From the IMG/VR virus record IMGVR_UViG_3300032050_000122: a stretch of DNA of 64,000 bases; one strand, written 5' to 3'. The DNA is from a virus. This document shows, in pieces, positions 1 to 64,000 of this stretch; the stretch's first letter is position 1, and the number at the start of each line of letters is the position of its first letter. The notes beneath the pieces were generated by a model. It made no database searches. It was not told where the DNA came from and saw only the letters and a list, made by a program, of their open reading frames with translations. A program made the translations under genes and the position numbers.

Positions 1-98
1 ATTCACCCATATCGGCTTGCACTTCTTGCTTGCCGGCGATTTCGTGAATGTCAATGACACGCACGAATTCCAGATTTACAATCTGGTTCTCTTTGCCC

Positions 99-569
99 CT
101 AATGAATTTCATGGTATTTGACCCCTGACTCAAGAAGAATGCTTCTTGAGAAATCTAAATCAGCTTTCCACCGTTCAGGAATGTCTTTTGGACGTGGTAC
201 ACGTACTTCACTGATTCCTGCTTGAATCAATTCCACGGTGCATCGTGTACAAGGTGGACCACCCCATGGTTTCTTTGAAACCGCGTCAACAGCCCAGATG
301 TACATGGTACACCCTTTGATAGGGATTCCCACTCTCGCGGCAGCAAGAACGGCATTCATCTCCGCATGAACAACTAACTTGATCTTGGTGTCACGGTCGT
401 TTAACCGTTCAATAGTGTCTTTGATTTTACGTGGGAAGCCGTTGTAACCTGTACCACGTACCTCATTATCTGGACCAACAATCACACTTCCAACTTTGGT
501 TGATGGGTCTTTACTTTTGTTGGCCACAAACAAGCACATATCAAGAAAATGTCTGTCCCAATCGGTCAT
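99..569 (-). CDS. dCMP (deoxycytidylate) deaminase
   Basis: 156 aa ORF with the zinc-binding HAE motif (VVHAEMNA) and PCxxC (PPCTRC) characteristic of dCMP/cytidine deaminases; TAG stop. Confidence 0.85.
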   Translation of the reverse strand: MTDWDRHFLDMCLFVANKSKDPSTKVGSVIVGPDNEVRGTGYNGFPRKIKDTIERLNDRDTKIKLVVHAEMNAVLAAARVGIPIKGCTMYIWAVDAVSKKPWGGPPCTRCTVELIQAGISEVRVPRPKDIPERWKADLDFSRSILLESGVKYHEIH

Positions 570-766
570 TTGACACTCCTAGGAGGAATTATTCTATGGA
601 TGAGTTCTTCTTGGTCAGTTTCAGGAATCCGCATAGAAACCTGGGTTTCAGTTACACGTTCAACTATTGAACACTTGACACAGTGTCTGGTTTCAGGCAA
701 TATTCGTAACCGTGTTCTTGAAATTTGTTTCTTGCAAATTTCACAAAATCTTTCAATTGGAATCAT
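566..766 (-). CDS. small C4 zinc-finger protein (DksA/TraR-like)
   Basis: 66 aa with paired CxxC motifs (CEICKK ... CVKC); 4-nt overlap with the downstream gene. Confidence 0.4.
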   Translation of the reverse strand: MIPIERFCEICKKQISRTRLRILPETRHCVKCSIVERVTETQVSMRIPETDQEELIHRIIPPRSVK

Positions 767-963
767 ATAAATTCCTTACCACAAGCAGCACAATACTGTT
801 GACGCTCTTCATCGCGTACAATATCGTGTGGACAATGGCGTTGTAGATCACGCAGGGTTTTGTCAAGATGTCGTTGTTGATTCAGATAGTTCCGTTTAAT
901 CTTTCGTTGTTGAAGCAAGAGTTTCCTGCCCTTGACTCGTGCCTCATGAATCGTCATTGTCAA
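763..963 (-). CDS. hypothetical protein
   Basis: 66 aa ORF, basic and Cys-containing; operon-like 4-nt overlap with the next gene. Confidence 0.3.
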   Translation of the reverse strand: MTMTIHEARVKGRKLLLQQRKIKRNYLNQQRHLDKTLRDLQRHCPHDIVRDEERQQYCAACGKEFI

Positions 964-977
964 ACTCCTTTGAGAAA

Positions 978-1049
978 TGGGACCGGCTGGAATCGAACCA
1001 GCGACCTAGGAATTATGAGTTCCCTGCTCTGCCACTGAGCTACAGTCCC
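978..1049 (-). tRNA. tRNA-Met (anticodon CAT; could also be a lysidine Ile tRNA)
   Basis: Hand-folded cloverleaf: acceptor GGGACUG/CGGUCCC, D-arm GCUC-AGUGGCA-GAGC, anticodon loop CUCAUAA, T-arm GCUGG-UUCGAUU-CCAGC, discriminator A. No encoded CCA. Confidence 0.8.
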
Positions 1050-1305
1050 AAGGCCGGTGCAGCTTGGCGGGCTGCACCGCGAGCATTCGTACCACCACTT
1101 GGTTAGCCGGGTGTAGAATGACCAGTGTCCTGTTGAGGACGGCGCCGAAAGAAAGAGATTAGAAGCTATCGAAGAGGTTGCACTTTTTCATGGTACACCA
1201 TCCTTTCTTTGTTAAGGCCAAAGGGACACACTTGCTAATCGAACCATTCTGACATCCACTGCCTTAAGCCCGCTAGCCTAATTAAAGATTAGCGGGCTAA
1301 TGGAG

Positions 1306-2577
1306 TTACTTGGGAGCGGGAATCTGCATCATCATGTTGGGCGGCGTAGTACCCATGTAGTAGACAGGGTAACGGCCATCCCATTTTTCGTTCTGGACTT
1401 TCTGCAACTCAAGTTGCTTGAGTTGCACATACGCGGCCATGTTCTCTTTAGCCTTTTCGATTTCGTAGAACTTGGCATCAGCGAGCATCTTGATGCCGTC
1501 GGCTTCGGCCTTCTTGGTTTTCAAGATGGCATCTGCCTCACCTTGCGCCTTGAGAATCACAGCCTTGTTTGCTTCTTCTTGAGCTTTGGTCTTGCTGATC
1601 GCGATGTCCTTCTCTTGTTCAGCGTTATACACGGCAACCATCTTCTGGGAGATGGTGGGGTTCTTATACACGAAACCACCGGTAATACCGATGTTCGTGA
1701 TATTGATTCCCTTGGCCGCAAAGGTTTCTTTCACACCTTTGATGACCTTGCTGATGTGAGGCGTCGCAGATTTGCGAAGCGTTTCCATCGGAAGGTCCGT
1801 CACTTCAAGGCCGAAATCGGCCTGCACCTTGGCGCGAATTTCACTGTCCATAATTTGGGCCAGCGAACCATTGCGGTAGTTGTGCAGGAACTTGACCGCA
1901 GCATCACGGTCGTCGATTTTGGCCGTGACAGTCCAGCCAGTGCTGAACTCGATCGAGTCCGCGGTCATGACCCAAATCGCTTCATCCTTGCCGCCGGTGC
2001 CGCTATTCTTGTCGGCAGTCCATTCGCGAGTGACGGGAGCAATATCCACGACAATGAGCGTGGCCGCATCGTGCCACTTGCCGTTCGGACCCAGCCACTC
2101 ACGACCCGTCGCGATCCACTGTTGCGGAATCCGAACCTGCTTGGCGAACACGAGGTTCTTCTTGAGAAACTCTTCGTTGTTCGCAGCTTGTTGCTGAGCC
2201 GCATCGCCCTGGTACGGAATCAGGAACGCCTCTTCATGGCTGTTGATTTCCTTGTTGATCACTGGCTCGATAGGCCGGAGACAGCCTGTCGTACACAGAA
2301 GCAGCAGAGCACAGGTCGCGGTGAAGCTTTTCACCAACAACTTCTTGATGTCACCGTACAGAATCATTGCGATCACTCCGAGAACAAGTAGCCAACCTCC
2401 GCCGTATGCGAACTCCCGCATCTGCTGGTTGGTCACGGTTTCTTCCACGGCCTTTGCGTTGTTGATTTGTTTCGCGGCCGCGTTCGTTCGCTCGTATTGT
2501 GTACTCTGAAAGTACACAGCCCAAGCAACGCCATAGCCGATGAGCAACAACGCACAGACAATCAAACGAGACAACAT
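1306..2577 (-). CDS. SPFH/band-7 (prohibitin/flotillin/HflC-like) membrane protein
   Basis: 423 aa with N-terminal TM helix and a C-terminal Ala/Glu/Lys-rich coiled-coil (KAQEEANKAVILKAQGEADAIL...) typical of the SPFH family. Confidence 0.75.
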   Translation of the reverse strand: MLSRLIVCALLLIGYGVAWAVYFQSTQYERTNAAAKQINNAKAVEETVTNQQMREFAYGGGWLLVLGVIAMILYGDIKKLLVKSFTATCALLLLCTTGCLRPIEPVINKEINSHEEAFLIPYQGDAAQQQAANNEEFLKKNLVFAKQVRIPQQWIATGREWLGPNGKWHDAATLIVVDIAPVTREWTADKNSGTGGKDEAIWVMTADSIEFSTGWTVTAKIDDRDAAVKFLHNYRNGSLAQIMDSEIRAKVQADFGLEVTDLPMETLRKSATPHISKVIKGVKETFAAKGINITNIGITGGFVYKNPTISQKMVAVYNAEQEKDIAISKTKAQEEANKAVILKAQGEADAILKTKKAEADGIKMLADAKFYEIEKAKENMAAYVQLKQLELQKVQNEKWDGRYPVYYMGTTPPNMMMQIPAPK

Positions 2578-2996
2578 GACACGTTCCTTTCAAAGAGGGT
2601 AGATTTCCTTGACACGAATCTGTTCAACAAGGAAGTTGACCACAAAGTCAAACATCTCTTGTTCTTGAGCCGGCCCGAAACTTGCCGGCTTTCTTCGGTA
2701 CGAATCACAAGCGTACCACCTTCGACATTCACCCGAATCAAGTACCAGTCCCAATCCCTATAGGCACGCAGATGTCCTACCTTAAGGATGCGGTCCTCGG
2801 AATCAGAAGAGAGAATACGATTCCTTCCTCTGATCTTAGTTAGGACTTGATACAACTCACGGAATCGGGACTCAGCCCAAGCTTGAGCATCTTGGGCTAG
2901 AGTCCGATTCCTGACGGCTTTGATGATGTCCTTCATTTGTATATCACCGTGATGATGTTGTAGATTGTGACACAAATCACAACCAAGCACAGCCAT
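2562..2996 (-). CDS. hypothetical protein
   Basis: 144 aa ORF; start uncertain (internal Met MKDII possible). Confidence 0.3.
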   Translation of the reverse strand: MAVLGCDLCHNLQHHHGDIQMKDIIKAVRNRTLAQDAQAWAESRFRELYQVLTKIRGRNRILSSDSEDRILKVGHLRAYRDWDWYLIRVNVEGGTLVIRTEESRQVSGRLKNKRCLTLWSTSLLNRFVSRKSTLFERNVSCCLV

Positions 2997-3014
2997 TACT
3001 TAGTAGTATGTGTT

Positions 3015-4094
3015 TCACTGTTGAAACTTTCGGTGGTACCGTGCTTCCTTCGGGATACCGTCATCGGTGAGTTCACGGTAACGGAACGTAACCTGACTCC
3101 CCCTTGGAAACAATGGATTGTTAATCCAGTCAGGAACTTCTTTCTCTGGGTTGCAAATTGCCCACTCTTTGGCATAGACGATATTCTTGCCTTTGAGTTC
3201 ACGCTCGGCATCTGTGAACCCTGACAATTCGAGTCTTTTCCCGTTGAAGTTCGTAATCAGGGCACCCATCTTGCCGAGCAGTTTGCTGCCCTTATCGGTC
3301 TCTCGGCCAGTTGTGTAGCCCGTAACGATTGCTTCCGCATCATTGAAGTCTTTCACCTTCAAGATGTTGTAGCTACGTTTCGGTTCCCAACTTGCCGATG
3401 GCTTGCGAAGCATGATGCCTTCGCCGCCCTGGTCAACAACAGAATCCAACAACCGATTCAACTCGGTTACTGCGGCTGGCGTCGAAAACGGCATACGCCA
3501 CTGTGTATGTACTTGAAGATTTTCGGTGATCTTCAAGTTGCTACACAGATAGTTATGAACTTCTTCATACGATGACAACGGCGGCATGATTCCTGTGAAG
3601 TTTGCTTGCCACCAAGGGTAGCAACCTCGCAGAAACACCTTGTACGCTTGTACCGAGATGTCGCCATCTTGGAACAAAGAGTATGGCCAAGGCATGTCAA
3701 ACACCATGTATCTGACATTTCGCCAGCCCGAACCAGGGTTATGATCCTTGACCGTGGCTTGATTCGTCTGGAAGTTTCCACGACCAGACCACAATTCGCC
3801 ATCCAAACAAAAGTTTGGAAGTTGGTCAAGAAACCAATCCGGAGCGTAGATCACGTTACCATAACGTGACCACAGACCCGTGGCAATCACTTCGTTGACA
3901 CGAATGTGATCCTTCTCGGTGTTGGCATACGGAACTTGAGACGCGGGTTTACCACGACTTGCTCCGCCGTCCCAAAAAGCCCGCATACCATCTAATTTTT
4001 CGCTAGCAAACCAGCCAGCCGGCGAGTGCTTCTTCGGATCGTAAACATGAGCAAGTTGAACGTACTCACGTTTCAAAAGATTACGACTGGCCAT
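3015..4094 (-). CDS. ATP-dependent DNA ligase (phage T7/Chlorella-virus-type nucleotidyltransferase)
   Basis: 359 aa with motif I KLDGMRA (KxDGxR), motif III FCLDGELW, motif IV EGIMLRK and motif V LKVK. Confidence 0.8.
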   Translation of the reverse strand: MASRNLLKREYVQLAHVYDPKKHSPAGWFASEKLDGMRAFWDGGASRGKPASQVPYANTEKDHIRVNEVIATGLWSRYGNVIYAPDWFLDQLPNFCLDGELWSGRGNFQTNQATVKDHNPGSGWRNVRYMVFDMPWPYSLFQDGDISVQAYKVFLRGCYPWWQANFTGIMPPLSSYEEVHNYLCSNLKITENLQVHTQWRMPFSTPAAVTELNRLLDSVVDQGGEGIMLRKPSASWEPKRSYNILKVKDFNDAEAIVTGYTTGRETDKGSKLLGKMGALITNFNGKRLELSGFTDAERELKGKNIVYAKEWAICNPEKEVPDWINNPLFPRGSQVTFRYRELTDDGIPKEARYHRKFQQ

Positions 4095-4269
4095 ATTTTG
4101 CTCTCTCGGGGTGGTTGAATGTGAAGCGTTCGTGATCGCCGATGATGATCTCGCGTTCCATTCGTTTGCTCATCGTTTCGATTGTGACCCTTGACTCTTT
4201 GACTGGTGGCTCGGTGCAGCCAGCAGCGTGATCCAGACGCATTTGATGAATCCGTTCGTACTTGGTCAT
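4081..4269 (-). CDS. hypothetical small protein
   Basis: 62 aa ORF overlapping the ligase start by 14 nt. Confidence 0.3.
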   Translation of the reverse strand: MTKYERIHQMRLDHAAGCTEPPVKESRVTIETMSKRMEREIIIGDHERFTFNHPERAKYGQS

Positions 4270-4332
4270 TTGTCCAACTCCACATTGTTAAGGGTTGCAA
4301 AGTAACAATCATCAACTTTGAAATAATAACCA

Positions 4333-5154
4333 TTAGATGTTTGAAGGTTTTTCATCGGATTCCATATGCCAAGGGCAACTAAAACTGCCGGCGTGCTTGT
4401 GGCCACCGCCGCCGAATCGGGTACAGATTTCGCTAACGTCCATGCCGTTGGGATCGGAACGCAGCGAGTAGCAGAAACGCTTCTCTTTGTCCTTGTTCCA
4501 CCAGACGATTGCGAAAGGTTTGCCCTTTGCAAGTTCGCCGCCGATTTCCGATTGCAGGACGGTGGAGTTCACCATCGGAACTTTGTGACCCTCAAACTCG
4601 ATCTCGGTTGCCTGACTTACAGCTTTTTGAATCAGTTTCTCTTGGTACCGAAGGATTGATAAGCCTTGCGATGTACATAGAGTATGCCCTAGCTTGGTCA
4701 GCATTTCGCAATTGGCCATGCTAAAAGCATAAGACTGGATGCACGCATCGATCTCTTTGGACCGTGGAAGTTCCCATTTCCACAAATCACGGTCTTGGAT
4801 ATAAGGCAGAATCCACGGTGCTTCAAGGGTTGGATTGTAATATTCCCATGTGAGCATAGCACCGCACTTGTCAACGTCGTAGACATACTCAAACGGGTAC
4901 GACGGTACGAACCCTTCCATTTTGATTCTGGAAGATTTGTGGTGGTCGAGGATTTTGAGGGATTTATATTTGGCAGATTCCAGAGTCGCCCGATCAGGAC
5001 AGTAATCGACGCAAATTACGTCGTGGCCATCCAATGAGGGAATGCTGGTTTGGTAATAGACTGGAACCAAATCTGCTGTCAAATTGTGGAGATGAGCGTA
5101 ATAGGCCGCGAAGATTCCGTCGGCACAATTAGCATGGTAAAGGATGGTCGTCAT
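4333..5154 (-). CDS. DHH/DHHA1 family phosphoesterase (NrnA/RecJ-like)
   Basis: 273 aa with YHANCADG (motif I), ILDHHKS (DHH motif III) and the C-terminal DHHA1 signature FGGGGHKHA. Confidence 0.8.
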   Translation of the reverse strand: MTTILYHANCADGIFAAYYAHLHNLTADLVPVYYQTSIPSLDGHDVICVDYCPDRATLESAKYKSLKILDHHKSSRIKMEGFVPSYPFEYVYDVDKCGAMLTWEYYNPTLEAPWILPYIQDRDLWKWELPRSKEIDACIQSYAFSMANCEMLTKLGHTLCTSQGLSILRYQEKLIQKAVSQATEIEFEGHKVPMVNSTVLQSEIGGELAKGKPFAIVWWNKDKEKRFCYSLRSDPNGMDVSEICTRFGGGGHKHAGSFSCPWHMESDEKPSNI

Positions 5155-5164
5155 TTCTTTGTCC

Positions 5165-5590
5165 TTAAGAAAGTTGAACTTCGATGATCTTATCGCTGTT
5201 GTTCAGCGTGGCCGGAAACGCTTTTCCGACATGCTTTGGAAAGTTTTTCGGGGCACGAGTACAGGTAATCAGTAGACCACCTTTGTACGCCGGAGCCATT
5301 CGATACGCTGCATCCGAGGCAGCAGTCGTTGCCGGTCTTTGAAAGCCGATCTTTAATCGAGTCTTATCAAAGAAAACATTCACCGCTTCTTTCGGCTTGT
5401 AACCAAAAATCTCGGCAAAAGCCTTATTGCATTGTAGTCCATTTTTGAGAATGGCAACCATCGGCCGCTCTGCCCAAGCTGCTCCATACTTTGCAACACC
5501 TGATTGGAAGTTTCTCGAATTCGAACTTTGCATTTCCCAAGCCATGATGCGTTCCTTTAAGTAAAAGGTTACTCTTATACCGCCGGCCAA
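5165..5590 (-). CDS. hypothetical protein
   Basis: 141 aa ORF, no recognisable motif. Confidence 0.4.
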   Translation of the reverse strand: MAGGIRVTFYLKERIMAWEMQSSNSRNFQSGVAKYGAAWAERPMVAILKNGLQCNKAFAEIFGYKPKEAVNVFFDKTRLKIGFQRPATTAASDAAYRMAPAYKGGLLITCTRAPKNFPKHVGKAFPATLNNSDKIIEVQLS

Positions 5591-5616
5591 ACTGGACGGC
5601 GGTCAAAGGGGAACCC

Positions 5617-7053
5617 TTACATATACTCGCGTGCCCGAATGAAGTCGATGATTGCCTCGCTCCATCCACTGATGTGGACGAACTTGTTGTAGCCGATTCC
5701 ATTCTCATTGCAACTGATGTTGATGAGATAGTTGGAATCACCGAAGGCGTTTGCCTGAGACGGATCGAGCTTGCTGCCAGGAGTCTGGCAATCTTGCTCG
5801 TCCGTGATGACGATGACGCGGTCAGCCGTTCGCTGTTCCTGATAGACATAGTCCATGACTTGTTTCAGGAAGATGCCACCAGTACCGATTTGGTGCTGGA
5901 GTTGCAACTCACTGAACAGTCGAGACAACTCGAAACCACGCCGAGCCGGAATCTGCATCGTTGCATGACGCCGTGCCGAATCGCTACCGGCGGTAGCATA
6001 GATGACCGGATTTTCGGCGATCTCTTTGACGAGAATCGCCAACGCACCAGCGGCATCAAGACGCGACAGGTCGCTCTTGGCCGAGACCTTGCCCTGAGTC
6101 ATGGACCCCGAGGAATCCACGATCAGAACCGTCTTGCCGGGGAGCTTCGGAATCGTTTGGAGACAGCGAAGCATCATGTCTTCGATCATGTTCTGCCATG
6201 CCGGAACCGCACGGTAAGCCGCGATGAACCGGAAGGGAAGCACACGACCCAAATCAACATGCTTCGAGTACTCGACGACGAGTTCCTTGGCCACGCCGCT
6301 CTGTTCCATGTTGCGGAGATTCCGCAGGAACGCCAACGCACCGAGCTTGCCCTCTCTCATCAGACGCGTGAACGTCTCGCACTTGTCGGCTCCCGCAGAA
6401 AGCTCAACTTCCCAAGTATCGGGAGTCTTGAGAGTGCCTTCTGCCAACTTGTGGTAGAGGGAATCGGTGTGTCGTAGCAGGGACTTGGAGTGACCGTCTT
6501 TGTAAGTACGGTGCTTGATGGTGGCGGGGCCAACGTCAGCCGGTTTCGGATGACAGAGGAACATGGCGTCCCGGAGTTTGACCGCTCCATCACGATTATA
6601 CTTAGCCAAGGCGTACTCATTGAAGTTCCCGAAGGCTTTCGCCAGTCCTTTCTTGACTTGGGCAGAAATCGGGCACTTGCCATCTTTCCAGTAGATGGCA
6701 AGGAATTCTGCCAACTCGTCAGCACGCTGGATGATTTCCGGGAGCAGGTCTTTCACCAGTCCCTTGTGGCTATCCAGCCGAGCCATTTCACGTGCAATCA
6801 ACAACGGTACGTGCCGCAGTTTCTGATTCGTTCGGGCGTCGATCGCCATGTTCGCGACCTTCTGCGGATCGACCTGTTTGATGAGGCTCGCAATCCGCTT
6901 GGCGATCTTCTCGCCAGTTTCGTAGAACGTGTCTTCCCACAACATGCACGCCATCACGGATCGCCGAAGTTGTTCTTCGGGACTGACGTTGCTGGCGATT
7001 GCTCCGCCGTGGGTACGCTTGACAAGCTTGGGTGCCTTCACATTCGTCTTCAT
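5617..7053 (-). CDS. rsr: Ro60/Rsr ortholog (TROVE domain plus vWA domain)
   Basis: TROVE-like N-terminal region (HGGAIASN..., LRDAMFLCHPKP resembling the Ro60 LRLSHpKP motif) and C-terminal vWA domain with the Ro60-type MIDAS LIVDSSGSM. Start chosen at MKTNVKAP because of the strong RBS (AGGAGAgcatcATG); the ORF track extends to 7170. Confidence 0.75.
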   Translation of the reverse strand: MKTNVKAPKLVKRTHGGAIASNVSPEEQLRRSVMACMLWEDTFYETGEKIAKRIASLIKQVDPQKVANMAIDARTNQKLRHVPLLIAREMARLDSHKGLVKDLLPEIIQRADELAEFLAIYWKDGKCPISAQVKKGLAKAFGNFNEYALAKYNRDGAVKLRDAMFLCHPKPADVGPATIKHRTYKDGHSKSLLRHTDSLYHKLAEGTLKTPDTWEVELSAGADKCETFTRLMREGKLGALAFLRNLRNMEQSGVAKELVVEYSKHVDLGRVLPFRFIAAYRAVPAWQNMIEDMMLRCLQTIPKLPGKTVLIVDSSGSMTQGKVSAKSDLSRLDAAGALAILVKEIAENPVIYATAGSDSARRHATMQIPARRGFELSRLFSELQLQHQIGTGGIFLKQVMDYVYQEQRTADRVIVITDEQDCQTPGSKLDPSQANAFGDSNYLINISCNENGIGYNKFVHISGWSEAIIDFIRAREYM

Positions 7054-7241
7054 GATGCTCTCCTGGGATTGACAAAGCCACAGTTCATTGCGAAGCTCAT
7101 GACTTTTATAGTCCATGCTCCACAATTCCTGACCCATGACACTTATGGGTCTAATCATCGCTGCTTCCATTGTCTTATTCTTGTTTCTGCCGGAGTAATT
7201 GCTACTCGACGGCTACCACCGAATTTCTTTGTTAATTCAAT

Positions 7242-7282
7242 CTTCGGCTTGGGTCCACCGATGTAGAACCCAACGCCGAAGA
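7242..7282 (-). other. 13-bp bulged GC-rich hairpin with loop ...ATCGGTGG... between rsr and the upstream gene
   Basis: Minus-strand CTTCGGCGTTGGGT-tctacatcggtgg-ACCCAAGCCGAAG; no U-tract. The loop carries the CGGTGG core of the repeated box A. Confidence 0.4.
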
Positions 7283-7323
7283 TTGCAAAGGCACCTGTCA
7301 CATACAATGCTTCCGGGTGCATG

Positions 7324-7866
7324 TCAACTCCGTGGCAAATGCCAGACTGGGATGTTCGGTGGCAAGTAGCCCGAATAAAAAGCTTCTGCCCCGATCAAAT
7401 CACGCAGGAGTTTTAATGATTGGCGTCTCACTGTGACATAGTAGTAATCACACTGAGCGTCACGAACCGTGTCCCACACTTGGTACAACTGGTCCGTCTC
7501 AACGATTGCTTCACGTATCACATCCGCGTGGAACAAGTCTACTTCCAGCCTCTTGTTCAAGTCATTGCGAAATGACCGATTCAATGCCAGAAAGTCATTC
7601 AGTGTTTTACGCGTTGGATACCGGTTACACTCACCCAATTGTGGGTAAGACAGAAACTCTTCATTACGGCCCCTCAGCATCTCAAGATCAGTGTTTGGGT
7701 CTTGAGTGAGTAGGAAGGAATGTTCCCGCGGATCAAGAATCTCGCTATCAAGAGCGAGAGCCAGAATCGTTGGCCGTAATACCTCGATCCATGCAACGTC
7801 AACAGGTGGCGAGTCTTTCGAAGCCGTCAATAAGGCGGCTGCTAAGACAATCTCACAAGTGAACAC
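7324..7866 (-). CDS. hypothetical protein
   Basis: ORF track gives 7324..7908, which runs into tRNA-His. An in-frame GTG at 7866 is preceded by GGAGGG at a 7-nt spacing, giving about 180 aa. Confidence 0.45.
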   Translation of the reverse strand: MFTCEIVLAAALLTASKDSPPVDVAWIEVLRPTILALALDSEILDPREHSFLLTQDPNTDLEMLRGRNEEFLSYPQLGECNRYPTRKTLNDFLALNRSFRNDLNKRLEVDLFHADVIREAIVETDQLYQVWDTVRDAQCDYYYVTVRRQSLKLLRDLIGAEAFYSGYLPPNIPVWHLPRS

Positions 7867-7881
7867 ATAGATACCCTCCAG

Positions 7882-7958
7882 GGTGGTCGACGGGATTTGA
7901 ACCCGCAACCGCCGGAATCACAATCCGGTGCTCTGCCAGTTGAGCTACGACCAACATG
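7882..7958 (-). tRNA. tRNA-His (anticodon GTG)
   Basis: D-arm GCUC-AACUGGCA-GAGC, anticodon loop UUGUGAU, T-arm GCGGG-UUCAAAU-CCCGU, extra 5' G (G-1) opposite C73; one acceptor mismatch. Confidence 0.7.
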
Positions 7959-7993
7959 AATTTGCGGGAACAAGCGGAACGGCTGCTGCCCTT

Positions 7994-8044
7994 TCGGGCG
8001 ATCAAACCATCTTTGAAGTAACCGTTTCCTAACGCCACGCAAAC
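7994..8044 (-). promoter_or_regulatory. repeat unit copy 1 (box A 8015-8044 plus box-B-like 7994-8006) upstream of tRNA-His
   Basis: Minus strand GCGTGGCGTTaggaaaCGGTTACTTC then GGTTTGATCGCCCGAAAG; member of the repeat family at 8.0-11.6 kb. Confidence 0.5.
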
Positions 8045-8159
8045 ATTAAAGTGGGGAACAATCGCTGTAGTTAGCCGGTATCGAGCCGGCACCCTTGCGG
8101 GTTTCAAACCAAGAAGTAGCTACAACTATCACCACCACAAGAAGCATTAGAGGGATAAT

Positions 8160-8280
8160 AATCGACAACAGGGGTTGGTCTTTTGCTCTACCCACTGAGC
8201 TACAATCCATCCCGAGGGACTTCATGGCGGGATTCGAACCCACGACCTAAAGAAGTAACTGTTATCTACGCCACTCTAAT
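8160..8280 (-). ncRNA. candidate YrlA-like ncRNA: box A, then T-arm, hairpin and D-arm (permuted tRNA-like module), then closing stem and box-B-like
   Basis: Minus strand GAGTGGCGTAGATAACAGTTACTTC (8276-8252); T-arm GUGGG-UUCGAAU-CCCGC (8243-8227); hairpin GUCC-cucg-GGAU; GGAUUGUA plus D-arm GCUC-AGUGGGUA-GAGC (8200-8185); CUGUU (8171-8167) pairs with the AACAG of box A. No anticodon arm and no matching acceptor 3' strand. Confidence 0.45.
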
Positions 8281-8364
8281 AAGGTGCCGACGGCAGGATT
8301 CAAAATGGAGAGCCTGCGAAACAGGATCGTATCACCTGTGGTTAACCGCACAGATTACCACCCC

Positions 8365-8387
8365 GCTAAAGGGTGTGGCCACACCCC
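8365..8387 (-). terminator. possible weak terminator hairpin after the kinase gene
   Basis: Perfect palindrome GGGTGTGGCCACACCC followed by only UUU on the minus strand. Confidence 0.3.
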
Positions 8388-8409
8388 GTCCGCGTTCGTC
8401 GGCCTGATT

Positions 8410-8847
8410 TCATGCTAAGAACACTTCTTGATTCCAATAGGAAGGAACAATTTGTTCTTGAAGGTTCTTATGCATTGCCAAAATTGTGTTGACCGGTACC
8501 TTGTGCGTATTTCTACGCATTGCACGACTAACCGGACACATGTGGTACTTGATCACGTAATCGTGGCCTAATGCTTGAGCGATTCTGACATATGGAGCTA
8601 GTTCCATGAGAGTTGTGTTTGTGTTATCCACAATAAAAAGTGGACAGCGTTTCTCAACGAAGACCGCCGAGATGTAACAACGCAAACACCAATCATGAGC
8701 CTCACCCGCACGCTTAGGGTCGTACTGGTAAATACCATTGACTGTGTGAAAGTCATCAGCCGAGAAGATTTCACAATCTTCACCAGCATAGTTCTTCACA
8801 TAAGTTGATTTACCTGACCCAGGCAATCCTCGCATGATCCAGATCAT
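8410..8847 (-). CDS. P-loop kinase (polynucleotide kinase-like, AAA_33 type)
   Basis: 145 aa starting MIWIMRGLPGSGKSTYVKNY (Walker A) and resembling the T4 Pnk kinase domain N-terminus; RBS AAGGAAAG precedes the ATG. Confidence 0.65.
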   Translation of the reverse strand: MIWIMRGLPGSGKSTYVKNYAGEDCEIFSADDFHTVNGIYQYDPKRAGEAHDWCLRCYISAVFVEKRCPLFIVDNTNTTLMELAPYVRIAQALGHDYVIKYHMCPVSRAMRRNTHKVPVNTILAMHKNLQEQIVPSYWNQEVFLA

Positions 8848-8934
8848 GGTCTTTCCTTAAAAAGTTAATTGGTCCAGAGCCTTCACGGTAACACACCGTG
8901 GCCTGCCCAGCTTAAGCACTCTGGACCAAAAGGT

Positions 8935-9000
8935 ATCGGGGATTAAATCGGTCACAGCTTTTTCTAAGCATGAAGTAACCGTGACCAACGCCACCGAAAG
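8935..9000 (-). promoter_or_regulatory. repeat unit copy 3 (box B 8935-8948, hairpin, box A 8972-9000) upstream of the kinase gene
   Basis: Minus strand CTTTCGGTGGCGTTGGTCACGGTTACTTC ... GCTGTGACCG ATTTAATCCCCGAT; the GGTCAC/GTGACC stem covaries with other copies. Confidence 0.55.
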
Positions 9001-9004
9001 TTTG

Positions 9005-9265
9005 TTACTTGGGCTTCCACTCTTCGGGAATCTTTTCCTTGTCGTTGAAGATGTTGCCCATTCGAATCTTCCAGTCTTCACCTTCGGGAAGACCAGCATG
9101 GCGATACATGGTATCACCCACCATACGCCAAACTCCTGCCTGGGATTCCGGCGGCACGTAAGCCGCTCGTTGCATGATTTGTTTCAAGTCGTTGGCCAAC
9201 GCGACTTCCGTCGGCGGCAGAACTTCTTGAATGACAAACTTCACCAATCGATCAAGGTCTCGCAT
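9005..9265 (-). CDS. hypothetical protein
   Basis: 86 aa; RBS AAGGAAAAG upstream of ATG at 9265. Confidence 0.5.
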   Translation of the reverse strand: MRDLDRLVKFVIQEVLPPTEVALANDLKQIMQRAAYVPPESQAGVWRMVGDTMYRHAGLPEGEDWKIRMGNIFNDKEKIPEEWKPK

Positions 9266-9284
9266 GATTCTTTTCCTTAATAAG

Positions 9285-9402
9285 AGCGGGGATTAAACGA
9301 AATCAGTATTTAGTCCCACACTTGCGGGTTTACGGCCCGTAGTTGTGGGGCTTCTCCGGTCATGGTGGGGAAGTAACTGATCTCAAACGCCACCGCAAAA
9401 AG
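9285..9402 (-). promoter_or_regulatory. repeat unit copy 4 (box A 9370-9402, long structured loop, box B 9285-9298)
   Basis: Minus strand GCGGTGGCGTTTGAGATCAGTTACTTC ... ACTGAT ... GTTTAATCCCCGCTC; ATCAGT/ACTGAT stem. Confidence 0.5.
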
Positions 9403-9403
9403 A

Positions 9404-9682
9404 TCACTTCGTGGGAATCGGCTCAAGCGGACTCGTCGCCAAATGAATGGCAACGTGGTGAATCTTGTTGGTTTCTTTGTCAATGACCCACGACTCCTGC
9501 TCCTGGTAGAACCGATTCAGTTCGAAGATCGCTTCGATCGATTCGAGCCACCACCAAGAGGTTTCGCCTTCGTCGGCAACACCGATCAACCAGCGTGCAT
9601 CGGCGGGCTTACGCCCCACGAATCCTGACACGCGGGAAATTCCTTTGTAAACGACGTTGTCGTATTTCGTTTGCATGTTCAT
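9404..9682 (-). CDS. hypothetical protein
   Basis: Start moved to MNMQTKYD (ATG at 9682) because the longer ORF would run through the upstream repeat unit; RBS AAGGAAatgaacATG. Confidence 0.5.
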   Translation of the reverse strand: MNMQTKYDNVVYKGISRVSGFVGRKPADARWLIGVADEGETSWWWLESIEAIFELNRFYQEQESWVIDKETNKIHHVAIHLATSPLEPIPTK

Positions 9683-9697
9683 TTCCTTAAAAGAAGT

Positions 9698-9763
9698 ATC
9701 GGGGATTAAACGCTTAGGGTTGGCACTTTTAACAGAAGTATCCCTTAGCATACGCCACCGATG
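9698..9763 (-). promoter_or_regulatory. repeat unit copy 5 (box A 9735-9763, hairpin GCTAAGGG/CCCTAAGC, box B 9698-9711)
   Basis: Minus strand CATCGGTGGCGTATGCTAAGGGATACTTC tgttaaaagtgccaa CCCTAAGC GTTTAATCCCCGAT, then RBS and ATG. Confidence 0.55.
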
Positions 9764-9912
9764 ATTGTGAGCCTGGACTGCCATTCATTTATTTAACGCC
9801 CCGGTCCTGGCACCTGGTGCGTCTAACTCTGACGTTCCCATGTAACGCCACGCGAGTGTTGGGTTTTGCTAACCATAAGTGACCACACCAACAGGCCACC
9901 CTTCGATTCCTC

Positions 9913-10161
9913 CTAGAGTTGACCAGCGAGGTACAACAAAGCCGCCTTGAACGCCGCTCGATTGCTGCCGGGCGTCTTGGGAATTTCGTCCATCTTGTTT
10001 GTCATCTCTTTGTAGAGACGGGTCTGTTCGACATCCATCTCTTCGTGAGTCGCGTTCGGTTTCGATTCATACAACTGAAAGAACGTGACGATGGCACTGA
10101 GCGTTTTCAACTGCTGAGCCATCTCTAGGGACAGCGTCAGAATCAAAAGTTCCTTGAGCAT
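9913..10161 (-). CDS. hypothetical protein
   Basis: 82 aa; RBS AAGGAAAtgtctcATG. Confidence 0.5.
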   Translation of the reverse strand: MLKELLILTLSLEMAQQLKTLSAIVTFFQLYESKPNATHEEMDVEQTRLYKEMTNKMDEIPKTPGSNRAAFKAALLYLAGQL

Positions 10162-10188
10162 GAGACATTTCCTTTCGAGAAAGAATGG

Positions 10189-10347
10189 TTAAGGTTCAAC
10201 TGATGCGATGACCCATGACGATAGGACATCAAGGATTCTGTCGGCTTCGTCTTCCGACGTTTCTTGTCCAACGGTTTCCCATTCACCGTGAACAAAGACT
10301 TCAATATGCCAGTTGCCAGAATCGTCGTCCAATCGTTTTCGAATCAT
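10189..10347 (-). CDS. hypothetical small protein
   Basis: Start at MIRKRLDD (GGAG RBS) rather than 10401, which would overlap the upstream repeat unit; 52 aa. Confidence 0.4.
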   Translation of the reverse strand: MIRKRLDDDSGNWHIEVFVHGEWETVGQETSEDEADRILDVLSSWVIASVEP

Positions 10348-10423
10348 CTTGAAACTCCAAAACAGGGGCAAGTAACTAGCGTCAGAACCCCGATGACCCA
10401 ATTACCTACCCCTGTGATTCAAA

Positions 10424-10492
10424 ATCGGGGATTGTTCGCTACGGCTTTTCGTGCAAAGGTAGAAGTAACCGTAGCAATCGCCACCGAAAAAG
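10424..10492 (-). promoter_or_regulatory. repeat unit copy 6 (box A 10462-10492, hairpin GCTACGG/CCGTAGC, box B 10424-10437)
   Basis: Minus strand CTTTTTCGGTGGCGATTGCTACGGTTACTTC ... CCGTAGC GAACAATCCCCGAT. Confidence 0.55.
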
Positions 10493-10628
10493 CATGTACT
10501 CACGTTATCTGTTATTCTCTTCGACCTTCGGCATCATGCGTACTTTCCGAGTCAGACCACGCCGTGAGTACAACCCCATCCTCAAAAGGCAGGGGCGGGC
10601 CAGATGGGGACGGAACCCTTCTCCAGCA

Positions 10629-10838
10629 TCAGGCCGACTTTGCAGTCAGCTTATCCATGTACTTGGCCTTGTTCACGACGCCCCGACGAATCGAAGCGAG
10701 AACTTGGTTGGCACGTTTGACATGCCGTTCCGTGTACGTCTTACCGGCGAACTTCTCGGCGATGACACCTGCATCAAGCAGGGCACCGTCTTTGTCTCGA
10801 CCGAACTTGCTGACATTGGCTTTCGTGATGTTAATCAT
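10629..10838 (-). CDS. hypothetical protein
   Basis: Likely starts at MINITKANV (69 aa). The longer 10629..11003 frame overlaps a better-supported gene in another frame. Confidence 0.35.
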   Translation of the reverse strand: MINITKANVSKFGRDKDGALLDAGVIAEKFAGKTYTERHVKRANQVLASIRRGVVNKAKYMDKLTAKSA

Positions 10839-10872
10839 GGTTAGTGATTCCAATGAGTGTTGGGAAACGGGT

Positions 10873-11124
10873 TTAGGACGCCAGAAGATACACGCCGCGA
10901 GGCTTGTCGAAGACGATGGTCGCGATGACCACTGACTCCTCAACCTCGATGCCTTCGTCATTTTTGACCATTCGATTTTCCTTGACAACCTGTTGGTCGC
11001 CAAAGGCTTTCTTCACATTGGCCCGTCGTTCCGTGACGGCCCGACCGCGACCCGGCCAGATTCCACGAAGGGTAGCTTGACCGTGCTTGCGGCACTTGTC
11101 GATCAGAACTTGCACTTCATTCAT
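10873..11124 (-). CDS. hypothetical protein
   Basis: 83 aa; strong RBS AAGGAAAGtttcATG. Confidence 0.5.
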   Translation of the reverse strand: MNEVQVLIDKCRKHGQATLRGIWPGRGRAVTERRANVKKAFGDQQVVKENRMVKNDEGIEVEESVVIATIVFDKPRGVYLLAS

Positions 11125-11153
11125 GAAACTTTCCTTAAGTAAAGGGACCAGTG

Positions 11154-11221
11154 GGGGCCCGAGGATTTGAACCTCATCTCTGAGTTAAACTCAGGCTCTG
11201 CCAAGTTAAGCTAAAGCCCCA
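11154..11221 (-). tRNA. tRNA with atypical anticodon arm (possible anticodon UUA; or a 5-nt loop)
   Basis: D-arm GCUU-AACUUGGC-AGAGC and T-arm UGAGG-UUCAAAU-CCUCG. Anticodon arm CUGA-GUUUAAC-UCAG gives UUA with a 4-bp stem; the alternative is a 5-bp stem with loop UUUAA. Acceptor has a mismatch and GU pairs. Confidence 0.45.
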
Positions 11222-11224
11222 AAT

Positions 11225-11293
11225 CGGGGAACAAACGATTACGGGGTCACATCAACCAAAAGAAGTACCCGCAATCAAACGCCACCGAAAGCA
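11225..11293 (-). promoter_or_regulatory. repeat unit copy 7 (box A 11264-11293, hairpin GATTGCGGG/CCCCGTAATC, box B 11225-11238) upstream of the UUA tRNA
   Basis: Minus strand CTTTCGGTGGCGTTTGATTGCGGGTACTTC ... CCCCGTAATC GTTTGTTCCCCGAT. Confidence 0.5.
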
Positions 11294-11366
11294 CGACCGG
11301 GTGGAATCGAACCACCAACCTACGGTTTTGGAGACCGTCGCTCTGCCAATTGAGCTACTAGCCGCG
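11294..11366 (-). tRNA. tRNA-Trp (anticodon CCA), acceptor stem does not pair as read
   Basis: D-arm GCUC-AAUUGGCA-GAGC, anticodon arm ACGGU-CUCCAAA-ACCGU, T-arm GGUGG-UUCGAUU-CCACC. The 5' CGGCUAG and 3' CGGUCGU are not complementary, so this may be a pseudo-tRNA or I have misread the boundaries. Confidence 0.5.
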
Positions 11367-11374
11367 TTGTGTCC

Positions 11375-11492
11375 GGGATTAAGTCGAATCAGTATAGCAT
11401 CCTACCATTAGACGACGAAGGCAAGCCCTCGGTGGGATTCGAACCCACATCTCTTCTTTGACATAGAAGTAACCGATTCTAAACGCCACGGA
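11375..11492 (-). ncRNA. candidate YrlA-like ncRNA: box A, then T-arm, closed acceptor-like hairpin and D-arm, then stem and box B
   Basis: Minus strand CCGTGGCGTTTAGAATCGGTTACTTC (11492-11468); T-arm GUGGG-UUCGAAU-CCCAC (11450-11434); hairpin CGAGG-gcuugc-CUUCG; UC; D-arm GUCU-AAUGGU-AGGA (11415-11402); GAUUC pairs with the GAAUC of box A; TTAATCCCGG (11386-11375). Confidence 0.45.
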
Positions 11493-11567
11493 ACTAAGAA
11501 CCAGGGATTAACTGAGTCGGTGCCGCTGTTGCCAAATCTTGCGGCCTCAACACCCTTGCGGATGCTG

Positions 11568-11637
11568 ACAGGATTCGAACCTGCAATTACTTATGAAGTA
11601 TCCGATTCAATCGCCACTGGTAAGTTGTCAGACGATC
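11568..11637 (-). ncRNA. tRNA-like element: acceptor-like stem, box A in place of the D and anticodon arms, and a T-arm
   Basis: Minus strand CUGACAAcuuacCAGUGGCGAUUGAAUCGGAUACUUCauaaguaauuGCAGG-UUCGAAU-CCUGUCAG; box-B-like TTAATCCCTGG at 11514-11503. Confidence 0.35.
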
Positions 11638-11831
11638 ACCACGAGCAGGCCGAGCAGGAACGCGATTTCGTCGGGATGTTCATTCACCACGACGCATTCC
11701 AAATCGGAGTCGACATCGATTCGAGTCCGATTCCCATACTCATCGTCCGCCGGAAGTGGGACCAGAGCGAGGATCATTTCCGGACGAAGCCAAATCGAGT
11801 GGCCAGTCATCGTGCAAGTCAGACGAATCAT
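11628..11831 (-). CDS. hypothetical protein
   Basis: 67 aa, RBS AAGGAA; its 3' end overlaps the tRNA-like element. Confidence 0.35.
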   Translation of the reverse strand: MIRLTCTMTGHSIWLRPEMILALVPLPADDEYGNRTRIDVDSDLECVVVNEHPDEIAFLLGLLVVIV

Positions 11832-11854
11832 GCTGCGTTCCTTAAATGGAGGGT

Positions 11855-12181
11855 TCAGATCAACTCAAGCAGGAACTCTACAGTAAGTTCCAGCCGGTTA
11901 ATCCATTCTTTTGCTTCCGCGAGTTCCTGACACTTTCGCGTCAGTTCCGAATCGTACCCTTCGGGCCGATCCGCAAGTGCTTTCTTGAGCTTATCTCGAA
12001 GATGGCTCAGTTGTTTGGTTTGCATCGCAATGCCTTCATCGCGACGAGCAATCATCTCTTCCATCCGGTTGATTTGAAGCTGACGATCGGTGAGCTTCAT
12101 CATGTGATTCTTGAGCCGCTGACGCATACCCTCAAGAGCCTTAGCTTGGTTCAAAATCACAAGATCATCGGCTGCACTCAT
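11855..12181 (-). CDS. hypothetical coiled-coil protein
   Basis: 108 aa, heptad-rich. Confidence 0.45.
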   Translation of the reverse strand: MSAADDLVILNQAKALEGMRQRLKNHMMKLTDRQLQINRMEEMIARRDEGIAMQTKQLSHLRDKLKKALADRPEGYDSELTRKCQELAEAKEWINRLELTVEFLLELI

Positions 12182-12387
12182 TTGAGCATCTCATAAGTGT
12201 CACCCGCTACAGCAACGGGTATGTGGCGGAGAACCTCGTTCGGGTCCATATCGTTGGCTGCACAACGATTAACAGCGGCGTCAAGGTCGGTCATGATTCC
12301 CCAGGGAGTCACAATCCAAACCGCAAACGAGGTAATCGGAATCGGCCGACCAGTCAACGTGACTGTCTTTGCAACAAGGTCGATCAT
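12178..12387 (-). CDS. hypothetical protein
   Basis: 69 aa, 4-nt overlaps with both neighbours. Confidence 0.45.
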   Translation of the reverse strand: MIDLVAKTVTLTGRPIPITSFAVWIVTPWGIMTDLDAAVNRCAANDMDPNEVLRHIPVAVAGDTYEMLK

Positions 12388-12758
12388 AGGATCAGTTGTC
12401 CTGTTCGGTTGTTGACGGCAATCTTGATTTCACCGTCGAGTTTGGGTGTACCAATCGGGGCGTACGATTCATCCCCTGCGTTGTGTAGCGTGGCACCTGT
12501 CATGGCATCCTTACCTACGACCTCAGTGGGATCAATTACCTTTTTGCCCGGCAAGTATTTGTCAGGGCCACCCTTCTTCATGATTCCACCAAAGCAGGAC
12601 ATGCAGACTTCATAGCCAAAGCCGTCCTTACCACGTTTGAGAATCTTGTAGGGCTTGTCCTTTAAGGACTTGTTGCACATCTTGTTGGCACAACGTCCCT
12701 TACTTTTTGGCGGCTTGAGACTGATTAGCAAGGCGATCCCTCCGTTTTTGTGTTCCAC
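12384..12758 (-). CDS. hypothetical protein (Cys-rich, possible zinc binding)
   Basis: 124 aa with CxxxC...CxxC. Confidence 0.45.
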   Translation of the reverse strand: MEHKNGGIALLISLKPPKSKGRCANKMCNKSLKDKPYKILKRGKDGFGYEVCMSCFGGIMKKGGPDKYLPGKKVIDPTEVVGKDAMTGATLHNAGDESYAPIGTPKLDGEIKIAVNNRTGQLIL

Positions 12759-12845
12759 GCATCAAGGCCCAGTAGCCCGGCACCCAAGGTGTCGGAATCT
12801 TGGCCAGAATTTTTTGCGAATCTTTCACGTCTTTGCAACGCATGG

Positions 12846-12950
12846 TTAACGTCCTTTGATGTTCATGATCAAGACTACGACGCCAACAATCAGGAACGAC
12901 ACGCCCAAGATTATGGCAACAGGCAAACTCATGGTCGGGTTGAGCATCAT
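12846..12950 (-). CDS. possible 34-aa single-TM miniprotein
   Basis: Not on the ORF track (under 60 aa). MMLNPTMSLPVAIILGVSFLIVGVVVLIMNIKGR with GGAG RBS 7 nt upstream, immediately downstream of the tRNA-like element. Confidence 0.3.
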   Translation of the reverse strand: MMLNPTMSLPVAIILGVSFLIVGVVVLIMNIKGR

Positions 12951-12966
12951 AACAAATCTCCAAGTT

Positions 12967-13032
12967 GCGGGGGTGGGCTTCGAACCCACAAACAGGTAGC
13001 TAGCCTTCGCTTTGCCAGTTAGCGTACCCCGC
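12967..13032 (-). ncRNA. tRNA-like element lacking an anticodon arm
   Basis: Acceptor GCGGGG/CCCCGC, 3-bp D-arm CGC-UAACUGGCAAA-GCG, T-arm GUGGG-UUCGAAG-CCCAC, but only AAGGCUAGCUACCUGUUU where the anticodon arm belongs; about 66 nt. Confidence 0.4.
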
Positions 13033-13307
13033 GATAATCCCTCTGGGACCGTAAATCCCAGAGGGCGATAAGCCGGGACGTAGCCCGGTACAAATTGTAC
13101 TCTATCTAACCGAAAAGCACCAGCGGTGTGTTCCGCAAGAATTTAGGTGCCTTCGGCCGATTCTTGCTCCATCGAAAACCTACAACCCAGGACTTTACGG
13201 GTCTCTTGGGCGTCGATAGGCTCAAGGCCGAGTTTGGCGGATAGCCGTAAGCAGACAGCAGACAAACTAAGACGGCTCCGCCGATCAAATCGAACAAGGG
13301 CGACTCC

Positions 13308-14363
13308 TTACTTGGAGACCAAAAGCTTGGTGCCACGCGGCAAGATGCGATTCACGCTCTTGCTCTGAATGAAGATGTCGTAGTTGCCGTGGTTGCCCGG
13401 CACGATCTTGGCGTGCTGGTCACGCGGCAGACCGATTAGGTCGCGGGCTTCGGGGCCACCGTAAATCTTCTTGGTGCGGCCGGTGTTCTTCTCTTGGATG
13501 AGAACCTCTTTCGAGGGCTGAACCTTTTCCGGCTTCACCAACTGGTAGAAGGCCGTACCGGGGATGTAATCCTTGCCGGTCTGGTCTTCCACAAAGTTGC
13601 GGATGATCGATTCGTTGGCGACCGTGAACAGTCGGAAGCTCGCCGCCAAATCGTCGAGTTGCTTCTTGACGTTGACCTTCGAGAGGTCCGGCGTCGCCTT
13701 GAAGAAGCCCTTCGTCTGAGTGATACCGCGGGCACGATTGTCCATGTAGTTGGATACCGCGTTCGAGGTTTCATCACTCATCTTCCGCGTGCCGATCTCG
13801 GTCAGTTCCCACTCGTTGACATTGTCAACCGCAATTCCGAACTGACGACAGAAGATGTCGCGGCGACCGACGGGAAGCTGGAACGCGAACGTCCAGTTGC
13901 CCTTGTCTTCGCGATTCACCATCATCCGTTTCAGGTCGGAAGCCGTGGTGAACACCGAGTTGAGTTCTTCACCGTCCGTAATCGGATGGATCAGGAAGCT
14001 CGTGTTTTCGTCGGTCGGCACGTTGTCGAACAGTGCGATGGCCGAAGCGACGGCATCGAACAAAGCGGTCCCACCACCGGGATTGTAGTTCGTGTGGTCC
14101 AGGTCGGGAATCATGTTCACGTTGGCGTGCTTGAACAGCGGTTCATTCACGCGGTCGTTGAACGTAATCAGGGACACGTAGACATCCTGATTCTTGAGGG
14201 CCGACTTGCGTTGCAGCGTCGCCTTGAGGTTGTTGAATGTCTGCCGAACCGAAGCGGTCAGTCGGCTGTGGCCAATTGAACTGGACGAATCCAGCACGAT
14301 GGCAATGTAGGTCTTCTGCCGGGGCTTGGTGACGCGACGCTTGGTGGTTGTGGTGCGAGCCAT
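13308..14363 (-). CDS. vWA domain protein (second MIDAS protein in the window)
   Basis: N-terminal vWA with IVLDSSSSIGHS (DxSxS), TALFDAV and ITDGEE; about 170 aa of unknown C-terminal domain. ATG at 14363 (MARTTTT); the ORF track extends to a TTG at 14381. Confidence 0.6.
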   Translation of the reverse strand: MARTTTTKRRVTKPRQKTYIAIVLDSSSSIGHSRLTASVRQTFNNLKATLQRKSALKNQDVYVSLITFNDRVNEPLFKHANVNMIPDLDHTNYNPGGGTALFDAVASAIALFDNVPTDENTSFLIHPITDGEELNSVFTTASDLKRMMVNREDKGNWTFAFQLPVGRRDIFCRQFGIAVDNVNEWELTEIGTRKMSDETSNAVSNYMDNRARGITQTKGFFKATPDLSKVNVKKQLDDLAASFRLFTVANESIIRNFVEDQTGKDYIPGTAFYQLVKPEKVQPSKEVLIQEKNTGRTKKIYGGPEARDLIGLPRDQHAKIVPGNHGNYDIFIQSKSVNRILPRGTKLLVSK

Positions 14364-14377
14364 GATTTTGGTGTCCT

Positions 14378-14662
14378 TCAAGAGTGAAATTTTGTGGAAA
14401 GAAATTCGGCGATGGCTTGCTCTAAAGCAGCCATTCGTGATTCGTTGCTAATATGGCTGGCGGTGACTTCTTCACCATTATCGTGGATGAAGATTCCCAC
14501 CGCCGCCCATTTCCGTATGACCGCTTCCATGCTACTCCTTGTTGGAAATCGCATTGCGAAGACCAGCAGCAGCGGCAGCAGCGAGCAGGCTTTGGAAACC
14601 GGCTTCAATCTGTCCGATACTGAACTGATAAACGGCAAGGCCAACGAGACCTGCCACCGCAA
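14378..14662 (-). CDS. hypothetical protein
   Basis: 94 aa ORF. Confidence 0.35.
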   Translation of the reverse strand: MRWQVSLALPFISSVSDRLKPVSKACSLLPLLLVFAMRFPTRSSMEAVIRKWAAVGIFIHDNGEEVTASHISNESRMAALEQAIAEFLSTKFHS

Positions 14663-14689
14663 TGTATGTCTTGTACCCGTTCAACATGG

Positions 14690-15214
14690 TCATCTCCCGG
14701 TTGGTCTGGGATCACCACAGTGTTCCCAGCGTTCGATTCGTTCTCCATTCACTTCTTCAACCACAAGATATTCGAAGAAGTAGGAGAACTGTCCTGGTCC
14801 TTCGGTTTTGATACCGTAGGTTTTGTGACGCAAGTCGAGAAGATTCTTACCCTGCCAAACCGTTTTGATCTTCGGTTTCGGATCGAATCGACTCGACGGT
14901 TCATAGCCTTCACGCATCTGCAATCGATACGTGTGCATCAAGCTTTGAAGCTCTTCGGCTTGGCGCTTTGTTTCGGCCTTGGCCCACAATCGGGCTTTCG
15001 GTCCCTTTGCCATCTCTTCGATGGCGATGACGATTACCTCGTCACCGACTTTTGGTTCTTCCCGCCAGTCACCATTGTGGTAAATCTTATTGTCGAGATC
15101 ACAATAAAACTCACGTTGTTGACTGTTGTGGAAGAAAATGTTTCGCGGGCTTTCAGGACTCTGAATGAATCCGAACTTCCCCTTCTTGTCGTAATGACAA
15201 ACGGTGCCTGTCAT
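14690..15214 (-). CDS. cold-shock-domain-containing protein
   Basis: Start at MTGTVCHYDKKGKFGFIQ (CSD RNP-like motif) with RBS GAGGA; 174 aa. Confidence 0.5.
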   Translation of the reverse strand: MTGTVCHYDKKGKFGFIQSPESPRNIFFHNSQQREFYCDLDNKIYHNGDWREEPKVGDEVIVIAIEEMAKGPKARLWAKAETKRQAEELQSLMHTYRLQMREGYEPSSRFDPKPKIKTVWQGKNLLDLRHKTYGIKTEGPGQFSYFFEYLVVEEVNGERIERWEHCGDPRPTGR

Positions 15215-15701
15215 AGTCGTCCTCAATTTTGAAGTAGGTCTTGAAAATCGACCCCTTGCTTTCCAAGAGTTCAGCCAGTTCATTTTCCTCGATGCAACGG
15301 CGAATCTCTGACGCCTTCGTCTTGAGATACGCCTCGTAATCCTTGACAAACTCTGGCCGATTCTGCTTTGTCAACTTGAACTTGAACAAATGAAAGAGTT
15401 CGAGAACTGTCGAAGACTTCATTCGTTCGTAGTAAGGGAACAAAGGATTCTCTCTTGGCAAGCTCTGTGCCCAAGGGCCACAGTTGTCAAGGACTTCCAT
15501 ATCGAGCGTTGCACACCCCGTCGATTCCATTCGAAACCTGACCAATGCCGCGTGAACCCGTTTTAAGGACTCACGTTTCTCTTTGATGCAAAGAAGTTCA
15601 AAAAGAACTCGATCGCGATTCTTACCGCAAACTTTGCAAGGTACAGACGTTGACTTGTTGTTGCACTTCTTGCAAATCGGCAGGTCTTTAATCCTTGTCA
15701 T
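15153..15701 (-). CDS. hypothetical protein (N-terminal zinc ribbon)
   Basis: 182 aa; CKKC...CKVC near the N-terminus. Confidence 0.4.
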   Translation of the reverse strand: MTRIKDLPICKKCNNKSTSVPCKVCGKNRDRVLFELLCIKEKRESLKRVHAALVRFRMESTGCATLDMEVLDNCGPWAQSLPRENPLFPYYERMKSSTVLELFHLFKFKLTKQNRPEFVKDYEAYLKTKASEIRRCIEENELAELLESKGSIFKTYFKIEDDYDRHRLSLRQEGEVRIHSES

Positions 15702-16234
15702 GGTTTCCTCGATTTAAGCGTAGATTTACTTACAGCGCAGAATGGTTCTGCACAAAGGGGCCGAATCATTTTTCATTTAGGATTTGGTCACTTAGAGAAG
15801 TGACATCCTTAGCTCTTGTCCTAAGAGCCATGATCCAAAACATCCCGCTTTGTCATCGGACGTTGCTAAGCAACTTCTTCGCAGAGCCAATCAGGTCGGA
15901 TAGTGTGGATGTCGTTACAGCGGGCTTCCGTCTCGCTAATCTTCTCGAAGATAGACGAGCCAGGTATGGCCGCTTTCATCACACTGTTGACCATTTGAAA
16001 TTTTTGGCCAATCTTGAACTCACTGAACGGTTTTTGCAATCGCCTACGAGCCGGTGAATCCATTGATCCTCTCCCCCAGGATGCCTGAGTATTGACTCAT
16101 GGCGATATGCTGGCGAACCAGCTGATCGCGTTCGAGTTCGGACAGCTTGTCGTATTGGCTGCCCATCATGTAGCGGTGCAGCATTTCGATTCGCAAGTCC
16201 AGTTCACGTTTTTCTTCAACGAGCGTTTCCATAA

Positions 16235-17206
16235 TCAGTAGCTCCTGCAAATGGCGTCAAATTCCTCGTCACGCATTCCCATCGACTGTTGGTCGAGAGT
16301 CTTGCAGCGGGCTTGCGATTGCTCAAGGGTCATGTTGCGGAAGATATGGTCACTGTGGACAATATCCCAAATCTCTTGAGCCAGAGCAAACGTATGCCAC
16401 TGGAAGGTCTCACTGATTCGCAGCCGATGTTCGGCAATCCGAATGCTCGGTTTGATGCCACCCGGCTTGCAAACCAGTTGGTCAATCGCGGTGATGAAAT
16501 CGCTGCCGACTTCGTTACCGCACAACCAACCGTAAATTGCAAGCTGAACAGCCCAACTCTCGTTGAGTTCTTCGAGACGTTGGTCACGGTTAATCATCAT
16601 TCCATGATGCATGGCTGGGATGCAGTTCTTGTGTGGGCCAGTGAAATCGGCACCACGAATCCGCAAGTAACCCGGCATCGGACTGATTCCCGACTTGCTA
16701 CAGTAGCCATTCACCTTGAAGTCCAAGGTGACATTGATTCCGCTTTTGTGGTTGAAGGACACGTCCGGTTTACCCAAGAACGTGACCCCTGACACACTCT
16801 TCGTGACGCCTTCTTTTTGTCCATTGACCACGCCACGAACTTCGATTTCAAAACGCGGTGTACCAACCGCTTGTTCCAAATCCGACATTAGGTCAGCCAA
16901 CGCACCTGAGTGCTTGTAGCAATCGAAAGCGTGACGACCGTTGTCCCATGCCCAGTCCCAATGGTGTCGTTCGACCTGAGCTTCAAAGAGCGTTCTCAAA
17001 TCGAAACGAGGGTCATTGCCTTTACCGAACAACGCTTCGTGCATCCAACTCTTCACGTAAGCATCGAAGGCGGACCCGATCGACATTGGCTGAGTTTGCT
17101 TGTCTCGTGTTGGACGATTCTCAGACAGGTATCTGAGGTAATAGTCCTCGGCGTTCTGCTTGAATGCTGCGATGCTCGTCGGGCTGAGGTACTCAAGTTT
17201 CCTCAT
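16235..17206 (-). CDS. putative PD-(D/E)xK-type nuclease
   Basis: 323 aa; candidate catalytic GKPDVSF ... LDFKVNGYC (D...D/ExK). Confidence 0.4.
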   Translation of the reverse strand: MRKLEYLSPTSIAAFKQNAEDYYLRYLSENRPTRDKQTQPMSIGSAFDAYVKSWMHEALFGKGNDPRFDLRTLFEAQVERHHWDWAWDNGRHAFDCYKHSGALADLMSDLEQAVGTPRFEIEVRGVVNGQKEGVTKSVSGVTFLGKPDVSFNHKSGINVTLDFKVNGYCSKSGISPMPGYLRIRGADFTGPHKNCIPAMHHGMMINRDQRLEELNESWAVQLAIYGWLCGNEVGSDFITAIDQLVCKPGGIKPSIRIAEHRLRISETFQWHTFALAQEIWDIVHSDHIFRNMTLEQSQARCKTLDQQSMGMRDEEFDAICRSY

Positions 17207-17840
17207 TGTTGCTCCTTAGGAATCGGTTCTTGATGACATCGAAGATACGGCTTGCAGTCACGTAGTGTATACCCGTCTTTTCCTGAATTTCCCTAAAGGT
17301 ATAACCCTGACACTTCAAGTCGAAAATCTTTCGTTCCTCTTCCGTCAAAACAGCAAGCTGAATCTCTTCATCAAGAATCATCTTACGGAGCGGACTCATC
17401 TCTCTGCCAGCCACTTCCCGGTTGGGCAGAATCTTTTTGTCTTCTTGTCCAATCACATACCTCGCATGGGTTGATAGCGGAATCAACCGATCTCGATGTA
17501 TGAACCGACCACACGCTTCGTGCATCCGGTAGGATACAAACTTTCCAAAAGAATCAGTTTTCATTTTTTCAACGTCGTGACAGGCTTTAACCAAAGCAAG
17601 AGCAGCTTCACTTACAAGGTCTTTCGATTTCTTTGGTTCTAAAGCTCCGTAGCATCCAGCGATGTACACGACCAGTTTCAAGTGTCCTGTTACAATCTCT
17701 TCGATGACACTCTTATCCCCAGCCTTGAGCTTGACTACCAGTTCGTCTAATCGTTCCTTGGTAATCTTAGGCGAAGGAACTTTGCTGAATGGATAACGAA
17801 TCGAACACGGCCTTGTCTTCTTACCAAGTAGGAACATCAA
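17193..17840 (-). CDS. sigma-70 family sigma factor (phage-encoded)
   Basis: 215 aa; region-2-like DLVSEAALALVKACHDV and C-terminal region-4 HTH YTFREIQEKTGIHYVTASRIF. Confidence 0.6.
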   Translation of the reverse strand: MMFLLGKKTRPCSIRYPFSKVPSPKITKERLDELVVKLKAGDKSVIEEIVTGHLKLVVYIAGCYGALEPKKSKDLVSEAALALVKACHDVEKMKTDSFGKFVSYRMHEACGRFIHRDRLIPLSTHARYVIGQEDKKILPNREVAGREMSPLRKMILDEEIQLAVLTEEERKIFDLKCQGYTFREIQEKTGIHYVTASRIFDVIKNRFLRSNNEET

Positions 17841-17923
17841 CCTCCTTCTTAGCGTTCCTTAGCTGGGCTTTCCGTAATCCGTTTAATTCCTATTCCTAAG
17901 TCTCCGATTCGGAATCTGGCAGG

Positions 17924-17946
17924 AATCAAATCGCCGATTTGATTCT
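17924..17946. promoter_or_regulatory. palindrome GAATCAAATC-gcc-GATTTGATTC (operator or parS-like), copy 3
   Basis: Perfect 10-bp inverted repeat; same half-sites as the palindromes at 37035 and 37318. Confidence 0.5.
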
Positions 17947-18208
17947 TGCGAGTTTCGCCTAGTTCACAAAAGGAACAGGGCGCGACCGTTTCGAGATGTC
18001 AACCGAACCGAACCGAATTAGACCATAAAACGGGCGCACTGTGCAAGAGGAATTGAGCAAGGAAAACGCATTTTCTGGGAAATTTTTGCGCAACCGTGCG
18101 CAACCTCTTTCGCGTTAACGTGTTACGTTCATTTCAAAAAGCAACGCGCTGCCCATGGCGCGAAAAATTACCTAAGAAGTTTCCCCTATAGGTAGTTTTC
18201 CAATGTAA

Positions 18209-18667
18209 TCAAATCGGTGGATAACTCCATTTCGATTTGATTCGGTAGTAAGTTTGGATTTGGAAATCGTCTAACGTCGTTAGACGCCCACCACTCGGAT
18301 CCAAAACCTTACCGTTCACCCATGCAATCGCATGACGCTGCCCATTGATTTCGCCAGTCAAGACACCATTGCTACCGTCAAGAATTTTTTCAAACGGTAG
18401 ATGAATCTCAACAGGCCCACCTATGCCACCGGGACTCTCAAGCATGGCAATCGGTTCGTATGTCGTGGTCACGAATCCTAACCTATCCCCAAGGTAGATT
18501 AACTCTTGAGGGTGGAAACCTCTGCGACAGTTTGGTTCAGTAAGATTCGGCCAGCGTATCTCGCTACCATCATGGCCAATGGCTTTGATGACAGACCAAG
18601 TAGGCCAGCCGATAACATAGGACCAAGCTGTTGGCAGACAGGACCAGCGATTGGGTTGGTAGGTCAT
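18209..18667 (-). CDS. hypothetical protein (possible Cys/His peptidase)
   Basis: 152 aa with candidate Cys (CLPTAW) and His (GQRHAIAWVNG) motifs; weak. Confidence 0.35.
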   Translation of the reverse strand: MTYQPNRWSCLPTAWSYVIGWPTWSVIKAIGHDGSEIRWPNLTEPNCRRGFHPQELIYLGDRLGFVTTTYEPIAMLESPGGIGGPVEIHLPFEKILDGSNGVLTGEINGQRHAIAWVNGKVLDPSGGRLTTLDDFQIQTYYRIKSKWSYPPI

Positions 18668-18939
18668 TTCTGCTCACACATGACTGTGCCGGGCGGTGGC
18701 GGTGTTGGGGTAATCACTTGAGGTTGTGGAGTCTTAATGCCACAACGAATCTTTGAACCACGGTTGATGTCTTCGAGAATCTTGTACGCTGGGTCTTGTT
18801 CCCAATAGAACACAATGATATCTCGGTCTGTGCTGATAACGCTGATGATTCTCTTTGGACCGAGTTCACTCAGGAAGTCAGCCGCTTTCAAATGAGAAAC
18901 ACCGCTGGTTAAGCTGAACGATTTTGTCAGTGCTGTCAT
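18664..18939 (-). CDS. hypothetical protein
   Basis: 91 aa ORF. Confidence 0.35.
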   Translation of the reverse strand: MTALTKSFSLTSGVSHLKAADFLSELGPKRIISVISTDRDIIVFYWEQDPAYKILEDINRGSKIRCGIKTPQPQVITPTPPPPGTVMCEQK

Positions 18940-18978
18940 CGGCGTTTGTCCTTGTGTTTGTCGGAACGAGGACGGCGT

Positions 18979-19488
18979 CTACGATTTTCGCCGTCGTGAG
19001 CGGGGCATCTTGCGCACTTGCCGCTTTTTGGTGCCCGGTGCCCGTACACCTTTTCTTTTCTTGCCATAGGTTCCCCAAATCTTCTCGTTGATTTCCTGAT
19101 AGGTTTCAGGTGGGATAGGCTTACCACCCATAACCATTCTTGTGTTCAGAATCCCAAACGGGTGACCCTTGACCCATGACCCACCGTTAAAGACAAGTAG
19201 AGTCGGTGGCCATCCATACGCGATTACAACGGGTTGGCGTGTGGCTCTGTGCAACTCTTCACACAGAAGCATCTCACCATTCGTGGGGTGTGGACCTTTA
19301 ATCTCGATCCAGGTGTTCCACCCAGGGAGATAGAAGTCCGGTAAGTATGAACCAGAAGGTAAAGGGAACCTTCGTGATTCATAGGTCCAAGGAACATCAA
19401 ACATGTTGAACAACATGCAGTATTTGGCCTCAGTCCGAGAACGAAACTGAACGCCACAATACAATGTTGGTTTTGCTTTTATTGGCAT
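18979..19488 (-). CDS. PD-(D/E)xK nuclease-like protein with basic C-terminal tail
   Basis: FRSRTEAKYCMLF ... YLPDFYL ... WIEIKG matches the E...PD...(E/D)xK restriction-endonuclease-fold core. Confidence 0.45.
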   Translation of the reverse strand: MPIKAKPTLYCGVQFRSRTEAKYCMLFNMFDVPWTYESRRFPLPSGSYLPDFYLPGWNTWIEIKGPHPTNGEMLLCEELHRATRQPVVIAYGWPPTLLVFNGGSWVKGHPFGILNTRMVMGGKPIPPETYQEINEKIWGTYGKKRKGVRAPGTKKRQVRKMPRSRRRKS

Positions 19489-19700
19489 GTGTGCAACCCG
19501 CAGTCATCACAGGCTTCATGGTAATCAGAACCGCCACCATAGTCATGGTGCGTCCATGATCGTTTGTTTGGATGGTCACAAACTGATTGCAAGAATGCGA
19601 GTTCTGCTTTCAGAATCTCTGCATCCTTTTTCAAAAGCTTCTCTCGAAGCTTTAGCTCGGCGAGCTTGGTTCGGATATTGTCAATGCTCCAGTCGGACAT
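19479..19700 (-). CDS. hypothetical protein
   Basis: 73 aa ORF; overlaps neighbours in other frames. Confidence 0.3.
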   Translation of the reverse strand: MSDWSIDNIRTKLAELKLREKLLKKDAEILKAELAFLQSVCDHPNKRSWTHHDYGGGSDYHEACDDCGLHTCQ

Positions 19701-19870
19701 TGTGACACCTGGTCCTTAATCTCTTGAGCCGTGGCACCTTGGATGTTGACCCAAGGTCTCTTTGACAGATCAAAGACACTTGACAACTGCAAACAGTTGC
19801 CACCGTGTTCACACTTGTCGCTGTCCCAATGAACAGTCAACTCTTCTCGTTTGTAATCACGCTTTGCCAT
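19652..19870 (-). CDS. divergent 4Fe-4S mono-cluster protein (Fer4_19-like)
   Basis: 72 aa with WDSDKCEHGGNC ... QCPTGAL. Confidence 0.5.
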   Translation of the reverse strand: MAKRDYKREELTVHWDSDKCEHGGNCLQLSSVFDLSKRPWVNIQGATAQEIKDQVSQCPTGALTISEPSSPS

Positions 19871-19944
19871 GATACACCTTGTATGGCGGTCCCCAGGCCA
19901 TTCTCCCTCGCACGGGAGAATTTGTGCGAAGACCCAGGGACCAT

Positions 19945-20015
19945 TAGACTCAGAAGGATTCGAACCCTCTCTAACGGGTCCAACGCCCGTTGTGCTACCG
20001 TTACACTATGAGTCA
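19945..20015 (-). tRNA. tRNA-Gln (anticodon TTG), noncanonical G33
   Basis: D-arm GUGU-AACGGUA-GCAC, anticodon arm ACGGG-CGUUGGA-CCCGU, T-arm GAGGG-UUCGAAU-CCUUC, acceptor GACUCA/UGAGUC with U1-U72 mispair. Confidence 0.5.
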
Positions 20016-20101
20016 ACGTACCCGCTTGGGTGGTCTGCTCTGCGTTCGCAGTCGTTCCACGCACCCTAGACGCTACGGCACTCTGCCAAGCGGGCTTACA
20101 A

Positions 20102-20365
20102 TCACTTCTTGATCAGAGCCAGGATGGCATTGATCACGGTTTGCAAATCCAACTTCTGGCCAGAGAACAGACTGAGAACAAGCGGCAAGAGAACCGCCAA
20201 AATCGTCACCAATCCGACGCCCTGAGCTTGTGCCTGCTTGACGGCTTCACTGAGCTTTGTCTCGGCGTCGCGACCGTACTGGTACGCAACGCTCTTCAAA
20301 AGCATTCGCAGCGTTCCCTGTTGATTTGCACCGACGACACCTGCAAGGTGTTGAGCTTCGATCAT
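20102..20365 (-). CDS. small membrane protein
   Basis: 87 aa with a hydrophobic segment (VGLVTILAVLLPLVLSLF). Confidence 0.4.
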   Translation of the reverse strand: MIEAQHLAGVVGANQQGTLRMLLKSVAYQYGRDAETKLSEAVKQAQAQGVGLVTILAVLLPLVLSLFSGQKLDLQTVINAILALIKK

Positions 20366-21525
20366 TTATCCTTCTCCAAGTAAGTTGCTCCGACACACTT
20401 GAGACACAAGCGTCCCAAGTGAATGTCAGTGCGTTCAACAATCGGTTTGACCACGCAGCCCTCACGATAGTGCTGTGCAATCAAAGATTGACCGTCGCTC
20501 AAGTTCACAACCAGATCGAAGCTGTAATCGTGAACGCCAAGGAATGGCACCCACGGTACATCCGGTGCCGCGTCGCGAGCTTCTTGAGCATTCAGCCAGC
20601 GGCCGTCGTCAAGAATGTCGAACACAGCAATCGAGACTGGCTTGTCTTGAGTGTGGCCGTACTTCAAGGTCTGCACGTTGCCGTAGACTTCACCGTACAA
20701 AATCTTTCCCGGATTATCACGGCACCACTTCTCAATTTCCGGTTCATGGCTCAACGCCGTCCACCACATGTTCCGCGACTTTGTCGGAGAATGTAGGCGA
20801 TCGAAAATCTGTTGACAGCGTTCTTCATCAGGGATGTTTGTGTCCTTGTTCAGAACACGTTCCCGCAACCAATTCATTGTGATATGGTCATAGGTCGGGA
20901 ACTCTTTCTTCCACTCGGTCCGAGAACCACAGTGCATCACACCGTCTTGATAGACGTACCGTGCGTTAGCTCCGTGAATCTTCTCGGTGATCCAAACCTT
21001 CTCGCCAGGAATCAACAAGTGATGATACTTGCGGAAGGCATCGAGATCGTACTTCGGACTGTTGAGGCTTGGAGCCTTGGCAACTTCACCGCCAAGAATC
21101 AAGCCGTTTGCTGCTCGCTGCTCACCTGGCATCGGCGGTTCGTAGTGAGTGACGCCCAACTGCTGAGCAACGTCTTGACCCAAGACGCTACCTTCCGGTG
21201 CCGGAATCATCAGACCAAACGAAACAACACCACGCAGCTTCATAGCCTTGACGCGGTGTGTACCATCAGCCTTGGCTTTTGGCATGAGGAAGTCGAACTC
21301 TTTCCGGTTTGTGTCCACCACCGAATCAGGCGGAAGATACGCACCAAGAGCGACACCTTGCCAGTCTTGGGTTCGGACGATACAGGTGTATCCGCCGAAG
21401 ACTCGAACGATACTGAGCGAATCAGCGTTTGGGTGCTTGGTCAATTCGATTGGCACAATCTCCACCTGATGTGTGCTATTTGACATGGTGCTTACCTCGT
21501 TTGTTGAGTTCCCTGATTTCATCAT
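20362..21525 (-). CDS. ATP-dependent RNA ligase (Rnl2/Rnl5-DraRnl type, KxHG)
   Basis: 387 aa; nucleotidyltransferase motif I ITEKIHGANARYVY (KIHG as in T4 Rnl2) preceded by an N-terminal OB-like domain. Confidence 0.65.
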   Translation of the reverse strand: MMKSGNSTNEVSTMSNSTHQVEIVPIELTKHPNADSLSIVRVFGGYTCIVRTQDWQGVALGAYLPPDSVVDTNRKEFDFLMPKAKADGTHRVKAMKLRGVVSFGLMIPAPEGSVLGQDVAQQLGVTHYEPPMPGEQRAANGLILGGEVAKAPSLNSPKYDLDAFRKYHHLLIPGEKVWITEKIHGANARYVYQDGVMHCGSRTEWKKEFPTYDHITMNWLRERVLNKDTNIPDEERCQQIFDRLHSPTKSRNMWWTALSHEPEIEKWCRDNPGKILYGEVYGNVQTLKYGHTQDKPVSIAVFDILDDGRWLNAQEARDAAPDVPWVPFLGVHDYSFDLVVNLSDGQSLIAQHYREGCVVKPIVERTDIHLGRLCLKCVGATYLEKDK

Positions 21526-21919
21526 GAAGGATATGAAACTTGATTATAGTTTCATCGCTTTGTGGTTTGCCACCTTTGAGTCTAGGAATATCCCAGTAAG
21601 CAAGTAGTATCTCTGCTTGTCTTTTCTTCGTGAAAAGAAAAGGCAGAAGAAGTTTGCAGACATAAATTGCATCATCACTTGACACAAACCATGTAATGTA
21701 ATCGCTACCATTAACATTGTTTGATGTCCTGGGATCAGAGACAGCACCTATTCCTAAAATTTGACGCACTCGCCGGACAGTGGCGAAATGCGTCATGTCG
21801 ATTTTAACCTTAGGTGTAAAACTAGGGTTAATTGAAGTCTTCGATTTGTTGAGTAGCAAATCAACATTTGCTTCGCCATCAACGATACCGGCTGTCCAAC
21901 TTAAAAGACTACTATCCAT
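21476..21919 (-). mobile_element. free-standing LAGLIDADG homing endonuclease
   Basis: 147 aa with WTAGIVDGEANV; overlaps both flanking genes. Confidence 0.65.
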
Positions 21920-24185
21920 GACGAACTACGCATTGTGGACCTTCGCAATAGCGTTCATCAATCCCATCGCTACCACGAAGCTTGGACCAATCGATGGGCT
22001 TGATGCTGAGCAAACGATGCTTGTACTCATCCTCAGTAATCCCTTCTTCGGGCATTTGTGCATACACACCTTTTGGAGTGATTGGCAACATTGCCACGCT
22101 CTTCGTCAAAGGAGCGATACTACTGAGAACAGGTTCAATGTCTTCTTCCTCATGGTTCTCGTCGTACTCGTAGATTTTCACTTCGACGTTCTCAGAGAAC
22201 TCGAACGTGGCTTTGAACTCACGGAACGAGTTAATGCTGGGAAGCTTCTTGTTGAAAACCTCAATACGTTCAGCAAGACTCATGTACTGGTCGAGTACCG
22301 AATCGGCTTGTAAGAACGCTTGGACCGTTGGCCACAGATGATATTTCAGATTCCACTTGGGTCTGAAATTCAACGTGTTGCTCACAGCGTTGTCCGACCA
22401 TTCTCGTTGTAACAAGCACAACATGCTTGCCTGTTCCCACAAGCTGACTCGTTTGAAACCAGTCTTGTGTACCGGGAACTCAAATACAACCGTGCCCTTC
22501 GGATCAAAGATTTCCGGTTCGTTCGGCACACCTGCATCAACCAGGATTTGGTAGACCGGTGAGTTACGCGACAACCGGACTCGACGAATCATGAACTCGA
22601 AATTCGGACGATTGAACCCTGCATTCTGTCCAGGGAGATTCGGTGTCGTGCCGCCGGGCTTGATGGTCGTGTGCCGGATCGGATCAGGAATGCCTGCTTC
22701 CGAATTGCACCAGTGCGACACATTACGAGTCTTCTCGTAACCCTGACGCAGGTTCTTAATCAGCTTGTGAGTGCCGATCTTGTCCGACCATTCAGCGACG
22801 TTGATGATGCTGGCACCAATACGACGATTCCGGTACATAACCGAATTCGTTTCAGGCCGATGCGTCGGCAACAGTGTTACCGTTGTGGCATACACAGTTG
22901 CATACTCAACAGCCTTGAGCCATGCTTCGTCACTGTGACATCGCATGGGAACCGTTTCAACGAGTGTGCAAAGCTCTTTATCTTCGAGAGGTTGTTCGCC
23001 ACAAGGATTAAAAGCAATCGCTCTGTCCAACCTCAAGCCATCCATCGACTTACCAATACGACCGAATGGCAAGTTAACCTTATTGATGTATCCAGGCTCG
23101 CCATTGAGAATCACCCTTTTTGCGATTTCACCAAGACGCTCGAAGTCTTCACTGGTTTCCAGGAACACCGAATTGTTCGACATGTAGCCCCAGTCCTTAC
23201 GGTAGGGATACTTGTCGTACTGTTTCAGGTCCATCACTTCGTCGATTGTTCCTGCACAGAGTTCGGCTGATCGTCGGACATTGCCCGCCACCACGCAACA
23301 GCCAGTACAATTGGCGAGGTCAGTCTTAAGAAGAACCGAGTCATACCATTCCTCACAAGCGTACTGTTCCATCAGCATTTCAATGCGTTGATGAAACTTG
23401 ATCAGAGGAGCCGGACCAGAACAGACGCCACCGAATCCACGAATCGGGGCACCCTCTTCACGAATCTCGTCGTAGATGAATCTCGGTTTCGGGGAACCTT
23501 TTTCCCGAAAACTTGTAATCAGGGCTTTGGTGGAATCGCACCAACCTTCACGACTGTCAGGGATGACATAGTCGTAAGTTCCCTTCGGATTGTAGACCGT
23601 CAATTCATCTTGACGTTCTGGTAGGAATCCTACACCGACGCCGCACATGAGCATGTCCATCATCCAATGGATATCATTCTCAAGTGTCTCACCGATGATT
23701 GTGAATCCACAATTTTGCAGAGCAGCCGAACCACGTTCGTAAACGAAGTCCGAACCCATCGCCCAAAGTCCGCGACCGGGAGGTAGCCATTCCATCTTGT
23801 ACATCGACACCGCGAAGTGGCGTGCGTACACCTGCCAGAATGATTCGTCCCACGGAATATGGTTCTTAATGTACCAATCCTTGCGAATCGAAAACGTTCC
23901 TTGAGTCGCACGGATGATTGTATCGGGCCACCACTCTTGACAAGTCTCTAAAGGGTCTACAAAATCATGTACAAGAATTTGTCCCTTTTGACATGAACCA
24001 CAATACTCTCTCCCAGTCTTGAGATCAAGTTTGATTGACGGTTGCCGGCAATTTTTGCAGATGTTTCGCGAGTATGTCCTGAAATACAGGAACTCTCCGA
24101 AACCATTGTAGCCAAAGTCTGGAGTCATACTCCTAATCTCTTCAAGCGTAGACTCGACTAACTTGAATCGTTCTTTTACAAACAC
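21912..24185 (-). CDS. nrdJ: class II (B12-dependent) ribonucleotide reductase, NrdJ-like
   Basis: 757 aa with the active-site motif NPCGEQ and large RNR-like size. Confidence 0.7.
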   Translation of the reverse strand: MFVKERFKLVESTLEEIRSMTPDFGYNGFGEFLYFRTYSRNICKNCRQPSIKLDLKTGREYCGSCQKGQILVHDFVDPLETCQEWWPDTIIRATQGTFSIRKDWYIKNHIPWDESFWQVYARHFAVSMYKMEWLPPGRGLWAMGSDFVYERGSAALQNCGFTIIGETLENDIHWMMDMLMCGVGVGFLPERQDELTVYNPKGTYDYVIPDSREGWCDSTKALITSFREKGSPKPRFIYDEIREEGAPIRGFGGVCSGPAPLIKFHQRIEMLMEQYACEEWYDSVLLKTDLANCTGCCVVAGNVRRSAELCAGTIDEVMDLKQYDKYPYRKDWGYMSNNSVFLETSEDFERLGEIAKRVILNGEPGYINKVNLPFGRIGKSMDGLRLDRAIAFNPCGEQPLEDKELCTLVETVPMRCHSDEAWLKAVEYATVYATTVTLLPTHRPETNSVMYRNRRIGASIINVAEWSDKIGTHKLIKNLRQGYEKTRNVSHWCNSEAGIPDPIRHTTIKPGGTTPNLPGQNAGFNRPNFEFMIRRVRLSRNSPVYQILVDAGVPNEPEIFDPKGTVVFEFPVHKTGFKRVSLWEQASMLCLLQREWSDNAVSNTLNFRPKWNLKYHLWPTVQAFLQADSVLDQYMSLAERIEVFNKKLPSINSFREFKATFEFSENVEVKIYEYDENHEEEDIEPVLSSIAPLTKSVAMLPITPKGVYAQMPEEGITEDEYKHRLLSIKPIDWSKLRGSDGIDERYCEGPQCVVRHG

Positions 24186-24194
24186 AGATGACCC

Positions 24195-24671
24195 CTAAAT
24201 GTGTGACCAATTCTTACGACTGAGTATTAAAGAAATCGTGATGTAGTTCACATTGAACATTCTTCCTAGAGCGGCTTTAGACATAGTTCCTTCTAGCTCA
24301 CGAATCTTCAAAACTTCTATCTCAGTCAATTTCGCTTGACTATGGTTCTCACCACGATTATCTTTGCGGCCAGTTTGAAAAGCATGAATTATATTCTCAG
24401 AAACAGTTCCAAGAAATAAATGTTCTGGCTTTACACAAATCGGGTTTTCGCACTCATGACAAACTTGCAACTCTCCCGGCTCTTTATGGTAATGAAACCA
24501 ATAAGAGAATCGAGAGGCTATGTAATTGACACGATCAATTGTTATTGTGCCATAGCCGTCTCGATTCGGTCTACCTAACCAAAGCCAACAATCTTCTGTC
24601 TTACTGACATTGGCCCAATACGTCACAATCGCTTTTGGCGTTATGAGGGGCATTGGCCTGTAGTAACCCAT
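24195..24671 (-). mobile_element. HNH homing endonuclease
   Basis: 158 aa; CWLWLG...DGYG...HECENPICVKPEHLFLGT, typical of the phage HNH_3 family. Confidence 0.65.
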
Positions 24672-25056
24672 CAGGTTCCCTTGGTATAGGTCCGAAAGAG
24701 CAGTAAACGGGAGCGTCTTTGATCCCGGTCAGCTTGCCACCGTTATAGGTGATGGTAAAACGGTAGCCATTTTCAGTCGTCAAAATCCAGACACCCGGCT
24801 TGTCGGGTAATCCTTTGACCCACCTTGGTGGCGGCATGTACTCTGTACCTTCACTCTGACAAGTGAGGTACTGTTTGCAGTTCTCAAGTTGAATTGGAAT
24901 ATCTTGCTTGGGCGGAGTATACCCCTCCGGCAGCATAGCAAAGAGAGCGTTCCAATCTTGCCAACATTTGTCATCACCGAAGTTGTCTCGAATTTTCCTT
25001 ATTTGATTGAAGAGCTTGTCTTCTCTTTCCTCATAAATCTCACCGACGATGGACAT
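24601..25056 (-). CDS. hypothetical protein
   Basis: 151 aa ORF. Confidence 0.4.
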   Translation of the reverse strand: MSIVGEIYEEREDKLFNQIRKIRDNFGDDKCWQDWNALFAMLPEGYTPPKQDIPIQLENCKQYLTCQSEGTEYMPPPRWVKGLPDKPGVWILTTENGYRFTITYNGGKLTGIKDAPVYCSFGPIPREPDGLLQANAPHNAKSDCDVLGQCQ

Positions 25057-25194
25057 GATTCATCCTCGATTTCTTTCCAAATTTTTCGGATGATAGCATC
25101 ACGACGGTCGATCTCACCTTGGGCACAACACCACAAGGTGGCAACCGTCGCTACTAATCCGAAAACAGACAGGCCGTAAAACACCAAGAAGATT

Positions 25195-25584
25195 TCATTC
25201 GGCACAATGCACATTCTTCTCGTACTTGCTGTGATGAATCCATTCACCAGCACGAGTCCAAAAGCCCCAGTTCCGAAGCTTGCCTGTGCAGAAGCAAAGT
25301 GTAATCGCTTTCTTCTCGATTACAACTTGGTGTTTCCAAGTGGCTGGACGGTATAAGAAGCTACCCGGTCCATACCATTTCTTTCCGGTTGGCGTGACTT
25401 CCCAGTAGCCACCCCACAAGATTAGTGAGTAGAAGTTCCACGGATGATCGTGCAAACATTCGTCGTCACTTGCAACGAAAATGTGGAGATACACTCGACA
25501 CCATGAGAGGACTAAAATCTTTAGCCGCCACATGTAGTCGGCGTTATCTCCACGAGTGATTCGTTCCCATTGGAACATCTTCAT
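25195..25584 (-). CDS. hypothetical protein (HxH cupin-like?)
   Basis: 129 aa; LHDHPW motif. Confidence 0.35.
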   Translation of the reverse strand: MKMFQWERITRGDNADYMWRLKILVLSWCRVYLHIFVASDDECLHDHPWNFYSLILWGGYWEVTPTGKKWYGPGSFLYRPATWKHQVVIEKKAITLCFCTGKLRNWGFWTRAGEWIHHSKYEKNVHCAE

Positions 25585-25913
25585 GTTTGTTGTCCTAATT
25601 GGTCCGCAAAGCGTTGCTGAAGAAGTTTGTATTCTTGGTGGAGAGTGTTGAAAGATTGTTCAAGCTCTGCCTTGTCTCGATACAGAGTTTGAAGTTCGTC
25701 GTCAAGGTTTTCGAATCGCCGACGCCAATGCTCTTTGGCTTTCTTGAATTCAGTCTCCACCTTGACTGCGTAGTTTCGAGCAACCGCCAGGAGTTCCAAA
25801 TCGACGCTCATATGATCCCTTCCAAGATGAAAATTGAGACAACGGTTTGTGTTTCGCATTCCTCGCAATAACCACCGCCCTGGTCTGGTTCGACCTCGGT
25901 GGTGTAATCGCAA
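25581..25913 (-). CDS. hypothetical protein
   Basis: 110 aa, partly coiled-coil. Confidence 0.35.
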   Translation of the reverse strand: MRLHHRGRTRPGRWLLRGMRNTNRCLNFHLGRDHMSVDLELLAVARNYAVKVETEFKKAKEHWRRRFENLDDELQTLYRDKAELEQSFNTLHQEYKLLQQRFADQLGQQT

Positions 25914-26019
25914 TCCTCATTCGAGCAGATGCCAGGAGCAACCGAATCGGAGATGTACGCTTCGCACAAATCGACCGGACTGGCATAGCCTTCAATCTCG
26001 GCGAGCTTGTCTGATTTGC

Positions 26020-26379
26020 TCATCTGCAATACACCGAAAGGTAAAGGTACCAGTTGCTAGGACCGAACAGCTTTTTGATTTCGTCATCCGAGTCACTTGT
26101 CAACACATAGATGCCGACGCCTTCGGCAGCCATCTTTGTGAAGTCACGAATTTGAGCGTCCGTGAATTTGTATGACGCGGCATTCTTACACTCAATCCAG
26201 CGAGTCCCGTAACCACGGTGACATGCAAACAAGTCAGGGAATCCTGCTTGATACATATTGCCGTGAGTTGATTTCACGAACCAGCCTTCAAGAGTGAGAC
26301 GTTTGATGATCGCCTGTTGGATATACCATTCAGGACCATGACCACCTTTGGGCTTGAATGGTTTCATCTGGTTACTCAC
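26020..26379 (-). CDS. VRR-NUC domain nuclease
   Basis: 119 aa; GFPDLFACH ... WIECK (PD-(D/E)xK of the VRR-NUC type). Confidence 0.6.
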   Translation of the reverse strand: MSNQMKPFKPKGGHGPEWYIQQAIIKRLTLEGWFVKSTHGNMYQAGFPDLFACHRGYGTRWIECKNAASYKFTDAQIRDFTKMAAEGVGIYVLTSDSDDEIKKLFGPSNWYLYLSVYCR

Positions 26380-26683
26380 TTACTTGGTTCGCCTTCACAA
26401 GAGCGAGAAGAGTAATCGCCTGGTCGATCTTGTTGTCATCTGCACCAGACAGAAGCTCATGAATCAATTCGTTGGTTCGACGCAGCTTGTACGTCATGTC
26501 CGATTCGACAACGATCTTGAACCACACACTGTCGTGGTGTTTGTCGATCGAATCAGTCAGCGACTTCTTGATCGCCTTGATCCCGATTTTTCTTTTTGCG
26601 GCCATAGCTGCGAATCTCCTTGTACTTGGTGCGAAGGCGTTTGAGTGCTTCTTTGAGTAGTAGTTGTTCACGAAGGTCTTCAT
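26372..26683 (-). CDS. hypothetical protein
   Basis: 103 aa ORF. Confidence 0.35.
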   Translation of the reverse strand: MKTFVNNYYSKKHSNAFAPSTRRFAAMAAKRKIGIKAIKKSLTDSIDKHHDSVWFKIVVESDMTYKLRRTNELIHELLSGADDNKIDQAITLLALVKANQVSE

Positions 26684-26900
26684 ACTCCATCAAAGCATAA
26701 TGTTCCCACTGTGCTTCTGGGAGTAGATTCCAAATCTCGACAACATCACGCAACTCGTGAACCGTGATGTCAGCGGTCAACTTCTGAATGGCAGCGATGA
26801 AATCCTCATCGCCTTTTTCAAGGCGATGAGATTCTTTCGTCAGTTGCTTCTCCGAGACGCCGCTCATTTTCAAGAATTTTTCTAGCACGGACTTCTCCAA
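26553..26900 (-). CDS. hypothetical protein
   Basis: 115 aa ORF. Confidence 0.35.
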   Translation of the reverse strand: MEKSVLEKFLKMSGVSEKQLTKESHRLEKGDEDFIAAIQKLTADITVHELRDVVEIWNLLPEAQWEHYALMEYEDLREQLLLKEALKRLRTKYKEIRSYGRKKKNRDQGDQEVAD

Positions 26901-27228
26901 TCAGGGTAAGCAACTGTTCTTTGCACATTTTCTGGTAATCGTAAATCCCTAACGACCGAGCCAGAATACGTAGAGCGGTAACAGTCATTGTTGCCGTGTC
27001 CGAGTCGCGAATCTTATCCAACAAGGCAGAGAACAACTCTCGTTCGTTCTTTTCAAGAAGAATGAAGAGTTGCTCTCTTTCAATCGCAGTTGCCTTGTTG
27101 ATTAGTTCTTGAACATCATTTCGATTGACGTAGTAATCCAAGCTCCTAGCCTGGAGATACTTCCGTCTCGCCATTGTCAGGAAGTCCGGGAGGGTCTTCA
27201 TTCGATGATGCCTCAAGACGTTTCTCAC
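26818..27228 (-). CDS. hypothetical protein
   Basis: 136 aa ORF. Confidence 0.35.
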   Translation of the reverse strand: MRNVLRHHRMKTLPDFLTMARRKYLQARSLDYYVNRNDVQELINKATAIEREQLFILLEKNERELFSALLDKIRDSDTATMTVTALRILARSLGIYDYQKMCKEQLLTLIGEVRARKILENERRLGEATDERISSP

Positions 27229-27418
27229 ATTCCATCAGCACCCGATTCATGAAACGAGTCGCCGTGTTGTGAAGAAGCGATTCTTCTTTTGTCAACTCAC
27301 GTTCGCATTTGATACCGGACAACTGCATACGTGTCTCGTGTGCAGCTTTAGGCGCGTCGAGTGGACTCATAATATGAACCCTCCCATTAGGATTACTACT
27401 GACGCCTTGATGTTTCAA
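27146..27418 (-). CDS. hypothetical protein
   Basis: 90 aa ORF. Confidence 0.35.
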   Translation of the reverse strand: MKHQGVSSNPNGRVHIMSPLDAPKAAHETRMQLSGIKCERELTKEESLLHNTATRFMNRVLMECEKRLEASSNEDPPGLPDNGETEVSPG

Positions 27419-30040
27419 TCATTTGTCGGCCCATGACTTAAGCCCAATCATCCAGTCCATCTTAATCAAAGGTACTTTTGGACGGATAGATTCAACTGAT
27501 TCATCAACGATACGTTTAACCTCGGCGGAATACTGCGGGTCGGTAACACACATGATCTCGTCGTGAATGTTCATACCGATTACACGCCATGGATTCACAC
27601 CATGAGGTTGAATGTTCCAGATGTTGCGTTGCAACTTCTTAGTCGCCTGTGCCCCGCTGCTTTGAATCTGGTGGTTCGCAGCAGCACGCATTGAACTCGC
27701 TTGGATGCTGAAAGCAGCACCGAACAGTGCTGACCTTGTTGCACCCTCAGCCATTTGCATTCGCGGATTCTTCAAGCTTCTTACGAGCCTGATCTTGATG
27801 TCTTTCCAAGCTCTTGGAGGTTTCTCTCCGAGCATGAAGAGAGCCTTACAGATTTTATTCTCAAGAGTGAAGTACCTTGGGAATCCGAAGAGGGACTCGA
27901 TTTTGTCAGCAGGCTCGTGCCATTCGACGCGGCTACCTATTCCACCTGGTTGTCGCATGGAACAGAACTGATCGACAATTCTTTGTCGAGCAACGCCAAC
28001 CTGTTTGAACTGTCGTCCGAATTCTGTGAAGGCTTTGTTTGCGGTTTCAAGATCGACGCCCAATCGGTCTTGAAGGGTTGGTCCTTCTCCACCATAAAAC
28101 ATAGCGAAGACAGCGGACTTTGCCTTGGTGTACAGGTCTTTTCCATCGTTCATACCCTTGGTGGCCTTAAGCGATTTGTATGTATGTTCGGGATACACAT
28201 GGATACCGAACAACGCATGAATCGCTTTACCATCTTTGTCGCAAGATGGACAATAGACCTCATTGGTCGGACTTACCGCTTTGTTGAGCTTGCACTTCTT
28301 GCAGACCTTGTCCGAGTTGCGTTCGCGTTTCGTACAGGCCGGGCAGTAGATGTCACCTGATTCGATGACCATTTGCCCGTCGCAGTATTCACACGTTAGC
28401 AGAGCTTTTCGTAAGTCTGGATCGTTGTAGCAAGCCTCAGCAAGTGTGACTTCAAATCCTGCAAAGTCTCCTCCATCAAGAGAAAATCCTTCCCACGCCA
28501 ATGGAAAGCAGCTGCGTACTTCCTTTGTCTTGTTAATCCCTTGGGCGTTGAGACCGTCTGTTCCTGACATACGAGAGGACAAGGCCCCAATGACTTTGAA
28601 ACTTGCGTGAAATCTCCCAGCAAGAATAAGCTTGTCGTAGATTTCAATTTCTTTGGTGGCCTTACGAGCGTCGAGGACGTTCTTGGCTCTGATTGCTGCC
28701 GGGTGCGGGACTTTACCTTTTGAGCCACAATGTTCACACTCCACATTTGAAGGTGCGATAACCGTTTTGATGATTAACGATTTCTCACCTGTCAATTCGC
28801 CAACCAATTCGGAAACTTGTTCGCAAGCTTCCTCGACTTCGATTTCATTGGCCGCTGACGCATTACACTTGGGGCAAGGCATTTCTTGCTTTGCCATTGC
28901 TTCAAGAAGAACTTTCTTGGTGCTGCCCTTGAGTACAAGTTTGCTGGCAGGATCAAGTAGTTCGTTGATGTAATGCTTTACTTCGCGTGGACCAGTTGGA
29001 ATGACTTTCTTTTTCTCAATAGCACTCTTCTTAAGGGCTTTGAGCTTGTCGATGTCGATTCGAAATCCCTTCCAACGAACGGCAGCCACCATACAAGCCA
29101 ACTCGGAATCATCATCGCCTTGAGCAGGACGACCAAAGTGTTTCCAAAGTCCGCGAGTATAAATCACATCATCGGTTGCATACTCCCTTGCCAAAGGATT
29201 ATATGCCCAATGATTGATATGGTGTTTGATTACTTGTGGCCATGCTTCTCTTGCGAGTTTTTTCTTATTTGTTTTGCTACCAAACTTCTTCGCGAACGGT
29301 ACAGCTTTTGCGAACGGAGCATAGCCGTACTCGGCAGGCCACCAGCGACGATCGACTTCGACGTCGGTGAAGCGTAGAACTTTCTCAGGTGGAATACCTA
29401 AAGCGTCTACCGCTAATGCTTTCAATGCACTACTCGGTGCGAACTTCAAAACGACATCTTTGAAATCGGGGTTGACGACTTTCTCTTCATCCACGATATC
29501 GTAGACTTGCCATTTCTTACCTTTTTCTTTCTTGCGAGCAAAGTAAATGTCCTTTAATTCGATTCGTCTTTCCAACTCAGCAGCAAGCTGCCAAGCAAGT
29601 GCTGTAGGTACTCTACGAATTCGAATGTCGCCGCGATCCATTGTAGACTGGTATTCAGTTTTTCTGGCCCACAGCATTAGATCGCAAGCAGAGACAGGCT
29701 TCAAACAAGGACCATCACGACCCATAGGTTCGAGATCGGCAAGCCTATCAATGATGTCTTCAGGGTAATCGTCATGGTCATGCCACAGTGAGAAGATTGT
29801 ATAAATCTTACACATGTGGAAAAAATCAAATGCTAGATTGAATCCACAAATTCCTCCAGGGTGGTTCACAATCATTTCAATCAATGCGAGTGTCTTGCTG
29901 ATAGGCTCTTTCCAAATTGAGTACAATTCAATTGGACCGTCGCCAATGGCATATTGAAGAAGCACTCCCATACCATGGAGACCACAAGTTTCAAAATCTA
30001 GAAAGATTGGGTCATGCGTATTTCCAGTAGTATCCACCAC
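27419..30040 (-). CDS. family A DNA polymerase with 3'-5' exonuclease and zinc-finger insertions
   Basis: 873 aa; Exo I FLDFETCGL, Pol A motif B KAKSAVFAMFYGGEG, motif C NIHDEIMCV; inserted CxxC...CxxC ribbons. Confidence 0.8.
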   Translation of the reverse strand: MVDTTGNTHDPIFLDFETCGLHGMGVLLQYAIGDGPIELYSIWKEPISKTLALIEMIVNHPGGICGFNLAFDFFHMCKIYTIFSLWHDHDDYPEDIIDRLADLEPMGRDGPCLKPVSACDLMLWARKTEYQSTMDRGDIRIRRVPTALAWQLAAELERRIELKDIYFARKKEKGKKWQVYDIVDEEKVVNPDFKDVVLKFAPSSALKALAVDALGIPPEKVLRFTDVEVDRRWWPAEYGYAPFAKAVPFAKKFGSKTNKKKLAREAWPQVIKHHINHWAYNPLAREYATDDVIYTRGLWKHFGRPAQGDDDSELACMVAAVRWKGFRIDIDKLKALKKSAIEKKKVIPTGPREVKHYINELLDPASKLVLKGSTKKVLLEAMAKQEMPCPKCNASAANEIEVEEACEQVSELVGELTGEKSLIIKTVIAPSNVECEHCGSKGKVPHPAAIRAKNVLDARKATKEIEIYDKLILAGRFHASFKVIGALSSRMSGTDGLNAQGINKTKEVRSCFPLAWEGFSLDGGDFAGFEVTLAEACYNDPDLRKALLTCEYCDGQMVIESGDIYCPACTKRERNSDKVCKKCKLNKAVSPTNEVYCPSCDKDGKAIHALFGIHVYPEHTYKSLKATKGMNDGKDLYTKAKSAVFAMFYGGEGPTLQDRLGVDLETANKAFTEFGRQFKQVGVARQRIVDQFCSMRQPGGIGSRVEWHEPADKIESLFGFPRYFTLENKICKALFMLGEKPPRAWKDIKIRLVRSLKNPRMQMAEGATRSALFGAAFSIQASSMRAAANHQIQSSGAQATKKLQRNIWNIQPHGVNPWRVIGMNIHDEIMCVTDPQYSAEVKRIVDESVESIRPKVPLIKMDWMIGLKSWADK

Positions 30041-30242
30041 TTGATTTCTGCCTCCCTGAAAGTACTCGTAGGTGCCTATAAGCTCTTCTGCCGATTCCCT
30101 TACCTATGTAGAAATACGGGTCACTACTTGTTGGGTCAGTGTACCCGTATACGTAGTAATCAGTCAAGTGGGACATCCGTTGCAAGGAGAGTTCGCAGAT
30201 CGTCCCATAGCATGGGACACAAAGCCTTTTCACCTGACACAC
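30012..30242 (-). pseudogene. truncated GIY-YIG endonuclease-like ORF
   Basis: YVYGYTDP...PYFYIGKG.GRR...H (N-terminal half of a GIY-YIG domain) in a 76-aa ORF overlapping the polymerase start. Confidence 0.4.
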
Positions 30243-30405
30243 GACACTTACAGCTAATCAGGTGCGGAGCGTACTGGCGAGTTGTGAAGAACATCGGCGT
30301 GTTGCAGATTGTGCAAGTCCGATACGGCACATCTTTGCCAGCTTCAAGCAAGGCTTTGACATAATCAAAGCTAGGCTTCTTCGTTGGCCCTTGTGAGGTC
30401 GTCAT
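30160..30405 (-). CDS. hypothetical Cys-rich protein
   Basis: 81 aa with CTIC...CKC. Confidence 0.3.
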   Translation of the reverse strand: MTTSQGPTKKPSFDYVKALLEAGKDVPYRTCTICNTPMFFTTRQYAPHLISCKCRVSGEKALCPMLWDDLRTLLATDVPLD

Positions 30406-30562
30406 TGTTTGGGTCTTCCTCAGTGATAGTGCTGATTCGTCTTCTTATAGCCGAATCATGTGGATCAGGTCGATGAATGATTTGTGTGTTGACGCCAAGT
30501 TCCCCACAAGTGGGGCACCTGGCATCAGCTAACACTTTGCTGCAACCCCTACACCACTTCAT
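30371..30562 (-). CDS. zinc-ribbon protein
   Basis: 63 aa with CRGC...CPTC. Confidence 0.35.
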   Translation of the reverse strand: MKWCRGCSKVLADARCPTCGELGVNTQIIHRPDPHDSAIRRRISTITEEDPNNDDLTRANEEA

Positions 30563-30953
30563 CTGGCTTCACCTTGAGCTTCAAGGATTCGTGGTCCGAT
30601 TGCAGATTCGCATGAGTCAAGGTCAATGCCTTGTGTTCATTTTGAATCTTGTCGAAGACCGCTTGCCAAGTCTTCTGGTCTTTGTCGGCTTGTTCCTTGA
30701 CAAGTTGGACTTGCAACTCGGCTTTCTCGCTCGCAGCCCGAAGATTCAAAATCTCGGTCTTGAGCTTCTCGTTTTCATCTTGCAGCTCTTTCAGCTTCGG
30801 AGTCGCAGTACCATCCACTGTTGCCTTGGTCACTTCATCGACCAGAACATCTGCAAAATCTTCACAGAGTTGTACATCCATGAGCTTGCGTTTGTTGTTC
30901 GTGCGGGTCCAGATTCGAGCGGCAATGCCGCGTGCTTCATCCATTGTCAACAT
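30549..30953 (-). CDS. hypothetical coiled-coil protein
   Basis: 134 aa. Confidence 0.4.
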   Translation of the reverse strand: MLTMDEARGIAARIWTRTNNKRKLMDVQLCEDFADVLVDEVTKATVDGTATPKLKELQDENEKLKTEILNLRAASEKAELQVQLVKEQADKDQKTWQAVFDKIQNEHKALTLTHANLQSDHESLKLKVKPDEVV

Positions 30954-31755
30954 TACGTGGTTCTCCGTTGAAGGAAGGATATTCTTCCTTTAGGGACTTA
31001 AAGAGTTCTTCCGTGCTAATGACACCAGATGTCCAAGCTAACGTCCGTGTAGCAATGTTCGGACCAACAGAGTCCGTAATCAAGTCTTGGACTTCAAACA
31101 TCTCTCGCATGTTGCGAACAACTTTGGCCTTCTGGTCAGAGGTTATGACGCTCTTCTTTGGTGTGATTGCGACATCAAGACTCTCGCCACGGAGCTTCGC
31201 CTGTTTGATCTTGACCACAGTGTCGATCCGGCCTTGCCGAGATGGAATCTCATGCAAGGCTTTGATCTGGTCCTGTGTTAGGAACCCTGCTGCGATTTCC
31301 AATTGAATGTCGGGTTCAAGATCGAGGATCAAGTAACGAGTTGTCACCCAGCCGGTGGACTGACCCACACGCTTGGCAACTTCCCGCAACTGCAATCCTT
31401 TATCCCTGAACCACTTGATTGCCTGAGCTTCCTGGAACATGTTCAAGTCTTTGCGTTCCAGATTCTCGATGAGATTCAAGGAACGAGCTTGATCTTCGGA
31501 CAAGTCCCGAATCGTACCAGGAATGTGGGTCCACTTCAACAGCTTGCAAGAGTAGAGGCGACGGTGACCCACGACCATCATGTACTCGTAGCCGTCCTTG
31601 TTGTAAGGACGAACTACGATAGGTTGCATGAGTCCATTCTCTCGAATGGACTCGACAATCGTTTGCACGTCAATCGGTGCAAGCTTTTGATGACGACAGT
31701 TCCAGTTTTCCTCGTCGGAAAAGATTTTCTTGATTTCAAGCTGTTGTACTTGCAT
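30937..31755 (-). CDS. ParB-like nuclease domain protein
   Basis: 272 aa; N-terminal ParB/Srx fold with VVGHRRL. Confidence 0.6.
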   Translation of the reverse strand: MQVQQLEIKKIFSDEENWNCRHQKLAPIDVQTIVESIRENGLMQPIVVRPYNKDGYEYMMVVGHRRLYSCKLLKWTHIPGTIRDLSEDQARSLNLIENLERKDLNMFQEAQAIKWFRDKGLQLREVAKRVGQSTGWVTTRYLILDLEPDIQLEIAAGFLTQDQIKALHEIPSRQGRIDTVVKIKQAKLRGESLDVAITPKKSVITSDQKAKVVRNMREMFEVQDLITDSVGPNIATRTLAWTSGVISTEELFKSLKEEYPSFNGEPRNVDNG

Positions 31756-32198
31756 TAAGTGCCTCGTTTGTTCAATGCCTGAATCTCTTCACAGAGAATG
31801 TCTCGCAAAGCCTGATCCCTTAGAGGCACAGGATTGAATCTATCGTAGTCCTTAAAAGTATCAAGAAATTCAAATAGTATTTTCGCCTGCTCGATTTTAA
31901 TAATCAAATAAGGTGAAATACGATTCAAGAAATTTCTTAATTCTTCTCGTTGAACATCCCATTGCCAAGATTCTTTTCTATTTCCTCTTAAATCTTTCCT
32001 GGATCGAGGAGTGCCAATTCCAGTAATAACTACCAAGTAGTCCATTAACTTGTAGTTAGTATTGCTGATTGCCACAAATGGTATATAAGGAATTGCATGG
32101 GTTACTTTTTGTGGCTTCTGCCTACAGATTGTGATAGTACCTTCACCATCAATCAATCCAGCAATATAAGCAGCTTGGTTGTCTGTGATGTTTTTCAT
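31755..32198 (-). mobile_element. free-standing LAGLIDADG homing endonuclease
   Basis: 147 aa with AYIAGLIDGEGT. Confidence 0.65.
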
Positions 32199-34117
32199 TG
32201 ATCCCAGTTGATTTGGTTATTCAACTCTCCCATGCTGAGGGCTTGAAGCTTCTTCTTCTTCTTCAAGTTGTTAAGAACCAATTCATCACTTGGTAAATGG
32301 ATCAAATCAATGATGGTAGCCCCTCTGTTCACATCCATTCCCATACGATGTATTCGGTCTTCTGACTGCTGTCTGGATTCAGCATTGAAATCATTCGAGT
32401 AATATACGATTGTTGGGCTAGCCGTTAAGGTCAAACCCATACCAGCCGCACTAGGCTGACCAATGAATACTAATCGACGAATTTCCTTATCATTTTGAAA
32501 TTTCAACAACAGTGCTTTAGCATCAAGTCCTTCAAAAGAACTTGCCCAACCACGGCCATCAACACGAATCCATTCCCACTGATTCTTCTTCGCTATTTCA
32601 ACACAGCGATCAACAGAACCAGTGAACCCCGCATAGACAACGAGACGCCCAACGTCGTCGTGTTCGTCAAACAGGTCCGAAAGGACTTGTTCCTTCGCAG
32701 ATTCGACTTGCGTTGCAACGCGAGTATACGAAGTAACTTCGCCCGATCCGTCGCAATGCGGACACGCTTTCTCACCAGTTTGAAACGTGCCTTCCGGGAT
32801 TTCAAGCCCTTCATATTGTCTCCGCATCATTTCGTCATATTGGTCGTCCGGACCAACGTAGATGAAATCGATCGCAGTACGCTCGCCCTTGCAGAGCGGA
32901 CACGTTTCCGTGCCGATCGCTTGTTCGTCATACTGAAAGCCATCGGAGAGTTCTCTCAACAGAGTGAGAGTTTTGATTCCACTGTTGCCTTGAGCCACAA
33001 GCAGCTTCGCGGCATTGACGATGTTCTGACTCGGCTTGATACGAATTTCCCGGTATTGCTTTTCGGGAAGATCGAGGCAATCTTTTTTCAATTTCACAAG
33101 AACCAGGCCATTCATTCTCTTATAGAGATAAGCGACTTCATTCTTGCTCGGCTGGTACGGGTGAGCATCTTCCATGATTTCATCATGTTGATTTTCATAC
33201 TTGCCGCAGGTCTTGCATTTCTTCTCGTCATCAAGCCAAGATTCCAACGCGGAGTACGTACCCGCGACGCCTTCCGCTTGTTTCATAATCGCAAGACGCG
33301 ATCTGAACTTCTCAGGGTTGCCCTCTTTCAAGAAGCCAGGACAAGCGATGTTACATAATGACCACCAATCCACCGGACTCTTGGGAGCCGGCGAACCAGA
33401 CATCAGAATGACATAGCCCTGTTCGCCCCAGTGTTCGCGGATGTAATCGGCCATCCACTTGGCAGCTTGTGTACGCGCCGCGGTATGCGTTTTGCATCGT
33501 GATGCTTCATCGAACACAATGCCTTGCGGCGGTTCGGCACCTTGCGGCCAATTCTTGCAAAGTTCGCGGAACGCTTCGTAGGTGTGGAATCGAGGACGAA
33601 CCTTGGAGTTCCATTTGTCGAACTCAAGCTGCACCGAGTACATGGCGGACTTCGGTGCAATCCAGTACCAACTCTTGGCATTGGATTGTTCCATGGCACT
33701 GATTGTCGAGAGCGTCTTGCCAGTACCCATCTCGGCGGCGATGACGCAGTAGTGACGAATCAGTTCAAACGCCGCAATGTCAATTTGATGTTGCCGGAGT
33801 TCAGGACGCCAAACAATATTGCTTGTGTCGAGAGGCTTGTCGAACCAGACATAAGGATCGCCGCCAGCAAGAAAGTCAAGCTGGAAACGATTATGTTGGG
33901 AGTCACTAAGACTCCAAGCCTTAATCGGCGGGTCTTTGAACCCATGCCAAGTTGTACCCTCAAGAGCTTTGAGTTCTTCGGTTATCTTTTTGTTAAAAGC
34001 ATACGAAGCCCAAAGCCGGTCACGCTTCTTCGTGAACGTGACCGGGTATCGATAATCCCCAATTTGGATTTTAAGGACTTTTGGAACACCTTCTTGGAAT
34101 GTCAAATCAGTGAACAT
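32195..34117 (-). CDS. SF2 (SNF2/DEAH-like) helicase with zinc-ribbon insertions
   Basis: 640 aa; Walker A AAEMGTGKT, motif II VFDEAS, motif VI QSEDRIHRMG; CxxC ribbons. Confidence 0.65.
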   Translation of the reverse strand: MFTDLTFQEGVPKVLKIQIGDYRYPVTFTKKRDRLWASYAFNKKITEELKALEGTTWHGFKDPPIKAWSLSDSQHNRFQLDFLAGGDPYVWFDKPLDTSNIVWRPELRQHQIDIAAFELIRHYCVIAAEMGTGKTLSTISAMEQSNAKSWYWIAPKSAMYSVQLEFDKWNSKVRPRFHTYEAFRELCKNWPQGAEPPQGIVFDEASRCKTHTAARTQAAKWMADYIREHWGEQGYVILMSGSPAPKSPVDWWSLCNIACPGFLKEGNPEKFRSRLAIMKQAEGVAGTYSALESWLDDEKKCKTCGKYENQHDEIMEDAHPYQPSKNEVAYLYKRMNGLVLVKLKKDCLDLPEKQYREIRIKPSQNIVNAAKLLVAQGNSGIKTLTLLRELSDGFQYDEQAIGTETCPLCKGERTAIDFIYVGPDDQYDEMMRRQYEGLEIPEGTFQTGEKACPHCDGSGEVTSYTRVATQVESAKEQVLSDLFDEHDDVGRLVVYAGFTGSVDRCVEIAKKNQWEWIRVDGRGWASSFEGLDAKALLLKFQNDKEIRRLVFIGQPSAAGMGLTLTASPTIVYYSNDFNAESRQQSEDRIHRMGMDVNRGATIIDLIHLPSDELVLNNLKKKKKLQALSMGELNNQINWDQ

Positions 34118-34157
34118 TAAAAATATCCTGTATGAGTGTGAAAGGTATCTAGCTCAG

Positions 34158-34418
34158 CTAGTTCTTGAAGATAAGGAAGGCGATGACTTCCAGAACTGTC
34201 AAGCCGATAGCGAGAATCCAAAGATTGCGACACACGCTAGTTGACAGCATAGTGTAGCTGTCTCTGACCACTGTTGCCAGAATCGCTGCACCGAATAGAC
34301 CACCAACAAACAAGTGACAGGCATCTTTGAAAAGATCGTCGGGATGAATCTGACCAGAAGCTGGCATCAGGAATCGGCCGATGCCAAAAGCGATTGTCAA
34401 GATTAGAACGTAGATCAT
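34158..34418 (-). CDS. small membrane protein
   Basis: 86 aa, two or three hydrophobic helices. Confidence 0.4.
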   Translation of the reverse strand: MIYVLILTIAFGIGRFLMPASGQIHPDDLFKDACHLFVGGLFGAAILATVVRDSYTMLSTSVCRNLWILAIGLTVLEVIAFLIFKN

Positions 34419-34445
34419 TTCAACAACCGCCTTTTGGTTTGGTTT

Positions 34446-34940
34446 TCATTTCTTCTCCAAGAGCTTGAAGGTTTTATCCTTCAAAGGAACCTTTGAGTAG
34501 TTCACCCAAAGTTGACCCATTTCTCTCTTCTCCATGTCCATCAGGACAAGATTCGTGAAGTGCCTATATGACGCAAGAGCAGACTCAGAACAACCGGCTA
34601 TGAAAGCCACGAGCCATTGTTGTAGAGTCCCGCTTACAATCACATACTCTTCATCGAAGCTGACGGTGAAGTTGAGATTGCATTCTTCAATGATCTCGAT
34701 TCTATCACGTTCTTTCGGGCACTTGAGTAAGTACACGTAATGCTCGTGTCTTAACAATGACCCAAGATTCGTGAAGTTGCATGGCACATCCTTGAAGTCT
34801 GTCAAGGTTGCCAAGTATGCAAGCGAATGATTCGGTGGTAGCCGTAAGCTGTCGATCTTAGGCGACTTCTCAAAGCTCTTGATAAGCTGCAAGAAGTTGT
34901 TCATATCGACAACTGTCTTGCCCATGAATGCTATTTGCAT
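34446..34940 (-). CDS. hypothetical protein
   Basis: 164 aa ORF. Confidence 0.45.
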   Translation of the reverse strand: MQIAFMGKTVVDMNNFLQLIKSFEKSPKIDSLRLPPNHSLAYLATLTDFKDVPCNFTNLGSLLRHEHYVYLLKCPKERDRIEIIEECNLNFTVSFDEEYVIVSGTLQQWLVAFIAGCSESALASYRHFTNLVLMDMEKREMGQLWVNYSKVPLKDKTFKLLEKK

Positions 34941-35015
34941 GTGTCACCCTTAAGAGATGGGCGGGAGGGAATAGTAATCGCCGCTCAACAACCACTAACA
35001 TCTCAACCGCCCAAA

Positions 35016-35072
35016 CTGACTTGCTGGGACTCGAACCCAGTGCCCTCGCTAGCGAGGTATCCAATCAAGTCA
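35016..35072 (-). ncRNA. tRNA-like minihelix (acceptor stem, hairpin, T-arm; no D or anticodon arm)
   Basis: Minus strand UGACUUG-auuggaua-CCUCGCuaGCGAGG-gca-CUGGG-UUCGAGU-CCCAG-CAAGUCA-g; perfect 7-bp acceptor and canonical T-arm, 57 nt. Confidence 0.35.
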
Positions 35073-35104
35073 ACACAACTGACTACCCAGTTGTCAAGGA
35101 TCAA

Positions 35105-35836
35105 CTATCGGTCCCGCTTGGGTTGGCCTTCTTCCTTCTTGACCACTTCGACTTCCGATTCCTTCGGGTTGGCAAACTTCGTCGCCTGCTCGATGATTTC
35201 TTCCATCGACGGAATGCTGAACTGAGTCGAGCACTGGGTGGCGACGGGACCGTGCCACTTGTACTTGTCAGTCTTGATGAGGTTTGCCTTGAGCGTCATC
35301 GGACGCGGGCCTTGGCCAGGATCGCCGTTCGGGAAATCGGCCGTGATGTGGGCCGGATTCGGCGGACGCGGACAGAACGAACGGATGTTCGGGGCTTCAC
35401 GGCGGCTCGTCTTGCTGTTGCAGTAGAACGTGGCGAAGCAACGAGCGGGCAGTTCAGGAACCCAGAACAGGAACTCGATACCGTACATGCAGCCCGAGTC
35501 CTTGATTTCCGACTTCTCTTTGATCGTCAAGAACGTCGTCGATTTCGGATCGTAGCTGCTGAGAATGCCTTCACCGATCTGCATGGCCTTGTAACGCCAC
35601 GCAATCGCGAGGACGTTGAACTCAGCGGTCAGGTCTTCGATCTTGTCCTTCTGACGGACGAGACCGTAGCGGCCGATTCCAATGAGTCCTTCTTTGCACG
35701 CATTGCTGTTCCCGCCATAGAGCGAGATGTACGGGAGGAAAGACCCAGCGGCGACAACATCGCCCCAAGCCTTGTCGTCCTGCGTGTGGACCGACATCGG
35801 AAAATTCTGATTGAGAGTGGAAAGGTCTGTGGACAT
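35105..35836 (-). CDS. hypothetical protein
   Basis: Start moved to MSTDLSTLN (ATG at 35836); 243 aa. Confidence 0.45.
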   Translation of the reverse strand: MSTDLSTLNQNFPMSVHTQDDKAWGDVVAAGSFLPYISLYGGNSNACKEGLIGIGRYGLVRQKDKIEDLTAEFNVLAIAWRYKAMQIGEGILSSYDPKSTTFLTIKEKSEIKDSGCMYGIEFLFWVPELPARCFATFYCNSKTSRREAPNIRSFCPRPPNPAHITADFPNGDPGQGPRPMTLKANLIKTDKYKWHGPVATQCSTQFSIPSMEEIIEQATKFANPKESEVEVVKKEEGQPKRDR

Positions 35837-36003
35837 TGTGTAAAGTCTCTTGAAGAAATACTTTTGGTAAGGTAACAGTATTTTGACCATGAACTGTCAA
35901 TCATGCTTCAGGGTGCATTGGTCGTAAGAATCCTGAAATCCGGCCTGTACTTAATCAGATACAGTATCAACCTGATCAGCCACAGGCCGGGATACTGCTT
36001 CGA

Positions 36004-36978
36004 TTACGCAGCCGCGACAGGAGCATTCAGCTTGGCGACTTCTTGCGCCGCTTCCTGAGCCTTGCGTTGAGCACGTTCGGCCGCAGCCTGAACGCGTTCC
36101 GCTTCGGCCGTCTTCTTGCGTTGTTCGTCCTTGGCCTTGGCGGCTTCGATCGAACGATTGTCAAGATGCACGGCGTACTTGAGGCCGAGAAGGAATCCTT
36201 CTTCGGCGGTCTTGATTCCAGCTTCACGACAAAGCTGGGGTCCGATGACCGGCGTCTCAAGCTCTTGCTTGATTTCGGCGGTCTTGCGGGCACGGGCGAC
36301 GGCGACGAAGCCTTCCGGATTCGCAGCGCGACCTTGACGACGGGCCTTGTCGAGTTCTTGCTTGCGGGCCTGAACGGTTCCGCCGAACTCTTGAGGATTC
36401 ATCGACTGGGCGCGATCAATGAACGCGGCCTGTTCGTCTTCCGGCAGCTTGGCCAGGACGTAGGCGTTGCTCAGGTTGATTTTGCCACCATCGACGAGGG
36501 CACCGACGGCTGCCGTCAGCTTCGTGAGGCCGAGGCGTTCCTTGAGCCACGTGTCGCTCTTGTGCAACTTCTGAGCCATCTGGCTGAAAGTCGTCAGAGG
36601 ATTGCGGCCCATGAGACGCTGGAGAGCCTTGCTGTACTCGACAGGCTTGGTCTCGATCTTGTGGATGTTACCGAGAATCTGCGCTTCCTCGACTTCGGCG
36701 TCGCTCATCGAGCGAACCTGGGCGGGAATCGTTTCCTTGCCGGCGTCGAGCGACCCGGTGTAACGATGCAGACCTTCGATGATTCCGTAGAACAGTTCGC
36801 CAGTGGTGGCGTCCTTCACTTCGCGGACGAGGATGGGATTCAGGATGCCGACATCCTTGATGGAATCAACCAACTGAATGTACTCGACATTCGTGCGGTT
36901 GACACCACGCAACGCAACCGGATTCTCGCGAATCTGGCTGAGCGGGATGTGCTTCAATTGGGTCAACTCATTGGACAT
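36004..36978 (-). CDS. ParB-like partition/DNA-binding protein
   Basis: IPLSQIRENPVALR ... GILNPILVR ... GLHR (ParB N-domain) and an Ala/Glu/Lys-rich C-terminus; start at MSNELTQ with GGAG RBS. Confidence 0.65.
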   Translation of the reverse strand: MSNELTQLKHIPLSQIRENPVALRGVNRTNVEYIQLVDSIKDVGILNPILVREVKDATTGELFYGIIEGLHRYTGSLDAGKETIPAQVRSMSDAEVEEAQILGNIHKIETKPVEYSKALQRLMGRNPLTTFSQMAQKLHKSDTWLKERLGLTKLTAAVGALVDGGKINLSNAYVLAKLPEDEQAAFIDRAQSMNPQEFGGTVQARKQELDKARRQGRAANPEGFVAVARARKTAEIKQELETPVIGPQLCREAGIKTAEEGFLLGLKYAVHLDNRSIEAAKAKDEQRKKTAEAERVQAAAERAQRKAQEAAQEVAKLNAPVAAA

Positions 36979-37034
36979 GGAACAAACTCCAGAGTGTGTT
37001 GCGATTCGTCGATCGCAGGTTGAAAATCGTTCAC

Positions 37035-37055
37035 GAATCAAATCTGATTTGATTC
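37035..37055. promoter_or_regulatory. perfect palindrome GAATCAAATC-t-GATTTGATTC (parS or operator-like), copy 1
   Basis: Located 57 bp upstream of the ParB-like gene start within a 300-bp dyad-symmetric divergent region. Confidence 0.5.
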
Positions 37056-37317
37056 ACGGTGAAGCGGAACAGCCTCATATAGCATGGTCCGAAATGGCGT
37101 TTCTTGTTTCAACAATTCCGGCGGAACTCGCCTATTATAATGGCGCGTTTTGCGCCCTACTAATTTCTTCCTTTCCCTTACTCTCTTATAGCGAAGCTAG
37201 TTAGAACGGTTTGCATTAAAAGAGTAAGGGAAAGAGGGAAAAAATAGTAGGTCAACAATTCTTGAAACAATTTCGCCCGTTTCGGACCATGCTAATTAGA
37301 CCGTTCCGCTATCTTGT

Positions 37318-37338
37318 GAATCTAATCAGATTTGATTC
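37318..37338. promoter_or_regulatory. palindrome GAATCTAATC-a-GATTTGATTC (one mismatch), copy 2
   Basis: Just upstream of the primase-polymerase start; flanks the large inverted repeat centred near 37190. Confidence 0.45.
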
Positions 37339-37355
37339 GTAAATGGAGGATTCCT

Positions 37356-40058
37356 GTGCTGAGAAGCGAAGCAATCAAAAAATTGCTCGTTGCTAAAACC
37401 CATGCTGACCTAGCAGAAATGTATTCCAAAAACATGGAAGTTCAATTCAACGTCGCACAAGATGGTGGCGACCGGATTGAGGAAGATTTCAAAGGGCGAA
37501 CACTCCACAGTTATACCGATGGTATTAACAAGTGGAGCCACTTTCGGATTCCGCGTAATGCGAAGACCGAACCCGAAGATAATGATTGCCCCGTATACGG
37601 GGACATCTATCAACATGCCGAAGGCGTTGGCATGACGGGTTGGGACTGGCAGAATCGCTTGAGCCGATGGGTCGCCTACGATTTCGACGCCATGACAGGT
37701 CACTCGGATAAGCACGAGAAGAAGATGACCGACGAGGAGCTTCAACAACTCCGAGAAGTAGTATCCGCGATTCCGTGGGTCACTATCCGATTATCAACGT
37801 CAGGCAAGGGTATCCACCTGTACGTGATGCTTGACCCAGTACCCACGCAGAATCATACGGAACACGCCGCCCTCGCTCGGGCGATTCTTGGGTTGATGGC
37901 TTCGATTACTGGCTATGATTTCCAATCGAAGGTTGACACCTGCGGCGGTAATATGTGGGTCTGGCATCGTAAGATGACCGGCACCAAAGGATTATCCGTC
38001 GTAAAGCAAGGAACGATTCTTACGGACATTCCACAGAATTGGCGTGATCACATTCGCGTCGTGAGTGGTGCGTCGCGTCGCACGTTGCCTGCATTCGTTA
38101 CGGAGAACAGCGAAGCGAATCCGAATCTTGAAGACATGTTTGAGGAAGTAACTGGCACGAAGACTTTGATTCCGCTCGACAATGAACACAAGCGATTAAT
38201 CGCTTTCATGCACGAGAACAGATGTTGTGCCTGGTGGGATCAAGATCATCACATGCTTGTCACGCACACGGTACACCTACAAGAAGCTTTCAACAAGCTG
38301 AATCTTAAGGGAGTGTTCAAGACAAATGCGAAAGGTGAAAATTACGGCCAAGACCATAACTGCTTCGCTTATCCACTTAGAAGGGGTGCTTGGGCAGTTC
38401 GTCGGTATACACCGGGGGTTGCCGAGGAATCGACGTGGGATCAAGATGGGCAAGGATGGACTCGATGCTACTTCAATCGAGAACTTGATCTCGCAACTGC
38501 GTGTCGCGCATTCAATGCTAATGAAGATGAGAGCGGAGGTTATGTCTTTCGAGAAGCAGAAGTTGCAGCCAAAGCCGCAACTCTCCTTGGAATCGACCTT
38601 GGCATCCCTTCCTGGGCTAATACTCGATCCGCCCTGATTAAAAAGGGCAAGGATGGAAAGTACATTGCTCAGATGGACGCGACCGAACATGATGACCCAC
38701 GAGAGATGACCCAATGGAATCGTAAGGGGAAGAAGTGGTCACGTGTCTTGAGCGGTAAAGCAGAGGTTGCACCCGAGACTGAGGGTCGTAACTATGACGA
38801 AGTTTGCCGGCATATAATCAGTTCGGCCCATTCCAATTTGGGCTGGCTGTTACGTGCAGAGAAAGAATGGATTGACGAACCATTGAATCATGTGTCCATT
38901 GGCTTGAAAGGAATCGTCGGCAAGCAAGCTCTTGTAGATACGATCCTAGGCGAAGCGGCTCTCAAGCCGTGGAAAATCGTGTGCAGACCGTTCGAGCCTG
39001 AGTATCCCAAGATCGCGGGTCGTGTGTGGAATCGGAACGCACCACAATTGCGATTCCGACCCACGAATGCGGACACGCTCTCGTATCCGACATGGCTCAA
39101 GATTCTTACACATTGCGGTAAGAGTCTGAACGAACCAATCAAAAAGAATAACTGGGCCAAGAGTGCAGGTATTCTTACTGGTGCTGATTACTTGAAGGTA
39201 TGGCTCGCATCGCTATTTCAAGAGCCGCTGTGTCCATTACCTTACTTGTTCTTTTATGGGCCACAAGATAGTGGTAAATCTATCTTCCATGAAAGCATCA
39301 GGAATTGTTTGGTTACGTCAGGCGTCGTGCGTGCGGATACAGCCCTGATTAATCAGCAGGGTTTCAATAGTGAATTGGAAAAAGCTGTTCTGTGTGTCGT
39401 TGAAGAAACGAACATGAAGAAGAACAAAGTGGCCTATAATCGAATTAAGGATTGGGTCACTTCCGAAGAGCTTCCTATTCACCCGAAGACAAAGACACCC
39501 TACAGTGTTCTTAACACAACACACTGGGTGCAGACGGCGAATGAGGCAGACGCCGTACCTGTGATGGAAGGTGACACCCGAATCGTTATGGCTTATGTCG
39601 ATGAGCTTTCTCCTACGGATAAAATTCCTAAAAAGATTCTCATGCAAAAGCTGATGAAGGAAGCACCTGACTTCATCGCAGAGTTGTTGCGAATTCAACT
39701 TCCAGATTCTAACGACCGTTTGAACGTGCCAGTGATTGCAACCGAGGAAAAGATCAGGGCACAGCAAGCGAGCCAGAGCTATCTTGATATGTTCTTGGCT
39801 GAGCGTTATTATCATGTTCCTGGCGAAACGATTCTGTTCAAGCAACTCGTTGAAGAGTTCCATGAATGGTTGCCGGGTAATGAACGTGATAACTGGATGA
39901 TGAAAACTATTGGAGAATCGTTGCCGGATAAATACGTTAAGGGACGTAGTACGTCCACTAACCAAGTTATCGTTGGTAACATCTCCAAAAACAAAGATGC
40001 AAAGCCAGGCAAGGCTTTGGTTATTCGCAACGAAAAACTCGTACCATCGGAGACCTAA
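37356..40058 (+). CDS. primase-polymerase (AEP prim-pol) fused to a D5/SF3-like P-loop helicase
   Basis: N-terminal prim-pol motif TIRLSTSGKGIHLYVML; C-terminal Walker A YGPQDSGKS; GTG start with GGAGG RBS (track start 37332 is a TTG). Confidence 0.7.
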   Translation: MLRSEAIKKLLVAKTHADLAEMYSKNMEVQFNVAQDGGDRIEEDFKGRTLHSYTDGINKWSHFRIPRNAKTEPEDNDCPVYGDIYQHAEGVGMTGWDWQNRLSRWVAYDFDAMTGHSDKHEKKMTDEELQQLREVVSAIPWVTIRLSTSGKGIHLYVMLDPVPTQNHTEHAALARAILGLMASITGYDFQSKVDTCGGNMWVWHRKMTGTKGLSVVKQGTILTDIPQNWRDHIRVVSGASRRTLPAFVTENSEANPNLEDMFEEVTGTKTLIPLDNEHKRLIAFMHENRCCAWWDQDHHMLVTHTVHLQEAFNKLNLKGVFKTNAKGENYGQDHNCFAYPLRRGAWAVRRYTPGVAEESTWDQDGQGWTRCYFNRELDLATACRAFNANEDESGGYVFREAEVAAKAATLLGIDLGIPSWANTRSALIKKGKDGKYIAQMDATEHDDPREMTQWNRKGKKWSRVLSGKAEVAPETEGRNYDEVCRHIISSAHSNLGWLLRAEKEWIDEPLNHVSIGLKGIVGKQALVDTILGEAALKPWKIVCRPFEPEYPKIAGRVWNRNAPQLRFRPTNADTLSYPTWLKILTHCGKSLNEPIKKNNWAKSAGILTGADYLKVWLASLFQEPLCPLPYLFFYGPQDSGKSIFHESIRNCLVTSGVVRADTALINQQGFNSELEKAVLCVVEETNMKKNKVAYNRIKDWVTSEELPIHPKTKTPYSVLNTTHWVQTANEADAVPVMEGDTRIVMAYVDELSPTDKIPKKILMQKLMKEAPDFIAELLRIQLPDSNDRLNVPVIATEEKIRAQQASQSYLDMFLAERYYHVPGETILFKQLVEEFHEWLPGNERDNWMMKTIGESLPDKYVKGRSTSTNQVIVGNISKNKDAKPGKALVIRNEKLVPSET

Positions 40059-40061
40059 CCA

Positions 40062-40256
40062 ATGGATGCGATTAACGAAGCCTTCAAAGAACTTACGCCA
40101 GAAGATCGTGATGCTCTAATGGCAGCATTTGATGAACTGATTCCGTTCGTTGTCAAGCTAAGCAACAACAGGTTTTTAGGTGCCCACTGTGGGGAAGATT
40201 CCAGCTTGACTGTGGTCGAAACCAATGGCTACTGGTTTGTGGGTACAATCAAATGA
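40062..40256 (+). CDS. hypothetical protein
   Basis: 64 aa ORF. Confidence 0.35.
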   Translation: MDAINEAFKELTPEDRDALMAAFDELIPFVVKLSNNRFLGAHCGEDSSLTVVETNGYWFVGTIK

Positions 40257-40528
40257 AAGTCATAGCAATTGATGATCCAAGACGTATGGCAATCCGGTTC
40301 TTGAGCCAAGAAATTAGGCTCAAGCATCCGGGTTGCAATATCTTGGTAATCGCAGCAAATCATGTCAAGCTTGAAAGTCTATGCAAAGTAGATTATTGCT
40401 TCTTGACTGAGGCTGAACCCTGTGAGGTTGAAGCTTTGAATGGAAAGTTCTACACTCTTAAGGAGGTAGAAACAATGAGAGAATATCACGCGGAAGTGAT
40501 GGCTCTATTACCGGAGATTCTTGCATGA
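40253..40528 (+). CDS. hypothetical protein
   Basis: 91 aa; 4-nt overlaps. Confidence 0.4.
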   Translation: MKVIAIDDPRRMAIRFLSQEIRLKHPGCNILVIAANHVKLESLCKVDYCFLTEAEPCEVEALNGKFYTLKEVETMREYHAEVMALLPEILA

Positions 40529-41163
40529 AGTTGCTTGATCTCTTTTGTGGTGCTGGTGGTTGCTCAATGGGTTATGCTCGTGCAGGGTTTACTTGTACGG
40601 GTATAGACATCAACCCGCATCCTGATTATCCCTTTGAGTTCTTACTCGACGATGCGTTGTGTATTGACTTTAGGGATTACGATGTTGTTCACGCTTCACC
40701 GCCCTGCCAATTGTTCTCAGTGTCCGCTTCTGGTGACGGAGGCGGACATCCAGATTACGTAGAACCGATTCGAGAACGTCTACGTGCATGGGGTGGGCCT
40801 TATGTAATCGAGAACGTGGTTGGTTGTCCACTGATTGATCCTATCATGCTTTGCGGAACAGAATTTAATCTGCAAGCTAAGTGTGAGGATGGAATCGTTA
40901 GACAACTACGACGGCACCGATTATTTGAGTCGAATGTTGCACTCCAGAACAATGGCGGCTGCAAACATAGTGGACGAGCAATCTCCGTAGTAGGTCATTC
41001 AGGTGGCGTGAAGGCAACTCGTTCTGGAGAGTATCAAGCCACCAAAGCTACTGCTAAGATTGCAATGGGCATTGACTGGATGTTGCACGAGGACATCACT
41101 CAAGCTATACCGCCAGCATACACTGAACACATAGGCCGACAAATCATGGAGTATCTTGCATGA
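40525..41163 (+). CDS. DNA cytosine-5 methyltransferase (short, Dcm-like)
   Basis: Motif I DLFCGAGG, motif IV PPCQ, motif VI ENV; only 212 aa. Confidence 0.7.
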   Translation: MKLLDLFCGAGGCSMGYARAGFTCTGIDINPHPDYPFEFLLDDALCIDFRDYDVVHASPPCQLFSVSASGDGGGHPDYVEPIRERLRAWGGPYVIENVVGCPLIDPIMLCGTEFNLQAKCEDGIVRQLRRHRLFESNVALQNNGGCKHSGRAISVVGHSGGVKATRSGEYQATKATAKIAMGIDWMLHEDITQAIPPAYTEHIGRQIMEYLA

Positions 41164-42032
41164 GCGAAGACCTGTTGCGTCTGTACGCAGACCTCGACGA
41201 CACGGCAGTCACACGTGAGAACTACGTTCGTGCACCATTCAACTATCCTGGCAACAAGAAGGAATCACTCGAACACTTACTCCCCTTACTCCCCACTACG
41301 GATGTTTGGGTTGATGTGTTTGGTGGCACTGGAGTTGTCACTCTTAATCGGCGTCCTTCGAGACTCGAAGTCTTTAATGACCGATGGAGTGGCATTGTTG
41401 CTTTCTATCGTTGCATTCGTGAACCTGCGAAGCTCGACGCACTAATCGACAGACTTCGATTGTGCGTCCACTCGCGTGAAGAGTTCATGTGGTGCAAACA
41501 AACGTGGGAGAATCCCACGGACGACATCGAACGTGCGGCACGTTGGTACTACATGATCCAATGTAGTTTCGCTTGTCGTGGGTTGTTCTTCGGACGTATT
41601 CTTGGACCGGCTACGCCGATTGCCAAGAAGATTTCCGAAAATCTCCCGTTGTTCTATGAAGTGCATCTTCGGATGCGAGATGTCCAAGTTGAAAACCTGG
41701 ACTTTCGAGAATGCTTCAAGGACTACGATTCTTCACAAACAGTCTTTTACCTTGATCCACCCTACTACGAAAACAACATCTACGCTGTCAACTTCACAAA
41801 GCAAGACCATGTGGAAATGCTCGACAAGGTTTTCAAGCTGAAAGGCTTTGTTGCTTTGTCTGGGTATAAGAACGATTTGTACGACAAGTTTCCTTGGGAC
41901 TCAGTACACAAATGGTCACGCCAAGACAAGATGGCTACAATGTCTACGAAAACTGATACCAGTTGCGTAGCTGGGTTGGATATTGAGCGTGAGGAGAAAA
42001 CTGAGTACCTCTGGATAAAGGAATCGTGGTAA
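41160..42032 (+). CDS. DNA N6-adenine methyltransferase (Dam/D12 class)
   Basis: FNYPGNK, DVFGGTG (FxGxG) and DPPY motifs. Confidence 0.7.
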   Translation: MSEDLLRLYADLDDTAVTRENYVRAPFNYPGNKKESLEHLLPLLPTTDVWVDVFGGTGVVTLNRRPSRLEVFNDRWSGIVAFYRCIREPAKLDALIDRLRLCVHSREEFMWCKQTWENPTDDIERAARWYYMIQCSFACRGLFFGRILGPATPIAKKISENLPLFYEVHLRMRDVQVENLDFRECFKDYDSSQTVFYLDPPYYENNIYAVNFTKQDHVEMLDKVFKLKGFVALSGYKNDLYDKFPWDSVHKWSRQDKMATMSTKTDTSCVAGLDIEREEKTEYLWIKESW

Positions 42033-42033
42033 A

Positions 42034-42543
42034 ATGTACAAACCAATTACAGGTTGGTCTATCGAACATTTGTTCAAATTTTGTGGCAAAATCCAAAAGA
42101 CTGATTTTCATTGGCTCTGGACTGGGACCATCTGTAAAAGAGATGGCTATGGCATATTTACTATTAGGAACAATAATTATTATGCTCATAGAATTTCTTG
42201 GTTTGTACACCATCAAGAAGACCCTGGAGTTAACTTTGTACTGCACAAAGTTGATTGTCATTTACGACTTTGCATAAACCCAAATCATTTATATTTGGGT
42301 TCAAAATCGGACAACAATTTTGATCGTACTTTGAATGGAACTAACATCCAACAAGGAAGTTTTAATGGCAATACTAAATTCTCAGATGAAAACATCTTAG
42401 ATATTAGACACCGTTATCAGGCAGGAGAAACACAAAAGTCACTTGCTAAATTTTATGCTGTACACAAGTGTACTATTTACAGAATCGTAAATAACATAAG
42501 ATTTGCAACTGTTGGAGATAAAACAAAATGTCTCACAAACTAA
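42034..42543 (+). mobile_element. HNH homing endonuclease
   Basis: HWLWTG...DGYG...HR.SW...CHLRLCINPNHLYLG; paralogous to the HNH gene at 24195. Confidence 0.65.
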
Positions 42544-43142
42544 TGGCGCACCTTAACGGCCATTTGCTCTGTTCTATCGACGTAGAAACAACTGGCTCCC
42601 GACCCGGCTTTCATGACATCATCCAAATTGCGGTGATTCCATTGGACGGGTTGTTAAAGCCTGACGGGAATCGAATACCCTTCCTGTTGGACATGTGTCC
42701 GAAGCGGCCGCAAAACGCCGAGCCGGATGCAATGGCTTGTAACAAGCGAGAGCTTGCCGAGCTTGTTCTCAGGGGTGTCGACGCCGATCGTGCTGCTGAT
42801 CTTTTTGTTGAATGGGTCGAGAATCAAAAGCTCGGCTTCAACAAACGGATTATGCCGTTAGGTGCAAACTGGCCTTTTGATCGTTCGCACATCATGGAGT
42901 GGCTCGGACCCAAGACATATGAAATGTTGTTCGATTCGCAGTTCCGAGACACGATGACCGTGGCGACGTTCCTCAATGATCTTGCTTCGATTCGTGGGCT
43001 ACCTTACCCGTACCCCAAAGTGAACCTGAGCTACCTCTGCAACATCTTCCGCATCGAACGGACGAAGTCACACGATGCGACTGATGATGCACGGGTCACG
43101 GCCGAAGTGTATGCGAATCTTCTCAAGCAATTCGGTGCTTGA
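42528..43142 (+). CDS. DEDDh 3'-5' exonuclease (DnaQ-like)
   Basis: Exo I CSIDVETTG and Exo III HDATDDARVTAEVY. Confidence 0.65.
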   Translation: MSHKLMAHLNGHLLCSIDVETTGSRPGFHDIIQIAVIPLDGLLKPDGNRIPFLLDMCPKRPQNAEPDAMACNKRELAELVLRGVDADRAADLFVEWVENQKLGFNKRIMPLGANWPFDRSHIMEWLGPKTYEMLFDSQFRDTMTVATFLNDLASIRGLPYPYPKVNLSYLCNIFRIERTKSHDATDDARVTAEVYANLLKQFGA

Positions 43143-43654
43143 TGAGTATTATCAAGCATTTCAAAAATGAGTCTATGTCTGAGTACATAGACAAGGTGGT
43201 GTTAATGGGCGACCAACCCAAGGCACCTTTAGGAGTGATCATGACAGAGCCAATCAAAAACGACAAGTTTGTTGTGAAGGACTCCGGCGAACGGCGACAG
43301 TTTGAAACTGGTGCAGTTCGAGACAAGGCTGTTGGTAAGGGTCGCTTCGACCTGATTCCTGCTTATCCTCTGCATCGGTTGGCCAAGCTTTACGAAGCTG
43401 GTGCAATCAAGTATGCAGATCGAAATTGGGAAAAGGGAATGCCGACTGGTCAGTTCATGGATAGTGCTTTCCGGCACTTGATGAACTACCAAGACGGTGA
43501 TCGTAGTGAAGATCACCTGACGGCTGTCGTTTGGAACATGTTCGGGTTGATTTGGACCCAAGAGATGGTCAAACGCGGCAAGCTCCCGGAATCGTTACTC
43601 ACGCTTCCTGAACCGAAAGAACTCGATGGGACAACGCAAGACGTACCTTTCTAA
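43139..43654 (+). CDS. hypothetical protein
   Basis: 171 aa; conserved-looking RLAKLYEAGAIKYADRNWEKG segment of unknown function. Confidence 0.45.
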   Translation: MMSIIKHFKNESMSEYIDKVVLMGDQPKAPLGVIMTEPIKNDKFVVKDSGERRQFETGAVRDKAVGKGRFDLIPAYPLHRLAKLYEAGAIKYADRNWEKGMPTGQFMDSAFRHLMNYQDGDRSEDHLTAVVWNMFGLIWTQEMVKRGKLPESLLTLPEPKELDGTTQDVPF

Positions 43655-43660
43655 CGTCGG

Positions 43661-43734
43661 GGCGGCATAGCTCAATTGGATAGAGCGTCGGTCTACGAAG
43701 CCGAAGGTTGGGAGTTCGAATCTCTCTGTCGCTA
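43661..43734 (+). tRNA. tRNA-Arg (anticodon ACG)
   Basis: Acceptor GGCGGCA/UGUCGCU, D-arm GCUC-AAUUGGAUA-GAGC, anticodon arm UCGGU-CUACGAA-GCCGA, T-arm GGGAG-UUCGAAU-CUCUC. Confidence 0.75.
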
Positions 43735-43843
43735 ATGTTGATTCGCGTCAGGATCAACAACACGCACTTGGTGCGGTCTCTGTAACTGGGCTTACATAAG
43801 CAGGCTTACCAGAGCTATGCAAGACTCCTAACGGAGTAGTCCG

Positions 43844-44209
43844 ATGGCAATCACAATCACCGAGATCAATATTCGGAAGCCCCAATATCTTGATTCTCGG
43901 CTCCTGGCGTTTGTTACTGTAGTCTTCGATAACTGCTTCGCAATCACGGACCTACGGCTATTGCAGCTTAAAGACGGTCCTTTCCTGGCGATGCCTTCGA
44001 AGAAAGCATCTACACCATGTCAGCATTGCAGACGTAAGAATACGTTTGATTGCCGATACTGCGGTAAGTGCGGCAAACTCTTGGAGTTCAAAGCGGAAGA
44101 GCATTTCGACGTAGCTTTTCCAATCAACAACGAGTTCCGACAATTTATGTTGCAGTCCATTCTTGAGAAATACAAGAATGAAACTGCCAACGAAGCTGGT
44201 GCCAAGTAA
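43844..44209 (+). CDS. SpoVG-like protein with zinc-ribbon insertion
   Basis: ITDLRLLQLKDGPFLAMPSKKAS ... HFDVAFPINNEFRQFM matches SpoVG (NGLFVAMPSKR ... DIAHPIN), interrupted by CQHC...CRYCGKCGK. Confidence 0.55.
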   Translation: MAITITEINIRKPQYLDSRLLAFVTVVFDNCFAITDLRLLQLKDGPFLAMPSKKASTPCQHCRRKNTFDCRYCGKCGKLLEFKAEEHFDVAFPINNEFRQFMLQSILEKYKNETANEAGAK

Positions 44210-44247
44210 GAGGAAATCAGGGCACCCATGACGAATGGAATCGTGAC

Positions 44248-44319
44248 GCTAGCATAGCTCAATGGTAGAGCAGCTGTTTTGTAAGCAGCCGGTTGGGGGT
44301 TCAAGTCCCTCTGCTAGCT
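44248..44319 (+). tRNA. tRNA-Thr (anticodon TGT)
   Basis: Perfect acceptor GCUAGCA/UGCUAGC, D-arm GCUC-AAUGGU-AGAGC, anticodon loop UUUGUAA, T-arm GGGGG-UUCAAGU-CCCUC. Confidence 0.8.
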
Positions 44320-44331
44320 CTGGAGGTATCT

Positions 44332-44751
44332 ATGAGCATACTGTTTTTGGATATTGATGGTGTCTTAAATGGACACCAGAGACATGCCAATGGGTATTGT
44401 GGTATTGATTCCCACTGTATGAGCAACCTGAACCATGTAATCGCACAAACCAAATGTCTGGTTGTAATCAGTTCCGCTTGGCGGTACATGATGCCAGAAG
44501 CCATGACGATTACTGGCTTTGAGTATCTACTCAAGAGTCACGGTCTGAATGGTAGTGTCTACGGTTACACGGAACGTGACGAAGTAATCTCGAAACGCGA
44601 AGATCAGATTCTGGCCTACCCCAAACAAGGCAAGTGGGCCGTGGTTGATGATCTTCCTTTGCAGATCGAAAACTTTGTTCGCACGGATGGAACTATTGGA
44701 ATGCAACGGCATGAAGCCGAACGATTGATCGGCCTGTTAACTCAGGGGTAG
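44332..44751 (+). CDS. small HAD-family phosphatase (Pnk phosphatase-domain-like)
   Basis: Start at MSILFLDIDGVLNG (HAD motif I DxDGV) with GGAGG RBS; about 139 aa; 3' end overlaps tRNA-Val by about 20 nt. Confidence 0.55.
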   Translation: MSILFLDIDGVLNGHQRHANGYCGIDSHCMSNLNHVIAQTKCLVVISSAWRYMMPEAMTITGFEYLLKSHGLNGSVYGYTERDEVISKREDQILAYPKQGKWAVVDDLPLQIENFVRTDGTIGMQRHEAERLIGLLTQG

Positions 44752-44802
44752 AGTGCCAGCTTTACACGCTGGAGGTCGCAGGTTCAAATCCTGCACAGGC
44801 TA
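44731..44802 (+). tRNA. tRNA-Val (anticodon TAC)
   Basis: Acceptor GGCCUGU/ACAGGCU, D-arm ACUC-AGGGGUA-GAGU, anticodon arm CCAGC-UUUACAC-GCUGG, T-arm GCAGG-UUCAAAU-CCUGC. Confidence 0.75.
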
Positions 44803-44912
44803 TTCCCTACGAGCTTTTAAGTGGCACCACTGTTATCGTGGTTCTGGGAAATGAGAAAGGTGGACCCGGCGTATCCGGGGTGAATACCCAGCTAGGGAAC
44901 CAGGAGACAGCT

Positions 44913-45506
44913 ATGTTTAAGTTACTCTTGATCAGTCTAATGTTAGGCGCGACTCCTGCGGAGATCACGCAAAGTACAGTCAAAGTAGATTATCGATTCG
45001 ACGACAACGTCCTTGTCGGGTCTGGAACGATAATCGAAACCACCGACGTGAGCTTTAGTGTACTGACGTGTTCGCATTGCGTCCGACATCATGCACCCAA
45101 AGGAAAGAGCAAAATCATTCTCCAAGATGGTCGAAGCTATCCAGCAACGATTATCAAGATTGACCCGGATCGTGACCTCTGCCTCTTGAAGTCAAACTTC
45201 AAGATAGAGATCAAACCTTCCGAATTTGCTGACGATGATTACAAACCTGGAACAAAGATTCAGGTGTCAGGGTTCTCGGCAGGTAAGTTCTACTCACTAC
45301 GGAATGGGACCGTGACCAATGACTTCGGTTGGAAAGTCATTGACGGAGATAAAGTCGTCTCACAGATTCTGAATGTGTACGCCGTACAAGGTGATTCGGG
45401 TGGTGGCGTGTTTAGAGATGGCAAACAGATAGGTGTTCTATGGGGCGGTACCCCTGGCGGCATCTATGTGAATCGGATGGATACGATTAAGTCGTTCTTG
45501 AAGTAG
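44913..45506 (+). CDS. secreted trypsin-like (S1) serine protease
   Basis: Signal-peptide-like MFKLLLISLMLGA; catalytic triad contexts TCSHC, DLCLL, GDSGGG; GGAG RBS. Confidence 0.65.
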   Translation: MFKLLLISLMLGATPAEITQSTVKVDYRFDDNVLVGSGTIIETTDVSFSVLTCSHCVRHHAPKGKSKIILQDGRSYPATIIKIDPDRDLCLLKSNFKIEIKPSEFADDDYKPGTKIQVSGFSAGKFYSLRNGTVTNDFGWKVIDGDKVVSQILNVYAVQGDSGGGVFRDGKQIGVLWGGTPGGIYVNRMDTIKSFLK

Positions 45507-45512
45507 TGGTTA

Positions 45513-45585
45513 GCGGGTGTAGCTCAATTGGCAGAGCGTCAGTTTTCCAAACTGGATGTTGAGGGTTCGAGTCCCTCTACCCGCA
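45513..45585 (+). tRNA. tRNA-Gly (anticodon TCC)
   Basis: Acceptor GCGGGUG/UACCCGC, D-arm GCUC-AAUUGGC-AGAGC, anticodon arm UCAGU-UUUCCAA-ACUGG, T-arm GAGGG-UUCGAGU-CCCUC. Confidence 0.8.
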
Positions 45586-45740
45586 CTATGCCTGATCGTC
45601 TTACCTTTGGCAAGGCAGCCGGTCAGGACAGCGGTGGATTAGAGCGTGTGGGGCTACACCACCAGGCTGGTTACGGGTAGAGAGGTTGTGCCAACAGCCA
45701 TACTGTAATCGGTCAAGCCCTTCCTTTTAGGAGATTCACA

Positions 45741-46178
45741 ATGATTGCAGGCACTGTCCTTATCTCAAGGAACAATGATGAGGCTCTAAACACAAGTCCC
45801 GGCCATTGGAATCATTGTGCCATCTACGTGGGCGGTGGACGCATTATCCATTCTCTACGTGATCAAGGTGTTGTCGAAACAGTCTATGGCGAATGGCTCG
45901 CTTATGACTGTACTTGGGTTTCCTTGATTCCTATTGACGTGTCGGTCGGATACAAAGCTGCATTCAAAGCGACACAGCTTGTAGGGTTGCCTTATCGAAT
46001 GCTCTCAAGCGTGTTTCTGCGTGCTAGGAATCTTAACCGTGGGATCAATTGTGTTGATGCAGCGGTAAGAGTACCCTACGAGTACGCTTTAGGAAAGAGC
46101 CTCAGTTCGATACATTGGCCTGACCATGTAATCGAATTGACTGGCGTGTTTAAGAAGGGTCCAACAAGTTCTGATTAA
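45741..46178 (+). CDS. hypothetical protein (possible Cys/His hydrolase)
   Basis: 145 aa; GHWNHCAIYVGGGRIIHS. Confidence 0.4.
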   Translation: MIAGTVLISRNNDEALNTSPGHWNHCAIYVGGGRIIHSLRDQGVVETVYGEWLAYDCTWVSLIPIDVSVGYKAAFKATQLVGLPYRMLSSVFLRARNLNRGINCVDAAVRVPYEYALGKSLSSIHWPDHVIELTGVFKKGPTSSD

Positions 46179-46183
46179 TTCTC

Positions 46184-46256
46184 GGGCCGTTAGTTCTAAT
46201 CGGGAAAACGCTGGCCTTGCAAGCCGGAGTCAAGGGTTCGAATCCCTTACGGTCCA
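46184..46256 (+). tRNA. tRNA-Ala (anticodon TGC)
   Basis: Acceptor GGGCCGU/ACGGUCC with the G3-U70 Ala identity pair, anticodon arm CUGGC-CUUGCAA-GCCGG, T-arm AAGGG-UUCGAAU-CCCUU. Confidence 0.75.
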
Positions 46257-46257
46257 A

Positions 46258-46330
46258 TCCCTGGTAGCACAACTGGTAGTGCAACTCGCTGTTAACGAGT
46301 AGATTGTAGGTTCGAATCCTACCTAGGGAG
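46258..46330 (+). tRNA. tRNA-Asn (anticodon GTT)
   Basis: D-arm GCAC-AACUGGUA-GUGC, anticodon arm ACUCG-CUGUUAA-CGAGU, T-arm GUAGG-UUCGAAU-CCUAC. Confidence 0.75.
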
Positions 46331-46418
46331 CTTGACAGGTGAATTGTGGCATTAAGGGAAACGGCGGAACAGGCTTATGCCTAAGTACCATATGGTTCTC
46401 TCCACATACCTGTCACCT

Positions 46419-46490
46419 CGGTGCGTTGCTGGAAGGTCATAGCGTGTGGTTTGGGACCACAAGACGAGAGTTCGATTCTCTCCGTGCCGA
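46419..46490 (+). tRNA. tRNA-Pro (anticodon TGG)
   Basis: Acceptor CGGUGCG/CGUGCCG (two GU pairs), 3-bp D-stem, anticodon arm UGUGG-UUUGGGA-CCACA, T-arm GAGAG-UUCGAUU-CUCUC. Confidence 0.65.
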
Positions 46491-46503
46491 TTAAAACGAA
46501 AAA

Positions 46504-46536
46504 GCCCGCAATGGTAAAACCATTGCGGGCTTTTTT
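46504..46536. terminator. bidirectional rho-independent terminator
   Basis: AAAAA-GCCCGCAATGG-uaaaa-CCATTGCGGGC-TTTTTT; ends the plus-strand tRNA block and the convergent minus-strand structural operon. Confidence 0.8.
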
Positions 46537-46539
46537 CGT

Positions 46540-47091
46540 TTACACGTTTGCGAGGACAACCGGAGTGTCGTAGACGATAATCACGCGGGCCTTACCCGCC
46601 GTGACATTGGTGTCACCAAGGGCCGAACCGTTGGTCACAACACCATTCAAATCAAACGCCGTTTGAGCCGCAACCAATGCGAGAGCATCGGCAGGAACCG
46701 CACCGACTTGACTGTTCTTGGTCAGAGCCGCGGTGATGCCAAGCTGATCGACATTGCCACCGTTCGGGCCAAGGCCAAGCTTGACGGTCGTGCCGCCACC
46801 AACGACCAGTTCAGTAATCTGAATGATCGCAAGCTTGACTTTGGAACCTGCCGGAATCGTGCAGACATTTTTGTACTTGGTCGCATTGCCAGTGAAGTCG
46901 ATGATTTCATCGACTTTCACTTCTTTGAGTCCAGCCGGATCAGTCATCACTTCGGCGCGAAGTTGCTCCAAAGTAATTTCCTGCTCTTGAGACTGAGACT
47001 TGGACAAACCTCGGTCGTCGGTGACCGAGGTAAAATTCTTGACTGCGATCTTGTCGGTCGTGAAGTCAAGATTGGGAATAACTGTTGCCAT
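46540..47091 (-). CDS. putative virion structural protein (paralog 1)
   Basis: 183 aa sharing TDPAGL.EV..D, PAGSKVKLA and C-terminal VYDxPVVLANV with the adjacent gene. Confidence 0.45.
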   Translation of the reverse strand: MATVIPNLDFTTDKIAVKNFTSVTDDRGLSKSQSQEQEITLEQLRAEVMTDPAGLKEVKVDEIIDFTGNATKYKNVCTIPAGSKVKLAIIQITELVVGGGTTVKLGLGPNGGNVDQLGITAALTKNSQVGAVPADALALVAAQTAFDLNGVVTNGSALGDTNVTAGKARVIIVYDTPVVLANV

Positions 47092-47111
47092 ATGTCAAAT
47101 CTCCAAAAAGG

Positions 47112-47672
47112 TTAGACGTTTGCCAAAACAACGGGTTTGTCGTAGACCAACAGCACACGAACGCTGCCAGCGGTCAATTCACCATCAGAGAGTGAACCGT
47201 CAGCATTCACTGTTGCACAGAGGTCAATTGCCGTTTCGGCTGCGATAAGCGAAGCAGCATCAGCTGGTACGCTACCGATTTGATAGTTAGCTGCAAGGTT
47301 TGCAGCACCTTGAAGCAGCAATGCCGGTGTTCCTGCGTTAGTTCCGATAGCCAACGAGTCACCAGTACCGTCATCTGTCACAGTCGACAGAATCTGGAAC
47401 TTTGCAAGTTTGACTTTCGACCCGGCAGGAAGCGTAGCAATTTCTACGTATGCTGCACCGAGAGCAGTCAAATCAAAAGTACGGTCAATACGCACTTCTT
47501 GAAGACCGGCAGGATCAGTGAACAACCGCTCATGCAGTTCGTCCAGCGTGATTTCCACAGGTACACTCAATTGTCGCGTAGTACCATCGCCAAGCAAAAC
47601 AGACTGCTTGCGAATCACAGGGACCACATCAGGTCCAGTGAATTGCAAGGTAGTCGATGGAGTTGAGGCCAT
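47112..47672 (-). CDS. putative virion structural protein (paralog 2)
   Basis: 186 aa; tandem paralog of 46540..47091. Confidence 0.45.
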   Translation of the reverse strand: MASTPSTTLQFTGPDVVPVIRKQSVLLGDGTTRQLSVPVEITLDELHERLFTDPAGLQEVRIDRTFDLTALGAAYVEIATLPAGSKVKLAKFQILSTVTDDGTGDSLAIGTNAGTPALLLQGAANLAANYQIGSVPADAASLIAAETAIDLCATVNADGSLSDGELTAGSVRVLLVYDKPVVLANV

Positions 47673-47675
47673 AAA

Positions 47676-47948
47676 TCATATCTCCCTTTTTGTACATGTT
47701 TGACAGAAGGCTGGACCCACTGGTAAACCGAGTAGAGTACATTGGTCTACTAATCGGCTACCAAGTGGACATTTGACACGGACACCGATTATTCGGTACT
47801 TACAAGGTTTGTAAGTTTGAACAAATCGGTAAGCGTCCGTTGGATCGCGAACATAGTTCGCTGGTGGTTCCCATGTAGGTGGTGAACCACGCATTGGGAA
47901 TGTAATACTCCCATCGCCTTGCAATTTTGCTCCCGGTGGCAGATTCAT
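47676..47948 (-). CDS. hypothetical protein
   Basis: 90 aa. Confidence 0.4.
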   Translation of the reverse strand: MNLPPGAKLQGDGSITFPMRGSPPTWEPPANYVRDPTDAYRFVQTYKPCKYRIIGVRVKCPLGSRLVDQCTLLGLPVGPAFCQTCTKREI

Positions 47949-48886
47949 TAGCCTACTCCTTCACCAACAGGGTTGAATGGGTCCGAAATTGGGTAGTTCG
48001 GATATTCATAGGAGTTCGGTTTAGGAATCTGGTACGGATCAAGGGTCGTGTCAGCGTGCCAGCCTTCAATATCGTGCCAACCAGTATCCCAGCCAACTGC
48101 TTCAACTGTTGCTCCAACACCTTGGACAACGCCAAGAGGATTGTTGTAGTACACTGAGACAATACCGTCAGAAAAATTCAAACGGTGTTTTTCCCAAATC
48201 TCGCAAGGCAAAAACAGATTACGTTCATACGGTGGACCCAACATTGCGTAGTAGGTTACACCTTGACTAAAAGTTGTATCAGACAACTTATAGTGAACGT
48301 AGCTTTCAACCAACCCATCCCTGCTATCCCACACGAAAGGATCAATGCTTGGGTCTGGAAAACCTTGTGCATCGTGTGCTGCTAAGTACACTCTGCATGT
48401 AGCTGATCCAGCACTGTAGCCAAGACCTTGCATGAACTCAGTAGCAGGTGCCTCGTTTGAAGAAAAAGTTTCGTCAAACGGCATCTTGGCATCACGTTGC
48501 CAGTTTCGAATATACACTTTCGGTTCTGCCCCAGCACCATTGCTACCAATGGTGTGGGCAAAACTAATTGTGATTCGCAGTCGGATACTATCCTGGCCAC
48601 CGACCCACGGACGTTTATCCAGACGAAGTCCACGACGTAAGATAGTCCCTTTCTTACCATATTTTTGAGTGGCGGAATCTATGCAAATTCCAGTTCCACC
48701 TTCAAAGCCCATTATGTTGCCGACGTTCTTGCCAATCATAGGGCGTCCCGACATAGGAGACAACCCATATGGTTGCAAATTGTTGGAATAGGAATCCATG
48801 TTTGTCAGCTTGAGAACTTTGGTCAACAAACCAGCAGTAAGAAGTTCACCATCCCAAGTGACTTCGTCGCCATAGGTTAGAGCCAT
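47948..48886 (-). CDS. putative tail/baseplate structural protein
   Basis: 312 aa, Gly/Pro/aromatic-rich; position in the tail module. Confidence 0.4.
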   Translation of the reverse strand: MALTYGDEVTWDGELLTAGLLTKVLKLTNMDSYSNNLQPYGLSPMSGRPMIGKNVGNIMGFEGGTGICIDSATQKYGKKGTILRRGLRLDKRPWVGGQDSIRLRITISFAHTIGSNGAGAEPKVYIRNWQRDAKMPFDETFSSNEAPATEFMQGLGYSAGSATCRVYLAAHDAQGFPDPSIDPFVWDSRDGLVESYVHYKLSDTTFSQGVTYYAMLGPPYERNLFLPCEIWEKHRLNFSDGIVSVYYNNPLGVVQGVGATVEAVGWDTGWHDIEGWHADTTLDPYQIPKPNSYEYPNYPISDPFNPVGEGVG

Positions 48887-51800
48887 ACTGGCACCTGCAT
48901 TGTGTACTCGCCACTTGGACCTTTAGAAACTAAAGCCCAAGTGCCCGAAGGGATGCTTTCACCGCCAGCAATCTGCAATTGCTTAACAGTAACGGACGTT
49001 GCCGCACCTGTCAAACCACTCTTGTAGATGTTGACGGTATAAGTACCAGCACTACCGCCAGTCACAACGCCTGGGTATGTAGAAGTACCACCTGTTGGCA
49101 GGAAATATCTCTGGACCGATTGCTTCGTTGTAGTCTGGGTACGTCTACCAGCTGTGCTATCACCACTTGTCGTTGAGGGTAACTCAGTTGTGACTTTGTC
49201 AGTCCACATAAGTGGCTGAATCATTACCCACATACCCGGTTCATGTTTGACCGGGTTATCCCGATCGTAAGACGCATCAATGGCTTTGGAGATTACACTT
49301 TTCTTACCCACACCTTTTGGATATGAATCCAAAAGATACTCAGGCAGACCCTTGTTAGAAACCCGTCGAATCTTAGCAGGTATAGCCGAAGTATTAACTA
49401 CTTGAGGATTCGTACTCAAATCGAAGTTCTGGTTTACCGGCGGGTACAAGTCCGGTTTTTCTTCGGCCAATTCACCGATACTGTTTTCGACTTCTGGCGA
49501 AACAATCGGATTCAATTCCTCTGCACCAGGATTTGGACTACCATCATGTGGACGGTCTCGACCATCTTCAAATTCCATAGGTTCATCAGCCGGTGGACGA
49601 CCGCTGCTACTGATATCACCACCAGCAGTTTCACCAACATTCTGACTACCTACTTCATCATTGATATCAGGGTAGAAGAAGAACTTGTCAGGATTCGCAC
49701 CGGGGTATTTGTGCATCTCACCGATTCGCACAGGCACCCAAACACTAAAGTCAATTTCCATTGCGTCACTGTCCAAGCTTGCACTTTGGACAACGCCAAC
49801 TACTGGCTCATCAGACACGGCTCTCAAATCGATGGTGACCGAATCGAAAGTCTCAAGTCTGAGTTTGTGCAACGGCGTCTTGAATTTCACCAACTTCCAT
49901 GTGTTTGCTTTTCTGATAATCCAAAACGTCGAACTCAAATCAACTAGCCGCGTATTTGTGTACGCGTAGTAGTTGTAGGTTTGCTCATGGCAACCATACT
50001 TCGCCATGTTAGCACGAAGAATGATTTTGTTGTCCTTACTACCGACATCAGAAGCTGCGAATCCTGTTTGAGGCCCGTAGAAAACCTTATAGGATGCTAC
50101 GAACTTTGTGACCAGTTCCTCGGTTGTTGTGTGATGAATCTCAAGAGTCTTCTCTTCAATATCACACAAATCAATCGAGTCTACTGGTGCACCTTCCGGC
50201 ACTAAGTACAACAGATAGAAGATATCTTCTTTCAACCAGATTGCACAACGTGCTTGGAACGCAATTTCCTTCAAAGCATCAAACAGATTCTTCCGCTCGA
50301 ACAAACAGAAGTGCATAGGGAATGCACCAAGTTGTGCCCGAACTGTGTTGAAGCTAGTGGTATCGCAATCGAACGGTGCAGCAGGATAAGGCACACCACT
50401 ATAGGTGTGAATCAAATACTGCAAAATGTCGGCCGTGTTTGGGCCAACTGGCGAAATAAGATCGACGTAAATTTGATCTTCCCAGCCGCTTGAGAAGCTG
50501 GAGTCTCGACTCAAATTGAAGTACGTCTTCTTATTTTCATCACGTACATGCTGACCATTCACCGACGACGTTGTTGTCCTAACAATACCGGTTCCGGTGT
50601 CAGCGGTGACCAACTCAATGTCGTTGATGTAACTCAACGGTTGCTTGAGTGTAATCATTGTTGCGGTAACGCCAGGACCACCATCTCCGGCCACGAAGTT
50701 CTGGTAACTAACTGTGTAATAGTTAGTTGGAACCGCAGTCATCAATTTGGTGCCGTCGTAATCGCGAATAGCGTACACGCCCAAAACCGCACAAGGCAGC
50801 ATCGCTGCTACCCAACGCATTGGAAGATCGCTCACCCACTTGATACGAGTACCAGCCTTGACGAAGACAAAACCAGGATTACTGTCCACAATGATTTTGT
50901 CAGCGGCTTTTTTCGTGATGTCGATTTCAGTGACCAGACCCATGTCTGCTATGAAGTTGTCCGGGAATCCGAATTCACTTTTATCAGACACGTTGGCACT
51001 GGTGTATTTCTCGACACTAGACTCGCCGACTTCGACATGCGTCAAGAATGGTTTCTTGGGCGTTATCGAAGTGATGTTTAAGATACTGTCCCCACGCGGA
51101 CTCGAAGGTAGTGCAGAGATGACTCCGGTGACAATCAATTCACCGATTTCAAATGTTGCAGGCACGCCCATTGGGAACGACTGGCCATTGAACAAAATGA
51201 CAGAGTCCTTCTCAAACTTCTTCTGTGCCTCAATCTGCTGAGTAATCGCTGACACACTATCCAGCATTCGTTGGCCTTCGTTCAGCAATTTAGTGGCACT
51301 ATCCATCATGCCCTGACCCTGTTGGTAATCAGGGTCATCAGGGTTCTGTTCAAACGGCCCAACATCCTCACCCATGCCAGCAGAGTTTGTCTGCAACACG
51401 CTACCAGCCGTGTATAATGCTTGGGCGTAAGCATCCGAAAACTGTTTGGCCATGAACAGATTCTGCAAGTCAGCTTCGAGTTTTGGATCGTGCAACCCAA
51501 TGCTATCCATCAAGGTTGCATTGCCGACCAGATCAAGACTGACCGATGGAACCTTGAGGCAGGTTCCAAAAGGCATGGGCCAAGCCTTACCGATTACGCT
51601 GTCATCCAACTGAGGAAAGTCGCCTTCTTCTGGCGAGAATCCGATTTCTGCATCTTCCAATTGGCTCACAATATCGAAAGACATCGTCCGATTAACTTCA
51701 ACCCAAACAATGGGCGAGTTGATAACGCCTTCAAAAATCACGAACTTATCATTGAAGTTAAGTTGTGTGAACCACTGGTAGATCAAGACCTTTTTCTTGT

Positions 51801-52086
51801 GGATGTCGCGTGTGTTGTAAATCGTTTTGATCGAACCATCTGTATCGCTCAATGTAATCGAGACGGACTGTGAGTTCGACGCATTCGAGATATTCACAAC
51901 ATCATCAAGGTTAGCCAACTTGAGAATCTTACCTTGTAACTGCGGCACAGCTTGATGCGCACCGCGATCACAATAGTATTGGGGCGGACGGTTCTCCCCA
52001 TCCCAAAAGATTGCTACAACGACGAGTGGTTCCCCACCCAGCTTTGTAGTAATCTGCGTCAATGCTGCTGTTGAGATATTTTTCAT
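48877..52086 (-). CDS. large tail/baseplate (fiber or hub-like) structural protein
   Basis: 1069 aa immediately downstream of the distal tail genes. Confidence 0.45.
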   Translation of the reverse strand: MKNISTAALTQITTKLGGEPLVVVAIFWDGENRPPQYYCDRGAHQAVPQLQGKILKLANLDDVVNISNASNSQSVSITLSDTDGSIKTIYNTRDIHKKKVLIYQWFTQLNFNDKFVIFEGVINSPIVWVEVNRTMSFDIVSQLEDAEIGFSPEEGDFPQLDDSVIGKAWPMPFGTCLKVPSVSLDLVGNATLMDSIGLHDPKLEADLQNLFMAKQFSDAYAQALYTAGSVLQTNSAGMGEDVGPFEQNPDDPDYQQGQGMMDSATKLLNEGQRMLDSVSAITQQIEAQKKFEKDSVILFNGQSFPMGVPATFEIGELIVTGVISALPSSPRGDSILNITSITPKKPFLTHVEVGESSVEKYTSANVSDKSEFGFPDNFIADMGLVTEIDITKKAADKIIVDSNPGFVFVKAGTRIKWVSDLPMRWVAAMLPCAVLGVYAIRDYDGTKLMTAVPTNYYTVSYQNFVAGDGGPGVTATMITLKQPLSYINDIELVTADTGTGIVRTTTSSVNGQHVRDENKKTYFNLSRDSSFSSGWEDQIYVDLISPVGPNTADILQYLIHTYSGVPYPAAPFDCDTTSFNTVRAQLGAFPMHFCLFERKNLFDALKEIAFQARCAIWLKEDIFYLLYLVPEGAPVDSIDLCDIEEKTLEIHHTTTEELVTKFVASYKVFYGPQTGFAASDVGSKDNKIILRANMAKYGCHEQTYNYYAYTNTRLVDLSSTFWIIRKANTWKLVKFKTPLHKLRLETFDSVTIDLRAVSDEPVVGVVQSASLDSDAMEIDFSVWVPVRIGEMHKYPGANPDKFFFYPDINDEVGSQNVGETAGGDISSSGRPPADEPMEFEDGRDRPHDGSPNPGAEELNPIVSPEVENSIGELAEEKPDLYPPVNQNFDLSTNPQVVNTSAIPAKIRRVSNKGLPEYLLDSYPKGVGKKSVISKAIDASYDRDNPVKHEPGMWVMIQPLMWTDKVTTELPSTTSGDSTAGRRTQTTTKQSVQRYFLPTGGTSTYPGVVTGGSAGTYTVNIYKSGLTGAATSVTVKQLQIAGGESIPSGTWALVSKGPSGEYTMQVPVWL

Positions 52087-53126
52087 TGTAGTACCTGAAA
52101 GTCAAACTCGACCTCGTAAGAGCCGCAGTTTTTGTCGTTGGTGCATACCACTTGCGCATCAGGAGTGATAATGATTCCGTTCCACACCACTCCAAAATGA
52201 TCCGTTAATTGGACACTCAGTCCAATTGTGTCAGCAAAGAATCGAAGCAACTCTTGACTTCTATTCCGAGTCAAGTTGGTGAACTTGAACTTAAGAATCT
52301 CAGTAATCGACCATATCGGGTCACGAAAGATAATCGTGTCCCCACCGCGTGTTTGATCTTTAACACGCTTGAGACTGATACTGTCAATGTCCCCAAGCTC
52401 TGGTACTACAAGAGTAACAGTTGTTGAGCCGTAAGTTAAAATTACTGGCCCGTATACAAGCGAATCTGACGGTACATTAACGGGAATATTTGCAGACGGA
52501 GACGGTACAACAATGTTGAACGTCTTGACAGCGTCTTTCTTGAAGTAAGAGACGCTTTGCGTAATCGTCAAAGACGTAGTTGCTGGGGCTGTATAAGTTC
52601 CAACAAGGACTACAGCTTGTGAAACTGTCAGCGTGCTTGCAAGTGCACGAGAAGGAACAACACTATGAGTAATCGCCAAGCCTTGAATAACCGCTTGAGG
52701 GTTTACACTCGCAGCTTGCTGTGTGATTACCAGTGCCGTCGCAGCTTCAATGTTGTAAGTTGGAGCCGCAGTTTGAGTCAGGCTCAAAATATTGACGACA
52801 TCAAGATTCAAAATTTGTGTAACAGCAACTGCCTGTGACACATTGAATGGTTGATTCGTGCTTACGTTCTGATGCGAACATTGTACCGATTGAGTTAGGT
52901 ACAAAGGCTGTTCAACAATCTGGCCGATGATTCCCGAGTCTGGGTCGCCTTGCGTAATCGGCAAGAACTGGGCGACGCTGATATTGATGATCGCCATTAG
53001 ACAACTCCAGTAGAAAGCGGAAGGAGAAGGATTCGAACCTCCGGATGCCATAGGCATCGCCGGTTTAGCAAACCGGTACAATAAGCCACTCTGCCATCCC
53101 TCCGAAAAGAGGGACCGTGTTGCCAC
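52083..53126 (-). CDS. tail protein with internal TQ-rich repeats
   Basis: 347 aa with repeated LTITQSV / VAVTQIL-like segments. Confidence 0.4.
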   Translation of the reverse strand: MATRSLFSEGWQSGLLYRFAKPAMPMASGGSNPSPSAFYWSCLMAIINISVAQFLPITQGDPDSGIIGQIVEQPLYLTQSVQCSHQNVSTNQPFNVSQAVAVTQILNLDVVNILSLTQTAAPTYNIEAATALVITQQAASVNPQAVIQGLAITHSVVPSRALASTLTVSQAVVLVGTYTAPATTSLTITQSVSYFKKDAVKTFNIVVPSPSANIPVNVPSDSLVYGPVILTYGSTTVTLVVPELGDIDSISLKRVKDQTRGGDTIIFRDPIWSITEILKFKFTNLTRNRSQELLRFFADTIGLSVQLTDHFGVVWNGIIITPDAQVVCTNDKNCGSYEVEFDFQVLQ

Positions 53127-53141
53127 GGTCCCTCGTTCAAT

Positions 53142-53720
53142 TTACGCCGATGTCGTGTAGGTGATGTTCAATTGATCACCGCTCGACACTGGGACGGGCG
53201 AAGCGAAGGCCGCTGTTGCCCACAATTTTCCGGTCGTGCCGCTCTTGGCACTTCCGCTTGTCACAAAGATTCCGTAAACCGTTCCACCACCGCCGTTGAT
53301 GTTGAACACGCAGGCGGAGGCATTTGTCACGGTACGGACACCAGCACTGGCCGTTCCACTCGTCCAGCTTACACGCGTCGACTGCGAGTAGGCAATGAAC
53401 TCGGTCCAACCAGCATGGCTGTTCATTACGTCGGCATTGTCCAAAGCCGAGAAACCGGCGTTGTCAATGAAGCCGATGTACCACGCGTTCTGTGCAATCT
53501 GCGTTGCACTATTGAACATGACGTTGAACAGCGTATTGACACCTTCATTGGTGATGTTGTTCAGCGTGTCATGCACGCCAATCAACTTACCACCACGATA
53601 TTGTTCCATCTTCACCGGGTTCCGAAATTTCAGGAACTGGGTGAGACTTCGATTTCGTTCCGCAACGAAATCGATTTGGTCCTTGACAGAAAAAGCTCGG
53701 ACATCGTTATTCATTTTCAT
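53142..53720 (-). CDS. putative distal tail protein
   Basis: 192 aa directly downstream of the tape measure gene. Confidence 0.35.
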   Translation of the reverse strand: MKMNNDVRAFSVKDQIDFVAERNRSLTQFLKFRNPVKMEQYRGGKLIGVHDTLNNITNEGVNTLFNVMFNSATQIAQNAWYIGFIDNAGFSALDNADVMNSHAGWTEFIAYSQSTRVSWTSGTASAGVRTVTNASACVFNINGGGGTVYGIFVTSGSAKSGTTGKLWATAAFASPVPVSSGDQLNITYTTSA

Positions 53721-53728
53721 CTCCAGGG

Positions 53729-56700
53729 TTAAGCATTTCCACGCCGTTGTTCGCGACGTATGATTTTCATGACTGCACGAGCAGTCTGTTCAGGACTGTC
53801 AGAACCGCTAACATTGAAGGTCATGTTACCGATACTGCTGTTCGTCACGGTTCCACCGTTTGCATATCCACCACCGCGTGGTGCATCACCACGATTCATG
53901 CGAACAAGTGTCGCATAAAACTTCTGCGTCGATTCCGGATTCATAACAAATTCGCCGCGTCGTGCACGAATCATTACATTGTCCGGACCGAAGTTGGAAA
54001 ACATGTTTCCAATCAAACCACCCTCTGCGTACCCTTGCGGGTTAACCATATCTCCATTTATGATTACAGGCGGTGGAGCCGGTGGTGGGATCACTACCGG
54101 TGGCGGGATGTTAATGGTTACCGGTGTCGGCCCATTCTGAATAACCGGCAAAGGTATTGCGCCAGGTTGTGGCGGTCCTACCGGTGCCTGTGGTGGCCCA
54201 TTCTGAATGACCGGCAAAGGTATTGCGCCAGCAGGTGCTGGTGGCCCCATCAACCCTGGTGCCGGTGCTGCTGGTGCGCCTGGTCCCCCAAGGAGTCCTG
54301 GTAGCACGATTCCAGCAATGCCAGATAGCCCTGTTCTGATTCTTTCAGCCAGAGTTCTTAACGCTTCTGGTGCTTGGTCTATAGCACGCTGGACACCATC
54401 CATTCCTTGCTGTCCTGCATTCACCAGTATATCACGCGCACGTCGTACTCTTTCAGCCTCTGCACGTGCATTGGCTTCAGCAACAGTTGTCTCAGCCCTA
54501 GTCCGATTCTCAGTGGCTTCCGTAAGGCGTGCCATAGCCACACGAAGTGCCTCAGACCCGGCCGTAGTATTTACCAAACCATCAGCCCGCGGTGCAGTAG
54601 ATAAGAGACCTCGACCACGTTGAAATCGATCAAACAGTTCAGCAATCGCTCTTGCTGCTTCTTGTGCTCTGGCAATATCTTCCGGCCTACCAGAGGCAAC
54701 AGCAACAGAATTCAAACGTGTCGCTTCCTCAATAGCTTCCTGCAACATTCTAGCTCGCTGACGAGTTAGAGCGTCCGCACCTTCCGAGCCTAATGAGGAC
54801 GCACCAGCTACAGTTCTTGGGTCTGGTACAAACCCTCGAATCTCATTCAGTGTTGTTTGAGCTTGTCGAAGCTGCTCAATTTGCGCCTGCCTTGCCGCTA
54901 CAGCCTCAGCCGTTGCTCGATCAGTATTCCGAGCAATCTCTGCCAAGATACCAATCTGTTCACGTTGATTAGCTTCACTCCGGCGTCTTGCCTCAGCATT
55001 CTGGAACAAAGCTTCCAATGCAATTCTCTGGTTCTGCAATTGCAGAGTCAAAGCCGCAACTTCTTGCTCAGTAGGTGCACGCCTACGAGCTTGGTCTGCT
55101 TGTTCTTGAGTGATTGCACCAGTACGCAAAGCCTCAGCAATACCAGCTTCAATCGATGCTGGCAACTGTTCAATACGAGCAATCTGTTGGTCGATTGTTC
55201 TATTGATTTCAGCAGATGCAAGTCGACCACCGGCAGCACCCTGGAAGTTCTCGCGTGGAGTTCCGTCCGGCGTAAGCAACCGATTAGGCAGACGAGCAAC
55301 ATTACGCTGACCTTCTTGAACCAACCGGACCTGATTACGCAGTTCTTGGTTGATTGCTTGAAGTGCAGCTTGTTGAGCTGCCAGTCGTTGTCGGCGTCTC
55401 GCTTCGAACGCTTCTTCCGCAGCATTGAGTCGTCTCGCTGCTTCTTCCCGCTCACGATTGAATGGGTTAAAGGTTTGATCTTGACGCGTAGACCTTGCTC
55501 GGAATTCAGCGTTGCGTCTCGAAGACTGCGCACGAATGTCATATTCTTGTTCAGTCAACTGACGAAGCTCAGCCATCTTTCGGCGTGCCGTAGCAATACT
55601 AACTGCGTCACCCTTAGCTTCAAGTTGTGCAATTTCTTCGGTCAGTCGCTGTTTACGATCTCGAATCAAGCTAAGCTGATTATTTGCACCAGCATCTTGA
55701 GCATTCAACAATTTCGCGGCATTATTTTGCTGCGAAGCACTTGTGAATGGTGTAGTTTGCGATACGTCAGCAGCACTCTTCAACCGATCCTGGAACGATT
55801 CCTTGTCAGTCTTTTCTGCAAGGTCTTGAACTCGACTCAACGATTCCGAGATTTGAGACTCGGCTTGTTTTGCGATAGCTTCCAGTGCTTCGATCTGTGC
55901 TGCAAAAGCACCAAAAACCGATTTGCTAGAGGCTTCGATTTCCTGGCCAAGAGTATGTACTCGTTCCCGTTGCAAGTCAGCTTGACGATTCAATTCGGCA
56001 TTAACTGGCAAGAAAGTAGCAGCAATTGCTGCTGTTCCTTCTTGCAAAGCTGTCCGTGTAAGCTGACGTTGTCCGGCTGCCCAAGTGTTAGAACGCTCCA
56101 TCGATTCGCGAGCAGCCGTGTTAAAGGCGGCCATCGCCTCTCGATTTTCTCTTGTTGCTCGACTAAGAAGGCCGACTCCTTCGGCAATTCTTTCAATCAG
56201 CTGAGCAACAAGAACTGCACCAGTCGCAACCGCAGCAATAGGTTCGACAAGTGCTGCAATCAATCGACCAGTGTCAATGATTACATTCGAAAGGCCACCA
56301 GCACGATCCGCCATGTTGAGGATCGTATTGATAATTTGCGGCCCAATTTGACCGACAAAAGCCGTTCTAATTTTCTCAAGCTCGTCATTCCACCGACCTG
56401 TCGCATCCACAACTCGCAAAGCAGCGTCAGCGGTATTGTTTAATCCTTCAACATTGTCTAAAGGATTACCACCACGTTGCCGTGCTTGAAAGGAATCAGC
56501 GACAGACAGACCACCACCAGCACGACGGCTTTGAACAGCTTGTCGTGCCTGGATGTTGCCTTCATCAATGTTACGATTGATGTACTGAAGTGCCCCGCCC
56601 AATCGTTGGGCTTGAATCAATTGTTGCGGGCTAAAGATTCCATCGCCAGCCATCAAGTCACGCATTCGTTGCGTAGGCCGTTCGATCGAATTCATTACCG

Positions 56701-57667
56701 CGCCGAGTTGAGTCATAACCTCGGCATCAGAGATGCCTGTGGCCTTCAACTCTTCCATCAACAAGGCAACTTCGGAGAAACTGATCCCGAGGCGTTGAGC
56801 TTGCGAAGATACGCGACCAAGTGATCCAGAAATCGCTTCAACGCCGATACCAGATTGAGCCAAGTGGATCAACTGATTACTAACGTGTTGCGATTCCTCA
56901 GCCGTCAGTTGGAAAGCACGAGTAACAGCAGTAATCGCTGTTGCTGCTGCTGGTCCAGTAGAACCAGTTACCTCAGCAAGACGGATAGCCGAATTAGTGA
57001 TCGCATCAATTTGGTCAGCACTTTGTGCCCCACCTTGATCAGCAGCAATTCTACCAATGTTGGCCGTATCTTGCAGCGACCGGCCGTAGGCCAAAGAAAG
57101 ATTAGTAAACCGTTCAGACAGTTGATCGGCACTTACACCAAGCTCTTGGTGCAGAGCGACAATACGTCCGACCGATTCTTGGTACTCAGCAGCAGCCGTA
57201 ATCGAGTTACCGATAGCACCGGCAATGTCCAAGAAGACACGCCGAATGACTGTAACTGTCAACAGCCGGAAGATGCCGTCCCATGCAAAAGTGAATGCCT
57301 TAGCATGTTCGACACCAGCTTTACCAGTCTTGGCCGAAGCTTGAGTCAACTTGTCCAGAGAGTCAGCGGCTCTCTGAGTAGCTCCTGCGATTGCAGTCAA
57401 AGCTGCTGACTGTTGGGTTTGTGCAGCAGTCAAGGCTTGTACAGCTTTTGTCGTTGCTTCGGTAGCTGCTTTTTGAGCAGCCATTGCAGTATTCATTGCC
57501 TGCAATTGTTGTTCAATCTTTGCAGTCGAAGTTGCAAAACCGTTGAACGCAGCACCCGCAGATTGCAGGTTCTTGTTCATATCAACAATGGCTTGACCGA
57601 TTGCATCTACCGACGCGATAAACTGTGAGGCGTCAAGTGTTACTTGTGTTTGAGCAGGTGTTGCCAT
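53729..57667 (-). CDS. tail tape measure protein
   Basis: 1312 aa, long Ala/Gln/Glu/Arg-rich coiled-coil and Pro-rich C-terminal region, located between the chaperone-like and distal tail genes. Confidence 0.75.
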   Translation of the reverse strand: MATPAQTQVTLDASQFIASVDAIGQAIVDMNKNLQSAGAAFNGFATSTAKIEQQLQAMNTAMAAQKAATEATTKAVQALTAAQTQQSAALTAIAGATQRAADSLDKLTQASAKTGKAGVEHAKAFTFAWDGIFRLLTVTVIRRVFLDIAGAIGNSITAAAEYQESVGRIVALHQELGVSADQLSERFTNLSLAYGRSLQDTANIGRIAADQGGAQSADQIDAITNSAIRLAEVTGSTGPAAATAITAVTRAFQLTAEESQHVSNQLIHLAQSGIGVEAISGSLGRVSSQAQRLGISFSEVALLMEELKATGISDAEVMTQLGAVMNSIERPTQRMRDLMAGDGIFSPQQLIQAQRLGGALQYINRNIDEGNIQARQAVQSRRAGGGLSVADSFQARQRGGNPLDNVEGLNNTADAALRVVDATGRWNDELEKIRTAFVGQIGPQIINTILNMADRAGGLSNVIIDTGRLIAALVEPIAAVATGAVLVAQLIERIAEGVGLLSRATRENREAMAAFNTAARESMERSNTWAAGQRQLTRTALQEGTAAIAATFLPVNAELNRQADLQRERVHTLGQEIEASSKSVFGAFAAQIEALEAIAKQAESQISESLSRVQDLAEKTDKESFQDRLKSAADVSQTTPFTSASQQNNAAKLLNAQDAGANNQLSLIRDRKQRLTEEIAQLEAKGDAVSIATARRKMAELRQLTEQEYDIRAQSSRRNAEFRARSTRQDQTFNPFNREREEAARRLNAAEEAFEARRRQRLAAQQAALQAINQELRNQVRLVQEGQRNVARLPNRLLTPDGTPRENFQGAAGGRLASAEINRTIDQQIARIEQLPASIEAGIAEALRTGAITQEQADQARRRAPTEQEVAALTLQLQNQRIALEALFQNAEARRRSEANQREQIGILAEIARNTDRATAEAVAARQAQIEQLRQAQTTLNEIRGFVPDPRTVAGASSLGSEGADALTRQRARMLQEAIEEATRLNSVAVASGRPEDIARAQEAARAIAELFDRFQRGRGLLSTAPRADGLVNTTAGSEALRVAMARLTEATENRTRAETTVAEANARAEAERVRRARDILVNAGQQGMDGVQRAIDQAPEALRTLAERIRTGLSGIAGIVLPGLLGGPGAPAAPAPGLMGPPAPAGAIPLPVIQNGPPQAPVGPPQPGAIPLPVIQNGPTPVTINIPPPVVIPPPAPPPVIINGDMVNPQGYAEGGLIGNMFSNFGPDNVMIRARRGEFVMNPESTQKFYATLVRMNRGDAPRGGGYANGGTVTNSSIGNMTFNVSGSDSPEQTARAVMKIIRREQRRGNA

Positions 57668-58200
57668 TAGTTCAACTTCTTTCTAATTAGATAATCCGTT
57701 ATGGCAGGAATCCTTTGAAGACCTGTTCGTTCCAAGTAATCAATAAACGCGGCGGTCCCAAATTGGTAACTCTTCCAATTCAGTCGCTCGTCGTTAATCT
57801 CGTAGTACAACACAGTGTTGTCGTAGTTGAAGCTCCAAGATTTACCATTGTTGGTAAACACTCGGTTCGAAGGTGTCGAGAATGCCCGAGCGGCATCTGG
57901 TGTTTTAAGGACACCTTCGTAGTATTCAACATAGCCATTCACTGGCGAATTTTGTTTGGGCCGTTTGGCCAGTTTCTTCTTAAACGCTGCGGGGCTAGAA
58001 GCCGCCGCCATACCGATTGCATCTTGCAAATTAAGAAGCGTCCCGCGTGCAAATCCTGTTCGGACTGGCACGCGGGGTAACGCTGCCTCAACAAACTTTC
58101 TGGCCGCATTTCGCATTTCAAGTGCGATAGCTTTTTTGAAAGCATCTGAGAATTCGGCTCGTTTGAACTCGAATCCCGCGATAGTGATGTTGACTTTCAT
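57667..58200 (-). CDS. putative tail assembly chaperone
   Basis: 177 aa immediately upstream of the tape measure gene. Confidence 0.35.
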   Translation of the reverse strand: MKVNITIAGFEFKRAEFSDAFKKAIALEMRNAARKFVEAALPRVPVRTGFARGTLLNLQDAIGMAAASSPAAFKKKLAKRPKQNSPVNGYVEYYEGVLKTPDAARAFSTPSNRVFTNNGKSWSFNYDNTVLYYEINDERLNWKSYQFGTAAFIDYLERTGLQRIPAITDYLIRKKLN

Positions 58201-58346
58201 TTAGAACCTCGGTCCGCCTGCTTTCATGAGTTCGATTTTCTCATCGACCTCTTCATAGTCGCGGATTTGAGAGTAAGCTATTAACTGTGCTTGCGCCCAG
58301 ACATTACATTCGTCCCATGACGTTTCGATTCCTGGCGGTCTTATGC

Positions 58347-58877
58347 CTATTCGTTCGCAGGCCCGCCAGATTGCGTAGTCGTGGGTTCGTCCTCTTGGGA
58401 TGTACCGCTCGACACTTGTGTCTCCTGCGATTGTATAAAACGCCGGCGAGCTTCCTCAAGTTTCTGCTCGTCGAGGTTGTTGGCAATGAAGACACCACGG
58501 GAAATCAGATTCCGCTCGATGGAACTGAATCCCGCCTTTTTGAGTTCTTCCTCAAAGTTCAGCCACGTACTCGGGTCTTTGATGTCAATCGTTTCCCATT
58601 CCAACCCTTCGGTTGCTTCAAGGGACTTGATCAACATGTAGTAGGTCTGTTTCGTGACCCGCTGCCTGACTGCTGCTTGGTACTTGACATCCTTGAAGTT
58701 CTGCTCTTTCACCCCACCTGGCTTCATAATCCAGGGTACCTTAGGTTCGGGGCAGAGTCGTTCGAAGTCGGTGTAATCAAGCACGGCTCGTGCCTTGAAA
58801 ACGATCTGACCGTCACCCCGAGGGATGACGATCAGTTCTTCGTTCGGACCCTTAATCTCTTGGCCCAGAATACGCAT
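58347..58877 (-). CDS. putative tail assembly chaperone
   Basis: 176 aa acidic protein between the major tail and tape measure genes. Confidence 0.35.
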   Translation of the reverse strand: MRILGQEIKGPNEELIVIPRGDGQIVFKARAVLDYTDFERLCPEPKVPWIMKPGGVKEQNFKDVKYQAAVRQRVTKQTYYMLIKSLEATEGLEWETIDIKDPSTWLNFEEELKKAGFSSIERNLISRGVFIANNLDEQKLEEARRRFIQSQETQVSSGTSQEDEPTTTQSGGPANE

Positions 58878-58889
58878 TAGATGCCTCGC

Positions 58890-60002
58890 TTATTGGTCAA
58901 CGCGGGTAACAGTTGCCTGGGTCAGATTGCACTTACCCGAACATGCAATCATGGCCGTTTTGGTATCGTGCTGGAGTTCCTCGTAACGGAACTCAGCAAG
59001 GTCGATGATTTCCTTCTGTGCCGAAGAGCAAGGAGGAACGTACTCGATACGGAGAGTAACGCAGTACGGTTCGCAAGGATCGGAACCGGCACTGACCCAA
59101 GTCGATGCCTGACCTTGCTTCTTGAGAACATCTTCGACCGTCAGAGCTTCGCCGGTGCTGGACTTGACAAAAATCCAGCCGAAGTCCAACTTGACTTCCA
59201 ACGGTTCTTCATCACCGTTCCGCACCGAGTCGAGCTTGCCGCGATTCTTCTTGTACTCACGAGCTTTCTTCTCCGTGTAGGAGAAGCTACCGTCACCAAG
59301 ACGGACTTGAAGCGTGTGAGGCAGAACATCAACCGCAGCGTTGTTCTGAACTGCGACAGCCAACACCGGAGTGAAGGTAATCGAAGTCGTGAACGTGGAG
59401 TCAATCTTGGATGTGACCGTGTACTCGGTTGTATCCTGCTGGTTTGGATCGAGGTTGGTAAACGTCACAACATCACCAACAGCGATTACCGCACCCGCAC
59501 CAGAATCCACAACCGTGGTCGAAGCGCCAGCGGCATAAGCCGGAACGCCAGGAACGCTTGTGGCATGAGTGATGGTGATGGCAGCCGGTGCGCTGGTCAT
59601 CAACGAGACGCTCGAACTTCCGATTGCAGGCTGGTTGATACCAGCCAAGTCGCCTTGGAAGGTAACAGTGAAAGGGCCAGTTGCTGTGGTTCCAGCAACA
59701 GCCACATTGCCGGCACCGATGGAAGTCAAAGCTTCCAAAGCTGCCTGAGCCGCCGCAGCGGTGTACGTCGAAATCGCCGCAGTCGATTCGCCATTGAACG
59801 TCAGCACGTAGCTGCCCGAATCAATCGTGCCGCTAAACGTAATCGTTTGCTGCTCGTCGGTTCCGGCGTTGTTGACAAGATAGCCAGTGGGTCCACCATT
59901 GGCCGTACCATATCCGTCGAGGATATAGATTTCAGCGTTCTTGAGGTCAAAGTACGCGTAAGACGTATTGACCGGAATACCCTTGAGGTACTTCATGTTC
60001 AA
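58890..60002 (-). CDS. major tail protein (with Ig-like C-terminal region?)
   Basis: 370 aa Thr/Ala/Gly-rich beta-type protein in the canonical position upstream of the chaperones and tape measure. Confidence 0.5.
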   Translation of the reverse strand: MNMKYLKGIPVNTSYAYFDLKNAEIYILDGYGTANGGPTGYLVNNAGTDEQQTITFSGTIDSGSYVLTFNGESTAAISTYTAAAAQAALEALTSIGAGNVAVAGTTATGPFTVTFQGDLAGINQPAIGSSSVSLMTSAPAAITITHATSVPGVPAYAAGASTTVVDSGAGAVIAVGDVVTFTNLDPNQQDTTEYTVTSKIDSTFTTSITFTPVLAVAVQNNAAVDVLPHTLQVRLGDGSFSYTEKKAREYKKNRGKLDSVRNGDEEPLEVKLDFGWIFVKSSTGEALTVEDVLKKQGQASTWVSAGSDPCEPYCVTLRIEYVPPCSSAQKEIIDLAEFRYEELQHDTKTAMIACSGKCNLTQATVTRVDQ

Positions 60003-60010
60003 AACTCCTG

Positions 60011-60544
60011 TTAAGTGTCCAAGTACATACAGTAGTAGGCTTGGACCGTTGATTGTGTCAATTTCACGCTGGGGTCCATCTGACCGAAGTGATGAATCAC
60101 AATCGGGTCAGACTCTTCGGTATCGAGTACGAGGCATCCTACTGCGGAGCCATCGTCGTCGGTTCCATTACCGAGTTTGAACACGGTAATACTGGGAGCA
60201 AAAGTAGCAAACACGCGGCCTACCGAAGTATCGTGAGTATAGACATTGTTGCCAGTCAATTGAGTTTCGACCAAGAAGTTCATGGTAATCGTGTACTTGT
60301 CACGGCCATGACATTCCCTCACTAAAGGCCCATCCATTCGCATTTCTGTCCATGTTGGCAAGCGGTTAATGATTTTACCGTTCTTGTCAATATGTTCAGT
60401 AAGCTCGACGTAGACCTTAATCTTGTCTTTAAGTTGGTCGTTGAACCAAGTATAAAGAGAAGCTCGAATCCAACGAATGATGTGTTCTTTGTTAATCATT
60501 GTGCATCCCTTGATCAATTTCAAGATCGTTGCACGCTGAATCAC
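60011..60544 (-). CDS. head-tail joining or tail terminator-like protein
   Basis: 177 aa; position only. Confidence 0.3.
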   Translation of the reverse strand: MIQRATILKLIKGCTMINKEHIIRWIRASLYTWFNDQLKDKIKVYVELTEHIDKNGKIINRLPTWTEMRMDGPLVRECHGRDKYTITMNFLVETQLTGNNVYTHDTSVGRVFATFAPSITVFKLGNGTDDDGSAVGCLVLDTEESDPIVIHHFGQMDPSVKLTQSTVQAYYCMYLDT

Positions 60545-60965
60545 TCAGCAGTTGTGCTGGTGGAACACCTTGCGTGTCTGTCATCGTGAGTACCCAGCCA
60601 TAGGCACTAATCAATTCGGTGATACTCGAAATGGCCCATCGTGTGCCATTGTGTACGATGTAATCTTCCATGGTTGGCACAAAATCGACAGGGACATCTT
60701 CTGCATCGAGGATGCAGACATGCTTAGCCGTGTCAAAGTGTCCACCGTAATTGAACTGGCTGTTGGCTGGCTTGAACTGTCTTTTGCTGCCTTCGTCCAA
60801 CACGACAGCCAGAGACACATTCAGGACAGTTTTCGGTTTTTCGATTTCGCCGGTACGAGTGTCAACTGTTTGCGACCCGTAGCGGTAAATATCAATTGGA
60901 GTTCCATAATCCAATTTCAATTTATACAACACATTTTTGATGTAGGCTGCACCGCCGGGTGTCAT
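60492..60965 (-). CDS. head-tail joining protein (putative)
   Basis: 157 aa; position only. Confidence 0.3.
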   Translation of the reverse strand: MTPGGAAYIKNVLYKLKLDYGTPIDIYRYGSQTVDTRTGEIEKPKTVLNVSLAVVLDEGSKRQFKPANSQFNYGGHFDTAKHVCILDAEDVPVDFVPTMEDYIVHNGTRWAISSITELISAYGWVLTMTDTQGVPPAQLLSDSACNDLEIDQGMHND

Positions 60966-60969
60966 CAGT

Positions 60970-61227
60970 TCACTCCTTGGGTTTGCAAAGGCTCAAACAT
61001 TCGTTCAGTGAATCATACAATGGCTTAAATTGTTTTGCAATTTCAGCGATTGCAGTCTCCAACTGTTCTTGTTTCGAATATAAGAGCACTGGAACTTTCA
61101 CATCTGGGACAGGAGCATCGGCAACGACAATATGACAATCTTCAATTGACGATATTTCGAAGCCGTAATCCTTTAGCACACGACAGACTTTATCGGCGTC
61201 GTGGCCTACAACGCAGATACGAATCAT
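60970..61227 (-). CDS. hypothetical protein
   Basis: 85 aa. Confidence 0.35.
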   Translation of the reverse strand: MIRICVVGHDADKVCRVLKDYGFEISSIEDCHIVVADAPVPDVKVPVLLYSKQEQLETAIAEIAKQFKPLYDSLNECLSLCKPKE

Positions 61228-61577
61228 TTCTGAATCCTCCGCTCCAAATCCGCGATCTTCTCTCGAAGATCGTTATTCTCACACGTGAGATTCTGGATTT
61301 GCTCCTTCATTTTCATGTTTTCCATTAGCGTTGCGACATTCGCAGTTTGAATGTCAACAACTTTTTGTTGCACTTCAACGAGTTTTAATTCCAGCCTTTG
61401 CATCTTTGAATCTTGCTGGAGAATCGTTTCTTTGTAACTCGTCAAAAGGAAAGCAGCACCTTCTTGGTCTTCTTTCTTTTTCTGCGACAAGGCTTCCTTT
61501 ATCTTTGTGATAATCGGTACGATAGCAGCAGAAATTGCCATCAAGACTGCAACCCATTCTGTTGAAATAGGTTCCAT
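61224..61577 (-). CDS. hypothetical coiled-coil protein
   Basis: 117 aa. Confidence 0.35.
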   Translation of the reverse strand: MEPISTEWVAVLMAISAAIVPIITKIKEALSQKKKEDQEGAAFLLTSYKETILQQDSKMQRLELKLVEVQQKVVDIQTANVATLMENMKMKEQIQNLTCENNDLREKIADLERRIQK

Positions 61578-61588
61578 GTTTAAGCTCC

Positions 61589-62209
61589 TTATACCCGGAC
61601 CAAATCAATTTCTTCCGGGTCACGTAGATATGGTTTCAGGTAAGTCCAAGCTCGGAAACTAGGAATACCTGCACGCATATAGTCAGGTATGAAGGATCGA
61701 TCGTAACCAGTTCTGACGTTGCTATACGTCTGCGAAGCAGTAGCAAGGATGTCAGCTTCACGATCAGGGTCATACCCTTGAATGAGCTTTATTGCAATTT
61801 CAAAGCAAGCCTTTTTGATGTCTTCCGGAATCTCATCATCCGGGTCGCCAGCGGTGTTGACACCGCAAACAAGTACCGGACTTGGACCCCGTGGAAACTG
61901 ATGAACTTGGCTTGTTTCAGCTTTGATTCCTACGAAATTCAAGCGATCAATCATCTCGGTCGCTTCGTGCATTGCAGACTTTTTGTCCACGTTTCTTGCA
62001 CGTTTCCACGCTGTAGAGCGTAGACGATTATCAAAGTAGTTGTTTGCTTCCGAGAGAGTCCCGTAAGCATCCAAATACTCGGAGTTGTATGGCATACAAC
62101 TCTGCATAGGAAACAGATTGTTGAGACAAGCCAAGTTCAAATTGGCTTGATTACCTTGGGCTTGTACAAGGGTCAACGTGTTATCAACGGAGATGTCAAT
62201 AATTGCCAT
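61589..62209 (-). CDS. putative head-tail connector protein
   Basis: 206 aa; position between the capsid-proximal gene and the tail genes. Confidence 0.3.
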   Translation of the reverse strand: MAIIDISVDNTLTLVQAQGNQANLNLACLNNLFPMQSCMPYNSEYLDAYGTLSEANNYFDNRLRSTAWKRARNVDKKSAMHEATEMIDRLNFVGIKAETSQVHQFPRGPSPVLVCGVNTAGDPDDEIPEDIKKACFEIAIKLIQGYDPDREADILATASQTYSNVRTGYDRSFIPDYMRAGIPSFRAWTYLKPYLRDPEEIDLVRV

Positions 62210-63996
62210 TAGTTAACCCTCACGCCTTGGTACTCAAGTTCAACTTCGTACAGATCACCGTTGCAAATTCCTCCCCGCGAAGTCGAAGTGATTTCGGCCG
62301 GGTCAGTTAGTAAAAACCCAGTCCACATTTCGCCCTTCCAGTTTGTCATCTGAATACGATCCCCAAGGAAGTCCAAGAGGAATCGTCGCAGTTCATAAGC
62401 CTTCCGTTGATTTATGACAAACTTGTATTTCAGCTTACGATTAGCACTCTTCTTCACATAAGAGTAAGTGTCGCCACAAATCGTTCGCTTAATACTTACT
62501 GCCGCTACGTTCCCTTCCGAATCACTGTACTCTGGATTCGGCAACACAATCGCTCGCGTTGCACTTTGATAGACTGTTGACCCACTTGGAATTGGGCAAC
62601 ATTCAATATCAGGTGTCGGCCCACTTGTAGTCGTTGGCTTCGAGCCACCAAATGTTACAATAACATTTGGTACTTGAATAATACCACCAGCACCATCGGC
62701 TTTTGGGTGTTCTTCGGTGAACACCATAGTGCTGGTCAGACTACGATTCAAAATCATCGTCAGGCCGACACTTTGTGTGACGGCCAGCGTCTGACTTACT
62801 GACTTGTTCCGTTGAACATCAACAACAACGTCATGGTCCAAACCAGACAGTGTGTTAGATGCGTTTCGTAATGGACCACCGACGACCAACTGTGATACTA
62901 GAAGAAGGTTCGATGCCGATTGCTCGATAATCTTCAAGTAACTAACAGTTTGTGCAATCGTCACAGTCTGCGAGACTGTTCTATTGAAGATCGCAGCAAC
63001 TGCAACAGTTTGTGTTGCGGTCAGTTCTTGAAACTGTTGGTCAAGGTGTGGATCATATTGAGTGACCACATCTTGGGTAATCGTCAGTTCGTTGCCGACA
63101 CCAGTCGTCTTGACTTCGACAACACTCTGAGTGATTGTCAGGCTGTTACTTGCGTCAGTTGGAATGAACTGGAAGTAATCAGCAGCCTGGTTCAGTATCA
63201 AGGAATTCGAAGCACTCTTCGACACTTCCAATTCTACTGCAACCGATTGGCTAAGTGTTAGCCCTTGTTCAACACTTTGAGTAGGTGAAGCAACCAAATG
63301 CGATTGTGTAATTGTCAGAGTGCTAGTAACACTCCTATTAACAATCTTATTGGCTACTACATCTTCACTTGTTGTCGCTTCATCAGTGGCAAGACGACCA
63401 AATACTTTGATTCCTACTACCGATTCCGATAGTGTAGGAGCGTCGGTTGCCGTTCTGATGTACGTCAAACTAGCAGCAGCAGACTCACTGATCGTAGGTG
63501 CGTCAGTAGCAGTTCGATCAAGAATTGCTACCCAGTCAACAGCTTCACTCAGCGTAGGTGCATCTGTCGTTGTCCGTTGAATGTCAGCAACACGATCAAC
63601 CGATTCCGACAGCGTAGGTGCATCAGTTGTTGTTCTTGTCTGAGCAACAATTGCGACTACTGATTCTGAAACAGTCGGCGTGTCAGCCGTACTACGTGGT
63701 TGCAGCGTTACGACAACCGCAGAGTCAGACAAAGTCGGCGAGTCAAAAGCTGCATCGCCAAATACGCCTACGGCTGCTGCACTTTCAGAAATCGTTGTCG
63801 CATCTACCGTAGTACGGTAAAAGTCGCCAGTTCGATCTACCGACTCAGAAGTAGTCGGTGTATCAGTTGTTGTCCGTTGCAGAGCTTGAACCGCACTTGC
63901 CGATTCGGACAGCGTCGGTGTGTCCGTTGTCGTTCGGATATTAAGGACAGCATCGCCAAGTAGGATGTTACCTAGAAGGCTGTCACTTGTTCCCAA
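62209..63996 (-). CDS. capsid-associated protein with N-terminal tandem TTDAPTLSESV repeats (possibly partial at the window edge)
   Basis: 595 aa from the first ATG inside the window; the ORF may continue upstream past 64000. About ten 19-aa repeats, then a TITQS/SNSL-rich domain and a Cys-containing C-terminus. Confidence 0.45.
   Translation of the reverse strand: MGTSDSLLGNILLGDAVLNIRTTTDTPTLSESASAVQALQRTTTDTPTTSESVDRTGDFYRTTVDATTISESAAAVGVFGDAAFDSPTLSDSAVVVTLQPRSTADTPTVSESVVAIVAQTRTTTDAPTLSESVDRVADIQRTTTDAPTLSEAVDWVAILDRTATDAPTISESAAASLTYIRTATDAPTLSESVVGIKVFGRLATDEATTSEDVVANKIVNRSVTSTLTITQSHLVASPTQSVEQGLTLSQSVAVELEVSKSASNSLILNQAADYFQFIPTDASNSLTITQSVVEVKTTGVGNELTITQDVVTQYDPHLDQQFQELTATQTVAVAAIFNRTVSQTVTIAQTVSYLKIIEQSASNLLLVSQLVVGGPLRNASNTLSGLDHDVVVDVQRNKSVSQTLAVTQSVGLTMILNRSLTSTMVFTEEHPKADGAGGIIQVPNVIVTFGGSKPTTTSGPTPDIECCPIPSGSTVYQSATRAIVLPNPEYSDSEGNVAAVSIKRTICGDTYSYVKKSANRKLKYKFVINQRKAYELRRFLLDFLGDRIQMTNWKGEMWTGFLLTDPAEITSTSRGGICNGDLYEVELEYQGVRVN
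63390..63940 (-). repeat. tandem repeats of about 57 bp encoding R-T-T-T-D-A-P-T-L-S-E-S-V-D-x-V-A repeats
   Basis: Seen as recurring protein motif in the translation of 62209..63996. Confidence 0.5.
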
Positions 63997-64000
63997 TTTT

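What the first reader, a model, noticed from the sequence alone, without database searches (positions are those of the whole stretch)
17841..18208. 370-bp noncoding hub upstream of the sigma factor gene with several repeat types
The region contains the GAATCAAATC-gcc-GATTTGATTC palindrome, the tandem pentamer AACCG x3 (about 18000-18020), a direct repeat TGCGCAACC x2 (18088-18106) and the palindromes CGTTAACG/AACGTG-TTACGTT. Dense repeats ahead of a regulatory gene suggest an early promoter or operator cluster, or an origin.
Basis: seen in the sequence. Interest (0 to 1): 0.5.

Follow-up and report, generated by a model that had tools for sequence, protein, structure and literature searches.

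The report
Promoter-operator region of phage sigma gene
The 368-bp gap is a real, conserved control region for a phage sigma-factor operon, with a host-type promoter flanked by two copies of a palindrome that also flanks the phage's ParB/primase control region; it is an ordinary kind of element with a previously undescribed motif.

Summary
It lies upstream of a real sigma-70-family gene on the minus strand. Only some of the repeats matter. Comparison with five related phages shows these conserved parts:
- A palindrome over the stop codon of the upstream gene (S2, 18206-18243).
- Terminator-like hairpins.
- A sigma-70-type promoter: TTGCAC, 18 nt, then TGgTCTAAT. The hexamers are conserved and the spacer is free.
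- The palindrome GAATCAAATC-N3-GATTTGATTC (S1, 17923-17945), about 65-87 nt downstream of the predicted start.

The AACCG x3 repeat, TGCGCAACC x2 and CGTTAACG are not conserved beyond the closest relative.

The core AATCAAATC occurs 7 times in 64 kb against about 1 expected. All copies sit at two loci: this one, and the divergent ParB/primase intergenic region at 37 kb. Across about 90 related loci, probably from Planctomycetota phages, the motif is 20-fold enriched upstream of the primase gene.

Best reading: a host-RNAP promoter with operators for a phage-encoded DNA-binding protein that co-regulates the sigma and replication modules. The binder is unresolved; the orphan ParB is the lead suspect. 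An origin at this locus is not supported.

The parts
18209..18667 (-). Upstream 152-aa ORF of unknown function. Its last codons carry palindrome S2.
   Evidence: ORF list. Homologues sit immediately upstream of the sigma locus in all relatives. No Pfam, NCBIfam or PHROG hit.
18206..18243 (.). S2: TAATCAAATC-N18-GATTTGATTC palindrome over the stop codon (18209-18211) of the 152-aa ORF.
   Evidence: Across relatives the GATTTGATT arm is read in three different reading frames (P-I-stop, D-L-I, R-F-D-S). In L124 the first arm was lost by synonymous changes and a compact AATCAAATC-CG-GATTTGATT sits just downstream. Selection is therefore on the DNA sequence, not on the protein.
18163..18205 (-). 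Hairpin AAAACTACCTA...TAGGTAATTTT with A-tract and T-tract flanks; terminator-like.
   Evidence: Inverted repeat I14. It is part of a three-hairpin fold with z=-3.69. The TTAGGTAATTTTTCGCGCC block is largely conserved in the 5 sequences.
18135..18162 (-). GC hairpin CGCGCC-loop-GCGCG followed by TTGCTTTTTG; intrinsic-terminator-like.
   Evidence: Terminator scan. In L001 the stem is kept despite a 7-nt loop insertion, but the T-run is not conserved.
18087..18105 (.). Direct repeat TGCGCAACC x2, about -77 to -95 from the predicted transcription start.
   Evidence: Conserved only in the closest relative L001, which has a third, inverted copy. Not conserved in L124-L126. Not enriched in the window.
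18067..18083 (-). Partly conserved block ATTTCCCAGAAAATGCG (near-palindrome ATTTTC-CA-GAAAAT in relatives), upstream of the -35. Possible UP element or activator site.
   Evidence: Alignment A4. Mean identity 0.69 for the wider 18060-18086 stretch that contains this block, against 0.64 for the upstream part of the intergenic region (18047-18205) and 0.66 for all of it.
18017..18046 (-). Predicted promoter of the sigma operon: -35 TTGCAC (18046-18041), 18-nt spacer, TG (18025-18024), -10 TCTAAT (18022-18017). Predicted start near 18010.
   Evidence: Pattern match. Conservation over 5 phages: -35 0.90, TG 1.0, -10 0.97, spacer 0.57. The same element is found in L122, L124, L125 and L126, and a consensus TTGACA-N17-TATAAT sits at the same place in L123.
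18001..18017 (.). Tandem pentamer AACCG x3.4. It overlaps the predicted start and the first transcribed bases.
   Evidence: TRF. Not conserved: L001 reads TGCGT TTCGG TTCGC, and the repeat is absent in L124-L126. Identity 0.61.
17923..17945 (.). S1: GAATCAAATC-GCC-GATTTGATTC palindrome in the predicted 5' untranslated leader, about +65 to +87.
   Evidence: The arms are 1.0 and 0.96 identical over 5 phages, while the spacer varies in sequence and length (GGC, GGC, GCC, AATA, GCGT, read on the sigma-coding strand).
17835..17861 (-). Ribosome-binding region AAGGAACGCTAAGAAGGAGG-TTG-ATG. A predicted small hairpin encloses the Shine-Dalgarno sequence and the start codon.
   Evidence: Conserved at 0.86. 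Fold. AAGGAACG aligns with the last codons of an extra ~111-aa gene present in L126 and L013; reading it as a remnant of that gene is inference.
17193..17840 (-). Sigma-70-family gene. The likely start is the ATG at 17837.
   Evidence: Thirteen homologues of 59-90% identity.
37035..37055 (.). S3: GAATCAAATC-T-GATTTGATTC, 57 nt upstream of the ParB1 start.
   Evidence: The exact palindrome occupies the same position in five divergent phages, with spacers of 0, 0, 1, 2 and 2 nt.
37318..37338 (.). S4: GAATCTAATC-A-GATTTGATTC, 18 nt upstream of the likely GTG start of the primase/helicase gene.
37030..37343 (.). A 310-bp imperfect palindrome, bounded by S3 and S4, that fills the ParB1/primase intergenic region.
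   Evidence: Nested inverted repeats of 49, 38 and 32 nt at 78-80% complementarity. The central part is 37.5% GC.
36004..36978 (-). ParB1, an orphan ParB-family protein (ParB_N plus HTH_ParB). Candidate binder of the motif.
   Evidence: Pfam, TIGR00180 above its cutoff, PHROGs. It is divergently paired with the primase gene in 79 of 107 related loci.
37332..40058 (+). Primase/helicase with a DUF5906 (D5-like) domain. Alternative candidate binder. The likely start is the GTG at 37356.
   Evidence: Pfam. 257 relatives in viral contigs.

Best explanation
The gap is the transcription-control region of the sigma-factor operon. Read on the minus strand, it runs in this order:
1. The upstream operon ends in hairpins that look like terminators.
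2. A host-type (sigma-70) promoter with an extended -10 (TTGCAC-N18-TGgTCTAAT) starts transcription near 18010.
3. The ~170-nt leader carries the palindrome S1.

S1 and its partner S2, about 290 bp upstream over the stop codon of the preceding gene, bracket the promoter. They are operators for a phage-encoded, sequence-specific DNA-binding protein. The same 9-10-bp half-site, (G)AATCAAATC, brackets the divergent ParB1/primase promoters 19 kb away (S3 and S4, 283 bp apart). One factor would therefore set the expression of three operons: sigma, ParB1-leftward and primase-rightward. It would probably act by repression, either as a roadblock or by bridging the two flanking sites.

Shown: the sequence elements, their conservation, selection at the nucleotide level, the genome-wide restriction to two loci, and the family-wide distribution.

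Inferred: promoter activity, protein binding, the sign of regulation and the identity of the binder. The orphan ParB1 acting like KorB is my first choice at about 0.3; the primase/helicase or an unidentified small regulator come next.
For: Promoter:
- The -35, TG and -10 are conserved at 0.90, 1.0 and 0.97 over five phages whose sigma proteins are 72-90% identical. The spacer is conserved at 0.57 and the whole intergenic region at 0.66.
- The more distant L123/L013 has a perfect TTGACA-N17-TATAAT at the same place.

Operator motif in this locus:
- The S1 arms are invariant while the spacer changes in sequence and length.
- The S2 arm is kept in three different reading frames and is rebuilt in L124.
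- The layout S2, ~170-190 nt, promoter, ~60-75 nt, S1 recurs in 5 phages, and in a sixth S1 is reduced to one degenerate half-site.

Distribution of the motif:
- AATCAAATC occurs 7 times against 1.09 expected, all at these two loci.
- The 111.8-kb relative has exact palindromes only at the S1, S2 and S3 equivalents.
- In 93 related loci, hits with up to 1 mismatch occur at 2.39 per kb upstream of the primase gene against 0.12 per kb elsewhere.
- Some family members use variant motifs at the same positions, such as CATCACATC, CATCCCATC and AATCATATC. That is expected for a co-evolving phage-encoded binder.

DNA site versus local RNA hairpin:
- Many family members have only single half-sites, always oriented GATTTGATT towards the adjacent gene (9 of 9). 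This argues for a DNA half-site as the functional unit.

Candidate binder:
- ParB1, which has an HTH, is the conserved neighbour of the sites.
Against: - There is no experimental transcription start and no binding data.
- Half-site spacing and orientation vary widely across the family (start-to-start 10-39 nt; inverted on the ParB side, mostly everted on the primase side). That is unusual for a rigid dimeric repressor or a canonical ParB-parS pair.
- Neither the ParB1 HTH nor any primase segment changes with motif class. For example, L095 uses GAAACCAAACCA yet has nearly the same recognition helix as an AATCAAATC phage. The binder therefore remains unidentified.
- The distances between paired sites show no helical phasing; I worked this out by hand from the positions, not with a tool.
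- S1 lies far downstream of the predicted start for a classical operator.
- The promoter pattern is found only once in the window, so no promoter class could be defined.
Confidence: 0.6

Rival explanations
1. Bipartite replication element. The half-sites are iterons for the primase/helicase initiator. The 37-kb palindrome next to the primase gene is the origin, and the S1/S2 locus is a second cis-acting replication site, like ori plus crr of satellite phage P4, or a secondary origin primed by the sigma promoter transcript.
For: - The sites lie next to the initiator-type gene in about 90 loci.
- Half-sites in variable orientation and spacing resemble iterons.
- A large palindrome with a lower-GC centre lies between S3 and S4.
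- The cumulative GC skew reaches its minimum at 33-36 kb.
- From my own knowledge, not from a paper read here: P4 alpha protein binds repeats at two separate loci.
Against: - The 18-kb locus has no AT-rich unwinding block (46.5% GC; the lowest 40-nt stretch is 32.5% and lies in a hairpin) and no skew change.
- The skew minimum coincides with the switch in gene strand, so it is not independent evidence.
- No primase segment co-varies with motif class.
- At every locus the sites bracket promoters and sit in leaders, which fits transcription control better.
Confidence: 0.15
2. RNA-level element. S1 and S2 act as AU-rich stem-loops in transcripts. S2 together with the downstream hairpins would be a 3'-end stabiliser or terminator for the upstream operon. 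S1 would be a 5'-leader hairpin recognised by an RNase III-type enzyme or an RNA-binding regulator.
For: - Variable spacers of 0-29 nt are natural for hairpin loops.
- The 18260-18100 minus-strand RNA folds into three hairpins with z=-3.69.
- S1 lies in the predicted leader and forms a 10-bp stem in the minimum-energy fold.
- A terminator-like hairpin follows S2.
Against: - The arm sequence is invariant, with no compensatory changes inside the AATCAAATC class.
- Many relatives carry single half-sites about 300 nt apart that cannot form a local hairpin, and L125 keeps only one arm of S2.
- The leader as a whole folds no better than shuffled sequence, z=-0.65.
- There is no U-tract after S1 or S2.
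- There is no Rfam match.
Confidence: 0.12
3. Host-factor site. The motif is bound by a host nucleoid or architectural protein, for example an IHF-like factor, since the first six bases AATCAA match the WATCAA core. That protein would bend DNA at the edges of the phage control regions.
For: - The motif is unchanged across phages whose ParB and primase proteins are only about 45-60% identical.
- No phage-protein segment co-varies with motif class.
- Asymmetric half-sites occur in variable arrangements.
Against: - The second ATC of the motif is as invariant as the first, and the TTR part of the IHF consensus is absent at all four sites.
- Closely nested family members use different motifs, such as CATCACATC and CATCCCATC.
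- The host is only inferred to be Planctomycetota, and no host site data were available to test this.
Confidence: 0.08
4. Nothing functional beyond a promoter. The palindromes are leftovers of the inverted duplication and recombination that shuffle genes at these junctions. An extra gene is present or absent right next to S1 in different relatives.
For: - A gene is gained or lost between S1 and the sigma gene (L126 and L013 have it; the window, L001, L124 and L125 do not).
- There are indels throughout the region.
Against: - The arms are 100% conserved against about 60% for flanking noncoding DNA.
- The motif is preserved across three reading frames and rebuilt in L124.
- It is 20-fold enriched family-wide at one specific location.
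Confidence: 0.05

Closest known systems
KorB-OB system of IncP plasmid RK2 (a ParB-family global repressor with 12 dispersed palindromic operators)
   Same: - A ParB-family HTH protein is encoded next to one of the sites.
- A few identical palindromes are dispersed over the replicon, at or near promoters of replication and regulatory operons, some tens to hundreds of bp from the start.
- No ParA was found beside ParB1, so a regulatory role is more plausible than partition.
   Different: - OB is a fixed 13-bp palindrome. Here the half-sites are separated by 0-29 nt, can be everted or single, and each half-site is itself a 5-nt direct repeat (AATCA-AATC).
- ParB1 carries EGLHRY where canonical CTP-binding ParB proteins have GERRxR; this was read from the sequence and not tested.
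- No HTH-motif co-variation was found.
- Binding is untested.
Dispersed SopB centromere sites IR1-IR4 of the linear plasmid-prophage N15
   Same: A phage genome with four copies of one short palindrome scattered over the genome and bound by a ParB-family protein. The central bases of the N15 palindromes also vary (PMC7205306, Table 4).
   Different: - The N15 sites are 7-8-bp arms with a fixed 2-nt centre and serve partition together with SopA.
- Here no ParA was found, the spacers vary widely, and the sites come in pairs that bracket promoters at just two loci.
Paired operators that bracket a promoter (gal OE/OI, ara O2/I1, lambda OL/OR looping)
   Same: Two identical dyad sites flank the promoter, one upstream and one inside the transcribed leader, a few hundred bp apart: S2 at about -200 to -230, S1 at about +65 to +87, centres 290 bp apart. 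S3 and S4 are 283 bp apart.
   Different: - The distance is larger than in gal or ara and is not kept in helical phase among relatives (330 bp in L001).
- The regulator is unknown, and looping is pure inference.
ori/crr iterons of satellite phage P4 bound by the alpha primase-helicase
   Same: Short repeats in both orientations next to a D5-type primase/helicase gene, plus a second cluster kilobases away.
   Different: - The second cluster here sits in a promoter and leader region of average GC content.
- No evidence of replication function could be obtained.

Membership tests
Bacterial sigma-70-type promoter with extended -10 | -35 hexamer resembling TTGACA | tested here: met
   TTGCAC (4 of 6) at 18046-18041. 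It reads TTGCAY in 5 phages and TTGACA in L123.
Bacterial sigma-70-type promoter with extended -10 | -10 hexamer resembling TATAAT, 16-18 nt downstream, with TG one base upstream | tested here: met
   TCTAAT (5 of 6), 18-nt spacer, TGg immediately upstream. Conservation is 0.97 for the hexamer and 1.0 for TG. The tool's default scan missed it because the -35 pairing scored below its threshold.
Bacterial sigma-70-type promoter with extended -10 | Hexamers conserved while the spacer sequence drifts among relatives | tested here: met
   Spacer identity 0.57 against 0.90-1.0 for the hexamers and TG.
Bacterial sigma-70-type promoter with extended -10 | Mapped transcription start or in vitro transcription by host holoenzyme | not testable with these tools
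   Needs 5'-RACE or dRNA-seq. The host is uncultured or unknown.
Repressor operator (dyad-symmetric protein-binding site) | Dyad symmetry with conserved arms and a free centre | tested here: met
   10-nt arms are perfect in S1. The arms are invariant and the spacer variable across 5 phages.
Repressor operator (dyad-symmetric protein-binding site) | Several copies at the promoters of a regulon | tested here: met
   Four palindromes lie at two control regions covering three operons, and nowhere else in the 64 kb.
Repressor operator (dyad-symmetric protein-binding site) | Identified cognate DNA-binding protein | tested here: inconclusive
   ParB1 and the primase are the conserved neighbours, but no segment of either tracks the motif class.
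ParB-parS / KorB-OB | ParB-family protein with ParB_N and HTH domains encoded by the replicon, near a site | tested here: met
   ParB1 starts 57 nt from S3. A second paralogue, ParB2, is at 30937-31755.
ParB-parS / KorB-OB | Site is a fixed-geometry 13-16-bp palindrome | tested here: not met
   Spacers between the arms are 1, 1, 3 and 18 nt in the window and 0-29 nt in the family. Everted and single half-sites also occur.
ParB-parS / KorB-OB | Partner ParA ATPase (for a partition role) | tested here: not met
   No ParA-type domain was found in the ORFs flanking ParB1 or in the roughly 50 of about 95 candidate window ORFs that I scanned. The window is only part of the genome.
ParB-parS / KorB-OB | DNA-binding residues co-vary with site sequence | tested here: inconclusive
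   Only one class-specific conserved position (E208Q) was found, and the recognition helix varies within a single motif class.
Iteron-type replication origin | Repeated initiator sites beside an AT-rich unwinding element | tested here: not met
   For the finding's own region: 46.5% GC and no AT-rich block. For the 37-kb region the test is partly met, with a 37.5% GC centre.
Iteron-type replication origin | Strand-composition inflection at the site | tested here: not met
   The cumulative GC skew runs through 18 kb without inflection. Its minimum is at about 33-36 kb.
Described structured RNA (Rfam: riboswitch, leader, sRNA) | Match to a covariance model | tested here: not met
   Nothing reaches a gathering threshold. 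The best permissive hits have E of 1.9-5.
Intrinsic terminator (end of the upstream operon) | GC-rich hairpin followed by a T-run | tested here: met
   18162-18145 plus TTGCTTTTTG. The stem is kept in L001 but the T-run is not.

The most novel reading that the evidence does not exclude
The AATCAAATC half-sites would be the dispersed binding sites of an orphan ParB-family protein with an unusually flexible site geometry: each half-site is a 5-nt direct repeat, and half-sites are usable singly, inverted or everted. That protein would act like KorB as the master switch of a large, uncultured family of probable Planctomycetota phages, tying expression of the phage sigma factor to the replication module. 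Alternatively, the two loci would form a P4-like bipartite origin.
Probability: 0.25. Interest if true: 0.55.

Novelty: new member of a known kind. Interest (0 to 1): 0.35.

Why it matters
This gives a concrete, testable map of how an uncultured family of large phages may switch on its own sigma factor. At least 257 viral contigs belong to the family, and its hosts are probably Planctomycetota. The map consists of a host-type promoter plus a shared 9-10-bp motif that links the sigma operon to the ParB/primase replication module.

The motif is also a handy family marker. Its natural variants (CATCACATC, AATCATATC and others) are a ready-made series for working out which protein reads it.

In kind, though, this is ordinary phage regulatory DNA.

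Tried and rejected
- **Nucleotide search of isolated phages.** No match. A protein search with the primase found only remote hits. No cultured relative exists to borrow annotation from.
- **Rfam.** Nothing at gathering or permissive thresholds.
- **A missed gene in the gap.** No ORF longer than 44 aa, and indels are not multiples of three. Some relatives (L126, L013) do have an extra ~111-aa gene between S1 and the sigma gene.
- **The 18-kb hub as a diverged copy of the 37-kb hub.** Local alignment scores of 45-48 fall within the shuffled range (mean 33, maximum 61). Only the palindrome is shared. The shared GTCTAATT and CGCCCGTTT words are not significant.
- **GANTC (CcrM-type) methylation sites.** Position 1 of the motif is variable (G in 54 of 149), and GANTC is not enriched in the region.
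- **Specificity-determining residues in ParB1 or the primase.** No convincing signal.
- **Helical phasing of paired sites.** None; this was checked by hand from the positions, not with a tool.
- **The motif as a promoter element.** Its distance to the start codons (18, 57 and 95 nt) and the sequence downstream do not fit either a -35 or a -10 role.
- **Other copies of the sigma-promoter pattern in the window.** None.
- **Metagenome-wide scan for the palindrome.** Only 6 of 120 loci belong to this phage family, all at the two known positions. The rest appear unrelated.
- **Literature search.** Found no description of this family or motif.
Full report
**1. What is in the sequence**

The region 17841-18208 lies between two minus-strand ORFs: a 152-aa ORF (18209-18667) and a 214/215-aa ORF (17193-17837/17840).
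- A profile of 14 homologues hits region 2 of SigA and RpoD structures, E=2e-7.
- TIGR02937 gives E=8.9e-11, at 41.7 bits just under its 42.9-bit cutoff.
- PHROG 351 'RNA polymerase sigma factor' gives E=1.3e-12.

- The palindrome at 17923-17945.
- AACCG x3.4 at 18001-18017.
- TGCGCAACC x2 at 18087-18105.
- The small CGTTAACG and AACGT...ACGTT dyads.

The gap is noncoding. It has no ORF over 44 aa, relatives differ by 7-, 13- and 20-nt indels, and there is no Rfam match.

**2. The palindrome is part of a four-copy, two-locus motif**

- The core AATCAAATC occurs 7 times in the 64-kb window against 1.09 expected; 0 of 100 shuffles reach 7.
- These seven half-sites, plus one with a single mismatch, form four dyads:
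  - S1, 17923-17945, 3-nt spacer.
- S2, 18206-18243, 18-nt spacer, over the stop codon of the 152-aa ORF.
  - S3, 37035-37055, 1-nt spacer.
  - S4, 37318-37338, 1-nt spacer, one mismatch.
- S3 and S4 bound the divergent intergenic region between an orphan ParB-family gene (ParB1, 36004-36978, minus strand) and a DUF5906 primase/helicase gene.
- That intergenic region is itself a 310-bp imperfect palindrome.
- S1 and S2 are 290 bp apart centre to centre; S3 and S4 are 283 bp apart.

**3. Relatives and what they conserve**

No isolated phage is related at the DNA level. Sequence searches found these relatives of the sigma locus:
- A close relative with about 86% DNA identity (IMG/VR 3300022173_000112; L001, L122).
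- A distant one with about 69% identity (3300014489_000001; L013, L123).
- Three more sigma-locus relatives whose sigma proteins are 72-83% identical (L124, L125, L126).

The five-way alignment of the sigma-upstream region (A4) separates signal from noise. Identity to the window over the five sequences:

| Element | Identity |
|---|---|
| S1 arms | 1.0 and 0.96 |
| S1 spacer | 0.6 (GGC, GGC, GCC, AATA, GCGT, sigma-coding strand) |
| -35 TTGCAC | 0.90 |
| TG | 1.0 |
| -10 TCTAAT | 0.97 |
| 15 of the 18 spacer bases | 0.57 |
| Ribosome-binding region | 0.86 |
| Whole intergenic region | 0.66 |

The other repeats do not hold up:
- AACCG x3 is already broken in the closest relative and absent in the others.
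- TGCGCAACC x2 is kept only in the closest relative.
- The small CGTTAACG-type dyads are not kept.

**4. Selection acts on the DNA sequence of S2**

The GATTTGATT arm lies in the last codons of the 152-aa gene. Relatives read it in three different frames: CCG ATT TGA (P-I-stop) in the window, GAT TTG ATT (D-L-I) in L124 and L126, and CGA TTT GAT TCA (R-F-D-S) in L013.

In L124 the first arm has been erased by synonymous changes in R-I-K-S. A compact AATCAAATC-CG-GATTTGATT sits a few codons downstream instead. The C-terminal peptide is free to vary, but the DNA motif is not.

**5. A conserved layout**

On the sigma-coding strand, six phages share this order:
1. End of the 152-aa gene, carrying S2.
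2. Hairpins. In the window these form a three-hairpin fold with z=-3.69, and one of them scores as a terminator.
3. About 170-190 nt further on, a sigma-70-type promoter. It reads TTGCAY-N17/18-TGGTCTAAK in five phages and the consensus TTGACA-N17-TATAAT in L123.
4. After a further 60-75 nt, S1. In L123 it is a single degenerate half-site, GATTCGATT.
5. The first gene of the operon.

In L126 and L013 an extra ~111-aa gene lies between S1 and the sigma gene. The window appears to keep only its last codons; that reading is inference.

The predicted start is near 18010. This places S1 at about +65 to +87 and S2 at about -196 to -233. It also places the non-conserved AACCG repeat over the start site.

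**6. The motif is a family trait**

- The primase/helicase has 257 relatives in viral contigs.
- Its relatives in genome bins are almost all Planctomycetota, several on megabase contigs. The host is therefore probably in that phylum; this is inference.
- ParB1 is the divergent neighbour of the primase gene in 79 of 107 loci.
- In 93 loci, (N)AATCAAATC with up to 1 mismatch occurs at 2.39 per kb in the 650 nt upstream of the primase gene, against 0.12 per kb elsewhere. Positions 2-10 are nearly invariant.
- Sites cluster at both ends of the intergenic region. On the ParB side they are usually inverted, on the primase side usually everted, with start-to-start spacings of 10-39 nt.
- Nine members have one half-site per side. 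In all nine it is oriented so that GATTTGATT reads towards the adjacent gene.
- Other members carry different motifs of the same style at the same places: CATCACATC, CATCCCATC, AATCATATC, AATCGAATC and GAAACCAAACC. Each half-site is two direct 5-nt units.
- These variant-motif phages are no more distant than AATCAAATC phages are from each other.

**7. Mechanism**

The evidence fits a host-RNAP promoter flanked by binding sites for a sequence-specific DNA-binding factor. The same factor would also flank the ParB1 and primase promoters, coupling sigma expression to the replication module.

Three things point to double-stranded DNA half-sites rather than a local RNA hairpin:
- The arm sequence is invariant.
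- There are no compensatory changes within a motif class.
- Single half-sites appear to be sufficient in many members.

The shift of motif between related phages points to a phage-encoded reader. ParB1 is the obvious candidate by association and has an HTH domain. No ParA was found beside it, which favours a KorB-like regulatory role over partition.

I could not confirm this. The ParB1 recognition helix varies within one motif class and is nearly identical between classes. No primase segment tracks motif class either. The variable geometry of the sites also departs from canonical parS and OB sites.

**8. Rivals**

- **P4-like ori/crr pair.** This fits the 37-kb locus better than the 18-kb one. 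The 18-kb locus has average GC (46.5% against 48.8%), no AT-rich block and no skew inflection.
- **RNA-hairpin role.** Variable loops and the strong fold around S2 support it. Single half-sites, invariant arms and an unremarkable leader fold (z=-0.65) count against it.
- **Host IHF-like factor.** It matches only the WATCAA half of that consensus.

**9. Comparison with known systems, and verdict**

The closest analogues are:
- KorB-OB of plasmid RK2.
- The four dispersed SopB palindromes of prophage N15 (PMC7205306).
- Promoter-bracketing operator pairs such as gal OE/OI.
- The P4 ori/crr iterons.

It is not a demonstrated member of the ParB-parS family: the fixed-geometry criterion fails and the binder is untested.

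In kind this is ordinary phage regulatory DNA. The specific motif, its flexible grammar and the phage family are, as far as the searches show, undescribed.

Verdict:
- Novelty: a new member of a known kind.
- Interest: 0.35.

Noticed in passing
window 5617-7170 (-) and 8162-8265 (-): The phage encodes a Ro60/TROVE+vWA protein (Pfam TROVE, E=5.7e-14). About 1 kb away there is a sub-threshold match to the bacterial Y-RNA-like family YrlA (RF02553, 36 bits, E=3.4e-5, gathering score 69). This is probably a phage-borne Ro60/Y-RNA module. It sits among RNA-repair-type genes (AAA_33 kinase 8410-8847, RNA ligase 20362-21525, HAD_SAK_2 44293-44751) and 12-13 tRNA genes.
   Followed up: partly
window 37030-37343: The whole ParB1/primase intergenic region is a 310-bp imperfect palindrome, with nested arms of 49, 38 and 32 nt at 78-80% complementarity and a 37.5% GC centre. 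Long-range inverted repeats occupy the same position in many family members. It is a candidate pair of mirrored divergent promoters, an origin, or both.
   Followed up: partly
window 30937-31755 (-) and 36004-36978 (-): There are two ParB-family paralogues (ParB_N plus HTH_ParB, both above the TIGR00180 cutoff) in one replication module. No ParA was detected in the window ORFs that I scanned.
   Followed up: partly
window 31755-32198 (-), 24195-24671 (-), 42034-42543 (+): Homing-endonuclease-like ORFs (LAGLIDADG; HNH with a CENP-B-type HTH; a weak His-Me finger hit) are interspersed among the replication genes.
   Followed up: no
window 43844-44209 (+): A SpoVG homologue (E=2.6e-20) with an inserted zinc ribbon lies in the tRNA-rich plus-strand block. 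SpoVG proteins bind nucleic acids, so it is one more untested candidate regulator.
   Followed up: no
window 46492-46542: A 24-nt-arm hairpin (88% complementary, 3-nt loop) with A-tract and T-tract flanks sits where the plus- and minus-strand gene blocks converge. It looks like a bidirectional terminator and is the longest local palindrome in the window.
   Followed up: no
L126 2657-2992; L013 about 621-1010 (-): Some relatives carry an extra ~111-aa gene of unknown function between S1 and the sigma gene. The window, L001, L124 and L125 lack it and seem to keep only its last codons next to the sigma ribosome-binding site.
   Followed up: partly
L128-L247 (metagenome loci): The exact palindrome pattern also matches more than 110 contigs unrelated to this phage family, including many human-gut contigs with a recurrent 32-nt total length. 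These are either chance matches or an unrelated element.
   Followed up: no
window 16044-16250 (-): A small ORF downstream of the sigma/nuclease genes matches the crAss001_48 ('Sequestin') family, E=3.5e-11. It is conserved at the same position in L124-L127.
   Followed up: no

Follow-up and report, generated by a model that had tools for sequence, protein, structure and literature searches.

The minus strand of a viral genome, IMGVR_UViG_3300032050_000122, encodes an ORF of 387 aa at 20362..21525 (ORF list) that had been predicted to be an Rnl2/DraRnl-type RNA ligase. Together with a Pnk-like kinase, a HAD phosphatase and a DHH phosphoesterase, it was proposed to form a distributed set resembling the T4 Pnkp-Rnl pathway, which counters anticodon nucleases. 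The locus thus raises the question to which ligase family the protein belongs, and whether it repairs RNA together with these enzymes. We analysed a stretch of 64,000 nucleotides (the window); the phage is known from metagenomes only, and about 47 kb of its genome of about 110 kb lie outside the window.

The ORF, its motif EKIHGANARYVY (encoded at 20985..20950) and RNA-ligase profile matches were all found. The gene most likely starts at ATG 21486, which gives a protein of 374 aa. This start is preferred because a GAGGT Shine-Dalgarno lies 7 nt upstream of it, with none before 21525, and because a database protein that is 100% identical to the ligase and found on 19 contigs (P0001) begins there. 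The features discussed below are listed in Table 1.

Table 1. Features of the window. Residue numbers refer to the 374-aa ligase unless stated otherwise.
Feature	Position	Strand	Evidence or remark
Separate ATP-dependent DNA ligase, KLDGMR motif I	3015..4094	-	PF01068 and PF14743; PHROG 114 6.6e-42
DHH/DHHA1 phosphoesterase	4333..5154	-	PHROG 4771 6e-66; weak DHHA1 match
Ro60 ortholog (TROVE and vWA), probable start 7053	5617..7170	-	PF05731 5.7e-14; PHROG 850 1.1e-38
YrlA-like Y RNA	8143..8284	-	126 nt downstream of kinase, upstream of tRNA-His and TROVE
Candidate 5'-OH polynucleotide kinase, stand-alone AAA_33 P-loop kinase, 145 aa	8410..8847	-	PF13671 6.7e-12
tRNA-Gln(UUG)	19944..20016	-	86 nt downstream of 87-aa ORF, same strand as ligase
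87-aa ORF, function unknown	20102..20365	-	ATGA-coupled to ligase stop
Rnl5-family ATP-dependent RNA ligase gene, 374 aa	20362..21486	-	mechanical ORF runs to 21525
Nucleotidyltransferase (adenylyltransferase) domain of ligase	20365..21069	-	PF09414
Lys169 codon, predicted AMP-accepting nucleophile	20982..20980	-	Lys182 in 387-aa ORF numbering
N-terminal OB-fold domain of ligase, Rnl5 signature, approximately aa 1-120	21127..21486	-	PF21189 covers aa 16-95
Homing-endonuclease-like ORF, 147 aa, between class II RNR and ligase	21476..21919	-	PHROG 5046 3.7e-14
Class II ribonucleotide reductase (RNR)	21912..24185	same as ligase	immediately upstream, overlapping ORFs
PolA	27419..30040	same as ligase	replication block
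SNF2 helicase	32195..34117	same as ligase	replication block
tRNA island (Arg, Thr, Val, Gly, Ala, Asn, Pro)	43661..46491	+	interleaved with small genes including HAD
Candidate RNA 3'-phosphatase, stand-alone HAD_SAK_2, motif I DIDGV	44332..44751	+	PF18143 3e-18; PHROG 1818

Family and predicted fold of the ligase

Profile, motif and fold evidence show that the ligase is a member of the Rnl5 family (DraRnl/NgrRnl). In profile searches, it matched PHROG 968 'RNA ligase' (E 1.9e-30) and TIGR02306 RNA_lig_DRB0094 (E 6.9e-31) over its full length and far above chance level, and many of its close homologs carry the JGI label 'RNA ligase (TIGR02306 family)'. Its TIGR02306 score of 107.4 bits is below the equivalog cutoff of 151.15, which indicates a divergent subfamily with an insertion that is still inside the wider Rnl5 clade. 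The Pfam matches to the OB domain PF21189 (5.7e-10) and to PF09414 RNA_ligase (3.8e-18) both exceed the gathering score, and this architecture is common to at least 3424 homologs.

By domain order, Rnl5 enzymes consist of an N-terminal OB-like module and a nucleotidyltransferase (NTase) domain, with no C-terminal appendage (PMC1807946, PMC4408790); biochemically, their hallmark is that they need ATP and Mn2+ and seal duplex nicks with 3'-OH/5'-PO4 ends only if the 3'-OH strand is RNA. The domain order was found here, with PF21189 followed by PF09414, motif IV E342 located 32 aa from the C-terminus (residue 374) and the C-terminus 11 aa past motif V. In contrast, enzymes of the Rnl2 type (T4 Rnl2, kinetoplastid RELs) have no N-terminal OB domain, and their NTase domain is followed by a C-terminal nick-recognition domain. 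An OB domain at the N-terminus and the end shortly after motif V thus rule out an Rnl2 proper. Of the label 'Rnl2/DraRnl-type', the second half stands; the K-x-H-G motif I on which it was based is common to Rnl2 and DraRnl.

Motif I of the ligase reads T167-E168-K169-I-H171-G172. Lys169 aligns to NgrRnl Lys170 and is the same in 36/36 homologs, as is the glycine, whereas position 171 is H in 21 of the 36, as in DraRnl, and D in 14, as in NgrRnl. With motifs Ia (S188-R189), III (G265-E266), IIIa (F289-D290), IV (E342-G343-C-V-V) and V (K363), all six motifs of the DraRnl list (PMC1807946) are present and invariant or nearly so among these homologs. The residues K169, E266, F289-D290, E342-G343 and K363 are invariant in all 36 and correspond to essential residues of DraRnl (PMC1807946). 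In the OB domain, which aligns to NgrRnl residues 20-131, D54 is also invariant and aligns with NgrRnl Asp53, a ligand of the non-catalytic metal. By homology to DraRnl and NgrRnl, the protein is thus predicted to be an active ATP-dependent polynucleotide ligase.

An AF2 model of the ligase (pLDDT 89.8) was searched against the PDB with Foldseek. The top 13 matches were all NgrRnl (E 2e-20 to 8e-19, TM 0.64-0.75, about 390 aligned columns), so that the predicted similarity extends over both domains; T4 Rnl2 followed at E 2.5e-8 and TM 0.37. Similarly, the profile of the ligase family matched NgrRnl at E 2.7e-22 over both domains and T4 Rnl2 at about 4e-4, in the NTase part only.

It is very improbable that the protein is instead a second DNA ligase, an mRNA capping enzyme, an inactive relic or an Rnl2 proper. 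Motifs I-V are common to all covalent nucleotidyltransferases, the NTase domain of T4 Rnl2 also falls under PF09414, and Foldseek gives weak matches to DNA ligases; these matches, however, have E-values of about 1e-3 or above. DNA ligases and capping enzymes are recognised by a PF01068-type adenylation domain in which motif I reads KxDG and by an OB domain at the C-terminus, and the Pfam search of the ligase returned no PF01068, PF14743 or capping-enzyme match. Furthermore, the matches to NgrRnl surpass that to T4 Rnl2 by about 12 orders of magnitude and those to DNA ligases by about 17, the N-terminal OB domain is the signature of Rnl5 and nothing is C-terminal of motif V, and the catalytic residues are all intact and invariant across homologs of 45-78% identity. 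The original prediction had named a placement among capping enzymes or DNA ligases as evidence against it; profile and fold searches place the ligase outside both. The DNA ligase from which it had been distinguished is indeed a separate gene with PF01068 and PF14743.

Relatives of the ligase occur in 175 cultured or deposited phage records, and phage homologs of Rnl5 have been noted before (PMC1807946, PMC4408790). The best deposited match, in an uncultured phage of 595 kb, has only 38.8% identity, and the Pakpunavirus matches have about 27%; all close relatives (45-100% identity) are metagenomic. A search for near-identical DNA to positions 19000-23000 among deposited phages gave no match.

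Gene neighbourhood and candidate end-healing enzymes

The ligase gene is embedded in a block of replication and nucleotide-metabolism genes, where it is packed tightly with the class II RNR, and the synteny of this block is kept in relatives. The homing-endonuclease-like ORF, which overlaps the start of the ligase by 11 nt, is absent from the equivalent position in two relatives (L005 and L104). Directly downstream of the ligase, an ORF of 84-88 aa is found in L001, L005 and L104; the 87-aa ORF of the window has no family match in Pfam or PHROG. A scan for promoters and terminators around the ligase revealed no excess over shuffles.

A conserved Rnl5 operon was rejected, as no neighbour recurs across 42 phage loci. 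When 1242 ORFs from the 42 viral loci were clustered by BLAST, no family occurred in more than seven loci, and those loci were near-identical. Likewise, no kinase or phosphatase recurred when 147 de-duplicated neighbours, up to 4 kb away, were scanned with Pfam; one RlaP gene is found among the Rnl5 neighbours. The Rnl5 genes of Tunturi_3 and Pakpunavirus stand amid helicase and primase genes, and in a sister phage, a gene for a PTP-SAK phosphatase has been inserted 1.3 kb downstream of Rnl5.

The first candidate for end healing, the stand-alone kinase, has the P-loop GLPGSGKST and an aspartate (D31) that aligns to T4 Pnk D35, whereas an equivalent of R38 is not evident. It matches PHROG 2071 (6.5e-27), PHROG 505 'polynucleotide kinase' (1.4e-9) and PHROG 8238; only the last of these hints at a kinase-ligase fusion family. 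The match to T4 Pnk itself is weak (E 0.018, compared with 0.01 for PSTK), and the distant relatives are KTI12- and N4BP2L-like. All listed homologs are short AAA_33-type proteins (about 125-245 aa), none with an RNA-ligase or phosphatase domain, and a search of the viral contig collection found no close relatives. The closest relative (L009), which keeps the ligase, lacks the kinase at the syntenic site, and L100 has it there; the kinase is a variable accessory gene. Its family co-occurs with Rnl5 in Pakpunavirus genomes. In an rV5-like phage, the kinase family and a phosphoesterase adjoin an RNA ligase annotated as Rnl1.

The second candidate, the HAD gene, sits between tRNA-Thr and tRNA-Val; the window contains 13 tRNAs. 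As a HAD_SAK_2 protein with a DIDGV motif I, it is a candidate linear 3'-phosphatase. Pfam names this family for Swiss-Army-Knife RNA-repair proteins. The 'Swiss Army Knife' domain names reportedly go back to Burroughs & Aravind 2016. All 120 listed homologs (110-239 aa) carry PF18143 alone, without fusions. The HAD gene is kept in two relatives that also encode the Rnl5 ligase; among cultured phages, relatives of HAD_SAK_2 and Rnl5 scarcely overlap. In Vibrio phage X1, relatives of both kinase and HAD stand with an RNA ligase of the Rnl1 type (PF09511). The sequence features agree in part with the healing activities that had been proposed for both genes, but the ligases that accompany their families elsewhere are of the Rnl1 type.

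The third proposed partner, the DHH phosphoesterase, exists, but its membership in a Pnkp-Rnl pathway is unsupported: the gene tracks TROVE instead, which it adjoins in L009, L010, L012 and L034.

Beside the kinase, we observed a Ro60/TROVE gene and a YrlA-like Y RNA that the original prediction had missed. The features by which Ro60-YrlA modules are recognised (PMC4201824) are present, namely a TROVE protein and, within 4 kb on the same strand, an RNA in which a tRNA-like domain is combined with a conserved terminal helix; the vWA match of the Ro60 protein in Pfam is weak. The RNA has a tRNA-like domain with T-arm and D-arm that is closed by a long terminal stem, and it is conserved in L009, L010 and L100. 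It scores 36 bits against Rfam RF02553 (E 3e-6 to 4.4e-5), below the gathering score of 69 because one helix of the model is missing. The single-sequence MFE fold of the region is no better than shuffles (z -0.39), and support for the RNA thus comes from the Rfam match and from covariation: 26/28 pairs have double changes, and 90.7% are paired compared with 70% in shuffles. Among 47 phage loci related to the TROVE gene, about half have full-length same-strand matches to a model of this RNA (R1) upstream of TROVE. Partial matches (model positions 42-96) were discarded, as they are junctions of adjacent tRNAs. No RNA ligase was found among the TROVE neighbours in the 47 loci. In two genomes, the kinase is physically joined to the block of Y RNA, TROVE and DHH.

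Taken together, the idea of a distributed Pnkp-Rnl-like set holds only in part, in that a Pnk-like kinase, a SAK-type HAD and a ligase reside in one genome; a direct link of the first two to Rnl5 was not found. The three genes are 12-24 kb apart and dispersed over 36 kb. In related genomes, ligase and HAD co-occur in three and ligase and kinase in two. The ligase is constant across the clade and the repair kit is variable, with the kinase in the window and one sister phage, the HAD-SAK in the window and two relatives, and a PTP-SAK in another sister. Among 30 window ORFs searched with Pfam, no 2H, RlaP, CCA-adding enzyme, RtcB or Rnl1 was found, and the Rnl5 ligase is the sole RNA ligase seen in the 64-kb window of the genome of about 110 kb.

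Possible substrates of the ligase

The analysis establishes the family of the ligase, its predicted fold and intact catalytic motifs, and the context and distribution of its gene; its substrate, a role in RNA repair and any cooperation with the kinase and the HAD are inferred. We estimate a probability of about 50% that the ligase seals broken structured RNA, where needed after end healing by these two enzymes. By homology with DraRnl and NgrRnl, Lys169 would attack ATP to form a ligase-AMP, the AMP would be transferred to a 5'-phosphate, and a 3'-OH/5'-PO4 nick would be sealed in a duplex that has RNA as its 3'-OH strand. The targets may be nicks in tRNA or rRNA helices from host or competitor ribonucleases. 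On 5'-P/3'-OH nicks the ligase could act directly, whereas 5'-OH and 3'-phosphate ends would be healed by the Pnk-like kinase and the SAK-type HAD before sealing. This reading is favoured by the presence of both candidate healing enzymes in the same genome, with 13 tRNAs and a Ro60/Y-RNA module. Also for it speak the RNA ligases that accompany kinase and HAD relatives in Vibrio phage X1 and the kinase family in the rV5-like phage, the shared occurrence of the kinase family and Rnl5 in Pakpunavirus, the PTP-SAK gene behind Rnl5 in the sister phage, the RlaP gene among Rnl5 neighbours, the RNA-repair sets of large phages (PMC7824862) and the resealing of a Toprim stem nick without healing (PMC12445682). 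Against it, neither operon nor fusion ties the ligase to the healing enzymes, the kinase is an indel, both families elsewhere pair with Rnl1-type ligases, HAD_SAK_2 relatives and Rnl5 scarcely overlap among cultured phages, the tested window ORFs include no 2H, RlaP, CCA-adding enzyme or RtcB, the ligase sits in a replication block and scores below the TIGR02306 cutoff, and the only knockout phenotype of an Rnl5 enzyme is in DNA repair (PMC4408790, PMC5397189). Another ligase is possible in the roughly 47 kb beyond the window. The more specific proposal of a T4-like set against anticodon nucleases is weakened, as Rnl5 enzymes seal duplex nicks and not anticodon-loop breaks (PMC5397189).

It is possible, though we hold it for less probable than RNA repair, that the same enzyme acts on DNA and seals nicks with a ribonucleotide-ended 3'-OH in replication or repair. 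The substrates might be remnants of RNA primers or 'ribo-patches' left by a polymerase when dNTPs are scarce, which the ordinary DNA ligase of this phage would handle poorly. At the 3'-OH end, DraRnl requires at least two ribonucleotides, and cells without it are slower to reassemble their genome after irradiation (PMC5397189). The same-strand block with PolA, SNF2 helicase and class II RNR, its conserved synteny and the helicase and primase genes beside Rnl5 in Tunturi_3 and Pakpunavirus point in the same direction. However, replication genes commonly stand side by side with anti-defence and RNA genes in the early and middle regions of phages, so the position of the ligase is weak evidence. 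Furthermore, a tRNA gene follows the ligase operon, a PTP-SAK gene is inserted beside the ligase in the sister phage, the genome is rich in RNA functions (tRNAs, Ro60/Y RNA, SAK-HAD, Pnk-like kinase), and a ribonucleotide-incorporating polymerase was not identified.

Rather unlikely, in our view, is that the ligase repairs RNA independently of the kinase and HAD, acting only on 5'-P/3'-OH nicks from metal-dependent (Toprim, PIN) RNases. Kinase and HAD would then serve a ligase outside the window, the Ro60/Y-RNA module or nucleotide metabolism. The closest relative, which lacks the kinase yet keeps the ligase, the attachment of the kinase to the Y RNA-TROVE-DHH block, the pairing of kinase and HAD relatives with Rnl1 and the sparse overlap of HAD relatives with Rnl5 would all fit; a single stem nick made by a Toprim nuclease is indeed resealed by nick-sealing ligases without healing (PMC12445682). 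On the other hand, the window shows no second RNA ligase, kinase relatives and Rnl5 occur together across Pakpunavirus, and the PTP-SAK phosphatase of the sister phage is inserted just behind the Rnl5 gene.

A more speculative extension, which we regard as improbable, is an integrated RNA-guided platform in which Ro60/YrlA captures or senses nicked tRNAs and hands them to kinase, SAK phosphatase and Rnl5. The tRNA-like domain of YrlA might then mimic the targets of host tRNases. If true, Rnl5 would gain its first physiological RNA substrate, and phage Ro60 a role in repair rather than decay.

Rnl5 ligases occur widely and their structures are well understood, whereas what they act on physiologically is unknown (PMC4408790, PMC5397189). 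The sole knockout study implicates DNA repair, and its authors did not decide whether the targets that Rnl2/Rnl5 enzymes repair are DNA, RNA or both (PMC5397189). As Rnl5 is constant in this clade while the healing genes are swapped, and Ro60/Y RNA and many tRNAs are encoded as well, the clade offers a convenient natural comparison for this question. In practice, the protein is also a candidate reagent for sealing nicks as an RNA ligase. Beyond this, it is a further example of a theme known from the comparative genomics of large phages.

Comparison with known systems

The ligase has the same OB and NTase layout as DraRnl (DR_B0094) and NgrRnl (PDB 5COT), with nothing after motif V. In motif I, it shares T-E-K-x-H-G with DraRnl (TEKLHG), and motifs Ia (SR versus SK), III, IIIa (FD), IV (EGxVV) and V (K) are shared as well. 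Both domains of the predicted fold superpose on NgrRnl; sequence identity to it is only about 21-22%. In contrast to both enzymes, the phage ligase is longer by roughly 35-40 residues, mostly helical, in the stretch from motif Ia to motif III, and K169 and E266 are 97 residues apart compared with 57 in NgrRnl and 65 in DraRnl. Where NgrRnl has Lys121, the phage family has an invariant His. Unlike DraRnl and NgrRnl, the ligase is encoded by a phage, inside a replication block. Phage homologs of the same architecture (PHROG 968) include those of Aeromonas phage 44RR2.8t, of Caulobacter, Mycobacterium and Sinorhizobium phages and the Pakpunavirus 'RNA ligase'; these, too, have no fixed partner and are found in early or replication regions.

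The Ro60 module resembles the Ro60 (Rsr)-YrlA modules of bacteria and phages (PMC4201824; Thermus phage phiLo, PMC12135203), with the same TROVE and vWA protein and an upstream tRNA-like RNA. The motif near the 5' end is GGCGUAG here and GGCGAAG in L010, compared with the published GNCGAA(N)G. Known modules are flanked by RtcB/RtcA, whereas this one is flanked by the Pnk-like kinase and the DHH phosphoesterase.

Like T4 with Pnkp and Rnl1 (and Rnl2), the window has a candidate P-loop 5'-kinase, a candidate DxDxV HAD, an ATP-dependent RNA ligase and tRNAs. T4 Pnkp is one protein, while kinase and phosphatase are separate small proteins here, as the original prediction correctly stated; such a split has already been described for large phages (PMC7824862). 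In addition, a SAK-family HAD stands in place of the Pnkp HAD, and the duplex-nick sealer Rnl5 in place of Rnl1, a specialist for the anticodon loop. The kinase is dispensable in the nearest relative, and a cyclic phosphodiesterase was not found among the tested window ORFs.

A further parallel is provided by Iyer et al. 2021 (PMC7824862), who described large phages with tRNA arrays, ATP-dependent RNA ligases, polynucleotide kinases and stand-alone Swiss-army-knife HADs, a subset of which also carry ROT/TROVE with a tRNA-like RNA partner, and who described this combination as phage RNA repair. Rnl5 homologs, stand-alone SAK-HADs, kinases, TROVE and tRNA arrays of phages are an already published theme, which makes the ligase a solid but ordinary find. 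The genome studied here has about 110 kb and is not that of a jumbo phage, its ligase is an Rnl5 and not one of the Rnl1, Rnl2 or RtcB types that Iyer et al. emphasise, and neither RlaP nor 2H is seen in the window.

Family and motifs of the ligase

The ligase ORF has 387 codons and encodes EKIHGANARYVY. Translation most likely begins with the ATG at 21486, which gives a protein of 374 aa (the numbering used here), because a GAGGT Shine-Dalgarno sequence lies 7 nt upstream, nothing comparable precedes 21525, and a 100%-identical database protein, present on 19 metagenomic contigs, begins at the matching residue. Judged by its sequence and predicted fold, this protein is an intact member of Rnl5, the RNA ligase family of DraRnl (Deinococcus radiodurans) and NgrRnl (Naegleria gruberi). 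In Pfam, the PHA02142 OB-fold domain (5.7e-10) precedes PF09414 RNA_ligase (3.8e-18), both above the gathering score, and the protein aligns end to end with PHROG 968 'RNA ligase' (1.9e-30) and with NCBIfam TIGR02306 'RNA_lig_DRB0094' (6.9e-31; at 107 bits, short of its equivalog cutoff, 151). The profile A1, made from 36 ligase homologs, matched the Naegleria gruberi RNA ligase over both domains (E 2.7e-22) and T4 Rnl2 at about 4e-4, with only the C-terminal half covered. When an AlphaFold2 model (pLDDT 89.8, pTM 0.83) was searched against the PDB with Foldseek, the 13 best hits were NgrRnl entries aligned over the full length (E about 1e-20, TM 0.64–0.75), followed by T4 Rnl2 (2.5e-8, TM 0.37).

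Raymond and Shuman described the essential motifs of DraRnl as I TEKLHG, Ia SK, III FGEVV, IIIa FD, IV EGVVV and V SVK (PMC1807946), and every one of them is found in the ligase. K169, G172, S188, E266, F289, D290, E342, G343 and K363 are invariant across the 36 homologs. Position 171 is His in 21 and Asp in 14 of these, as in DraRnl and NgrRnl, respectively. The 32 residues from motif IV to the C-terminus are as described for the DraRnl clade (PMC1807946). The invariant D54 of the OB domain aligns with NgrRnl Asp53, a ligand of the non-catalytic metal, whereas at the position of NgrRnl Lys121 the homologs invariantly have His. Compared to NgrRnl and DraRnl, the subfamily has an extra ~35-40 residues, mostly helical, between motifs Ia and III, so that K169 and E266 are 97 residues apart compared to 57 in NgrRnl and 65 in DraRnl. 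The insertion (aa ~200-258) is kept across homologs, with N239, W241 and W242 nearly invariant, and is probably the reason for the sub-threshold TIGR02306 score.

The original prediction of an RNA ligase with a K-x-H-G motif was thus borne out and can be sharpened to Rnl5 by profiles, motifs and fold; it was also right that this form of motif I is common to Rnl2 and DraRnl, a comparison already made in PMC1807946. Rnl2 proper is ruled out by the weak and partial T4 Rnl2 match and the absence of an Rnl2-type C-domain. A DNA ligase is essentially excluded, as DNA ligase structures appear in Foldseek only near 1e-3, and so is a non-ligase protein. With the profile and fold searches placing the protein in Rnl5 and all catalytic motifs intact, we also reject a capping enzyme or a decayed gene.

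Positions of the ligase motifs (residues) and of the genes and elements discussed (nucleotides)
Feature	Position	Strand	Remark
Ligase motif I	T167-E-K169-I-H171-G172
Ligase motif Ia	S188-R189
Ligase motif III	G265-E266
Ligase motif IIIa	F289-D290
Ligase motif IV	E342-G343-C-V-V
Ligase motif V	K363
Ligase ORF	20362..21525	-
Class II ribonucleotide reductase (RNR)	21912..24185	same as ligase	heads block
Homing-endonuclease-like ORF, 147 aa	21476..21919	-	between RNR and ligase; PHROG 5046
tRNA-Gln	19944..20016	same as ligase	follows block
Homing-endonuclease-like ORF, 147 aa	31755..32198	-	AGLIDGEG; between ParB and SNF2 helicase genes; resembles 21476..21919 ORF
Homing-endonuclease-like ORF	24195..24671	-
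Homing-endonuclease-like ORF	42034..42543	+
DHH/DHHA1 phosphoesterase	4333..5154	-
Ro60/TROVE gene	5617..7170	-
Y RNA	8143..8284	-
Kinase	8410..8847	-
HAD	44332..44751	+

Surroundings and distribution of the ligase gene

The ligase gene shares 11 nt with the end of the upstream 147-aa ORF, and at its own end an ATGA joins its stop to the start codon of an 87-aa ORF; promoter and terminator motifs showed no enrichment over shuffles within 19400..24400. The ligase therefore lies in a tight same-strand block that begins with the class II RNR and has tRNA-Gln after it. The PHROG of the upstream ORF is labelled HNH, yet the sequence has a LAGLIDADG-like AGIVDGEA motif; the ORF is missing from two related loci (L005, and L104 of the sister phage JAWVHB010000685.1). 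The RNR and the methylases are flanked by HNH_3-type ORFs. Elsewhere, at ~16044..16250 (-), equivalent to 15255..15443 of the related locus L001, a 62-68-aa gene with a precomputed Pfam match to PF21825 'Sequestin' is kept in three relatives and is preceded by a PD-(D/E)XK-like 323-aa gene.

At least 3424 database proteins match the ligase, and those listed share its two-domain architecture. Among deposited phages, 175 records encode a relative, of which 154 are Pseudomonas phages, mostly Pakpunavirus, with about 27% identity; the best deposited phage match is from a 595-kb uncultured phage (38.8%). In the viral collection, the nearest relative of this uncultivated phage is a contig of 111,835 bp whose ligase is 94% identical; the window matches roughly 33-97 kb of this contig. 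Thus, the phage genome is near 110 kb.

Candidate partners of the ligase

The original prediction combined the ligase with the kinase, the HAD and the DHH phosphoesterase into a distributed repair set resembling T4 Pnkp-Rnl. The kinase is an AAA_33 P-loop protein that matches PHROG 2071 (6.5e-27), PHROG 505 'polynucleotide kinase' (1.4e-9) and PHROG 8238, whose profile spans 737 positions and carries the annotation 'RNA ligase'. Weak alignments were obtained with T4 Pnk (E 0.018) and seryl-tRNA(Sec) kinase (0.01); they preserve the P-loop and place an Asp opposite T4 D35. Distant relatives are KTI12-domain carriers or vertebrate N4BP2L1 proteins, and no close relatives were found in the viral collection. 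The HAD has the motif I DIDGV and is a member of PF18143 (3e-18; 'HAD domain in Swiss Army Knife RNA repair proteins'), which is the sole domain in all 120 listed homologs. Its gene lies in a tRNA island: tRNA-Thr ends 12 nt before the HAD ATG and tRNA-Val overlaps the HAD stop. Directly upstream of tRNA-Thr and HAD, 43844..44209 (+) encodes a SpoVG-domain protein with an inserted zinc ribbon, a pairing with HAD that is kept in the relative L105. We also observed a 171-aa protein (43139..43654, +) with PF18909, the N-terminal domain of dATP/dGTP diphosphohydrolase (7e-20); it adjoins an RNase_T-type exonuclease and two DNA methylases, which may point to editing of the nucleotide pool or to modified bases in the DNA.

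The kinase and HAD families adjoin RNA ligases in other phages. The T5-like Vibrio phage vB_ValS_X1 carries an RNA ligase, HAD_SAK_2, an AAA_33 kinase of the same family and a metallophosphoesterase on one strand in about 7.4 kb, of which all but the metallophosphoesterase fit within 5.5 kb. MiataMamis, an rV5-like phage, has a kinase gene that overlaps one for a metallophosphoesterase and divergently adjoins an RNA ligase. These family-level neighbourhoods support end-healing roles for the kinase and HAD families. However, neither ligase is Rnl5: that of X1 is Rnl1-type (PF09511), and that of MiataMamis bears the name given to T4 Rnl1, 'RNA ligase and tail fiber protein attachment catalyst'.

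In the window, the ligase, kinase and HAD genes are dispersed, 12-24 kb apart. The kinase is moreover an indel, with window 8335..8868 corresponding to about 100 bp in the closest relative (L009, 4562..4665), and is present in the sister phage (L100) at the same site, adjoining the Y RNA. Kinase family and Rnl5 co-occur in Pakpunavirus; in OQ319937, for example, they lie at 32.3 kb and 81.5 kb, respectively. The deposited phages with HAD_SAK_2 relatives (Vibrio, T4-like and Cronobacter-type phages) hardly overlap with those that have Rnl5 (Pakpunavirus, Caulobacter phages and others). No neighbour family recurred within +/-10 kb of 42 phage Rnl5 loci except among near-identical phages. When 147 de-duplicated neighbours lying no more than 4 kb from Rnl5 were scanned with Pfam, no kinase or phosphatase recurred; the genes seen were for replication, nucleotide metabolism and homing endonucleases, with one RlaP and two AAA_28. 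Neither cyclic phosphodiesterase, RlaP, CCA-adding enzyme, RtcB nor Rnl1 was found among 30 scanned window ORFs. Direct links of the kinase and HAD to the Rnl5 ligase are thus weak. Two observations speak for a link. The ligase occurs together with HAD in three related genomes and with the kinase in two. The sister phage also has a 148-aa PTP-SAK phosphatase (L104 5411..5857; PF22784, HCX5R motif HCLRGKDRT), inserted 1.3 kb downstream of its Rnl5 gene on the same strand and absent from the window, where the junction is 19482/19488. Overall, Rnl5 stays constant while the RNA-end-modifying enzymes that go with it change. For the DHH phosphoesterase (PHROG 4771, 6e-66), we saw no connection to the ligase.

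That set also missed a module beside the kinase, consisting of a Ro60 ortholog (TROVE plus vWA; PHROG 850, 1.1e-38) and a YrlA-like Y RNA. The Rfam YrlA model matches 8162..8265 with 36 bits, less than its gathering score (69), and an E from 3e-6 to 4.4e-5, upstream of TROVE on the same strand and between the kinase and tRNA-His. The RNA contains a T-arm GGGUUCGAAUCCC, a variable hairpin, a D-arm UAGCUCAGUGGGUAGAGC and a long closing terminal stem. This segment is conserved in relatives, whereas the surrounding non-coding DNA is not, and compensatory changes are already seen among three sequences. A covariance model built from these three gave full-length same-strand matches immediately upstream of TROVE in about half of 47 phage loci, as well as in L100, compared to two full-length matches in about 780 kb of control loci, one of them 2 kb upstream of a TROVE gene. 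In the model-fitted alignment, 90.7% of cells pair, compared to 70% in shuffles and at most 48% with partners slid; double changes occur in 26 of 28 pairs, including all 7 of the non-tRNA terminal stem. The DHH gene adjoins TROVE in four loci of differing relatedness (L009, L010, L012 and L034; 26-82% identity), and we speculate that, like PNPase in bacteria, its product might be a nuclease partner of the Ro60/Y-RNA particle.

Several further tRNA-like elements were observed. A weak one separating the Y RNA from tRNA-His (8066..8135, -; 17 bits) might be a degenerate tRNA or another RNA resembling the Y RNA. Others lie at 11153..11220 (-) and 11424..11486 (-); among the weak elements are one Rfam tRNA match (34.7 bits) not called by ARAGORN and one sub-threshold match (25 bits). 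In the compared locus L078, a full-length Y-RNA model match (8176..8295, 29 bits) lies 1.7 kb upstream of an Rnl5 gene, and tblastn detected no TROVE there; the match might have arisen by chance, or be a tRNA-like element or a Y RNA whose partner is divergent.

Possible roles of the ligase

The ligase has all parts for the three-step reaction of lysine adenylylation, AMP transfer to the 5'-phosphate and 3'-OH attack. The Rnl5 family seals duplex nicks whose 3'-OH strand is RNA (PMC4408790, PMC5397189), and by analogy we infer such nicks as its substrate. We prefer RNA repair as its role, with a probability of about 0.5: the ligase would act directly on 5'-P/3'-OH ends of nicked structured RNAs, and ends that require healing would first be processed by the accessory kinase and SAK phosphatases. 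When the P2-OLD H332A mutant nicks a stem once, both T4 Rnl1 and T4 Rnl2 reseal it (PMC12445682), so such damage is ligatable without healing. The main rival is a role in DNA, in which the ligase seals ribonucleotide-terminated nicks in replication or repair. The gene sits in a block with RNR, PolA and helicase genes, here and in other phages, and the only genetic data for the family point to DNA (PMC5397189); we nevertheless regard this role as the less probable one. RNA repair by a ligase uncoupled from the kinase and HAD seems unlikely; these two may then work with an Rnl1 or RtcB ligase encoded beyond the window, or with the Ro60 module. The pathway originally proposed is thus partly supported, through the families of the kinase and HAD.

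The finding is valuable mainly because it offers a natural setting in which to study the function of Rnl5 ligases in phages. The ligase finding falls within a published theme: DraRnl homologs are known from Aeromonas phage 44RR2.8t and from Caulobacter, Mycobacterium and Sinorhizobium phages (PMC1807946, PMC4408790), and a synthesis on large phages describes exactly such a gene combination as RNA repair (PMC7824862). Phage Ro60/YrlA pairs are likewise published, from 22 phages (PMC4201824) and from Thermus phage phiLo (PMC12135203), and the module of the window thus belongs to a known kind. Its 5' motif, GGCGUAG in the window and GGCGAAG in the related locus L010, is near the published Rsr-site motif GNCGAA(N)G (PMC4201824).
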